Of a stretch of DNA of 39,529 nt, positions 1-39,529 are shown in pieces; positions within the stretch are counted from its first letter, which is position 1, and each line of letters starts with the position of its first letter. The notes under the pieces are model-generated. The model worked only from the letters and a program-made list of their open reading frames with translations, was not told the DNA's origin and searched no databases. The stretch lies in contig CBDAFS010000018.1 in assembly GCA_965195285.1 (NCBI GenBank), positions 1 to 39,529 on the forward strand. Direction: 5' to 3'. The translations under genes and the position numbers were made by a program. The stretch is from an uncultured Aminicenantes bacterium. GTDB taxonomy: Bacteria > Acidobacteriota > Aminicenantia > UBA2199.

Positions 1-118
1 TCTTTCTACCATTCTTTATTTTTACAACTCATCCCTTTCACCCCATCAAATAAATCATCTCAATTAAACAGGGATCCTTAAAAAGTCGGGAACAATTGGT
101 TTCTTTATTCTTTAGACC

Positions 119-146
119 TGACCCCGATCATATGACCCCGATCATA
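119..146 (+). repeat. 14-bp tandem duplication TGACCCCGATCATA x2
   Basis: Exact copies at 119-132 and 133-146 in intergenic DNA downstream of the CoA ligase gene. Confidence 0.85.
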
Positions 147-243
147 TCAAAATTTGCACTTTTTCACGCACCGGTCCATTTTTTTTAATCATAGACTGAC
201 TACAAATCAATACTTTTCCTGCACAAATAGTTAATTGATTTTA

Positions 244-1827
244 TCAATCCGTACTCCTGAGTTTGAAACGCTGGATTTTTCCGGTGGTGCTTTTGGGGAG
301 GGTCTCAACGAATTCGATCCATCGGGGATACTTGTATTTGGCCATTTTATCTCTGGCAAATTTTTTCAGCTCTTCTTCCAGGGATTTGGACGGATTAATG
401 CCCTGGTGTAATACCACATGGGCTTTGGGTTTTACCAGTCCTTTTTCATCAATGGCCCCGGTTACCGCACATTCCAGCACCTTGGGGTGAGAGCACAGGG
501 TGTTTTCCACTTCCACCGGGGATACCCAGATGCCCCCGACCTTGAGCATATCGTCGGAGCGTCCGGAACACCAGTAATAACCCTCCGGATCCCGGTAGTA
601 TTTGTCTCCGGTATTGATCCATTCTCCGACCATGGTCTTGCGGGTTTTTTCCCGTTTATGCCAGTATAACTGGGCAGCTGAATCACCTTTTACCATCAGG
701 GTTCCCAGTTCTCCCTGGGGCAATTCCTGTCCATCGTCATCCACGATTTTGCATTCGTATCCCGGTACCGTCTTCCCGGTAGAACCGGGTTTGACCTCAC
801 CCATCCGGTTGGAGATGAATATATGAAGCATTTCGGTCGAACCGATACCGTCTAAAATTTCAATTCCGAATCGTTCCTTCCACTTGTGGTACAGGGCCGG
901 GGGTAAGGCTTCTCCTGCAGAAACACAGATCCGGACCGAAGCCAGTTCATGTTCGGCATTGGGATCGGGTTTGTTTCCGGCTTCCCGATCCTGAATGTCT
1001 TTGTATTCCAGCATTTTTCCATAAAGTGTGGGTACGCCGAAGAAAACCGTTGGCCTGAATTCCTTTAAAATGGAAAAGACCCCTTCCGGGGTGGGACTCT
1101 CCGCGTTTAGAACAGCCGATGCCCCCACTGCCAGGGGAAAATACATGGCATTGCCCAGGCCATAAGCAAAAAAGAGGCGGGCTGCAGAATAACAGATATC
1201 TTGCTCATTAAGGTTTAATATTCCGCCGGCATAGGCTTCCGATGTGACCACCATATCCTTCTGGGAATGGACCGCCCCCTTGGGTGAACCGGTGCTTCCG
1301 GAGCTGTACAGCCAGAAGGCCGCATCATCAACCATGGTGGCTGCCGGTTTGATGGTTGAGGGTGATCTCTTGTACTTCTGCCGAAAGGGGATACGGGCTC
1401 CATCCTTTTCCGACATGACGATCAAATCCCTGAGGTAGAGCAGGTCGCCCCTTATCTGGTTGATCACCGGCAACAGTTCCTCGGAAACCACCAGCACCCG
1501 GGCCCGGGAATCATTCAGGTAATATTCATAATCCTCGGGCGTCATCATGGTATTGACCGGAACCGGGATGGCACCGATCTTGATGGCACCCCAAAAAATG
1601 GCATAAAATTGGGGAATATCCAGAAGGAATATCAACACCCGGTCTTCGATGCGAACCCCGAGGTTGATCAGGGCATTAGCGGTTTTATTCACCATCTTCT
1701 GGATATCGTTATAGGTATAATTCCGGAACCGGGTATGTATGGCTACCTTATGGCCTCTTCCCTGGCGGATGTTTCGGTCAATAAAATAGTCGGTGGCATT
1801 AAACAGTTCGCTATTGGATTCACCCAT
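244..1827 (-). CDS. Benzoate-CoA ligase family (aryl-CoA ligase, ANL superfamily)
   Basis: 527 aa. P-loop FWLYSSGSTGSPKG, LFFAYGLGN, DGIGSTEMLHIF, GRSDDMLKVGGIWVSPVEVE and LPKSTTGKIQR motifs; AGGAGA RBS upstream. Confidence 0.88.
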   Translation of the reverse strand: MGESNSELFNATDYFIDRNIRQGRGHKVAIHTRFRNYTYNDIQKMVNKTANALINLGVRIEDRVLIFLLDIPQFYAIFWGAIKIGAIPVPVNTMMTPEDYEYYLNDSRARVLVVSEELLPVINQIRGDLLYLRDLIVMSEKDGARIPFRQKYKRSPSTIKPAATMVDDAAFWLYSSGSTGSPKGAVHSQKDMVVTSEAYAGGILNLNEQDICYSAARLFFAYGLGNAMYFPLAVGASAVLNAESPTPEGVFSILKEFRPTVFFGVPTLYGKMLEYKDIQDREAGNKPDPNAEHELASVRICVSAGEALPPALYHKWKERFGIEILDGIGSTEMLHIFISNRMGEVKPGSTGKTVPGYECKIVDDDGQELPQGELGTLMVKGDSAAQLYWHKREKTRKTMVGEWINTGDKYYRDPEGYYWCSGRSDDMLKVGGIWVSPVEVENTLCSHPKVLECAVTGAIDEKGLVKPKAHVVLHQGINPSKSLEEELKKFARDKMAKYKYPRWIEFVETLPKSTTGKIQRFKLRSTD

Positions 1828-1970
1828 GGCTGGTTTCTCCTTGTCCGATTTGATTCATTATTTTTCTCTGCTTTACCCCGGTGCGTTTGGTTACACCGGG
1901 ATGGTTCTCTATTTTACCTGAAAAAGGAAGTTGTTTCAATATTGCCAAAACCGTTATCAAGTCAACGTTC

Positions 1971-2570
1971 CTACTCTTTTATCAATTCTATGATTTCCTT
2001 TTGAATGGTTTTTCCTTTGTCTTTGGCATACCACAGCTGAATTTTTTTTATAACCTCTTCTTTTGGTTCTGTGGGATTGGTTTTGTGAGTTAGCATCAAT
2101 TGTTGGGCGGGGAATGGTCTGGGGCCCCATGTCCACAGCTCTTTTAAATCCGATTCCTTGAGGCAGATGAGCCTGGGAATCGCCCGGGCTCCACCGGTTA
2201 AATAGTTATCCATAATATCAAGGTTTTCATCCCGGGGGAGGATTTTTAATTCGATTTTGTCTGTGAGATCTGCTATTTTGGAGATAATTGGAACATTCTG
2301 GGCTGCGTCACCACACCAGGACTCACTCAGTAAAATCCAGTATAGTTGGGTTGATACATTTGTTATTGTTTTGATTGTTTCTGGTTTCAAATTAATGATT
2401 CTGTCCAGACGTTTCATCCGGTGCATATTCAATCTCGTATAATCTACCAGGGAGGTCGAATCATTGTTACGGGTTGTCTTTCCCTTATCCAGTAATTTCC
2501 TGGTCATTTCAAGATATTGAGAATAACTGAAGCCTTTTTTAATTTTTTTTAAAGTAAATGGTTCTAACAT
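1971..2570 (-). CDS. Thioredoxin-family protein (Thioredoxin_9 type, WCGD)
   Basis: 199 aa. YTRLNMHRMKRLD N-terminal helix, ESWCGDAAQNVP, GARAIP cis-Pro motif, WGPRP. Confidence 0.85.
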   Translation of the reverse strand: MLEPFTLKKIKKGFSYSQYLEMTRKLLDKGKTTRNNDSTSLVDYTRLNMHRMKRLDRIINLKPETIKTITNVSTQLYWILLSESWCGDAAQNVPIISKIADLTDKIELKILPRDENLDIMDNYLTGGARAIPRLICLKESDLKELWTWGPRPFPAQQLMLTHKTNPTEPKEEVIKKIQLWYAKDKGKTIQKEIIELIKE

Positions 2571-2584
2571 GTTTTCCTCTTTTT

Positions 2585-3493
2585 CTACTTACATTCTTCC
2601 AAAAAACATTCATCTTCCGGACTGTCAACTTCTATGGTGATGTGGTTGATTTTTAAGTTTTTCAATAATTGCTTGATGCGTTGTTTCAAATCCCTAATTT
2701 TCGGGTATTCATTGATCTCCTTTGAAATCAGGTGAAGGGTTAAAATATTGTACTGACCGTCCAGGGACCAGATATGCATGTCATGAATGCGTTCCACTCC
2801 GGGCAAACTCAATACCTGCTTTTCGATATAGTCGATATCGGTAGCGGTTGGAACTCCCTGGAGAAAGACCCGGAAACTGTTTTTCAGGTTTTTAAATATA
2901 TTGAACAGGATGAAGAGGGTGATAGCAATAGACAGGATGGGGTCAATGACCGGCAGTTCGATAAAAATCATAACCACGCTTCCGATCAATACGGCCAGCC
3001 AGCCCAGCACATCCTCCCATAGATGCAAAGATACCACTCTTTCATTGATTGACTTCCCTTTTCTCAATCTGAGTGCAGCCATTCCGTTAACTCCAACCCC
3101 CAGTAAGGCCAGGATGAACATTCCCCTGGCATCGGCAGGTTTCGGATAAAAAAGCCTGGGAATGGTTTCGTTCAGCACAAAAATAGAACCCACCAGCAAT
3201 ACCATGGAATTGATAACCGCACCCATCAGGGAGAAACGCTTGTAACCGAAACTGAACAATTTGTCTTTTCTCCGGCCTGACAATTTTTGAAAATACCAGG
3301 CCAGGCCCAGTGAAAGCGAGTCTCCGAGATCATGCAGGGCATCGGAAAGGATGGCCATGCTGTTGGTCAGGATACCGCCGACTATCTCCAGAATGATAAA
3401 AGCGGAATTTAATACCAATGCCGCTTTGATATTGGCAGTCGGGTGATTATCCTGGTGGGGAAATCCGGATTCTGGTTTGTTCAGGCCGGGCAT
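2585..3493 (-). CDS. Cation diffusion facilitator (Zn/Co/Cd efflux, CzcD-like)
   Basis: 302 aa. SMAILSDALHDLGD (TM2) and LHLWED (TM5) metal site, FSFGYKR, IHDMHIWSLDG and HITIE cytoplasmic domain motifs. Confidence 0.9.
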   Translation of the reverse strand: MPGLNKPESGFPHQDNHPTANIKAALVLNSAFIILEIVGGILTNSMAILSDALHDLGDSLSLGLAWYFQKLSGRRKDKLFSFGYKRFSLMGAVINSMVLLVGSIFVLNETIPRLFYPKPADARGMFILALLGVGVNGMAALRLRKGKSINERVVSLHLWEDVLGWLAVLIGSVVMIFIELPVIDPILSIAITLFILFNIFKNLKNSFRVFLQGVPTATDIDYIEKQVLSLPGVERIHDMHIWSLDGQYNILTLHLISKEINEYPKIRDLKQRIKQLLKNLKINHITIEVDSPEDECFLEECK

Positions 3494-3498
3494 GTTGT

Positions 3499-4272
3499 TC
3501 AGGGGATGATTATTGAATCCACAAACAGTTCATATTCATCATCCTCGTTGAGATCATGGATGCGGACCTTTTCTACTTCCTCGAAGCCCTCGATTTCGAG
3601 GATCTCGGATTCAAACAACAGCTTGACTCCTGAAGACATCAGTTCGTTTTTCAGCTCGACTCCAAAAGTGTCTTTCTTCTCATTGGTGAGTAAAACCACT
3701 CTCGGGGTTTGGGCAGTCAATCGTTTCGCCAGCCGGGCAGATTCTGGCCCCTGATATAAAATGAGTATCCGTTTATCTTTCAGCGGGGAAAGTTCAGTGA
3801 CTTGGTTGTATACACCCTTACCCAGGAACTTGCTTTGACCGGTGATTCCCTTAGGCGGCGAGGCCTGCGGTTGTTTCTCGCCGCCCGGAACCTCTTTTTG
3901 GTCCAGGAATTTATTTATGGCATCCCGCAGGGCATCGGCAGCCAGGTTGGAGCAATGCATTTTTACCGGAGGCAGGCCATCCAATTCATCGGCGACATCC
4001 TGTCGGCTGATTTTCAGGGCTTCCTCCAGGGTTTTTCCCTTGGCCATTTCGGTTATCATGCTGGCCGTGGCAATGGCCGATCCGCAGCCAAAGGTCTTCA
4101 GTTTGATATCCAGGATCCGGTTGTCCTTGACCTTTATATACATTTCCATCAGGTCTCCGCAAACCGGATTTCCCACCCGTCCGACCGACACATCATCGCC
4201 TTCCAGGGTGCCGACGTTTCGGGGATTGCGGAAATGGTCCAGCACTTTTTCCGAGTATTGGGTTGATTTCAT
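3499..4272 (-). CDS. iscU: IscU/NifU-N Fe-S scaffold fused to a C-terminal thioredoxin-reductase-like Rossmann domain
   Basis: YSEKVLDHFRNPRNVG, GNPVCGD, FGCGSAIA and KMHCSNLA give all three scaffold Cys in about the first 125 aa. The extra ~115 aa resemble the TrxB NADPH domain. Confidence 0.9.
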   Translation of the reverse strand: MKSTQYSEKVLDHFRNPRNVGTLEGDDVSVGRVGNPVCGDLMEMYIKVKDNRILDIKLKTFGCGSAIATASMITEMAKGKTLEEALKISRQDVADELDGLPPVKMHCSNLAADALRDAINKFLDQKEVPGGEKQPQASPPKGITGQSKFLGKGVYNQVTELSPLKDKRILILYQGPESARLAKRLTAQTPRVVLLTNEKKDTFGVELKNELMSSGVKLLFESEILEIEGFEEVEKVRIHDLNEDDEYELFVDSIIIP

Positions 4273-4274
4273 GG

Positions 4275-5438
4275 TTAATTCTCCTGTTGATATAGGGGTG
4301 ATAATTGTCTCAATTTGGCGACGACTCCGGGCAGTTCTTTCAGCAGGGTTTTTATATCTTCTTCTTGATTGAACCGGCCGCAGGTTAACTCCAGAGAACC
4401 GTGTGCCTCTTCATGCAGCAAACCCAGTGAGATCAAGGTATGAGACGGTTCCAGAGTTTTCGAAGAACAGGCTGACCCGGTGGCCACATCAATGCCCCTG
4501 TCTTTCAGAGACAGGAGCAGCGCTTCGCCTTCTATGCCTTCAAAGCGAAAATGGGCGTTGTTGGGCAGCCGCTCGGTCCGGTGGCCGTTCAGATATGACT
4601 GGGGGATTTTTTCCAGAACACCCTTGATCAGCCTGTCCCGGAACTTCTCCAGTTTCTCCGTTTCCCCGGGCATCTGTTTCTGCATGATGTCCACAGCCTT
4701 GGCCATGCCCACGATGGCCGGTATGTTTTCGCTTCCGGAACGCAGGCCATTTTCCTGACCCCCGCCGATGATGAGGGGATTCAAGCTTACCTCCTTTCTC
4801 TTGTACAGGACACCCAGGCCTCTGGGGCCGTAAATATCGTTGGAAGAAAGGGTCATCAGGTCGATATGATCCCGCTTGACATTCAGGGGAATCAAACCCT
4901 CGACTGCCACTGCATCGGAATGAAAAACGATATTTTTCTCCTGGCAGATTTCATTGATTTCCCTGACCGGTTGAATGGTGCCGATTTCATTGTTGGCATG
5001 GCCAATGGAAACCAGAATGGTCTTTTCAGTGATTCGTTGCTGCAGTTTGTAGGGATTGACCCGGCCGTATTGGTCAACCGGCACTTTTGAGACTGTGAAT
5101 CCGTTTCTTTCCAGGAATTTGGCAATATTGTGGATGGATATATGTTCGATTTCGGAGATAATGATATGGTTGCCCTTTTCCCGATTTCTCAGGGCCAAAC
5201 CAATCAGAGCCTGGTTGTTGGCTTCGGTGGCGCCCGAGGTAAAAATAATTTCATCTCTCTCGGCATGGATGAAATCGGCAATTTTTTGGCGGCATTGGTT
5301 CAGGACGCGGGTGGCCAGGTCTCCGGTCATGTGCAGTGATGATGGATTGCCGAACTGCTCATGAAAGTAGGGCTGCATGGCTTCGATGACCCGGGGATCG
5401 ACCGGTTTGGCAGATTGGTAATCCAAGTAGATATTCAT
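4275..5438 (-). CDS. iscS: IscS/NifS-family protein with the PLP Lys replaced by Asp (Archaeoglobus fulgidus IscS-like)
   Basis: 387 aa. FGNPSS, FTSGATEANN, NNEIGTIQP, GGGQENGLRSG and GSACSS present; SSNDIYGP occupies the canonical S-x-H-K-x-Y-G-P position. Confidence 0.9.
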   Translation of the reverse strand: MNIYLDYQSAKPVDPRVIEAMQPYFHEQFGNPSSLHMTGDLATRVLNQCRQKIADFIHAERDEIIFTSGATEANNQALIGLALRNREKGNHIIISEIEHISIHNIAKFLERNGFTVSKVPVDQYGRVNPYKLQQRITEKTILVSIGHANNEIGTIQPVREINEICQEKNIVFHSDAVAVEGLIPLNVKRDHIDLMTLSSNDIYGPRGLGVLYKRKEVSLNPLIIGGGQENGLRSGSENIPAIVGMAKAVDIMQKQMPGETEKLEKFRDRLIKGVLEKIPQSYLNGHRTERLPNNAHFRFEGIEGEALLLSLKDRGIDVATGSACSSKTLEPSHTLISLGLLHEEAHGSLELTCGRFNQEEDIKTLLKELPGVVAKLRQLSPLYQQEN

Positions 5439-5454
5439 AGGCGATTATCCTCCC

Positions 5455-5817
5455 TTAAAACCACATGGTGGCCCCTGAATCAAGGGCCAGATCGTTCAGG
5501 GTTCCCGCGCCCACTACCTTGATACCCGGAATGAGTTTACTTTGCTCCCAGCCAAACATCTGCTTGGAGGCTTCACAGGCATAGATCTCGATTCCCATTT
5601 CCAGGGTTTTATTGATTAAATCCATCACACTGGGAAAACTTCCCAGCTGGATTTTTTCGGCTTCTCCGGACAGTAATACCTTCAGCCCCTGACCCAGATA
5701 ATATATCCTGGGTTTTATATCCATGGCTTTTGCTGTCTGGGCCAGGACCAGCGGCGAATATTGTCTTTCCGGGATATCACTGGTTTGAACATACAGTATT
5801 GAATTTTCGTCTTTCAT
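5455..5817 (-). CDS. DsrE/DsrF-like sulfur-relay family protein
   Basis: 120 aa. DsrE pattern (LAQTAKAMD, IYYLGQGLKVL, GIEIYACEAS, VVGAGTL) with a single Cys; AGGAG RBS. Confidence 0.75.
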   Translation of the reverse strand: MKDENSILYVQTSDIPERQYSPLVLAQTAKAMDIKPRIYYLGQGLKVLLSGEAEKIQLGSFPSVMDLINKTLEMGIEIYACEASKQMFGWEQSKLIPGIKVVGAGTLNDLALDSGATMWF

Positions 5818-5826
5818 GATACTCTC

Positions 5827-6066
5827 CTATTTTTCTTTTTTGATGATGAATCTTAACATATTCCCCTTTTTCTCCAGCTTGACAAGGGTGTTTCCGGTTC
5901 GCTTGCACAGTCTTTTCAGATCCTCCTCGGCAGCCGGGTCATCGGCGATAACTTCAAGGGTTTCCCCGGCTTTCAGGGTATCGAGGGATTGGCGGGTTTG
6001 AAACAGGGGTTCGGGACAGTACAGGCCGACACAGTCCAGGGTTTTACTGGGTTTTTTATCACTCAT
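5827..6066 (-). CDS. tusA: TusA/SirA-family sulfur carrier
   Basis: LDCVGLYCPEP (CPxP) and GETLEVIADDPAAEEDL. Start placed at ATG 6066 after GGGGAGG RBS, overlapping the Rrf2 stop. Confidence 0.9.
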   Translation of the reverse strand: MSDKKPSKTLDCVGLYCPEPLFQTRQSLDTLKAGETLEVIADDPAAEEDLKRLCKRTGNTLVKLEKKGNMLRFIIKKEK

Positions 6067-6493
6067 TTTTTTCCTCCCCGAAAAATTGATTCTGACAAAT
6101 ATCTTCAAGGGTGATTCCGGTCATACTTTTTTTTAAGGATTTGTTGATTTTTAACCAGACATATTTGATCTGACAGCGTTTATAAATCGAACATTCCTTT
6201 TTATTGATAAAGGCGCATTTCTCGTAAAAATGCCTCCTGTTTTCCACCGCAGTATAGATATCCCACACGGTAATTTTTGAGGCGGATTTGTCCAGGACAA
6301 ATCCGCCGCCCGGACCCCTGATGCTCCGGGTGATCCCGGCATCCGAAAGATTCTTGAGAAGGTTTTCCAGGAAATGGGTGGATATATTTTGGTTCTCGGC
6401 TATGAGTTTCCGGTTCACGGGGCGGCTCTTTCCGGATACTGCAATTTCATACAGGGCCCGCAGCGAGTAAGATGTTTTTCTGGTAATATTCAT
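6059..6493 (-). CDS. Rrf2-family regulator, IscR-like, with three Cys
   Basis: 144 aa. ITRKTSYSLRAL, SIRGPGGGFVL wing, C-x7-C-x5-C putative cluster ligands; first gene of the isc operon. Confidence 0.9.
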   Translation of the reverse strand: MNITRKTSYSLRALYEIAVSGKSRPVNRKLIAENQNISTHFLENLLKNLSDAGITRSIRGPGGGFVLDKSASKITVWDIYTAVENRRHFYEKCAFINKKECSIYKRCQIKYVWLKINKSLKKSMTGITLEDICQNQFFGEEKNE

Positions 6494-6516
6494 GGTCTGG
6501 TTTTTACTCCGTCAAC

Positions 6517-6545
6517 ATTATAATATAGTTAACTAAAATTGTCAA
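6517..6545 (-). promoter_or_regulatory. Consensus sigma70 promoter of the Rrf2/isc operon
   Basis: Minus-strand TTGACA (6545-6540), 17-nt spacer, TATAAT (6522-6517), about 24 nt before the ATG at 6493. Confidence 0.85.
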
Positions 6546-6549
6546 CAAT
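6525..6549. promoter_or_regulatory. IscR type-1-like operator
   Basis: 25-bp imperfect palindrome ATAGTTAACTAAAATTGTCAACAAT, similar to the IscR type-1 consensus ATASYYGACTRwwwYAGTCRRSTAT; overlaps the -35. Confidence 0.7.
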
Positions 6550-6664
6550 ATGTGTGGGTTGATTTTGATTTCTTCATGGGATAGATACATTTTCAAACCG
6601 GACCGACCGGATTTGAGCTGGGGAGACAAATGTGCTAAACTCATCAAAGGTTAAGGAGGATCAC

Positions 6665-7168
6665 ATGACAGAGAAAAACATAGTTGATATATTGAAAGGT
6701 GCCATACTCCTGGAACACAGGGGCAAAGCCCTATATGATTCGGTGGTTAAGACCGCCACTGCCGAAGGGGTGAAGGAATTATTTGAATTTTTGGCGGACG
6801 AAGAAGTTAAGCATATCTCAATTCTTGAAAATCAATATCGAAAAATAAACCGGAACCAGGAACTTGATTCGCTGGACCCGGAGATGTCCGGCTCTCATCC
6901 CGATCACCCGGTTCTGAATGAAAAGATTGTCAGTGAAATATCCGGAGCCGGTTATGAAGCATCGGTGATCGCCGCGGCCCTGGATTTTGAAAAGAAAGCG
7001 GTGGCCTATTATTCAGAGTATGCTGTCTCGGCAACCAGCAGCAGCGAAAAGAAACTATATGAGTGGCTGGCCAACTGGGAAAAGAGTCATATGAATTTAC
7101 TGGCTGAACTGGATAAAGAGATCAGGGAAAAGGTCTGGTATGATAATAGTTTCTGGCCGCTGGATTGA
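6665..7168 (+). CDS. Ferritin-like (rubrerythrin family) diiron protein without rubredoxin domain
   Basis: AILLE..EEVKH and ALDFE..WEKSH paired ExxH motifs; AAGGAGG RBS before ATG 6665. Confidence 0.85.
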   Translation: MTEKNIVDILKGAILLEHRGKALYDSVVKTATAEGVKELFEFLADEEVKHISILENQYRKINRNQELDSLDPEMSGSHPDHPVLNEKIVSEISGAGYEASVIAAALDFEKKAVAYYSEYAVSATSSSEKKLYEWLANWEKSHMNLLAELDKEIREKVWYDNSFWPLD

Positions 7169-7178
7169 TATTTCGATA

Positions 7179-7625
7179 ATGAATAGAAAAAAGTTTAACA
7201 AAGTCATTGATTTTGCCATTGAAAGGGAAAAAAGTGCTGTGGATTTTTACCTGCATTTGAAGGAAGTTGTATTTTTCAAGGAAAAACAGGAACTGCTGGA
7301 TACACTGGTGGAAATGGAGAAGGTTCATATCGACGTATTGGAATCCATTCGTTTGAAAACCATGAAGAATGTTCTGCTGCCCCAGCTGGAAAGCCTGGAT
7401 GTTGAGGAATATGCCACTGAGGAAATTGTACCCTCTGCTGATCTGAGTTATCAGGATATTCTGTCCATGGCCATGCAGAGAGAAGAGAAATCATTTCGGT
7501 TTTATTCAAAAATAGCCAGTGAATCACAGGATCCGGAAATAAAGAAGTTGTTTTTAAGATTGGCTGCTGAAGAGGTTTGGCATAAAGCCCATTTTGAAAA
7601 ATTATTCGATGAGCTGATATCATAA
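7179..7625 (+). CDS. Ferritin-like (rubrerythrin family) protein
   Basis: FAIERE..MEKVH and AMQREE..EEVWH motifs. Start inferred from alignment with the downstream paralog. Confidence 0.82.
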   Translation: MNRKKFNKVIDFAIEREKSAVDFYLHLKEVVFFKEKQELLDTLVEMEKVHIDVLESIRLKTMKNVLLPQLESLDVEEYATEEIVPSADLSYQDILSMAMQREEKSFRFYSKIASESQDPEIKKLFLRLAAEEVWHKAHFEKLFDELIS

Positions 7626-7669
7626 AATGGAAGGAAAGACGGGTGAAATTTTTAAGTGGAGGTGTTAAG

Positions 7670-8128
7670 GTGGAAAAAAAAGAGTTTAATGACATTCTGA
7701 ATTTTGCTGTTGAACGGGAAGAGGAAGCCATCAAATTTTATCAGGATTTGCAGGACATGGTTCAATTTAAAGAAAAGCAGGAATTGCTGAAAGAATTTGA
7801 AGCCATTGAAAGAAGTCATGTTGTGATCCTGGAGAATATCAGGGAAAAAACCTTTGTGGATCTATACAGTCCCCCGGTTGAAGTTCAGAATCTGGCCATT
7901 TCAGATTATCTGGTCGAGGTTCCTCCTACCGAGAATATGAGTTATCAGGATATTTTAATCATTGCCATGAAGCGAGAGGAAAAGGCCAACAAATTGTATT
8001 CGGATCTGGCTGAGCGGACAGCCGATGAGGGAATCCGGACACTTTTTTTACAGCTGGCCTTGGAAGAATCCAAACACAAGCTGTATTTTGAAAAATTGTA
8101 TGATGAGGTTGTACTAACCGAAAATTAA
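7670..8128 (+). CDS. Ferritin-like (rubrerythrin family) protein
   Basis: FAVEREE..IERSH and AMKREE..EESKH motifs; GGAGGTG RBS before GTG 7670. Confidence 0.85.
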   Translation: MEKKEFNDILNFAVEREEEAIKFYQDLQDMVQFKEKQELLKEFEAIERSHVVILENIREKTFVDLYSPPVEVQNLAISDYLVEVPPTENMSYQDILIIAMKREEKANKLYSDLAERTADEGIRTLFLQLALEESKHKLYFEKLYDEVVLTEN

Positions 8129-8223
8129 CTTTTCTTTTTTAGTCATAACATATAAAGAATATATTTTAATAAGAGCCTGTTTTTTATTAATAGGGATAAT
8201 CAATAGATCCTAAGGGGGATATC

Positions 8224-10122
8224 ATGGCAAAAACAAAAAAAGAAAAAATTGAAGCCAGGGAAAACGGACCTTATGTGATTTCAAATGTGAAAAACCTGAA
8301 AACCTCTCGAGGAGAACAGGCAAAAACCGCCAAAACCATGGTTCTCTGTCGTTGTGGCCAGTCTGGAAGTAAACCCCATTGTGATGGTACCCATACAAAA
8401 ATTGATTTTTCCAGTAGAAAAATTGAGGGCAGGCAACCGGTTCGAGTTGATCATTATAAAGGAGATGGAATTATCATTCATGACAATCGGGGTGTTTGTT
8501 CTCATGCAGGTTACTGTACTGACAATCTCCCCTCTGTCTTTCGTCAGGGTGTTGAGCCGTGGATCGATCCAGATGGTGCATTGGTAAAAGATATCATCCG
8601 GGTCATTGAAATGTGCCCCTCCGGGGCCTTGAGTTATACCATAGGTGGTATTAAACATAATCGATTGGATCGATTGCCTTCCATCAACCTGACAAAGGAT
8701 GGCCCTTATCATGTTGTGGGAGAAATCAAACTGGAAGATCATGGGAATTCAAAACCAGAGTCCACCGAACATTATGCCCTTTGTCGATGCGGTGGTTCCA
8801 AAAATAAACCCTTTTGTGATGGGTCCCATTGGTACATCCGTTTTCAGGATGATGAAAAAAACAACCCATTGGAAAAATCCGGGCAGGAGTCTCTTTTTGA
8901 ATATTTGGGAAATATACGAAAAGAATCTGATGAAAATGAGGAGATGATGGAAGATATACACCGTGTGTCCGTTACCGGGGCATCTATAATAGAACCGATG
9001 AGGACCACCAAAAAAGTGATTTCATGGGATGATATTCTCATAAGGGGTGCTCAACTGGCTTCATTTCCTCTAAATGATGATGAGCCGGTAAATAGCCGTA
9101 CTGTTATCGGGCCCAGGGCTAAAAAACCTCTGGTTATTGAATCTCCTGTTTATATTACCCATATGTCTTTTGGCGCCTTATCACATGAGATTAAAGTTAC
9201 ATTGGCAAAAGCGAGTGCAGCGGTGAAAACAGCCATGTGTTCGGGTGAAGGTGGTTTGGTAAAAGAATCGCTTGAACAGTCCTACAAATATATTTTTGAA
9301 TATGTGCCCAATAAATACAGTATGAGTGATGAGAACCTTAAACGCGTCGATGCCATTGAAATTAAAATCGGACAGTCGGCAAAACCTGGTATGGGAGGGC
9401 ATCTTCCCGGCGTAAAAGTAACAGCAGAAATAGCCAGAATACGCGGATTTTCAGAGGGTTCGGATATTATCAGTCCTGCCCGTTTCCCTGATATCAACAG
9501 TGCGGAAGAATTGAGACAGACTGTTAATATGCTCAGAGAAAGATCAGGTGGAAAACCCATTGGGATTAAAATTGCAGCAGGCCATATTGAGAAGGATCTC
9601 GAAGTCATTCTTTTTTCAGAACCTGACTTTATAACGGTAGACGGCAGGCCCGGTGCAACAGCTGCCTCACCAAAGGTGGTAAAGGCATCCACCTCATTAC
9701 CCACCATTTTTGCTCTTTACCGGGCCAACAAATTTCTTGAAAAAATGAATTGCCATGATATTTCTTTGGTCATTACCGGCGGATTAAGAATTTCTTCTGA
9801 TTTCACCAAGGCCCTGGCTATGGGAGCCAATGCAGTGGCAATTGGAACAGCTGCTCTTATGGCGGCTGCCTGTCAACAATACCGAATCTGTCATACCGGC
9901 GATTGTCCTGTTGGGATTACCACTCAAAAACCCGAGCTGAGATCCAGACTGAGTATTCCTCATTCGGTAAAAAAACTTGAAAACTTTCTCCGAATTTCAA
10001 CAGAAGAGATCAAAACCTTTGCCCGTTTAACCGGACATGATAATGTCCATGATATGGATATCAAAGACCTGGTGACAGTGAATTCAGAAATATCCAATTA
10101 TACTGATATCGAACATGTATAA
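8224..10122 (+). CDS. CDGSH-Fer4_19-CDGSH-glutamate synthase FMN-binding domain fusion
   Basis: 632 aa. LCRCGQSGSKPHCDGTH, CSHAGYC..CPSGAL, LCRCGGSKNKPFCDGSH, then MSFGALS, SGEGG, EIKIGQSAKPGMGGHLP and CQQYRICHTGDCPVGITTQ (3Fe-4S). Confidence 0.88.
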   Translation: MAKTKKEKIEARENGPYVISNVKNLKTSRGEQAKTAKTMVLCRCGQSGSKPHCDGTHTKIDFSSRKIEGRQPVRVDHYKGDGIIIHDNRGVCSHAGYCTDNLPSVFRQGVEPWIDPDGALVKDIIRVIEMCPSGALSYTIGGIKHNRLDRLPSINLTKDGPYHVVGEIKLEDHGNSKPESTEHYALCRCGGSKNKPFCDGSHWYIRFQDDEKNNPLEKSGQESLFEYLGNIRKESDENEEMMEDIHRVSVTGASIIEPMRTTKKVISWDDILIRGAQLASFPLNDDEPVNSRTVIGPRAKKPLVIESPVYITHMSFGALSHEIKVTLAKASAAVKTAMCSGEGGLVKESLEQSYKYIFEYVPNKYSMSDENLKRVDAIEIKIGQSAKPGMGGHLPGVKVTAEIARIRGFSEGSDIISPARFPDINSAEELRQTVNMLRERSGGKPIGIKIAAGHIEKDLEVILFSEPDFITVDGRPGATAASPKVVKASTSLPTIFALYRANKFLEKMNCHDISLVITGGLRISSDFTKALAMGANAVAIGTAALMAAACQQYRICHTGDCPVGITTQKPELRSRLSIPHSVKKLENFLRISTEEIKTFARLTGHDNVHDMDIKDLVTVNSEISNYTDIEHV

Positions 10123-10130
10123 ATATCGAT

Positions 10131-11156
10131 TTATTTTTTTTGTAACTGCCACAGAGAATCGACAAAATAGTGTCTGGAATCGAAAAAATGTTCAATAATA
10201 ACAAAACCGTTTTTTTGGGCCAATTCTTCTATATCATCAATAAGATATTTGTAAGAAGATTCCGTATGAATTGATTCCCAGGATTTAAATGTGAATGTCC
10301 GGCTCAATTTATCGATGGTCACGGATTGTTTTTGTTGACTGATCAAATAGCTTTTAATGGCTCCGGATAAAGAATCATAGGTGCTGTAATATTTAAATTG
10401 ATCCAAATTGAAGTGGCCATCCAGTTCCCGGTTTATCCGGCTGAGCAGATTCAGGTTGAATAGGGCGGTGATCCCCTTTGAATCATTGTAGGCATCCAAT
10501 AGTAAGCGAATTTCCTTTTTCAGGTCAAAACCGATGAGAAGATAATCCCCATCATTACAGGCATTCCAAAGGCTGGACAGAAACACATCTGCTTCAGGGG
10601 GTTCGAAATTTCCGATATTAGATCCCAGAAACAGTACCACATTGGTACAGTGATTTTGATTGGATAACCATTTCAGCCCTTTAAAATATTCGGAAACCAA
10701 ACCCTTGATATGAATATCGGGAATCTGTGCTTTCAAATTTTTACTAAAAGCGTCCAGAGCCGTATGGGAGATATCAATGGGAATCAGGGTAAATTGTGTC
10801 TTTTTTTCAATCATCTCCTGCAACAGGATTCTGGTTTTTTCACCATTGCCGGCCCCCAGTTCCACCAGGTTGATTTTTTGCCTGCCAATTGTATCAATAA
10901 TTTTTCTTTTCTGTGTTCCCAGAATTTCGGTTTCACAATTGGTCAGATAGTATTCCGGAAGCTTCATGATTTGCCCGAATAACTGACTTCCCTGCTCATC
11001 ATATATGTATTTACAGGGAAGCCATTTGGGAGAATGGGAAAGCCCGATAAGCACATCGATGGCAAATTTCTGTTGCAATTCAGGGTGCTGAATATTCTGG
11101 TTCAGCAAATCCAAGAAATTCAGCTGGCTGATATTCTGGTTGTTTTTTGAGCGCAT
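10131..11156 (-). CDS. egtD: L-histidine N-alpha-methyltransferase (EgtD/EanA family)
   Basis: 341 aa. LPCKYIYD, LPEYYLT..E, VELGAGNGEKT, FLGSNIGNF, AYNDSKGIT..FNLNLL and ESIHTESSYKY motifs. Confidence 0.92.
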   Translation of the reverse strand: MRSKNNQNISQLNFLDLLNQNIQHPELQQKFAIDVLIGLSHSPKWLPCKYIYDEQGSQLFGQIMKLPEYYLTNCETEILGTQKRKIIDTIGRQKINLVELGAGNGEKTRILLQEMIEKKTQFTLIPIDISHTALDAFSKNLKAQIPDIHIKGLVSEYFKGLKWLSNQNHCTNVVLFLGSNIGNFEPPEADVFLSSLWNACNDGDYLLIGFDLKKEIRLLLDAYNDSKGITALFNLNLLSRINRELDGHFNLDQFKYYSTYDSLSGAIKSYLISQQKQSVTIDKLSRTFTFKSWESIHTESSYKYLIDDIEELAQKNGFVIIEHFFDSRHYFVDSLWQLQKK

Positions 11157-11167
11157 AAGTATTTTCC

Positions 11168-14100
11168 TTACCGGCAGGATACAAATCGAATTATTTTTTT
11201 TGATTCGAGAATTATTTCCTTTAAAGTGGAAATCACCCGGTTGATTTCCTCGATTGTATTCTGATACCCCAGAGAGAATCGGACCGAACAGTGGGCCTGC
11301 TCTTCAGTCAGTCCCATGGCGATCAGGGTGGGGGATGGGGCTACCGAACCCGAGTGGCATGCCGAACCGGCAGAAAGACATATTCCCCTTTTATCCAATT
11401 CCAGAACCAGGGATTCGCCCCTTATTCCGGGAAAGGTCAAATTTAATGTATTGGGGAGGCGGTATTTTTCGTGGCCATTCAACCGGGTTTCTTTTATAAT
11501 GGATTGAATGCCCTTTTCCAGATGGTCTCTGAGCCGGGCTACGGTTTTCATTTTTTTCAGCAATTCCGGGTATCCTTCGGCCGCTTTACCGAAGCCGATT
11601 ATTTCCAGTATGTTTTCGGTTCCGGACCGAAGTCCCCTTTCCTGTCCTCCTCCGCTGATGAGTGCTTCAATTGGAATATTTTTCTTTATATACAGCGCAC
11701 CCACTCCTTTTGGACCGTGAATTTTATGTGCGGACAGGGTTAACAGGTCAATATCCAGTTGATGGATGTCCACTGGAATTTTGCCCATGGCCTGAACCCC
11801 GTCACTGTGGATGTAAACCTTTTTTTCTCGAGCTATTTTGATGCATTCTTTCAGGGGTTGAATGGTCCCGGTTTCATTGTTGGCCAATTGGATGCTGATC
11901 AGGCAGGTTTTTTCATTGATCCGGTCAGCGAGTTGATCCAGTTTAATTCTTCCGTTCCCATCGACTTCCAGATAAGAGATTTTAAACCCACGCTTCTCAA
12001 GCCACTGGCAGGCGTTGAGAACAGAGGGATGTTCCACGCGGGTGGTGATAATATGGTTTTTCCCCGGATACAGGGCGAAAGCAATACCTTTGATGGCCAG
12101 ATTATTGGCCTCTGATCCGCTGCCGGTGAAAATAATTTGTCTGGCCGGGCTGTTGATCAGTTCTGCCACCTTACGCCTGGATTCATCCAACAGTTTCCTT
12201 GACGATACACCCAGGTGGTGGATGCTTGATGGATTGCCAAAACATTGAATCGTATCGATCATGGCCTTTTGGACTTCAGGGAATAGGGGAGTGGTGGCAT
12301 TGTTGTCCAGATATACGGTTTGGAAGGTGGAATCCGGTCCGGTCAGGTTCAACTCCTCCAGCTGCAACTCATCGGAATCGATTGGCAGGGAATCGCCCTG
12401 GTTTTCCAGTTTGATGACCTCGCACAAAAGCGACTTGTATACCGGGAAACCGGAAATGGGATCGACATTATCCAGATCAGTTAGCGTGTTAATATTGGCT
12501 TGCTGCCAGACCCGGGAACCCAGAGGTCCTCCGCCCGAATGATTGGCATCTATGGCTCCCCTGACAATATCGTCGGTTACCAGGGCCCGCATCTTCACTG
12601 AACCCCGTCTGGTCTTGATCCAGACCATGTCTCCCATTTTTATGTTCCGTTCCCGGGCATCCTGGCTGTTGATGGTAACCGCCGGTTCGGGCCGGTCTTT
12701 TTGCAGTTTCTTGATATGGTGATGCTGGGTGTGAAAACTGCTACGGATTCTGGCCCCAGAATTAAAGATCAGGGGGTATTTTTTATACAGTGCCGGCTGG
12801 GTTAAGGGTCCTTCCTTGGGTTCTGTGTATCTGGGGATGGCATCATAACCATATTCTTCAAGGATGGAGCTGGCAATCTCAAACTTGCCCGAGGGTGTAT
12901 TAAATCCTTTTTTACCATCATCCCTCAGCAGTCCTTTTTCCCATTTTCTGTATTCCATCATGCGGGTTTCAATGGATACGGATCCGTCTGATTTCTGGAT
13001 GTCCTCCAGGCTAAAACCGGAATTCCTGAGCACATCGGATATGAGTTCGGTTTCGGTCTGGGGGAAGAGATGCCCGTATCCCAGCCTCCGGGCCAGTTCG
13101 GCCAGGATCATTACATCCGGCCGGGCTTCTTCAAGCGGTGGGATCATCCGCTCCCTGATTTTAAAGACGGAGCCATAAGTCATATAGGAAAAATTTTCAT
13201 AATAGGTGGTTGCCGGTAACACCAGATCGGCATAGGCACAATCTGCGGTTAATTGCCGGTTGATGCAAACCAGAAAATCAAGTGCGTTCAGGGTTTTTTT
13301 CCAGATATCCGGATTGGGCCAGGAGGTGATGATTGAGCTTCCCAGTATCATGAGCAGCCTGATCCGGTAGGGCTTGCCGTTTAACACCGATTCGGGAAGG
13401 GCAATGGCATGGGCTTCATCCCGGTATTTGATATAGACAGGAAATTTATTCCGGCCCAGTCTGGGACCCCGGTCCGGATTGGCAATATTTTTTTCCCGAT
13501 TGATGGGGAAGTGATTCTCTTTCATGTTGAAACACAATCCGCCCGGAACATCCAGCTGTCCGGCAAGGGCCCACAAAATCAGAGTGGCCCGAATATTTTG
13601 AACCCCGCTGTTGGCATACTCCAATCCGGTATACATCAATTGAGATACACCTTTGGCCCGGGCAATCCGCCTGGCCAGGTTTATGATTTGTGATGAGGGG
13701 ATTCCGGTGATGTGTTCTACGACTTCCGGCCGATAATGTTGAACGTATGAAGCGAATTCATCAAATCCATGGGTCCAGTGTTCAACAAAGGCGGTGTCAT
13801 AGAGTTCCTCCTGAATTAGCACCTGGCATAATCCCAGGGCCAGTGCACCATCAGTACCGGGCCGGATGGGAATCCACTCGGCCCCGGTTAATTTGACGGT
13901 CATGGTTTTTCGGGGATCAATGACCACCACCTCGGCCTTTCGCTGCCGGGCCTTTAATATACGGTATATGTCAATGGGAGGAAGATCGGTTGCCGGGTTG
14001 GTTCCCCACACCACGATAAGTTCGGAGTTTTCGATTTCCGAGAACATATTGATGAACATCTGTCCCATGGTGACATGAGGGGCAATCATGCCGTAGGAAA

Positions 14101-14545
14101 CATAACATAATGCGCCCACCCCCATTGTATTGGGGGAACCGTATGGAAAGAGTATGCTGTTGGCAGAGGATATCGTCACGTCCCTGGGTTGATAGACATC
14201 ACAAATGGATTGCTCGAAACTCCCCACTCCGGTGTATATGGCAGCAGCCTCCGGGCCGAATTTTTTCTTGATGGTATTTAATTTTTCCACCACGATCCCC
14301 AAGGCATCATCCCAGGAAATTTTTTCAAAAACCTGATCTCCCTTTTTACCTTTTCTGATAAGCGGATGCAGGATCCGGTCCCGGGAGTATATGATGTCCG
14401 GGCTGTGTTCACCGATCTTACATATCATTCCAAAGGGGGAATCCTCATCGGCCCTGACCTTAACAATGCGTCCGTTCTTATCATAACTGGCAACAATCCA
14501 GCATCCGGCATTGCATATTCCGCATAATCCCTTTTTTTCCTTCAT
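11168..14545 (-). CDS. Metallopterin-dependent ergothioneine synthase (MES)-type fusion: Mo/W-bisPGD oxidoreductase plus cysteine desulfurase
   Basis: 1125 aa. N-terminal CGICNAGC..C 4Fe-4S motif, WGTNP, IRPGTDGALAL, ADLVLPATT and domain IV; from ~12318 YLDNNATTP, SAHKIHGPKG, GSACHSG and C-terminal FVSCR. Lies 11 nt upstream of egtD. Confidence 0.88.
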   Translation of the reverse strand: MKEKKGLCGICNAGCWIVASYDKNGRIVKVRADEDSPFGMICKIGEHSPDIIYSRDRILHPLIRKGKKGDQVFEKISWDDALGIVVEKLNTIKKKFGPEAAAIYTGVGSFEQSICDVYQPRDVTISSANSILFPYGSPNTMGVGALCYVSYGMIAPHVTMGQMFINMFSEIENSELIVVWGTNPATDLPPIDIYRILKARQRKAEVVVIDPRKTMTVKLTGAEWIPIRPGTDGALALGLCQVLIQEELYDTAFVEHWTHGFDEFASYVQHYRPEVVEHITGIPSSQIINLARRIARAKGVSQLMYTGLEYANSGVQNIRATLILWALAGQLDVPGGLCFNMKENHFPINREKNIANPDRGPRLGRNKFPVYIKYRDEAHAIALPESVLNGKPYRIRLLMILGSSIITSWPNPDIWKKTLNALDFLVCINRQLTADCAYADLVLPATTYYENFSYMTYGSVFKIRERMIPPLEEARPDVMILAELARRLGYGHLFPQTETELISDVLRNSGFSLEDIQKSDGSVSIETRMMEYRKWEKGLLRDDGKKGFNTPSGKFEIASSILEEYGYDAIPRYTEPKEGPLTQPALYKKYPLIFNSGARIRSSFHTQHHHIKKLQKDRPEPAVTINSQDARERNIKMGDMVWIKTRRGSVKMRALVTDDIVRGAIDANHSGGGPLGSRVWQQANINTLTDLDNVDPISGFPVYKSLLCEVIKLENQGDSLPIDSDELQLEELNLTGPDSTFQTVYLDNNATTPLFPEVQKAMIDTIQCFGNPSSIHHLGVSSRKLLDESRRKVAELINSPARQIIFTGSGSEANNLAIKGIAFALYPGKNHIITTRVEHPSVLNACQWLEKRGFKISYLEVDGNGRIKLDQLADRINEKTCLISIQLANNETGTIQPLKECIKIAREKKVYIHSDGVQAMGKIPVDIHQLDIDLLTLSAHKIHGPKGVGALYIKKNIPIEALISGGGQERGLRSGTENILEIIGFGKAAEGYPELLKKMKTVARLRDHLEKGIQSIIKETRLNGHEKYRLPNTLNLTFPGIRGESLVLELDKRGICLSAGSACHSGSVAPSPTLIAMGLTEEQAHCSVRFSLGYQNTIEEINRVISTLKEIILESKKIIRFVSCR

Positions 14546-14600
14546 GCCGTTCGTTTCTCCATGGGGTTTTTAATTCTGTCAGAGAAGGTTTATGTTAAAC

Positions 14601-14629
14601 ATTGTAGTGTGAGCCGGAGTATATTTCAA
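14601..14629 (-). promoter_or_regulatory. Putative sigma70 promoter for MES-egtD
   Basis: Minus-strand TTGAAA-17-TACAAT, about 55 nt upstream of the ATG at 14545. Confidence 0.55.
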
Positions 14630-14743
14630 CAAATTAATGGGGAAATTTTAAATTTGTTAAAGATTTGACAAATAAATTTTGATTCAATAATATATTGATG
14701 TAGATAATTCAAGTACGTTTCCGAAAAACAGGAGGAAGTTTTT

Positions 14744-16882
14744 ATGTTTAAAATGAGAATTTTCATTATTTTATTAAGTCTCGTTCTACTTTTAACTGGT
14801 GCAAGCCATGGAGATAAGGGAAAGAAAAATCAGCCGACGTTTGTCTATCCTAAAACCGAAAAGGTGGATCAGGCAGACGACTATTTCGGTACCAAGATCA
14901 AAGACCCTTATCGTTGGTTAGAGAAAGAGGGGGACGAAAAGGTAAAGAGTTGGATAAAAGCCCAGAATCAAGTTACTTTTGACTACCTGGCGAAGATTCC
15001 CTATCGGGAAAAGATACGATCACGTATAAAGGAGATATTCAATTATCCCCGGTATTCGAGTCCTTTCAGGACAGGTGAGTACTATTTTTTCTATAAAAAC
15101 GACGGTTTGCAGAACCAGTATGTGATCTACATTCAAAAAGGTCTGGATGGTGAGCCCAGAGTATTTCTCGATGCCAATAAACTCTCTAAGGACGGGACGA
15201 CTAGGGCATGGTTAGCCGGATTCTCGAAAGATGATAAGTATGTAACAACCGGCCGCTCCGAAGGCGGTTCGGACTGGGTCGAAATGCGAGTCATGGAGGT
15301 GAAGACAGGAAAGGAATTAGAAGATCGGCTGCGGTGGGTTAAATTTTCCGGGGCCGCCTGGAAGGGAAATGGATTTTACTACAGCGCCTATGATGAGCCG
15401 GAAAAGGGTAAAGAGTTGACCCAGAAAAATGAATACCATAAGGTATATTATCATAAACTGGGTGAACCACAGGAAAAAGATCAACTTATTTACGAGGACC
15501 AAAAACACCCGTTACGTTATTTCTGGGCCGATGTTACGGAGGATGAGCGTTTCCTGCTCTTGAATGTCTCCGAAGGAACCCATGGTAACGAATTGTATTT
15601 TACAGATTTGACCGGGAAATCACAAGATTTCACTCCGGTTATTAAAGGTTTTAAATATAACACATATATAGTTGACAACATCAAGGACAGCTTGATTGTG
15701 GAAACGGATTATAAAGCAGCGAAAAACCGCGTGGTTTTGGTAGGTACGAAAAATCCCGGTAAAGACAACTGGAAAACGTTGATTCCGGAAAAAGACGATA
15801 CCATTCGCAGTGTGAGTTTTGCGGGTGGCAAACTGTTCGTTCGCTATCTTAAAGATGCCCATAGCCAGGTTTTTCAATACAATGTAAAGGGTAAGATGGA
15901 GAAAGAGATTCCCCTGCCCGCCCTGGGATCAGCCTATGGCTTCTATGGCAAAAAAGAAGACAAAATTCTGTTTTATACCTTTACTTCTTTCACTTACCCG
16001 CCAACTATTTACAAATATAATGTTGAATCGGGAAAATCGGAAGTATTCCGACGGTCAGAGATTAAGTTCAATCCAGCTGAATTCACATCCAAGCAGGTAT
16101 TCTGTAAGAGCAAAGATGGCACCCGTATACCGATGTTTGTTGTCCACAAAAAAGGGTTGAAATTGGATGGAAATAACCCTGTCTATCTTTATGGTTATGG
16201 TGGGTTTAATGCCATCCTGACTCCGTACTTTAGTCCCTCAAAAATTCTACTGTTGGAGAATGGGGTGGTCTTTGCTCTGGCCAACCTGCGGGGTGGTGGC
16301 GAGTATGGTCAGGATTGGCACAGGGCTGGGATGTTGCTTAAGAAGCAAAATGTTTTCGATGACTTCATTGCTGCGGCTGAATACCTGATTAAAGAAAAGT
16401 ATACATCGAAAGAAAAATTGGCCATTGCCGGTGCTTCAAATGGTGGTCTTCTGGTGGGTGCTTGCATGACCCAGCGGCCAGATCTTTTCAAAGTGGCTTT
16501 ACCCGCCGTCGGGGTAATGGATATGTTGCGTTATCATAAGTATACCGTTGGATGGGGTTGGGTTGTTGAATATGGAACCAGCGATAAAGAAGAACACTTT
16601 AAGAATCTCTACTCTTATTCACCCCTGCACAATATCAAAAAGGGACTATCATATCCCGCCACTTTAGTCACAACCGCCGACCATGACGACCGCGTAGTCC
16701 CGGCTCATTCATTTAAATTCATCGCAACCCTTCAGGAGAAACATAAAGGTAGCAATCCAGTCATGATACGAGTAGATGTGAAATCAGGTCATGGCGCCAG
16801 CAACCTCACCAAGGCAATTGATAAGATTACCGATGAATACACCTTTATGTTCTACAACCTGGGAATAAAAGTAAAACAATAA
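14744..16882 (+). CDS. Secreted prolyl oligopeptidase (S9A)
   Basis: 712 aa. Signal peptide, DPYRWLE, YGYGGF, RGGGEYG and catalytic triad motifs GASNGG / DHDDRV / GHG; AGGAGG RBS. Confidence 0.93.
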   Translation: MFKMRIFIILLSLVLLLTGASHGDKGKKNQPTFVYPKTEKVDQADDYFGTKIKDPYRWLEKEGDEKVKSWIKAQNQVTFDYLAKIPYREKIRSRIKEIFNYPRYSSPFRTGEYYFFYKNDGLQNQYVIYIQKGLDGEPRVFLDANKLSKDGTTRAWLAGFSKDDKYVTTGRSEGGSDWVEMRVMEVKTGKELEDRLRWVKFSGAAWKGNGFYYSAYDEPEKGKELTQKNEYHKVYYHKLGEPQEKDQLIYEDQKHPLRYFWADVTEDERFLLLNVSEGTHGNELYFTDLTGKSQDFTPVIKGFKYNTYIVDNIKDSLIVETDYKAAKNRVVLVGTKNPGKDNWKTLIPEKDDTIRSVSFAGGKLFVRYLKDAHSQVFQYNVKGKMEKEIPLPALGSAYGFYGKKEDKILFYTFTSFTYPPTIYKYNVESGKSEVFRRSEIKFNPAEFTSKQVFCKSKDGTRIPMFVVHKKGLKLDGNNPVYLYGYGGFNAILTPYFSPSKILLLENGVVFALANLRGGGEYGQDWHRAGMLLKKQNVFDDFIAAAEYLIKEKYTSKEKLAIAGASNGGLLVGACMTQRPDLFKVALPAVGVMDMLRYHKYTVGWGWVVEYGTSDKEEHFKNLYSYSPLHNIKKGLSYPATLVTTADHDDRVVPAHSFKFIATLQEKHKGSNPVMIRVDVKSGHGASNLTKAIDKITDEYTFMFYNLGIKVKQ

Positions 16883-16901
16883 ACCATAGTTGTCAATGGA
16901 T

Positions 16902-19568
16902 CTATATTTTGAAGCGATAGGTGAATTTCAGCATGAAAATATTGTCACCCGGGGCCTTGACCATTCGGCCGATATCCCTTCCGAAAGCGAAATCCCCCGG
17001 GTCCTCATAGTCAGCCCGGTTCTGGGTCCACACCAGGTAGAGGGTGGACCCGGCTCTGAATTCCCATCTTAACACCACGGTTCCACGGAGTGATTTCAAG
17101 TTAAAATTCGGATCGGATATGGTAAAAATTTCTCCGCCGTCACCCGGATTGATGGTGTATGTTTCATCCTCATAGGAAATGGTGGAGGTTCCGGAGCCGT
17201 ATACATTAAAATCGTAACTTCTGGGCCGGGCAAATTCTTTCAGGTTGGTATAATTGCCCACCGAGATAAAGGGCTGTATATAGGCCTGGAGACTGAGCCT
17301 GGGTGAAAAGATCCAGTTCAACCTGATAGAACAGGACAGGGTTTTCTGGTCCAGGTTGGCAAAAATATAGCGTGTGCCATAGGTGTCGGTCATTACTTCA
17401 TCTTCGATATTGGAAACCCACTGGGAACTGTTCATCCCGTGCTGATAGTTTGGGGAAATGGATATATAAAAATTGGATCCGGGCTTCCATTCCAGAGAAA
17501 TGGCAACTGCATGTGTGGTTCTTCCCCAGTCATTGACCAGGTGATATCCACTGAAATTGAAAACCAGTGGTTTTCGTCGGTCACTGAAAATGCCCCAGTC
17601 ATACCAGGTGTAAGTTTGAAGGAGCATCAAAGGGCCGCCGCGGGTCCGGGTTTGATCCCATCGCTCGGGATTGTAACTCATCTGAAAGTAAACCTCCCAG
17701 AAATTTTTCAGTTTGACATTGGCAATACAGATTAATCGTTGTTCCCCGACCAGGTCCCAGTTAAAATTGTAATTCCTCTGGGTAAAGAACAACAGGTTCC
17801 ATTCACGGATAAATTTCCATTTTTTGAAAGACTGATATCCAACCATTATATGGCCGTTAATCACATCAGCGCTCCATTGAAAACCAATATCCCTGGAGTC
17901 AAATCCTGGCGAAATCATCCCCAATGCCACATTGAAAAGAAAGTTTCCATTCTCTTTATTCAAGGTAAAACGGCCTGACCAGCCGTTTAAAGTGGTGGCA
18001 TTATCTTCCAGTTCGACATGATCCTGGTCCGGACGCTGGTAGTAATGAGGCCAGGATTGTTGAAGATCATAAATCCTTTCTTTGCTGCCTGAGACCTGTG
18101 TGCCTCCCAGCCATCCGGTCAGAACCCAGACCTTTTTTTTATCCAAAAAGGTCCAGCCGTCAATTCCCAGGCTGAAGGCTTTTTCATTGAGCGTGGCCTC
18201 CAGGTTTTCATCGCGAAGGTCTCTGAGCACCGAAGTGGCAATGAAACCCAGGCCCTGTCTACCCTCATTGAATTCTTTGCTCAACCGCAGAACCGTGTAA
18301 TTGGAAAATGGCTCTACCTCGGCCTGGGATCGTTCTCCGTTGAAATCAACCTGGGCATACTCCCTCTGGGTCATGGCATTCATAAACCCGAGATTCCATT
18401 CCTTTCCGATTTTGCCGGTTATCTTGGCGGCCATCAGAATGGTGGTCATATCCGGATACCAGACATGACCATCGGTATCAACGGATCCCTGGGGAGCATG
18501 ACCGATTCTTCGGCTGTAAAATAAACGGGGATCTCCCCAGTCGGCACCGATATTGCTGGTGGCACCACCGATGCCGAACCTGAATATATTGGCACCTTCT
18601 AAAAAAAACGGTCGCTTTTCGTTGTAATAGGTTTCAGCTGCACTAAGATTGATCACGGCCGGATCAACTTCCACCTGGCCGAAATCCGGGTTTATGGATA
18701 AATCCAGGGTCAGGTTGCTTTTAAGACCGTATTTAATATCCATCCCGCTGTTGGCTGAAAAATCCTCTCCGGTGGCGAATGGATTTCCCTCTTCCTCAGT
18801 ACTGAAATCGGCCTTTCCCACCAGGTAGGGGGTTATTTCAAAGAGTTTTTTGGGTTTTATCTGCCTCATGCCATTCATCCGGGCAAATCGGGAGACAAAA
18901 CCACTTTCGGTTTTGGGGCACCAGGAAAAAATGACGATTTCGTTTTTTCTTTTAATATAGCGTTTGAAATTGACCCCCCATATGTATTCCCCGTCCTCTT
19001 TCCGTTTGAATCTCAACTGGTCAAAGGGGATTTTCATTTCAACCGTCCAGCCCCCTTCATCGATTTGGGTCTTGGCTTCCCAGATTCCATCCCATGAGCT
19101 GTCATCCCAGCTGTCATTGTACATGGTCCAGTCGGCAATGGAACCCGAGGGATTGACTGCAAATTTAAATCCGCTGCGCCGGTCATAATAGGGATCCACA
19201 TAGAATAGAAAGTAGTCGGCATCCACAAAATCATCTCTTCGGGCCAGCAGGCTGATGATTTTTTGGGGCTCGGAATCGTGCATCCGGGCGGCCACATAAA
19301 TGGCATTGTCGTCATAGGCCAGCCAAACCTCGGTTTTTTCAGTGGGCGGTTGACCGTCATCCGGATCGGTCTGGGTAAATCCGCTGATGCTCTTTCCCTG
19401 CCAGACCTTTTCGTTGAGCTGACCATCCAGGGTTACTTTTTCAACGAGTCGAATCGCCTTGATGCTCTTCTGCTTCCACTCCCATTTTTCCTCTTTGGCA
19501 AATAGAGAGTTGACAAGTACCAAACCAAGAAAGATACAAAAAAATTTCTTTGTTAATGGATGGCTCAT
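16902..19568 (-). CDS. Secreted/outer-membrane DUF5916 protein with N-terminal CBM9-like domain
   Basis: 888 aa. Signal peptide, LDGQLNEKVW, WTVEMKIPFDQLRF, INPDFGQVEVD, EKRPFFLEG, LFYSRRIG and beta-barrel-like C terminus FMLKFTYRFKI. Confidence 0.78.
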   Translation of the reverse strand: MSHPLTKKFFCIFLGLVLVNSLFAKEEKWEWKQKSIKAIRLVEKVTLDGQLNEKVWQGKSISGFTQTDPDDGQPPTEKTEVWLAYDDNAIYVAARMHDSEPQKIISLLARRDDFVDADYFLFYVDPYYDRRSGFKFAVNPSGSIADWTMYNDSWDDSSWDGIWEAKTQIDEGGWTVEMKIPFDQLRFKRKEDGEYIWGVNFKRYIKRKNEIVIFSWCPKTESGFVSRFARMNGMRQIKPKKLFEITPYLVGKADFSTEEEGNPFATGEDFSANSGMDIKYGLKSNLTLDLSINPDFGQVEVDPAVINLSAAETYYNEKRPFFLEGANIFRFGIGGATSNIGADWGDPRLFYSRRIGHAPQGSVDTDGHVWYPDMTTILMAAKITGKIGKEWNLGFMNAMTQREYAQVDFNGERSQAEVEPFSNYTVLRLSKEFNEGRQGLGFIATSVLRDLRDENLEATLNEKAFSLGIDGWTFLDKKKVWVLTGWLGGTQVSGSKERIYDLQQSWPHYYQRPDQDHVELEDNATTLNGWSGRFTLNKENGNFLFNVALGMISPGFDSRDIGFQWSADVINGHIMVGYQSFKKWKFIREWNLLFFTQRNYNFNWDLVGEQRLICIANVKLKNFWEVYFQMSYNPERWDQTRTRGGPLMLLQTYTWYDWGIFSDRRKPLVFNFSGYHLVNDWGRTTHAVAISLEWKPGSNFYISISPNYQHGMNSSQWVSNIEDEVMTDTYGTRYIFANLDQKTLSCSIRLNWIFSPRLSLQAYIQPFISVGNYTNLKEFARPRSYDFNVYGSGTSTISYEDETYTINPGDGGEIFTISDPNFNLKSLRGTVVLRWEFRAGSTLYLVWTQNRADYEDPGDFAFGRDIGRMVKAPGDNIFMLKFTYRFKI

Positions 19569-19650
19569 AAAACCTCCTGAATGATTATGGTTCTGTTCAA
19601 TTTCATATTCTGTTCATAATATAATTTAGTTCCAAATGATATTCGCCCGA

Positions 19651-19691
19651 TATTGCAATTTCGTACCGGGAACAGGTACGAAATTGCAATA
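19651..19691. repeat. Perfect 17-bp inverted repeat (hairpin, 7-nt loop)
   Basis: TATTGCAATTTCGTACC-gggaaca-GGTACGAAATTGCAATA. Confidence 0.9.
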
Positions 19692-19703
19692 CCGAACATT
19701 TAT

Positions 19704-19732
19704 TTAGACGGGATTTTTAAAAAAAAGTTACA
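19704..19732 (-). promoter_or_regulatory. ECF-sigma-type promoter upstream of the DUF5916 gene
   Basis: Minus-strand TGTAAC-N16-CGTCTAA, matching the AAC/CGT architecture of ECF promoters. Confidence 0.6.
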
Positions 19733-19837
19733 CTTTTCTATCCCTCTAACAAATTCCTTGATTATAAAATATGGTTATACTACTATGTATAGGAACCCGG
19801 GAAAGTATTTTCCTGTGGTGTGTTGAGGAAATTCCGA

Positions 19838-19987
19838 ATGGTTGTTGATCCACCGAACCCGCAGTCAATAATGAAGCAGGATAGTCTTCGTTTCATCGGC
19901 TACTTTCTGCTGGCCGTTTTTTTAATGCCCATCATCATTTCCGGTTTCGGTGGTACCGGCTGGTTCAAATTGGAAAATATCTCTTAA
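19838..19987 (+). CDS. Candidate 49-aa small membrane protein (not in the ORF track)
   Basis: GAGGAA 7 nt before ATG 19838. MVVDPPNPQSIMKQDSLRFIGYFLLAVFLMPIIISGFGGTGWFKLENIS, with one hydrophobic segment; ends TAATAA. Confidence 0.35.
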   Translation: MVVDPPNPQSIMKQDSLRFIGYFLLAVFLMPIIISGFGGTGWFKLENIS

Positions 19988-20080
19988 TAATCCGGAAAAA
20001 CCTTTTTTGACAAAATGATGTATAATAAATGACATAGGTTTATATTTTTGTCACATGTTTTTTGTATAAGAGGAAGTAAA

Positions 20081-23000
20081 ATGAATAACATGAGTCTTAA
20101 AATTTTTATTCCCGCTTTGATGATAATCATATTATTGGCTGCCGGAATGGCTTACGGGCAGACCAAGTTACTGCGCTTCCCGGATATTCACGGCAATGAA
20201 GTGGTGTTCTGTTACGGGGGTGATTTGTGGAAGGCTTCCGTTTCAGGAGGTTTAGCAACCCGCCTGACCGCGCACCCGGGACAGGAGTTGTTTCCCAAAT
20301 TTTCACCGGATGGAAAACGGATTGCTTTTACCGGCCAGTACGATGGCGATGAACAGGTATATGTGATTCCTTCAACCGGAGGAATCCCAAAACAGCTCAC
20401 CTATTATCCGGCCCGGGGCCCGATGGCACCACGCTGGGGCTATGACAACCAGGTATATGGCTGGACACCGGATGGAAAAAAAGTATTGATCCGGTCTCTG
20501 CGGGATGCCAATGGCGGGAGTGTAGAGACTGCCCTTTATACTGTCAGCTACAAGGGAGGATTGCCGGATAAACTGGTCATGCCGTCATCCGGTGCCGGGG
20601 ATTTCTCACCGGATGGAACCCGGATGGTTTATTCTCCGCTGTGCCGGGATTTTCGTACCTGGAAGCGCTATCAGGGCGGATGGGCCCAGGATCTATATGT
20701 TTTCAATTTACAGACTTATGAAGCCAAAAAAATTGCGGAAAGTAAACGCAGTGAACGGGATCCCATGTGGATCGGGGATAAAATTTACTTTTCATCGGAC
20801 CGGGACGGAACCCTGAATCTATTCGGGTATAATCCGGCTGATGGTTCGGTGACCCAGCTGACCAGTAATAAAAAGTGGGATGTGCGCTGGCCCTCCTCTG
20901 ATAATCTGAACCGGATTGTCTATGAGTTGAATGGAGAGCTGAATATTTATGATGTTCAAAAAAAATCCAATCAGAAGATCGGTATAACCGTAACCAATGA
21001 TGGGATTGCCATGAGGCCTTCCCGTTATCCGGCCTATAAGAATATTGAAGATTACGAACTGTCACCCAAAGGCGAACGGGCCCTTTTTGTGGCCCGTGGA
21101 GATGTTTTCACCCTGCCCATAAAAGAGGGACCCACCCGCAATTTAACCAATTCATCCCATGCCCATGATAAATGGGCCCGCTGGTCACCCGATGGTGCCC
21201 GGATTGCCTTTATCTCCGATATGAGCGGTGAAGAACAGGTGTATTTGATCAATCAGGATGGCAGCGGTCAACCCGTGCAACTAACCGATCAATTCAAGGT
21301 CATGCTCTATGCCCCGGCCTGGTCACCGGATGGAAAGCGGCTGGCCTTTTCCGATAAGGACGGCAAACTCTATGTGATGACAATTGCCGATCGCCAGGTG
21401 GTGGAAATTGCGGATGATCGGTATGGTGATATATTTGATTATCGATGGTCACCCAATGGGGGCCACATCGCTTTTTCCATGAACAATCAAAATACCTACC
21501 GTTCGTTATATGTCTGGAGTGTGACAGAAGGAAAATTACACCGAATTACCGGCGAATACTTCAATGAATACTATCCGTTCTGGGGCCCCTCAGGCAATTA
21601 TCTCTATTATCTTGCCGACCGGGAATTCGCGCCTCAGATCAGTTCCTGGGAATGGAATTTTGCCGGTAACCGGGAAACCGGAATCTTTGTCCTGGCCCTT
21701 CGAAAAAATGTGAAACACCCGTTTCCTTCAAAGAGCGATGAAGTAACTGTTGGTAGTCTGAAAAACGACCCAAAAAAAATTGAAAAAAAGGGTAAAAAGA
21801 AGGGATCCATTGGTAGTAAATATATATTAATTGATTATGCGGGCCTGGCCAACCGGGTTAGCCGGGTTCCGGTGAAAACCGATAATATGTCCGGTCTTGA
21901 GGTTACCGACGAATATGTGATTTACCTGACCCGGGGTGCCTTTTTTTATGGCCGGAAAAGCTACAAAAAGGCCGGACTTCAAATTTTTTCCCTGAAGGAT
22001 CGAAAAACATCCACTCTGGCCGATGGGGTGTCCGGATATGCTTTTTCCTTTGACCACAAAAAAGTTTTACTCCGTCAGGATCAATCCTATCATGTGATGG
22101 ATGTCAAACCCCAGGCCAAGGATAAAAAAACCATATCTATCAAAAGCATGATGGTGGACCGTATTCCGGCCCAGGAATGGGCAGCCATATTCAGAGAAGT
22201 ATGGCGGCGCTACCGGGACTTTTTTTATGTGAAAAACATGCATGGAAATGACTGGAAAGTCCTGGGGAATCAGTACAGCGAATGGCTGAAACATGTGGCC
22301 CATCGGTCTGACCTGAACTATGTGCTGGGTGAGATGGTTGCCGAGCTGAGTGCCGGGCACTGTTATATTCAGGGTGGTGATTTCGAGATTCCGAAACGCC
22401 CCCGGGTGGGTCTTCCCGGAGCCCGGTTTGCCCTGGATGAAAAAGCCGGCCGCTATCGTATTGTTGAAATCTTTCAGGGTGATAACCAGGAGGCCAGATA
22501 CCGGGCCCCACTAACCGAAGTGGGAATTGATCTTAATGTCAATGATTATGTCCTGGCCATTGATGGCGAAGAACTCCGGGCCAATGACAATCCCTACCGG
22601 TTGCTGCAGCATAAGACCGATCCGGTTACCCTGACCGTAAACCGTACTCCCAACCTGGCCGGGGCCCGGAAGGTCACCTACCGACCCGTATTCAGTGAAG
22701 CCAAATTACTCTATCACGCCTGGGTTTCACATAATCGAAAAAAAGTCGATCAGATGACCGATGGACGGGTGGGGTATATTCATCTGCCGGATATGGGGGC
22801 GGATGGAATCTATGAGTTTATCAAGTGGTATTATCCCCAAATCCGAAAGGAGGGGCTCATTGTGGACGTGAGATCCAATGGCGGCGGTAATGTTTCCCAG
22901 ATGATTATCGAGCGCCTGGATACCAAACTGCTGGGTACCCGCTTTGGAAATTCCAGTGATGAACCCATTACCTATCCCTATTCGGTTTTTTACGGTCATT

Positions 23001-23371
23001 TGGTTTGTCTGATCAATGAGACTTCGGCATCAGATGGGGATATCTTCCCCCATTATTTCCGTGAGTCAGGCCTGGGCCCCCTGATCGGCAAGCGGACCTG
23101 GGGCGGTGTTGTGGGTATTTCAGGTCGGGGGCCTCTCATCGATGGCGGGCAGGTCTATGTGCCGCTGCGTGGAACCAATAATATTAAAGGTAATTGGGTT
23201 ATCGAAGGTTATGGGGTCGATCCGGATATTGAAGTAGAGAATGATCCCCAATCCATCTTGAAGGGAAGGGATCCCCAATTGGAAAGAGGTGTCAGCGAAG
23301 TCCTGAAAAAGATCGAGCAGAATCCCCGCCGATTACCCAGGAGACCGGCTGATCCGGTGAAAACCAAATAG
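20081..23371 (+). CDS. Tricorn protease homolog (S41 peptidase, PD40 propellers, PDZ)
   Basis: Signal peptide, LLRFPDIHG, repeated (F/W)SPDG, WKRYQGG, RVGYIHLPDM, DVRSNGGG, catalytic SASDGD, GKRTWGG, EGYGVDPDI; AGGAAG RBS before ATG 20081. Confidence 0.93.
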   Translation: MNNMSLKIFIPALMIIILLAAGMAYGQTKLLRFPDIHGNEVVFCYGGDLWKASVSGGLATRLTAHPGQELFPKFSPDGKRIAFTGQYDGDEQVYVIPSTGGIPKQLTYYPARGPMAPRWGYDNQVYGWTPDGKKVLIRSLRDANGGSVETALYTVSYKGGLPDKLVMPSSGAGDFSPDGTRMVYSPLCRDFRTWKRYQGGWAQDLYVFNLQTYEAKKIAESKRSERDPMWIGDKIYFSSDRDGTLNLFGYNPADGSVTQLTSNKKWDVRWPSSDNLNRIVYELNGELNIYDVQKKSNQKIGITVTNDGIAMRPSRYPAYKNIEDYELSPKGERALFVARGDVFTLPIKEGPTRNLTNSSHAHDKWARWSPDGARIAFISDMSGEEQVYLINQDGSGQPVQLTDQFKVMLYAPAWSPDGKRLAFSDKDGKLYVMTIADRQVVEIADDRYGDIFDYRWSPNGGHIAFSMNNQNTYRSLYVWSVTEGKLHRITGEYFNEYYPFWGPSGNYLYYLADREFAPQISSWEWNFAGNRETGIFVLALRKNVKHPFPSKSDEVTVGSLKNDPKKIEKKGKKKGSIGSKYILIDYAGLANRVSRVPVKTDNMSGLEVTDEYVIYLTRGAFFYGRKSYKKAGLQIFSLKDRKTSTLADGVSGYAFSFDHKKVLLRQDQSYHVMDVKPQAKDKKTISIKSMMVDRIPAQEWAAIFREVWRRYRDFFYVKNMHGNDWKVLGNQYSEWLKHVAHRSDLNYVLGEMVAELSAGHCYIQGGDFEIPKRPRVGLPGARFALDEKAGRYRIVEIFQGDNQEARYRAPLTEVGIDLNVNDYVLAIDGEELRANDNPYRLLQHKTDPVTLTVNRTPNLAGARKVTYRPVFSEAKLLYHAWVSHNRKKVDQMTDGRVGYIHLPDMGADGIYEFIKWYYPQIRKEGLIVDVRSNGGGNVSQMIIERLDTKLLGTRFGNSSDEPITYPYSVFYGHLVCLINETSASDGDIFPHYFRESGLGPLIGKRTWGGVVGISGRGPLIDGGQVYVPLRGTNNIKGNWVIEGYGVDPDIEVENDPQSILKGRDPQLERGVSEVLKKIEQNPRRLPRRPADPVKTK

Positions 23372-23392
23372 TAAAATTAACCGGATTTACCC

Positions 23393-23432
23393 TGCCCGAT
23401 CCTTTCGCCAACCCAGAAACTGATATCGGGCA
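23393..23432. terminator. Possible stem-loop between convergent genes
   Basis: TGCCCGAT...ATCGGGCA 8-bp arms with a 24-nt loop and no clear U-tract. Confidence 0.25.
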
Positions 23433-23448
23433 ATATCTTGAATTCGGG

Positions 23449-24771
23449 TTAACTTTTTAAATACTCAACATATTTCTTCAATGCTTTTACAGCCTGGACC
23501 ATCAGGGGAGCGTTGTTAAGAACAAAGGCCTCTTCCTCGCTGCTGGTCCGGGGTGGTTGTCGTTTGAAATGCTGATAGGCCGTTTTACCATTATAGTCCA
23601 CGAAGGCCACCCGCCCTCCGAAATCATCGCTTTTCAACATGCAGGTATCACCGGTGACAATGGCAATATGGTGGGGATGGGAGAGCAGATGGGTGCCAAG
23701 TTCGTTCGAGGTCATCACCCCCTTTTTCTTCAAGTGCCCGGCTAACTGGTTGAAGTCGGTAAAAAAGTAAAAAGCCCCCTTCGGGTCAGTGGCCCGAATT
23801 CCCTCGACACGGTTGAATTCACGGCTCAGGAATTTTCCCATCAATTTGTGAATTTCGCGGGTAATATGAAAATATTCATCGATTTCAGGATGGGGCTGGT
23901 AGGCTTTTATTGCCGCATACTGGGTGGGGGTCGACACATTGGTATATATAGTAGCCGCTACTTTCTTGAAATCCTCGATTAATTCCTCCGAACAATTCAT
24001 GGGAAGGATACAGGAACCCAGGCGGTACCCGCCGGCAGAACGGTCTTTGGAAAGGCCGTTGGTCACAAATGTACCCTCCGGGTAAATCGTTCCCATACTG
24101 GTAAAAGTTTTGAAATCATAGGTGGTGAGGGCATAAATTTCATCAGCCAGAACCATGGTATTGTGCTTGATACAAATTTCAGCCAGCTTTTTCAATTCAG
24201 ACCGGTTGTACAGAACACCGGTGGGATTGTGGGGATTGTTTAAAATCAGGATGTGTTGTTCTTTATGCAATGCGGTCAAAAAGCGGTCCAGATCTCCGGG
24301 CTGAAGTTTGTAGTCAAACTCTGGCTTCAAATAGATGGTGTGAAAATGTTTCTCCAGCAATTTGACCTGGGGGTAGTAGCCTATCCAGGAGGGAGAAGGG
24401 ATGATTACATCACCTTTTACAATATTAAAAATGGTGTCGATCAGGGTCTTGGTTCCCGGGCCAATGACAATCCGGTCGGGATCCACCTCGAGATTAAAGT
24501 GGCGCCGGTTGAATTCCGCCACTGACTGGCGGAGTTCAAGTATACCCTCGGCAGCCGAGTAGTGACCCTTATCGGCATTTTCAGCCAGGGCCCGGGTCAT
24601 TATTTCCGGCACATGAAAGGGAGATTGGCCAAAAGCCAGCCCGTAAAATGGGTCATTACAACCGGATGACGAACATTTTTTCCTCTGTTCGCTTACCATT
24701 AATCCCACTTTAAGGTTATCGGGCATGACAATGGATTCCACTCCCGGTTCAATCAATATCTTTTCTAACAT
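23449..24771 (-). CDS. PLP-dependent aminotransferase class I/II
   Basis: GQSPF, YSAAEGILELR, LNNPHNPTG, DEIY and GLSKDRSAGGYRLG (PLP Lys). Start placed at ATG 24771 after GGAGG. Confidence 0.88.
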   Translation of the reverse strand: MLEKILIEPGVESIVMPDNLKVGLMVSEQRKKCSSSGCNDPFYGLAFGQSPFHVPEIMTRALAENADKGHYSAAEGILELRQSVAEFNRRHFNLEVDPDRIVIGPGTKTLIDTIFNIVKGDVIIPSPSWIGYYPQVKLLEKHFHTIYLKPEFDYKLQPGDLDRFLTALHKEQHILILNNPHNPTGVLYNRSELKKLAEICIKHNTMVLADEIYALTTYDFKTFTSMGTIYPEGTFVTNGLSKDRSAGGYRLGSCILPMNCSEELIEDFKKVAATIYTNVSTPTQYAAIKAYQPHPEIDEYFHITREIHKLMGKFLSREFNRVEGIRATDPKGAFYFFTDFNQLAGHLKKKGVMTSNELGTHLLSHPHHIAIVTGDTCMLKSDDFGGRVAFVDYNGKTAYQHFKRQPPRTSSEEEAFVLNNAPLMVQAVKALKKYVEYLKS

Positions 24772-24785
24772 GGGTAGCCTCCAAA

Positions 24786-25598
24786 TTATTTCAATAGCAG
24801 CAGGCTGAGGGCCATGAGGGCCATACCGGCACACAATCCGTAGATGGAGAGATGATGCTCCCCGTATTCTCTGGCCGCAGGGAGCAACTCATCCAGGGAG
24901 ATGAAAACCATGATTCCCGCTATTAGTCCGTACAGGATTCCATAAAGGGTTTCATTCAAAAAAGGCATGAGGATGATGTAGCCGATGACAGCGCCCACCG
25001 GTTCTGACAATCCGGAAAGAAAAGAATAGGTGAACGCTTTTTTTTTGCTACCGGTGGCAAAATAAATGGGTACGGAAACCGCAATACCTTCCGGGATATT
25101 GTGAATGGCAATGGCAACTGCAATGGGGATGCCAAATTTGATATTGCTCAGGGCAGCGGCAAAAGTGGCTATTCCCTCGGGAAAATTGTGGATAGCAATG
25201 ATCACGGCCGTGAAAACTCCCGTCCGGTAGAGTTTTTTGGTGTGCTTATCCTGAATAGGGCGCTGGATTTCTTCGATTCGATGAATTTCATGGGGATTTT
25301 TAACCGTGGGCACCATTTTATCGATAATTCCGGTGACCAAAATACCGGCGAAAAAACTGGAAACCGTAACCAGATATCCCTGCCCGCTCCCCAGCCTGGA
25401 TATGAGTAGGGCTTTGGATTCGGCGAACAGTTCCACAAAAGAAATGTAAATCATGACCCCGGCTGAAAATCCCAGTGAAACCGAGAGTAATTTGGTATTG
25501 GTTTTCTTGGTAAAAAATGCCAGGGCACTCCCGATGCCGGTGGATAAACCGGCAAACAGGGTTAAGCCAAAAGCAGTTATAATACTGGTGGTTTCCAA
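24786..25598 (-). CDS. zupT: ZIP-family divalent metal transporter ZupT
   Basis: 270 aa. LTLFAGLSTGIG, LGFSAGVMIYISF, HNFPEG, HNIPEG and GIMVFISLDELLP; TTG start. Confidence 0.93.
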   Translation of the reverse strand: METTSIITAFGLTLFAGLSTGIGSALAFFTKKTNTKLLSVSLGFSAGVMIYISFVELFAESKALLISRLGSGQGYLVTVSSFFAGILVTGIIDKMVPTVKNPHEIHRIEEIQRPIQDKHTKKLYRTGVFTAVIIAIHNFPEGIATFAAALSNIKFGIPIAVAIAIHNIPEGIAVSVPIYFATGSKKKAFTYSFLSGLSEPVGAVIGYIILMPFLNETLYGILYGLIAGIMVFISLDELLPAAREYGEHHLSIYGLCAGMALMALSLLLLK

Positions 25599-25622
25599 GT
25601 TGTTCTTCTAAAATTTATGGTT

Positions 25623-26153
25623 TCAATCCGCTTCCTGTTGAGTGGAATCAAACGGATTGGCTCCGGACAGCCTGCCGGAAAGCTCCCGGTCAATCATATA
25701 CAGCATTTGACCCTTTTCACCGGCTAAATTTAGCTTGTCGATAATCTCTCCGACCGAGGCCTCTTCTTCAACCTGCTCATCGACAAACCACTGAAGCAGG
25801 CTTCTGGAAGCATAGTCCTTTTCTGTCATGGTTAGATCCATCAGGTCGTTGATGCAGGCACTGATATGCTGCTCATGTTTCAGTGCGGCTTCAAAGGCTT
25901 TCAGGGTGGATCCCCATTTATGTTCAGGCTCCTTAATGGCCTGAAGCAGCACCCGGCCGCCTCTTTCGACAATATGGTGGTAGAATTTCATGGCATGAAA
26001 CATTTCTTCCTGAGCCTGTAATCTGAACCAGTGTGAGAATCCGGCCATACCCTGAGAATCAAAGTAAGTGGCCATGGATAGATACAGATAGGAAGAGAAG
26101 ATTTCCTCATTGATCTGCTGGTTGAAGGCATCGTTGATTTTTTTATCGATCAT
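25623..26153 (-). CDS. ftnA: Non-heme ferritin
   Basis: 176 aa. QINEEIFSSYLYLSM, QAQEEMFHAMKF, HEQHIS and LQWFVDEQVEEE ferroxidase residues; GGGAGG RBS. Confidence 0.93.
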   Translation of the reverse strand: MIDKKINDAFNQQINEEIFSSYLYLSMATYFDSQGMAGFSHWFRLQAQEEMFHAMKFYHHIVERGGRVLLQAIKEPEHKWGSTLKAFEAALKHEQHISACINDLMDLTMTEKDYASRSLLQWFVDEQVEEEASVGEIIDKLNLAGEKGQMLYMIDRELSGRLSGANPFDSTQQEAD

Positions 26154-26207
26154 TTTTTCCTCCCTTTCAAGTTTTCTTTTTATTCAAACTTGTTGGTTTT
26201 TAGATTG

Positions 26208-26233
26208 CAATGATTACAATCATGTAATCATTG
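26208..26233. promoter_or_regulatory. 11-4-11 perfect inverted repeat, likely repressor operator of ftnA
   Basis: CAATGATTACA-atca-TGTAATCATTG directly downstream of the predicted -10. Confidence 0.65.
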
Positions 26234-26239
26234 TTATTT

Positions 26240-26268
26240 ACTATAGTACAATTTTTTGTTTTTGTCAA
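26240..26268 (-). promoter_or_regulatory. Sigma70 promoter for ftnA-zupT-aminotransferase
   Basis: Minus-strand TTGACA (26268-26263), 17-nt spacer, TATAGT (26245-26240). Confidence 0.7.
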
Positions 26269-26300
26269 CATTTTTGACGCCTGACAGCAAGAAATCTTTC

Positions 26301-28286
26301 TTACAGCTCCTGGACCACCATCATGGGCTGGTCCTTGGTAACCGGATCACTGTTGTTGACCAGAATTTTCAAAATTTTACATTTGAAGGGAGCTGCTATT
26401 TCATTAAAAAGCTTCATGGCCTCAACCAGGCATACCGTGTCTCCCTGCTTGACTACCGAACCTTCCTGGACATAGGGCGGCGATCCGGATTTTGGCGATG
26501 AATAATAAGTGCCGGATATCATGGCATCAATGGTGGTGCCGGTTTGCGGTGCTTGATCGATTGTATCGGTTATTTCTTTGGTTATTTCCTCAGGAGTTTT
26601 TGACTGGCGAATTTCCTTTTCGGATGGTTTGGTTGGGGAAACCTGTTTGACCTCTGGCCCGGACAATGCCGAACCATTGGCCCGGATGGTTACGCTTAAA
26701 TCCCCTTTTTGAAAGGATAATTCATTTAGATTTATCAGGGAAGCCTTTTCAAGGATGGAGCTGATCCCTTCATAATCCTGGTCATTTAAAATCGGGGCTG
26801 GACTGTCGACCGGTTCTGCTTTTTTTTTGGATGGGTCTTTCGGGCGACTGTAATTACTGTTTTCAATGTTTTCAAACTCGATCTCGGCCTGGGTTTTGGG
26901 CCGATTTTCCGGTGGTAACCTTCTCCATTTGAAATATTCCAGTGATGGTTCCGGAAACAGGCAATAAGAGAGGATATCTTCTTCGTTTTCAATTAATTTG
27001 GGATCCAGGTTATCCGTGGCTGTGGGTAAAATAGGTTTCAAATCATCCGCAGGTCGGTGATCGATGGGTTTTTCCTTTCCCAGGATTTTTTTTAAAAAGG
27101 CCGGATCAATGGGTGCGGGAGGCCGGCCGTAGTAACCCCGGAGGTAATTTTTCACTTCATTGGGAACCATTTTATAGCGCTCACCGGCGATGACATTCAG
27201 GACTGCCTGGGTTCCGACGATCTGGCTGGTCGGAGTGACCAGGGGAGGGTAACCCAGGTCCTTTCGGACTCTGGAAATCTCTTCCAGAGTCTCGGGTAGT
27301 TTGTCCAGTGCTCCCTGTTGTTCAAGCTGGGACCTGAAGTTCGATATCATGCCACCCGGAATTTGATGGACCAGAATTTCGGAATCAATCGGAGGTCGAA
27401 ATTCGGTAAATTTTATCCGACTGGGAATCAGGCGGGTAAAATAGTTGTTTATTTTTCTCAAGGCTTCGATATCCAGCTTGATGGAATAATCGGTCTCTTT
27501 GAAAATGGCATACATGGTTTCGACTGCCGGCTGTGATGAAAATCCGGCCATTGAGGAAATGGCGCAGTCAATGGCTTCGGCACCTGCATCCGCACCGGAT
27601 ATATAGGTGGCAGGAGCCATACCGCTGGTGGCATGACAGTGGAGCTGAATCGGAATGTTGATCTCCTTGGTTAGGGCACTGACCAATTCCTGGGCGGATC
27701 TTGGAGAGAGGATACCGGCCATGTCTTTGATACAGAGTGAATCTATTCCCAATGCCATTTGCTCCTTGGCATACTGGATATATTTGTCCACCGTGTGCAC
27801 CGGACTGATTGTATAGGACAGGCTGCCCTGGGCATGGGCCCCGTATTTTTTAACAGCTTTAATGGCAGCCTGCAGGTTTCGGGTATCATTGAGGGCATCG
27901 AAAACCCGGAAAATATCAATCCCGTTTTCAACTGCCCAGGCCACGAAACGATCCACCAGGTCATCGGGAAAATTTTTGTATCCGACCAGATTCTGACCCC
28001 TTAACAGCATTTGCAGAGGTGTTTTCTTGGCCCTTGATTTAATCATCCGCAACCGCTCCCAGGGATTTTCCCTGAGGAAGCGAAGACAAACATCAAACGT
28101 GGCTCCACCCCATACTTCAAGAGAATAATACCCCACCGAATCGATAGTATCAATAATTTTCATAATATCTTCGCTTCTCATTCGAGTGGCCCATAGCGAT
28201 TGATGGGCATCCCGCAGGGTGGTGTCGGTGATTCTTATCGGGCGAAGCTTTTCTTTGTTTGGTTTTTTTCTTTTTGCTGTGGTCAT
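26301..28286 (-). CDS. Pyruvate carboxylase-B/OadA-type carboxyltransferase fused to an AccB-type biotin carboxyl carrier
   Basis: 661 aa. DTTLRDAHQSL, EVWGGATFD, MLLRGQNLVGY, IKDMAG, HCH, QIPGGM and YPPLVTPTSQIVG; C-terminal GTYYSSPKSGSPPYV..VEAMKLFNEI. Confidence 0.9.
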   Translation of the reverse strand: MTTAKRKKPNKEKLRPIRITDTTLRDAHQSLWATRMRSEDIMKIIDTIDSVGYYSLEVWGGATFDVCLRFLRENPWERLRMIKSRAKKTPLQMLLRGQNLVGYKNFPDDLVDRFVAWAVENGIDIFRVFDALNDTRNLQAAIKAVKKYGAHAQGSLSYTISPVHTVDKYIQYAKEQMALGIDSLCIKDMAGILSPRSAQELVSALTKEINIPIQLHCHATSGMAPATYISGADAGAEAIDCAISSMAGFSSQPAVETMYAIFKETDYSIKLDIEALRKINNYFTRLIPSRIKFTEFRPPIDSEILVHQIPGGMISNFRSQLEQQGALDKLPETLEEISRVRKDLGYPPLVTPTSQIVGTQAVLNVIAGERYKMVPNEVKNYLRGYYGRPPAPIDPAFLKKILGKEKPIDHRPADDLKPILPTATDNLDPKLIENEEDILSYCLFPEPSLEYFKWRRLPPENRPKTQAEIEFENIENSNYSRPKDPSKKKAEPVDSPAPILNDQDYEGISSILEKASLINLNELSFQKGDLSVTIRANGSALSGPEVKQVSPTKPSEKEIRQSKTPEEITKEITDTIDQAPQTGTTIDAMISGTYYSSPKSGSPPYVQEGSVVKQGDTVCLVEAMKLFNEIAAPFKCKILKILVNNSDPVTKDQPMMVVQEL

Positions 28287-28301
28287 ATTTACCTCTGTTT
28301 T

Positions 28302-29243
28302 TTAGGGTTTCCCCATCCTGGCATACATTTCGAAACGTCGTTTCAATAATTTTTTCAGGGGGAACTGGTTCAGTGTATCCAGATGTCTAATGAGGCTCTT
28401 TTTTATATTCCGGGCGGTTTTCTCATGGTTGCGGTGCGCCCCTCCGATGGGTTCTTCAATGATTTCATTAAGCACGCCCATTTTGAGGAGCGAGGGGGCG
28501 GTCAGCTTGAGGGCTTCGGCTGCTGCCGGGGCAAATTTGGCATTTCTCCAGAGTATTGAGGCGCAGCCCTCTGGTGAGATGACCGAATAGATTGAAAATG
28601 ACAACATCAGAATCACATCTCCTGCCCCGATACCGATGGCTCCCCCGCTTCCTCCCTCACCGGTGACCAGAGCAACTAAAGGGACCTCCAGTTGAGCCAT
28701 ATCAGTCAAATTGCGGGCAATGGCTTCTGCTTGGCCCCGTTTCTCGGCTTCCATTCCGGGATAGGCGCCCTGGGTATCGATAAACATGACAACCGGTATA
28801 TGGAATTTTTCCGCTATTTTCATTAACCGCAATGCCTTCCGGTATCCCTCGGGTTTGGCCATCCCGAAATTTCTTTCTATATTTTCTTTGGTATTCTTGC
28901 CTTTGTTGTGACCGATCAACATTACCCGGTGTTCGTCAAGGGTTGCCAGTCCCCCGATGAGGGCACGGTCGTCCGCATAAAGCCGGTCTCCGTGAAGTTC
29001 TATAAAACTATTGAAAATCAGGGAAATATAATCTTGGAGTACCGGGCGTTTGGGATGTCTGGCAATTTGAACCACTTGCCAGGGGGTTAAATTACTGTAA
29101 ATACTGCTGATTTGCTCCTGGCATCGCTTTTCCAGCACCTTTATCTCTGAAGCAAAATTAACATTGGATTTCAGGCTGAGGGTTTTCAGCTCGGCAATTT
29201 TATTTTCAAGATCTTTTATCGGTTTATCAAAATCAAGGTCCAT
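28302..29243 (-). CDS. accA: Acetyl-CoA carboxylase carboxyltransferase alpha
   Basis: 313 aa. LDFDKPI, WQVVQIARHPKRP, ELHGDR, NFGMAKPEGYRKALR, GEGGSGGA, YSVISPEGCASILW and EPIGGAHR. Confidence 0.96.
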   Translation of the reverse strand: MDLDFDKPIKDLENKIAELKTLSLKSNVNFASEIKVLEKRCQEQISSIYSNLTPWQVVQIARHPKRPVLQDYISLIFNSFIELHGDRLYADDRALIGGLATLDEHRVMLIGHNKGKNTKENIERNFGMAKPEGYRKALRLMKIAEKFHIPVVMFIDTQGAYPGMEAEKRGQAEAIARNLTDMAQLEVPLVALVTGEGGSGGAIGIGAGDVILMLSFSIYSVISPEGCASILWRNAKFAPAAAEALKLTAPSLLKMGVLNEIIEEPIGGAHRNHEKTARNIKKSLIRHLDTLNQFPLKKLLKRRFEMYARMGKP

Positions 29244-29280
29244 GGTCAGATCCTCACGTCGGCATCAATTGGATATATTT

Positions 29281-29694
29281 TCATTTTTCCTTTTTTTTAA
29301 AAACCCCCCTGATCTTGTTCCAGATATTCCCCAGAAAGGTTTTCCCTCGGATTTCATCCAGTGCAAATCTCTTTTTCATCTCGATTCCTTTATCTACCTC
29401 TGCGGCAGTAAGGGGTTTTCGGCACAGGTTCTCCTGGGACTCGATATTAAAAAGCAGGTTATCATCTTCCAGATCCACAATGATGGCCTGAATGTGTGAA
29501 AGGCCCAGTTTTTTACAGGCTTCAAGACGGCGCAGGCCTGAAATCAATACCTGATCTCTATTGATCAGTAAAGGAGATATGAGTCCGAAATCGCGGATTG
29601 AATTTGACAGGACATCGATGTCTCCCAAATCTTCTCTGATTCTGTTATTGATCACAATGCTGTTGATTTCGATATTTTTTAATTCCATTTTCAT
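29281..29694 (-). CDS. Stand-alone ParB/Srx N-terminal-domain protein
   Basis: 137 aa from ATG 29694 (AGGAG RBS). LSNSIRDFGLISPLLI, LISGLRRLEA (GxRR) and ENLCRKPL; no obvious HTH. Confidence 0.8.
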   Translation of the reverse strand: MKMELKNIEINSIVINNRIREDLGDIDVLSNSIRDFGLISPLLINRDQVLISGLRRLEACKKLGLSHIQAIIVDLEDDNLLFNIESQENLCRKPLTAAEVDKGIEMKKRFALDEIRGKTFLGNIWNKIRGVFKKKEK

Positions 29695-29728
29695 TTGCTC
29701 TCTCCTGTTAAAAAAATATCTGTTCGGA

Positions 29729-30568
29729 TCATTTTCTTTGATTAAAGTCGAGAATGTTGCCAATCAAATCCTTCATATCTTTTCGGTTCACGATGATATC
29801 AATGAAACCCTGCTCCAGCAGGTATTCGGCAGTTTGAAAATTATCCGGAAGCTTTTGCCGGATGGTTTGTTCTATAACCCTCCTGCCGGCAAAGGCGATC
29901 AGAGCCCCGGGTTCGGCAATATTTACGTCTCCCATCATGGCATAGCTGGCCGAAACTCCGCCCGAGGTGGGGTCGGTGAGCACGGACAAGTAAGGGAGGT
30001 TTCTCTTTTTTAATTGGGCGATTCCCGTACAGGTTTTGGCCATTTGCATGAGGGAGAGCATTCCCTCTTGCATCCTGGCTCCACCCGATGCAGATACGAT
30101 AATATAGGGCAGATTGTGTTCAACTGCGGCCATGGCGGTTTGAAAGATTTTTTCACCGGTTCCACTTCCCAGGCTGCCACCCAGAAATCTGAAATCCATG
30201 ATCGCTATGGCAACTTTGCGGTTATTGATTTTACCATACCCGGTGATTACCGCTTCATTCAGGCCGGTCTTGGAAATGGTTTCTTTGATTTTATTTCCGT
30301 AGCTTCCTTTTTCGTCTTTAAAATTGAGTGTGTCCCTGGGTGTGATGCCGGAATACAGTTCTTCAAAGCTGCCTGGATCGATTAGCAAATCAAGTCTCTC
30401 GGTGCAGGATATCCTTCCGTGATAATTGCATTTGGGGCATACCTTCAGGTTTTTTTCCCATTCCTGCTTGAAAATATGGCCCTGGCAGGCCGTGCAACGG
30501 GTCCAGATATCCAGCTTGAGTTTTCCGGGGGTTTTACTTTTTACATCGGTTTTCTTTAACCAGGCCAT
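29729..30568 (-). CDS. accD: Acetyl-CoA carboxylase carboxyltransferase beta
   Basis: WTRCTAC..VCPKCNYH zinc finger, FLGGSLGS, SGGARMQEG..SLMQMAKT, DPTSGGVSAS and FAGRRVIEQT. Start placed at ATG 30568. Confidence 0.96.
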   Translation of the reverse strand: MAWLKKTDVKSKTPGKLKLDIWTRCTACQGHIFKQEWEKNLKVCPKCNYHGRISCTERLDLLIDPGSFEELYSGITPRDTLNFKDEKGSYGNKIKETISKTGLNEAVITGYGKINNRKVAIAIMDFRFLGGSLGSGTGEKIFQTAMAAVEHNLPYIIVSASGGARMQEGMLSLMQMAKTCTGIAQLKKRNLPYLSVLTDPTSGGVSASYAMMGDVNIAEPGALIAFAGRRVIEQTIRQKLPDNFQTAEYLLEQGFIDIIVNRKDMKDLIGNILDFNQRK

Positions 30569-30636
30569 GGTTCTATCCTGAAACAAGGAAATAGCACGCT
30601 GGAAAATATCGATCAGACGGTATATGCATGTTGAGT

Positions 30637-30665
30637 ATTATATAATATTGTGCCGATTTATTCAA
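30637..30665 (-). promoter_or_regulatory. Putative sigma70 promoter for the accD operon
   Basis: Minus-strand TTGAAT-17-TATAAT. Confidence 0.55.
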
Positions 30666-30704
30666 ATTTCCGGACTGTCGATACTGGTTTTTTCAAACAG
30701 TTTG

Positions 30705-30718
30705 GTAACCAAGGTTAC
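30705..30718. promoter_or_regulatory. Crp/Fnr (HcpR-like) binding palindrome
   Basis: GTAACC-aa-GGTTAC centred about 41-42 nt upstream of the start site predicted from TATAAT at 30741-30746. Confidence 0.6.
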
Positions 30719-30767
30719 GGAAAAACGTAACCTATCTGGTTATAATATTGTTGGATAAGGAGAAATA

Positions 30768-31616
30768 ATGAAAAGAAAAATCATTAAAATCGATAGAGAA
30801 AAGTGTGACGGTTGCGGTCTCTGCATTCCGGATTGCCCGGAGGGAGCTCTTCAGATGATAGACGGCAAGGCCACCCTGGTTAGTGACCTGTTTTGTGATG
30901 GTCTGGGTGCCTGTATCGGCACCTGTCCGATCGGTGCGATTGCGGTGGAGGAGAGAGAAGCCGAACCCTATGATGAGACCAAGGTGATGGAGAATATTGT
31001 CAAGCTGGGTCCTCATGTGATCCTGGCCCATTTACGCCACCTGAAGGAACACAATGAAACGGATATATTAAAGCAGGCGCTGGATTTTCTCAAAGACAGA
31101 AAAATCAACCTGCCCCCGGATACAGAGTTCGGGGATCATTCCTGTACGGATAAATCCAACCTTCATGGCGGTGGCTGTCCGGGAGCAGCCATGAGGGACA
31201 TGCGTGGTACCCTTGAAGAAGAGAATATGCCCCTGAATGCCAGGCCCAAATCAACTTTGCAAAACTGGCCGGTACAACTGAAGTTACTGAATCCCCATGC
31301 CCCCTATCTCCGGGAAGCAGAATTCCTGGTGGTAGCCGATTGCGTACCTTTTGCCTTTGCTGACTTTCACCAGCGGTTTTTAAAGGGAAAGGTCATGATT
31401 ACCTTCTGTCCCAAACTGGACAGCGGGATTGAGGATTATATTGAAAAACTGACGGTGCTATTTAAAGATAATTCCATCAGGTCCGTCACTGTGGTTCATA
31501 TGGAAGTGCCCTGTTGTTCGGGAATGGTTCAAATCCTCCAGCAGGCTCTGCAACAATCACAGAAGACTATTTCCATCAGAGAATACACGGTTTCCATTTC
31601 CGGAGAAATTATTTAA
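30768..31616 (+). CDS. 4Fe-4S dicluster protein with Cys-rich C-terminal domain (type often linked to hcp)
   Basis: 282 aa. CDGCGLCIPDCPEGA, CDGLGACIGTCP, GGCPG, NWPVQL, ADCVPFA, CPKLD and MEVPCC; AAGGAG RBS. Confidence 0.85.
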   Translation: MKRKIIKIDREKCDGCGLCIPDCPEGALQMIDGKATLVSDLFCDGLGACIGTCPIGAIAVEEREAEPYDETKVMENIVKLGPHVILAHLRHLKEHNETDILKQALDFLKDRKINLPPDTEFGDHSCTDKSNLHGGGCPGAAMRDMRGTLEEENMPLNARPKSTLQNWPVQLKLLNPHAPYLREAEFLVVADCVPFAFADFHQRFLKGKVMITFCPKLDSGIEDYIEKLTVLFKDNSIRSVTVVHMEVPCCSGMVQILQQALQQSQKTISIREYTVSISGEII

Positions 31617-31639
31617 TTCAAGCCCGATTAACTGGTGTT

Positions 31640-32068
31640 CTAAGAGCCAATATAATCATTTAAATACTTTATGGTCGAGTCCAGATCCCTGATTTTGGCT
31701 TTGACCAGGTCCCCGATGGATACTACCCCGGTGATTTTTTCCTGGTCGATCACCGGTAGATGCCGGCAGTGTAGCTTGGTCATCACTGACAGGGCATCGT
31801 CAACCGAGTCCGAAAGATTGACAAAAACAGGATTTGGAGTCATGATTTCCTTTACCAGTGTGTTTTTGGATGACCGGTCTTTTAGAATAATTTTTTTCAT
31901 ATAATCTCTTTCGGTTATTACTCCCAGCAGCTTTTCATCGGACATGACCAGCATGGCCCCGACGTTTTGAGCAGACATCTTTTTCAGGCTTTCGTAGACA
32001 GTTAAATCGGGAGGAACCGAATGAATCTCATAACCCTTTTCTTTCAAGATATCCCTTATATTAATCAT
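31640..32068 (-). CDS. CBS-pair domain protein
   Basis: 142 aa. VGAMLV..LLGVITERDY and RHLPV..GVVSIGDLVK; GGAGG RBS; upstream TTGACA-16-TATCAT (32156-32129). Confidence 0.9.
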   Translation of the reverse strand: MINIRDILKEKGYEIHSVPPDLTVYESLKKMSAQNVGAMLVMSDEKLLGVITERDYMKKIILKDRSSKNTLVKEIMTPNPVFVNLSDSVDDALSVMTKLHCRHLPVIDQEKITGVVSIGDLVKAKIRDLDSTIKYLNDYIGS

Positions 32069-32311
32069 GGGTTGCCTCCTCGTTTGTCATCGGGTTTAAT
32101 TGCCAATTGATATCGATATGCCCCTGTTATGATACTTAAATATTTTTTTTTGTCAATGTCCTTATCTTGGCAGGCGTTTTCATGGAATGCTAAATGGTAT
32201 TATTTTTTAAAATAAAATGTTTTCTGAATGAAATTGTGCTATAAATGAAGGTTGAAAAAATGTGGAAACATGTTTGCCCGGTGATAAAAATGATTAAAAT
32301 GGGTGGTGGGA

Positions 32312-32701
32312 ATGACTAAAAAAGAATTTGCCCGAATAAGAAAAAAGTTAAAAAAAACCCAGAAGGGAATCGCAATCCTGTTGGGTATTTCCCAAAAAGC
32401 AGTGGAAAGTTATGAACAGGGTTTGAGAAATATTCCACGAAATATTGAAAGGATTATGTATTTTCTTCTTTTTAAATTAAATATGGATAAACTGGAGCAG
32501 GATGAATTATGCTGGAATGAAAAAGGGTGTTCCCCGGAGATTCGGAGAAACTGTGTGGCCTGGATAGCAGATGAAGGTTTTTTTTGCTGGTTTTTGACCG
32601 GAAGGACCTGTTTGGGTCAAAAAATGGCTTCAGCAACATATTCTCAAAATTGTTTTGATTGTAATTTTTTTCGGGAAAAACTGAAAAAAATATTGTCTTA
32701 G
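32312..32701 (+). CDS. XRE-family HTH regulator with C-terminal Cys-rich (two CW motif) domain
   Basis: IRKKLKKTQKGIAILLGISQKAVESYEQG HTH, followed by CW..C..C..CW..C..CxxC (7 Cys). Confidence 0.8.
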   Translation: MTKKEFARIRKKLKKTQKGIAILLGISQKAVESYEQGLRNIPRNIERIMYFLLFKLNMDKLEQDELCWNEKGCSPEIRRNCVAWIADEGFFCWFLTGRTCLGQKMASATYSQNCFDCNFFREKLKKILS

Positions 32702-32753
32702 ATATGGGTTATCCCGTCAAAAATATATTTCTTTCCGTAGCCGGTAGAATAGG

Positions 32754-33770
32754 CTAACCAAAGGAATTTTCTATCCGCCTCCAATCCGTAAACACAGGAT
32801 CATATCCTTTCTTTTTGATCATAGAGATGATTTCTCTAACCGATCGGTTATCCTGTACCTCAAATTGAGGATTTTTTTTGTTTTCCAGAGCATAACCACC
32901 AACCGTTGTTCTTGAAGCCGCAGAAATTTTGGTGACTCCCAGTATGATTGCCTGATCTCTTAAAAGAGGCTTTTCCCGGGTGGAGAGATTAATTCCTACT
33001 CTGGGGAACAGGATTCGGGCAGTACAGATAAGTTTTATCAATGTTAGATCAGATATCTCAAAATATTGAAATTTTGATTTTTTCAGAGGTATTAACCTGG
33101 GGAAAGATAGGGAATACTCCACACCGGGATATTGTTTTTCCATCCATTCAAGATGAAGAAATAATTGATATATATCCTCTGATAATTCAGAAAGCCCTAA
33201 CAACACTCCCATGCTAATCATCCTTATTCCAGACTGTGCTATTCGTTCAGGGGTTTTATATCTAAAATTATAATCGGTTTTTGGACCGGCGATATGAAGT
33301 TTTTTATATTGTTTTTTATTGTAGGTTTCCTGGTAGATAGTAACACCATCAACTCCATTTAGATACAATTCCCGGTATTCCTCTACATCCATAGGATAAA
33401 CCTCAAGGCTGATACAGGGAAAATATACTTTTGCAATATTTACAGCTTCTATAATATAATCAATAGCGGTTATCTTCCGGGATTCACCGGTTAATAATAG
33501 TATGTTCTGAATCCCTAAAGCAGATATGGTCTTCATCTCCTTATTCATTTCTCGGATTGATAGTTTTTTCCTTTTCAGTTTGGTTTTGGTTTGAAAACCA
33601 CAATAGATACACTGATTTTCACAATAATTGGAAAGATACAGAGGGGCATAAAGTGAGATGGTCCTGCCAAAATACTGAATAGTTGTTTTCCTGGCTTTTT
33701 TTGCCAAGCCTTCAACAAAATGGGGATTGTTATTTTTCAGAATGTATTTTAATTCTTTAATGGAAATCAA
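32754..33770 (-). CDS. thiH: 2-iminoacetate synthase (radical SAM tyrosine lyase)
   Basis: YAPLYLSNYCENQCIYCGF, LLTGE, YQETY, LSTRE, SAASRTTVGGY and QFEVQDNRS; TTG start overlaps the thiG stop. Confidence 0.9.
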   Translation of the reverse strand: MISIKELKYILKNNNPHFVEGLAKKARKTTIQYFGRTISLYAPLYLSNYCENQCIYCGFQTKTKLKRKKLSIREMNKEMKTISALGIQNILLLTGESRKITAIDYIIEAVNIAKVYFPCISLEVYPMDVEEYRELYLNGVDGVTIYQETYNKKQYKKLHIAGPKTDYNFRYKTPERIAQSGIRMISMGVLLGLSELSEDIYQLFLHLEWMEKQYPGVEYSLSFPRLIPLKKSKFQYFEISDLTLIKLICTARILFPRVGINLSTREKPLLRDQAIILGVTKISAASRTTVGGYALENKKNPQFEVQDNRSVREIISMIKKKGYDPVFTDWRRIENSFG

Positions 33771-34552
33771 TTTTTTTCTTCAAATAAAAATCCGGTTAAT
33801 GGGGAAGAAGATGATGCTGAATCCTTGGCCTCTTGAAATTTGATTAGGTATGCCATTCTTCCCGCTTTAACCGCCAGTGAGAATGCTCTGGTAATCAGGA
33901 CTGGATCTTCTGCAGTTGCCACAGCTGTATTGGCCAGAACAGCAGCAACCCCCATCTCCATCGCTTCTGCAGCCTGGGAGGGTTTTCCTATCCCGGCATC
34001 GATAATGATGGGCAAATCGATTTCTGCAATCATTATTTCGATAAATTTTTTAGTTTTTAATCCTTGACTGCTGCCGATAAGGGACCCCAGTGGCATTATA
34101 GCTGCAGCGCCGGCCTTTGCCAGTTCCCTGGCTACATACAGATCGGGATACATATAGGGGAGAACGGTGAAGTCTTCTGAAACCAGAATTTCTGTTGCCC
34201 TGATGGTTTCATGGTTGTCAGGGAGTAAATATTTGCTGTCATTGATGACCTCAACCTTTATCCATGTTATCCCCGAGGCTTCTTTGGCCAATCTGGCAAT
34301 TCTCACCGCCTCTTTGGCATCCCTGGCACCAGAGGTGTTTACCATGAGTATCACATCTTCAGGAATATATTCAAGAATGTTTTCGGAATGTTTTTCAATA
34401 TCAATCCTTCTCATGGCAATAGTAACCACCTGAATTTTGCTTTTGCCAATGCATCTTTTCATTTCATTGTTACTTTTAAACTTTCCTGTACCCAGGAAGA
34501 ATCTATTGGTGATAGTTTGTCCTCCAATAATCAGGTGATCCTTGCTGGCCAT
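33767..34552 (-). CDS. thiG: Thiazole synthase
   Basis: 261 aa. LGTGKF, NTSGA..EAVR.ARLA, WIKVEV (Schiff-base Lys), MPLGSLIGS, DAGIG.PS.A and ASSSSP. Confidence 0.96.
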   Translation of the reverse strand: MASKDHLIIGGQTITNRFFLGTGKFKSNNEMKRCIGKSKIQVVTIAMRRIDIEKHSENILEYIPEDVILMVNTSGARDAKEAVRIARLAKEASGITWIKVEVINDSKYLLPDNHETIRATEILVSEDFTVLPYMYPDLYVARELAKAGAAAIMPLGSLIGSSQGLKTKKFIEIMIAEIDLPIIIDAGIGKPSQAAEAMEMGVAAVLANTAVATAEDPVLITRAFSLAVKAGRMAYLIKFQEAKDSASSSSPLTGFLFEEKN

Positions 34553-34753
34553 TTATCCACCCCCCACCATTTGAATCAATTCAATCGAATCTCCGTTCTT
34601 TAATTTGTGGTGTTTATATTCATTTTTGCCTATAAGACTCCCATTCAATTTAACAATAATGTATTCTTCTTGCTTTAAAAAAAGATGTAGCAAATCCTGT
34701 AAGTTTAATGATTCTTCAAGTTCTCGCATTTCCCCGTTTATGGTCAATTGCAT
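34553..34753 (-). CDS. thiS: Sulfur carrier protein ThiS
   Basis: LTINGE..VKLNG..LKNGDSIELIQMVGGG with C-terminal Gly-Gly; abuts thiG. Confidence 0.93.
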   Translation of the reverse strand: MQLTINGEMRELEESLNLQDLLHLFLKQEEYIIVKLNGSLIGKNEYKHHKLKNGDSIELIQMVGGG

Positions 34754-34816
34754 CAATAACTCATTTTAGGTTGGCTTGAATCCTTAGATAATTATAGTAA
34801 TTACTGCAATTTATAA

Positions 34817-35818
34817 TTATAATCCCAAATATCGTGAATATATCGATTTTGCGATTCCTTTGTCACCGGTTCCCTTTATTAAAGCTCTTCCATCTTGGAA
34901 AATTGTGATTTTCTTTCCTTCCACCTGAAACCTTAAAACATATTCGCTAACGAGCAATTCATTTACTTTATTTTTTAGATTTTCAGAAATTTTTTTTAAA
35001 TTTAAAGTTGAATTCACCGGAGGGATAATTTGGATTGCATTATCACATAATTCTAAAATCATCTCCTTTTTTTCTGTATTCAAAAAGTTAAAATTGTTTT
35101 TCACACAACATTGACATTCATCGTTCTTTGTTACCTCTATCGTTTCAAATTGATGATTCCACACATCATAAAACACCATTCTTCTTTCAATATCTTTATT
35201 AAGGAGTATTTTTATTGCTTCTGTACTCTCTATGGAAGCCAGGATATTTACAATGGTATTCAATACTCCTGCTGTTTCACAAGTTGGAGTCAAACCAGGA
35301 GGGGGGATTTTCGGTAAAATACATTGTAAACATGGCCCCTGAGGCAGGATATTCATCATCATCCCATGGGTTTGAATTATGCCCGTATATATCCAGGGAA
35401 TTTTATTTTTTATACAGGCATCATTCATAATCATTCTGGTCTGAAAATTATCAGTGGCATCGAGCACAAGATCAGACTCTTCAATGAATGCTTCAATATT
35501 GCTACTATTCAGATCAACGATGAAAGGAACTATCTCAATCTCAGAATTGATTTTTCCAAGTTTTTCAACAGCTGCGATAACCTTGGGGGAGCCTACATCG
35601 AGTTCATCAAACAAAATCTGTCGCTGTAGATTGTTTAATTCAACAACATCTCTATCAATAATATGCAAAATTCCGATTCCGGCCCGGGTTAGGTTATTGG
35701 AGATATTGGTTCCCAGAGCCCCGCAGCCTATGATTACAACTTTACTTTTTTTGAGTATTTCCTGGCCTTCCTCTCCAATCTGCTGAAGTATGGTTTGTCT
35801 TGAATATCGAATGCCCAT
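34817..35818 (-). CDS. thiF: ThiF/MoeB-family adenylyltransferase with C-terminal extension
   Basis: 333 aa. RYSRQ, IGCGALG, DRDVVELNNLQRQ, DATDN, CLQC, TCETAGV, CQCC and FQDGRALIKGT. Confidence 0.88.
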   Translation of the reverse strand: MGIRYSRQTILQQIGEEGQEILKKSKVVIIGCGALGTNISNNLTRAGIGILHIIDRDVVELNNLQRQILFDELDVGSPKVIAAVEKLGKINSEIEIVPFIVDLNSSNIEAFIEESDLVLDATDNFQTRMIMNDACIKNKIPWIYTGIIQTHGMMMNILPQGPCLQCILPKIPPPGLTPTCETAGVLNTIVNILASIESTEAIKILLNKDIERRMVFYDVWNHQFETIEVTKNDECQCCVKNNFNFLNTEKKEMILELCDNAIQIIPPVNSTLNLKKISENLKNKVNELLVSEYVLRFQVEGKKITIFQDGRALIKGTGDKGIAKSIYSRYLGL

Positions 35819-35830
35819 TTCAATTGTTTT

Positions 35831-36628
35831 TTAAAGAACTTCATTCATACTTCCGGACCTATATCCTTCCATGTCCAGGCTTATATACACAAATCCCAGC
35901 TCTTTTAATTTTTCTACAACCCTCTTTCTGTTTTTTATAATTATTTGAATATCTTCTTCATTAATTTCAATCCTGGCACTGTTTTCATGATTCCTGACCC
36001 GGGATTGTCTTACTCCCAAATCATATAGAAATGATTCTGCCTCTTCAATTCTTTTTAGTTTTGCAGAAGTTATTGATTCTCCATAAGGAATCCGGGATGC
36101 CAGGCAGGTTGTGGATGGCAGATTGTAATTGGACAAACCCAGCGCTTTAGCCAGTGGTGCGATCATGCTTTTTTTTATTTCAGCTTCAACCAGAGGTTGA
36201 AAAAAGCCTTCTTCGTTTAAAGCCTTTATTCCGGGCCGGTGTTCTGAAAAATCAGATAAATTTACTCCGAAGGCGATATGTTTGAATCCGGATTGGCCGG
36301 CAATTTTTTTTAGTGCAAAGATCTCCTCTTTTTTACAGTGATAACATCTGTCTGTCGGGTTGTTAATGAAATCAGAATTATCAAGTTCTGATATTTTTAT
36401 TATTTTGTGATCGATTCCGATTTCTGAAGCTATCTCCTTTGCCCCCCTCAGTTCCCTTTTTGAAAATGTATCGGATTCTATGGTTACTGCCAGCGATTTC
36501 TCTCCAAGCTCATCACGGGCAATTTTTGCAATTAATGAGCTGTCCACCCCCCCGGAAAATGCGATTATCAGTGAACCTTTTTCTTTTATTATTTTTCTTA
36601 ATTTTTTTATTTTTTCAATTGCATTCAC
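35831..36628 (-). CDS. larE: LarE-family ATP-dependent sulfur transferase (CxxC+C, 4Fe-4S type)
   Basis: 265 aa. AFSGGVDS PP-loop, RCYHCK, HRPG, CLASRIPYG and GYRSGSMN. Confidence 0.88.
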   Translation of the reverse strand: MNAIEKIKKLRKIIKEKGSLIIAFSGGVDSSLIAKIARDELGEKSLAVTIESDTFSKRELRGAKEIASEIGIDHKIIKISELDNSDFINNPTDRCYHCKKEEIFALKKIAGQSGFKHIAFGVNLSDFSEHRPGIKALNEEGFFQPLVEAEIKKSMIAPLAKALGLSNYNLPSTTCLASRIPYGESITSAKLKRIEEAESFLYDLGVRQSRVRNHENSARIEINEEDIQIIIKNRKRVVEKLKELGFVYISLDMEGYRSGSMNEVL

Positions 36629-37718
36629 TTTTTACCTCTCTCTCGATGATCCCACCGCCCAGGACAACATTACCTTTATAGAATACAATAGATTGCCCCG
36701 GGGATATGGCAGATTGGGGATTTTGAAAATTGACCAGGACCCGGTTCTTTTCAAACGGCATTACCCGGGCAAGGGCTTCTTCATGATGGTATCTGATTTT
36801 GGCTTTAATATTCAATGTGTCGGTTAATCTATCAAAATTGATCCAGTTCAGGTCTTTGGCAATGAGTCTGGTACCCATCAGACTGTCTCTGTTGCCCACG
36901 ATGATGGCGTTTCTTTTTTTATCCTTGGCAATGACATAAAGGGGTTCCTGACTGGGAATGCCAATGCCCTTTCTCTGACCAATGGTGTAAAATACAAGGC
37001 CCCGGTGTTCTCCCTTTATTTCACCCTGTGAATTCAGTATCGGTCCGGGATTCCGGTCTTTAAATAATTGATGATATCCGCCGGCCATAAAATCCTGACT
37101 CTCTTTCTTTTCAGAGACAGCCAATTTAAATTTTCGGGCCAACTCTCTTATTTCTTCTTTTGCATATTTTCCCAGGGGAAAGATTGTTTTTTCAAGCTGA
37201 TGATCTTTTAAATGATAGAGAAAATAACTCTGGTCTTTTTTCAAATCCGTTGCTTTTTTTAAAAATGCCGTTCTGTTCTGCATGTCATATTCAACCTGCG
37301 CATAGTGCCCGGTGGCAAAATAATCAAATCGAATCTCTCTCTTGTTGAGTTCATTCATAATGGCTTTGAATTTTAATTCTCTGTTGCATTTGGAGCAAGG
37401 ATTGGGTGTGTTCCCGTTGGAATATTCTTCCACTACAAAGTCAATTATATTGGTTTTATATTCCTGTTTTAAATCAATGGTATGAAATGGGATTTTCAAA
37501 ATTTCCGCTACTTTTTTGGCATCCCGGAGATCATCTTTCTCATCCGGGCCAAAGCAGGCGTGATGCATAACCTCGGATTTAAGAATTGAGTCGCTATAGA
37601 CTTCCATGAATACACCGATTACCTCGAATCCCTGATGTTTTAGTAAAGCCGCTGCCACCGAAGAATCAACTCCTCCACTCATGGCTATGGCTACTGTTTT
37701 TTTATTTTTTTTACACAT
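36615..37718 (-). CDS. mnmA: tRNA 2-thiouridine(34) synthase MnmA (variant Cys pattern)
   Basis: 367 aa. AMSGGVDSSVAA, TPNPCSKCN, ATGHYA, KDQSYFL, YTIGQRKG and SPGQSIVFY. Confidence 0.9.
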   Translation of the reverse strand: MCKKNKKTVAIAMSGGVDSSVAAALLKHQGFEVIGVFMEVYSDSILKSEVMHHACFGPDEKDDLRDAKKVAEILKIPFHTIDLKQEYKTNIIDFVVEEYSNGNTPNPCSKCNRELKFKAIMNELNKREIRFDYFATGHYAQVEYDMQNRTAFLKKATDLKKDQSYFLYHLKDHQLEKTIFPLGKYAKEEIRELARKFKLAVSEKKESQDFMAGGYHQLFKDRNPGPILNSQGEIKGEHRGLVFYTIGQRKGIGIPSQEPLYVIAKDKKRNAIIVGNRDSLMGTRLIAKDLNWINFDRLTDTLNIKAKIRYHHEEALARVMPFEKNRVLVNFQNPQSAISPGQSIVFYKGNVVLGGGIIEREVKSECN

Positions 37719-37724
37719 GCGATA

Positions 37725-37759
37725 TACTACATTGTAGTAGTCATTGGATTGAAAGTCAA
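37725..37759 (-). promoter_or_regulatory. Sigma70 promoter of the mnmA-thi block with a palindrome over the -10
   Basis: Minus-strand TTGACT (37759-37754), 17-nt spacer, TACAAT (37736-37731); TACTACA-T-TGTAGTA palindrome at 37725-37739. Confidence 0.6.
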
Positions 37760-37843
37760 GTTTTACAGTAAGAGATGATTTTGCCAGATCAATACCTTTT
37801 GCAGAATCTGGGAGAATAATTTTGTCCTTTGGATTTATCTGTT

Positions 37844-38533
37844 TTAATCTTCATCCAGAATGTCCCTCAGCTTTTCCCGGTTTTTGAGGGTGATTTTTTT
37901 CCGTTTGTATTCAATGATTTTCTCCCTTTCCAGGGCGGCGAAAATCCTGGATAGGGCGGGACGGGTTACCCCGAAAAATTCACTGAGTTCCCGCTGGTTT
38001 TTGGGAAGTGTCAGGGAGTTCTTACCCGGTTTTGAAAGGCTTAAAATATAGGATGCGATTTTTTCCCGGATGGTTTTAAAGCTCATAAACCAGAGTTTTT
38101 CACTCAGAAATTGGGCCCGGTTGCTGATGGTATTAAGGTAATTGGTGAGCAACTGGGGACTCAGTTGAAATAACCGGAGCAATGAATTTCGGGGTATCCA
38201 GAGGACCAGGACTTCATCAACAGCCACTACATCGACCGGGAACTTGTTTTGTTTGCCGAATAGAAAGGCCGGCGCCAGGGGACGGGGAGCGGAGATCATT
38301 TCAATTTCAATGGTCTTGCCTTTGAAATCCAGCATCTCCCCCCGAACCATGCCCTTCAGTAAAATCATCAGTACATGACAGGGATCTCCCCTGAAAACCA
38401 GAGTGTTTCCCCGGTTGAATTTTTTTACCTGATATTGGATGTGTTCGAACAATTTCTTTATTTTCTGGGGGGGGAGGTTTCCAAACAGCAATGAGCTTGA
38501 AAGAGTCTCATAAAATACTGATTTCATGTCCAT
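37844..38533 (-). CDS. Crp/Fnr-family regulator (HcpR-like)
   Basis: 229 aa. cNMP-like domain (LAPAFLFG..FPVDV), KTIREKIASYIL and HTH ELSEFFGVTRPALSR. Confidence 0.9.
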   Translation of the reverse strand: MDMKSVFYETLSSSLLFGNLPPQKIKKLFEHIQYQVKKFNRGNTLVFRGDPCHVLMILLKGMVRGEMLDFKGKTIEIEMISAPRPLAPAFLFGKQNKFPVDVVAVDEVLVLWIPRNSLLRLFQLSPQLLTNYLNTISNRAQFLSEKLWFMSFKTIREKIASYILSLSKPGKNSLTLPKNQRELSEFFGVTRPALSRIFAALEREKIIEYKRKKITLKNREKLRDILDED

Positions 38534-38599
38534 AGGCTAAACCATTTTTTGCATTTATGCAACAGTTGGGAAGGGGTAAGCAATCGGATGAGTGGGTTT

Positions 38600-39010
38600 T
38601 TATTTGGGAGGAAAAAGAAAACTTTCTTCCTTTTGGAGCCGGGTCTTCAGTAAGCTGTACAGCCTCTCAAAGTCTTGTAAAAATTCGATGCCACCACCGC
38701 TGATGGTATATTTGGAAAAAAAACTTTCACAGAAGCGGGTTACTTCCTTCATTTCATCGACGAAAAGCTGAATGATCTGTTGTTTATTCTTATCCTTGCC
38801 GGTGGTCTTTCTCAGAACGGGATAGAGCAATTCATCCTCTTTTTTGAAATGCAGACATAACAGATCTTTAGCAGAAGTCAGGGCATTCCGGCCCTCCATG
38901 GTATGTACCCCCAGCTTTTTAACCTCCATTAAGGTATTTAATATGACCTGGTGTTCTTCCTTGAGCTGATTGAAAAAATTACTTTTTTTCGAACCTTTTT
39001 TATTGGTCAT
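38600..39010 (-). CDS. Hemerythrin-like (HHE) domain protein
   Basis: 136 aa. LKEEHQVI, LHFKKEDELLYP and TRLQKEESFLFP. Confidence 0.7.
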   Translation of the reverse strand: MTNKKGSKKSNFFNQLKEEHQVILNTLMEVKKLGVHTMEGRNALTSAKDLLCLHFKKEDELLYPVLRKTTGKDKNKQQIIQLFVDEMKEVTRFCESFFSKYTISGGGIEFLQDFERLYSLLKTRLQKEESFLFPPK

Positions 39011-39180
39011 TCTTTTTTCATCCTTGCTATTGATAATTTGATTATTTCTCTATACCGAACGTTTTTCATAACAATATAGTATTTATCTTGAAAAAATTCA
39101 ACCAAAAAAATCATATTTTCTATCTACTCATTTTAGCAAGTTTTTTGAGATTAATTGTCAAAAAGAATGAGGATAAAAAT

Positions 39181-39513
39181 ATGGATTTAGAAAAACTGAT
39201 TAGATCCCATAACAAAGCTCTGGAACAAGAGGTGGATAATAATGTATCTCTAAAAAATCGCCTCAGGACCCGACTAAACGAAAAGAATTTTCGTGAAAAA
39301 TCTCTATTAACTCTGCGTTTAAGAAGATTGGTTGTTTTTTACGGTATTGCTTTTATGTTTCTGATTTTTTTCAATTTTAAGTTGATAGGCTGGCTAGGTA
39401 AGGAAAAACCTCACCTAACACATCTTGTCACTATGAATGAGAATCCATTTCAGCCGGTATTTCCAGGAAGTATCAGTCAAGCGTATATGGAGGGTATAAA
39501 ATGGCCAGAATAA
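39181..39513 (+). CDS. Hypothetical single-pass membrane protein
   Basis: ATG 39181 after GAGGA; basic N-terminal region followed by hydrophobic LVVFYGIAFMFLIFFNFKLIGWL. Confidence 0.55.
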   Translation: MDLEKLIRSHNKALEQEVDNNVSLKNRLRTRLNEKNFREKSLLTLRLRRLVVFYGIAFMFLIFFNFKLIGWLGKEKPHLTHLVTMNENPFQPVFPGSISQAYMEGIKWPE

Positions 39514-39529
39514 TTTTAAGAGTGGTTTT
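39501..39529 (+). CDS. 5' end of the next gene, truncated by the window edge
   Basis: GGAGGG (39489-39494) then ATG GCC AGA ATA ATT TTA AGA GTG GTT; overlaps the previous stop. Confidence 0.45.

Follow-up and report, generated by a model that had tools for sequence, protein, structure and literature searches.

A candidate ATP-independent malonyl-CoA route encoded by a bacterial accD-accA operon with a PycB::AccB fusion

The transcarboxylation oxaloacetate + acetyl-CoA -> pyruvate + malonyl-CoA is already known in biology: excerpts of PMC8136499 report it for a fused protein of Entamoeba, ACCT/PycB. Excerpts of two further papers (PMC7985675, PMC12308965) describe the protist protein as a fused enzyme and a possible source of malonyl-CoA. 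This "malonyl-CoA:pyruvate transcarboxylase" of Entamoeba histolytica, Giardia, Mastigamoeba, retortamonads, and Monocercomonoides is a single chain. No publication on a bacterial split form was found; the primary papers on the protist enzyme (Jordan 2003, Barbosa-Cabrera 2012, Clark 2007) lay outside the search.

Here we analyzed a window of 39,529 nt (the whole stretch of DNA studied) from an Aminicenantes metagenome-assembled genome (MAG) that is 94.9% complete. By published description alone, an operon in this window shares with the protist enzyme an ACC-type carboxyltransferase (CT), a PycB-type CT, a biotin carrier, the lack of a biotin carboxylase (BC), and the proposed reaction. However, it consists of three or four separate bacterial genes rather than one polypeptide, has an optional ParB-like gene, coexists with a BC in the host genome, and would feed de novo FAS II (fabD is present), not only elongation. 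A precedent is the methylmalonyl-CoA:pyruvate transcarboxylase of Propionibacterium (12S/5S/1.3S, EC 2.1.3.1), in which biotin shuttles without ATP between an oxaloacetate/pyruvate site of 5S/PycB type and a site of acyl-CoA carboxyl transfer. In the operon, AccA/AccD takes the place of the PccB-like 12S at the acyl-CoA site, and instead of a free, thumb-less 1.3S, the 5S-like subunit bears the carrier as a fused AccB with a thumb; the product would be malonyl-CoA destined for lipids, whereas the Propionibacterium enzyme serves propionate fermentation. As in E. coli acetyl-CoA carboxylase (AccA, AccB, AccC, AccD), AccA and AccD pass equivalog models, and the N-segment, linker, thumb, and EAMK of the carrier are those of AccB; in contrast, no accB-accC pair exists, a PycB-type enzyme holds the only AccB as its tail, and most carriers of the operon elsewhere lack any AccC.

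Anatomy of the operon and its fusion protein

The following features, all on the minus strand, were assigned:

30637..30665, minus: promoter-like site TTGAAT-17-TATAAT upstream of accD, from a consensus scan
29729..30586, minus: accD, carboxyltransferase beta subunit, 285 aa, with an N-terminal Cys4 zinc ribbon
29281..29694, minus: ParB N-domain-only protein, 137 aa, from the conserved ATG (PF02195)
28302..29243, minus: accA, carboxyltransferase alpha subunit, 313 aa (TIGR00513, PF03255)
26301..28286, minus: fusion of a PycB/OadA-type (5S-like) carboxyltransferase with a complete AccB-type biotin carrier, 661 aa
26877..28241, minus: carboxyltransferase domain (oxaloacetate/pyruvate), fusion residues 16-470 (PF00682, PF02436)
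26304..26765, minus: AccB-like tail, fusion residues 508-661, with N-terminal AccB segment, Pro/Thr/Glu linker, and biotinyl domain
26469..26513, minus: AccB-specific thumb GTYYSSPKSGSPPYV, fusion residues 592-606, aligned without gaps to the E. coli BCCP thumb
26412..26414, minus: codon of the biotinyl-lysine K625 (EAMK)

The four genes form one tight operon, with gaps of 34 nt (or an overlap of 35 nt), 37 nt, and 15 nt, confirming the co-oriented arrangement with every gap below 40 nt that the earlier note had described. The promoter-like site matches the consensus at 10 of 12 positions, which is weak evidence only. The accD product scores 364.8 bits against TIGR00515 (cut-off 317.45) and also matches PF17848 (Zn_ribbon_ACC); its zinc-ribbon residues C31, C34, C50, and C53 are invariant among 13 operon homologues (alignment A3). 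The accA product scores 446 bits against TIGR00513 (cut-off 319.3) and 472.7 bits against PF03255.

Profile search of the 661-aa protein returned PF00682, PF02436, and PF00364. It scores 775 bits against NF006761, "pyruvate carboxylase subunit B" (cut-off 402), and stays below the cut-offs of TIGR01108 oadA (709.5 bits; 756.5) and of the 5S equivalog NF008984 (513.9; 827). Its identity to 25 relatives from several phyla is 58-84%, and the CT domain is its most conserved part (alignment A1). Invariant there are D21/R25/D26/H28/Q29, K187-D-M-A-G, and H216-x-H218, which we take to be the metal and substrate motifs. The CT domain aligns end to end with PycB/OadA, but the fusion has an AccB-type tail that exceeds theirs by about 70 residues, and no pycA adjoins it. 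A quick, unrooted tree with sparse sampling places the 31 rows of the fusion family in one group (100% SH-aLRT), separate from 10 ordinary OadA/PycB proteins.

The last ~155 residues of the fusion are a complete AccB, with N-domain, linker, thumb, and EAMK. TIGR00531 (BCCP) aligns fusion residues 508-659 to model positions 6-155 of 156, with a score of 93 bits that lies below the cut-off of 115.2, and the best solved relative of the tail is E. coli BCCP (4hr7_B), matched over its whole length by tail residues 10-166; the solved 1.3S domains 1dcz and 1o78 are distant matches. The 7-residue thumb insert is present in 7/7 canonical AccB, 28/28 fusion-family tails, and 8/8 Firmicutes-type fusions, and is absent from 36/37 ordinary OadA/PycB tails and from the other BCCP of the host. 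E622, A623, M624, and K625 are invariant in alignment A1. The anatomy proposed in the earlier note, an AccB-like rather than a plain PycB tail, is correct, and both peptides quoted there occur in the translation.

PycB-type CTs with a thumb-bearing AccB-like tail are also found in Firmicutes and Coriobacteriia, where pycB::accB is followed by accC (L025, L038, L052, L057, L072, L080, L085, L095). Their CT domains are only 51-56% identical to that of the window's fusion, they group apart from its family (in the same quick, sparse, unrooted tree), and they directly precede a BC gene, with no accD-accA link in the loci seen. Most simply, these fusions are BC-dependent.

Biotin carboxylase in the host genome and in other carriers

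The claim that BC is missing held for the window, on whose contig a profile search gave no BC match, but not for the whole genome. Contrary to the expectation that accC would be absent there, the search was positive: a single BC, which passes the accC subfamily model NF006367 (616 versus 597), lies on another contig (C31:35455-36963), flanked by a PccB/MmdA-type CT and by a BCCP of its own that has no thumb. This PccB-BC-BCCP cluster, whose layout recurs in G001 and in a Bacteroidales MAG (G041), is a complete, self-sufficient carboxylase; since the BC has its own CT and BCCP, it has no need of the fusion. The fusion is the only PYC_OADA protein in the host genome and its only AccB-type carrier, as no stand-alone AccB was found in that genome. 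PckA (TIGR00224, 639 bits; cut-off 590) and fabD are present. OadB, which the earlier note had found missing from the window, was absent from the entire host genome at 94.9% completeness.

The operon occurs in distant phyla, where the fusion is 58-66% identical and the ParB-like insert is sometimes present. The accD-(parB-like)-accA-fusion order was seen in a Bacteroidales MAG (L016), a Victivallales MAG (L017), and L018, and, among 20 retrieved loci of the G042 class, in 14. When genomes with the same fusion were searched for accC, as had been proposed, most carriers in two lineages had no BC. In the Lentisphaeria-type class of G042 (81 genomes; TIGR00514, E<=1e-40), 24 genomes carry the fusion family and 22 of them lack BC; all 22 BC-less genomes are carriers, and BC is present in 57/57 non-carriers. 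A PF02786 search of G042 itself recovered two CarB and no BC. OadB is missing from 8/22 BC-less carriers and present in 14/22, and fabD was found in 81/81 genomes. In the phylum of G043, probably spirochaete (71 genomes, all with fabD), 24 of 33 carriers lack BC; 16 of these 24 are without OadB and 8 have it. For the two lineages together, 46/57 carriers lack BC, all with fabD, and 24 of the 46 also lack OadB. These absences rest on MAGs for which a completeness of at least 90% was requested, and the carriers inside one lineage are kin, so that each count cannot be read as that many separate events.

In a sample of 121 genomes from the phylum of G042, all 14 carriers were among the 25 genomes without PF02785 (TIGR00514 match in 0/5), and 11 BC-less genomes had no strict fusion match. 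Both BC and fusion are missing from 17 fabD-bearing genomes in the phylum of G043. Loss of BC is therefore not tied to the operon alone. In the carriers G058, G089, G149, G165, and G181, accC is kept, with accB neither adjoining it nor present elsewhere as a separate gene; because no other AccB exists there, BC very probably loads the fusion carrier in these five.

Carboxyl transfer with and without ATP

Because the BC-less carriers keep fabD, BC is dispensable for malonyl-CoA supply by the operon. The phyletic patterns strongly back an ATP-free malonyl-CoA route via a shared AccB-type arm, and many relatives without the ATP-using enzyme apparently must make malonyl-CoA from oxaloacetate in this way. 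The simplest reaction for the operon is oxaloacetate + acetyl-CoA -> pyruvate + malonyl-CoA. On balance, we favor the reading that the products of the four genes make up a single biotin-dependent complex that runs this reaction without ATP or bicarbonate; we infer from sequence that the reaction takes place, in which direction it runs, and that AccD, AccA, and the fusion associate physically. The biotinyl-lysine of the AccB-type arm would take a carboxyl group from oxaloacetate at the PycB-type domain, with release of pyruvate, and the loaded arm would swing to AccD/AccA and hand the carboxyl to acetyl-CoA. Oxaloacetate could come from PEP via the genome's ATP-forming PEP carboxykinase, and malonyl-CoA would be used by FabD/FAS II. 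If true, each malonyl-CoA would be one ATP cheaper than via pyruvate kinase and acetyl-CoA carboxylase. The host bacterium itself can probably obtain malonyl-CoA from oxaloacetate at no cost in ATP. The AccA/AccD transcarboxylase first suggested in the earlier note thus gains from BC-less carriers with fabD in two distant lineages and loses from the BC of the host.

That BC is central to a tentative alternative, which we regard as possible rather than probable: a merged ATP-dependent acetyl-CoA carboxylase/pyruvate carboxylase, in which the remote BC carboxylates the fused arm, the arm serves AccD/AccA (malonyl-CoA) or the PycB-type domain (oxaloacetate), and transcarboxylation is a side reaction. 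The tail keeps the full anatomy of AccB, a BC substrate, thumb included, the host has one BC and no other AccB-type carrier, and the five accC carriers likewise have no other AccB; genus g1 lacks the accB-accC pair that lies side by side in 8/20 other genomes of the family, and a BC gene directly follows the Firmicutes/Coriobacteriia-type fusion in 8/9 loci. However, the host BC sits among genes for a CT and a BCCP of its own, PckA already gives oxaloacetate and makes a pyruvate carboxylase less necessary, and the BC-less, fabD-keeping carriers (46/57) imply that a 58-66% identical enzyme works without BC. The merged enzyme with a remote BC, which the earlier note had offered as its alternative, is thus real in some genomes (the five accC carriers) and possible in the host, where loading of the arm by the contig C31 BC is possible but secondary; both modes, BC-free and BC-loaded, may operate there.

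It is very unlikely that only the carrier is shared, AccD/AccA and the tail being an ACC half-enzyme and the PycB-type domain a catalytically unlinked, independent oxaloacetate-handling enzyme or scaffold on the same polypeptide. Fusions of BCCP to various partners are indeed common in the enzyme family (excerpts of PMC3199775), but one biotin on a flexible arm near two carboxyltransferase sites would make exchange hard to avoid, the CT domain is the best conserved part, the accD-accA link is kept across phyla, and in BC-less carriers nothing else could load biotin. Malonomonas-type malonate decarboxylases pass carboxybiotin to a membrane Na+-pumping beta subunit. A similar role here, in which the fusion would be the OadA, AccD/AccA would be a malonyl-CoA carboxyltransferase, or both, is scarcely credible, and a catabolic or energy-conserving function as in oxaloacetate decarboxylases is disfavored. 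The oadA score of the fusion (709.5 bits) and the OadB of 14/22 and 8/24 BC-less carriers point toward it; yet that score is under the cut-off, OadB is missing from the host and from 24 BC-less carriers, in G075, G103, G111, and G089 it adjoins a second, ordinary OadA and not the fusion, and the origin of malonyl-CoA would be left unexplained.

The ParB-like gene

The ParB-like gene is a recurrent insert at the accD-accA junction. An alternative TTG start at 29763 would give 160 aa (29281..29763, minus), but the 137-aa ATG start is more likely, because 13 close relatives have 128-144 aa and M24 is invariant in alignment A2. The protein scores 33.9 bits against PF02195 (ParB_N; cut-off 26.3), and its model core matches the N-domains of ParB/Noc/PadC. 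Homologues in the same operon position are 70-89% identical in loci L007 and L008 and 34-47% identical in L104, L105, L108, L109, and L111. The motifs G-x-R-R-x-x-A and E-N-x-C-R are invariant (alignment A2), and the protein is an optional accessory that probably binds nucleotide.

Organization of the operon and properties of its products

The operon comprises four genes in the order accD, ParB-like gene, accA and a pycB::accB fusion:

30586..29729, minus strand: accD, 285 amino acids
29763 or 29694..29281, minus strand: ParB-like gene, 137 amino acids from 29694
29243..28302, minus strand: accA, 313 amino acids
28286..26301, minus strand: fusion gene, 661 amino acids

Successive genes are separated by 34, 37, and 15 nt; with the upstream TTG as start, the first gap gives way to an overlap of 35 nt. 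We set the start of the ParB-like gene at 29694, because its 13 close relatives are 128–144 amino acids long and Met24 is invariant in distant homologues. AccD and AccA both scored above the equivalog cut-offs (TIGR00515, 364.8 versus 317.45 bits, and TIGR00513, 446 versus 319.3 bits, respectively). The Cys4 zinc ribbon at the N terminus of AccD matched PF17848 at the cut-off (24.5 bits), and its four cysteines are invariant in the AccD alignment. Promoter-like sites, defined by consensus match only, lie 5′ of accD and before the downstream ferritin gene. A metatranscriptome run (X1), from the study that probably also yielded the source DNA, contained eight near-identical pieces over parts of the fusion gene, the fusion/accA junction, accA, the ParB-like gene, and accD; since DNA carry-over is possible and the uncovered parts prove nothing, the pieces were left out as evidence of transcription.

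The fusion protein is a carboxyltransferase of PycB/OadA type (NF006761, 775.1 bits versus a cut-off of 402) with an HMGL-like TIM barrel (PF00682) and a PYC_OADA domain (PF02436). It fell short of the equivalog cut-offs for OadA (TIGR01108, 709.5 versus 756.5) and for the 5S subunit of transcarboxylase (NF008984, 513.9 versus 827). Residues 508–659 aligned with positions 6–155 of 156 in the BCCP model TIGR00531; the score of 93 bits is below the cut-off of 115.2, as expected for a diverged, fused AccB copy. The protein does not qualify as a stand-alone AccB of ∼156 amino acids, AccB being the tail of a 661-residue chain. The best match of this tail among solved structures was E. coli BCCP, over its entire length including the N-terminal segment, and the thumb stretch (GTYYSSPKSGSPPYV) aligned with E. 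coli BCCP without gaps. In a control alignment of the last 95 residues of 81 proteins, the 7-residue thumb insert was present in 7/7 canonical AccB proteins of relatives, 28/28 fusion-family members, and 8/8 fusions of a Firmicutes/Coriobacteriia type. Of 37 ordinary OadA/PycB tails, 36 lacked the insert, the sole exception being a short form of the fusion family (L019), and the other biotin carrier of the window's genome lacked it too. Judging by its sequence, we take the tail to be a whole AccB. The earlier note had described four genes with gaps under 40 nt and an AccB-like tail bearing a thumb, and this description proved correct in every particular tested.

According to PMC11160672, the first ∼30 residues of E. 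coli BCCP are proposed to serve as an oligomeric tether, and the N terminus and zinc domain of E. coli AccD touch both biotin carboxylase (BC) and BCCP. Hence the AccB N-terminal segment retained in operon carriers that lack BC is no contradiction.

The ParB-like protein consists of a ParB N-domain alone (PF02195). The helix-turn-helix and C-terminal dimerization domains of ParB are absent: TIGR00180 matched with 51.3 bits, below its cut-off of 58.45, and over model positions 8–107 of 186 only. GxRRxxA and ENxCR boxes are invariant in the alignment of the family; we take GxRRxxA and ENxxR to be ParB boxes, ENxCR presumably being the ENLQR of ParB with Cys for Gln. In the predicted structure, which is confident in its core only (pLDDT 66 overall, >80 for roughly residues 30–100), just one or two helices follow the N-domain. 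The closest fold matches of this model were CTP/CDP-bound ParB, Noc, and the 132-aa PadC, followed by sulfiredoxin and the serine kinase SerK. A word-index search returned the 13 close relatives only, and the distant ones came from operon context. Genes for 131–170-residue proteins, 34%–47% identical to the window's, lie between accD and accA at five loci (L104, L105, L108, L109, and L111), and the gene is kept in the window's own genus (L007 and L008). That the gene recurs at one operon position in different phyla speaks for a functional link to its neighbors, whereas its lack in the majority of operons makes a central part in catalysis less likely. The idea that a protein of ParB/Srx fold is an ATP-using biotin loader replacing BC was rejected: the gene occurs in only 5 of 14 complete operons of the Lentisphaeria-type class and is absent from three further loci with the accD-accA-fusion order (L016–L018).

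Occurrence of the operon and loss of biotin carboxylase

Searching proteins of similar length with the tail returned 147 proteins, under source names that include Chitinispirillales, Fibrobacter, Kiritimatiellia, Spirochaeta isovalerica, Spirochaetales, and Latescibacteria; the species Chitinispirillum alkaliphilum is also among the labels. Annotations of these proteins read “pyruvate carboxylase subunit B,” “oxaloacetate decarboxylase alpha,” or “acetyl-CoA carboxylase biotin carboxyl carrier protein”; 25 of the 147 are 58%–84% identical to the window's fusion over the full length. The gene order accD-accA-fusion was found in a Bacteroidales MAG (L016), a Victivallales MAG (L017), and a further MAG (L018); these three and the short form were the family members among the 80 loci listed in a family-alignment search, the rest being mostly ordinary OadA, PycB, or PC and providing the control tails and the Firmicutes-type fusions. 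The same order was seen in 14 of 20 loci fetched from the Lentisphaeria-type class to which the Victivallales MAG G042 belongs. Among 41 relatives of the window's genome, only its own genus (four genomes) and G014 carry the fusion, which makes for a patchy distribution. Among the 120 proteins listed of 7,999 longer proteins scored, mostly pyruvate carboxylases of ∼1,160 amino acids, no ACCT/PycB form fused throughout was present, a result that speaks only weakly against its existence. AccD and AccA are themselves fused in two BC-less genomes, G051 and G085 (616 and 558 amino acids; L113:5223–8777 and L114:6899–10279); these fusions adjoin a 562–563-aa PycB-family member that has a thumb-type biotinyl domain and no AccB N-terminal segment.

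From the Lentisphaeria-type class, 81 genomes were drawn evenly (completeness of at least 90% was requested, individual values not being given). Fusion-family members of at least 55% identity were present in 24 of them, a count that leaves out seven single-chain pyruvate carboxylases and one 45%-identical OadA-like match. No BC was detected (E ≤ 1e−40) in 22 genomes, all of which are operon carriers; fusion family and BC occurred together only in G058 and G089, and 57/57 non-carriers have a BC. For G042 itself, a PF02786 search found two carbamoyl-phosphate synthetases and no BC. fabD is present in 81/81 genomes. OadB was found in 14 of the 22 BC-less carriers and is absent from 8; where a second, ordinary OadA exists, OadB adjoins it (G075, G103, and G111). 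In the spirochaete-type phylum of G043, 33 of 71 genomes encode a full-length fusion-family member and 24 of these 33 lack BC; all 71 have fabD, and OadB is absent from 16 of the 24. The phylum is probably Spirochaetota, judging by the 76% identity between its fusion and a protein named Spirochaeta isovalerica. In an even sample of 121 genomes from the phylum of G042, all 14 carriers belonged to the set of 25 genomes in which Biotin_carb_C had no match, and TIGR00514 gave no match in 5/5 new carriers tested.

When the two distant lineages were pooled, 46 of 57 carriers lacked BC while keeping AccD/AccA and fabD; these are counts of relatives, largely MAGs, and not of independent events. Since these 46 need malonyl-CoA and have no BC, the PycB-type domain is the only thing able to load their biotin with CO2. 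Na+ pumps of the OadB type are reversible in vitro, and 24 of the 46 also lack the OadB pump that might run backwards. The combination that marks a transcarboxylase by function (no BC, malonyl-CoA needed) was observed in relatives, 22/24 and 24/33 carriers, and not in the window's genome, which has one BC. For the earlier note, which had linked the fusion to the absence of accC, the outcome is divided: the 46 genomes agree with it, and G058, G089, G149, G165, and G181 keep accC.

Loss of BC is wider than the operon. In the phylum of G043, 17 fabD-positive genomes have neither BC nor a fusion or other PycB-type protein, and all 17 have OadB (G128, G131, G134, G137, G140, G144, G146, G148, G152, G154, G160, G168, G170, G180, G188, G190, and G192); AccA was not found in the five of these that were checked. 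Two such loci (L126:7749–9476 and L127:6027–10012) encode a PccB/MmdA-type carboxyltransferase of 517–575 amino acids, in G134 two genes away from OadB. One idea is that these organisms might obtain malonyl-CoA from a decarboxylase that Na+ drives in reverse. In the sample from the phylum of G042, 11 genomes without Biotin_carb_C had no fusion match at E ≤ 1e−150 (G204, G214, G222, G228, G236, G247, G252, G255, G267, and two unlisted); they may have diverged or split fusion copies, or another route.

Malonyl-CoA supply in the window's genome

The assembly (3.28 Mb in 62 contigs, the window being the whole of contig C18) is 94.9% complete and 1.7% contaminated. The title of the earlier note had “no biotin carboxylase,” with the text placing the absence in the window; for the genome this is wrong, as exactly one BC is encoded, at C31:35455–36963 (TIGR00514, 601.8 bits; PF02785, 140.7 bits). 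It passes the accC subfamily model NF006367 (616 versus 597) and is flanked by a PccB/MmdA-type carboxyltransferase (TIGR01117, 804 bits, below the cut-off) and by a 169-aa biotin carrier, which is thumb-less and matches generic biotinyl domains only. Genes for an acyl-CoA dehydrogenase, a thiolase-like protein, and a hydroxyacyl-CoA dehydrogenase lie upstream in the cluster. The PccB-BC-BCCP set makes up a full carboxylase on its own. For a two-subunit pyruvate carboxylase (PycA plus PycB), the one candidate partner of the fusion would be this BC, encoded on another contig and within the PccB cluster. Its BC is 48%–54% identical to canonical AccC and equally so to the orphan AccC of operon carriers, a sequence from which an AccC role cannot be told from a PCC role. 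Many Aminicenantes relatives have a second PccB-BC-BCCP cluster (L100, G001:C15:11711–16033; matches of about 290–320 bits), whose BC-like protein of ∼500 amino acids reaches just ∼300 bits against the accC model and shares 32% identity with the C31 BC; no such second cluster was found in the genome of the window.

The genome encodes only two biotinyl domains (those of the fusion and the C31 carrier, plus the lipoyl GcvH), only three carboxyltransferases (AccD, AccA, and the PccB type), and a single PYC_OADA protein, the fusion. OadB (PF03977) had no match in this 94.9% complete assembly. fabD is present, as is a PEP carboxykinase of the ATP type (TIGR00224, 639 versus 590 bits). The window's genus lacks the accB-accC pair, which is kept as an adjacent pair in 8 of 20 other genomes of the family; what this genus retains is solely the BC from the PccB cluster, an arrangement shared by G001 and the Bacteroidales MAG G041.

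On balance, we lean toward transcarboxylation without ATP, with PEP carboxykinase as the source of oxaloacetate, as the chief route to malonyl-CoA in the window's genome. This is favored because the C31 BC has a carboxyltransferase and a biotin carrier of its own, because PckA yields oxaloacetate with a gain of ATP, and because forms of the fusion at 58%–66% identity do without BC altogether. On textbook reasoning, the exchange would have a near-zero free-energy change and the pull would come from FAS II. The chief rival, which we consider possible though rather doubtful, is that BC loads the biotin arm of the fusion. In its favor, the five carriers that keep accC (G058, G089, G149, G165, and G181) have no accB beside it, while in relatives without the fusion accB lies directly upstream of accC in 7/7 loci (L128–L134). 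A PF00364 search of these five found no stand-alone AccB, the matches being the fusion, E2-sized proteins, one OadA beside OadB, and one 88-aa open frame. With no other AccB at hand, BC very probably loads the fusion arm in those genomes, where the enzyme can be an ATP-dependent ACC/PC. The rival also draws on a second type of pycB::accB fusion, from Firmicutes and Coriobacteriia, with a BC gene directly downstream in 8 of 9 loci. For the ATP-free route itself, the transcarboxylase proposed in the earlier note is largely right as a capacity, given the BC-less relatives with fabD; its premise of a missing biotin carboxylase does not apply here.

The second family, with a thumb-bearing AccB-like tail, was seen at L025, L038, L052, L057, L072, L080, L085, and L095 (match at about 10000–11900 in most) in Peptococcaceae, Desulfosporosinus, Thermincola, Clostridia, and Coriobacteriia MAGs, the next gene encoding a BC of 447–481 amino acids. 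It looks like an accB-accC operon in which accB has been fused to pycB. A quick, unrooted tree of carboxyltransferase domains, for which 55 of 111 sequences were left after a motif filter, does not distinguish one AccB-tail fusion event from two. The most economical history would be one in which accB fused to a pycB-type gene that joined accD-accA while accC was still kept, making one biotin carrier common to three active sites. Loss of accC, many times over, would then have left an obligate transcarboxylase, and the window's genus would have lost the accB-accC pair and kept only the BC of the PccB cluster.

Related enzymes, wider meaning, and other features of the window

Of the systems on record, the one nearest to the window's is the ACCT/PycB transcarboxylase that anaerobic protists have as a single chain, and the window's system would work like it. 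The likeness is one of architecture as described, the protist enzyme being one polypeptide with ACC-CT, PycB-CT, and biotin carrier, whereas the window's is made from three or four genes. A published passage on the protist enzyme cites Clark (2007) and Barbosa-Cabrera (2012), and an ACCT/PycB enzyme is listed for Monocercomonoides in figure legends of PMC12308965. Transcarboxylation between oxaloacetate and acetyl-CoA is itself already known from protists. The window's system would also work like the 12S/5S/1.3S transcarboxylase of Propionibacterium, but by membership tests it is no member of that family; its acyl-CoA partner is AccA/AccD with a fused AccB carrier, in contrast to the PccB-like 12S subunit and free 1.3S carrier. 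As for the Na+-pumping OadABG, the window's fusion is below the oadA cut-off and the genome has no OadB. A search of non-subscription literature found nothing on an accD-accA-pycB::accB operon in bacteria, nor on bacteria with FAS II that lack BC. Within the papers covered, then, both the multi-subunit form from bacteria and its phyletic tie to BC loss appear to be undescribed.

Acetyl-CoA carboxylase with its ATP-using BC is regarded as catalyzing the first step of fatty-acid synthesis in bacteria, one held to be committed and essential, and is an antibiotic target. Taken as a whole, the following reading seems to us as apt to be wrong as right. Split AccD/AccA plus PycB::AccB would be the only malonyl-CoA source in whole BC-less anaerobe clades (the Lentisphaeria-type class, the spirochaete-type phylum, and others), and ATP-dependent acetyl-CoA carboxylase would not be universal in bacteria that make fatty acids. 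The protist ACCT/PycB would be a fused descendant or a sibling of the bacterial split enzyme. In the window's Aminicenantes bacterium, the split enzyme would operate alongside an acyl-CoA carboxylase that is distinct from it and ATP-dependent, and would be tuned by the ParB-fold nucleotide-binding mini-protein whose gene separates accD from accA in several phyla.

Should the operon act as its phyletic pattern suggests, many fermentative anaerobes would use oxaloacetate as the source of malonyl-CoA, at a saving of one ATP for each C2 unit; the groups concerned would be the Lentisphaeria-type and spirochaete-type lineages, Fibrobacterota/Chitinispirillales (by source names), and some Bacteroidales and Aminicenantes. 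The labels “pyruvate carboxylase subunit B” and “oxaloacetate decarboxylase alpha” would then mis-assign anaplerosis and lipid synthesis in genome-scale models and annotation pipelines, and organisms with the operon would be beyond the reach of BC-directed inhibitors. Three small genes would make up an ATP-free malonyl-CoA module, attractive for engineering malonyl-CoA-derived products, and the origin of the protist enzyme would gain a bacterial context.

Elsewhere in the window, positions 32001–38000 have a G+C content of 0.36–0.40, compared with 0.41–0.51 for the remainder. Genes in this stretch include a ThiH-like radical SAM/BATS gene (32754–33770), thiG (33767–34552), and a ThiF-family gene (34817–35818). 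A 132-aa open reading frame at 32303–32701 (plus strand), with a basic N terminus and a Cys-rich C-terminal half, had no Pfam match at E ≤ 1e−5. An ordinary tricorn-type protease of 1,107 amino acids is encoded at 20048–23371 (plus strand), with an N-terminal signal-like segment, PD40 repeats, and Tricorn_C1, PDZ_Tricorn, and Peptidase_S41 domains.
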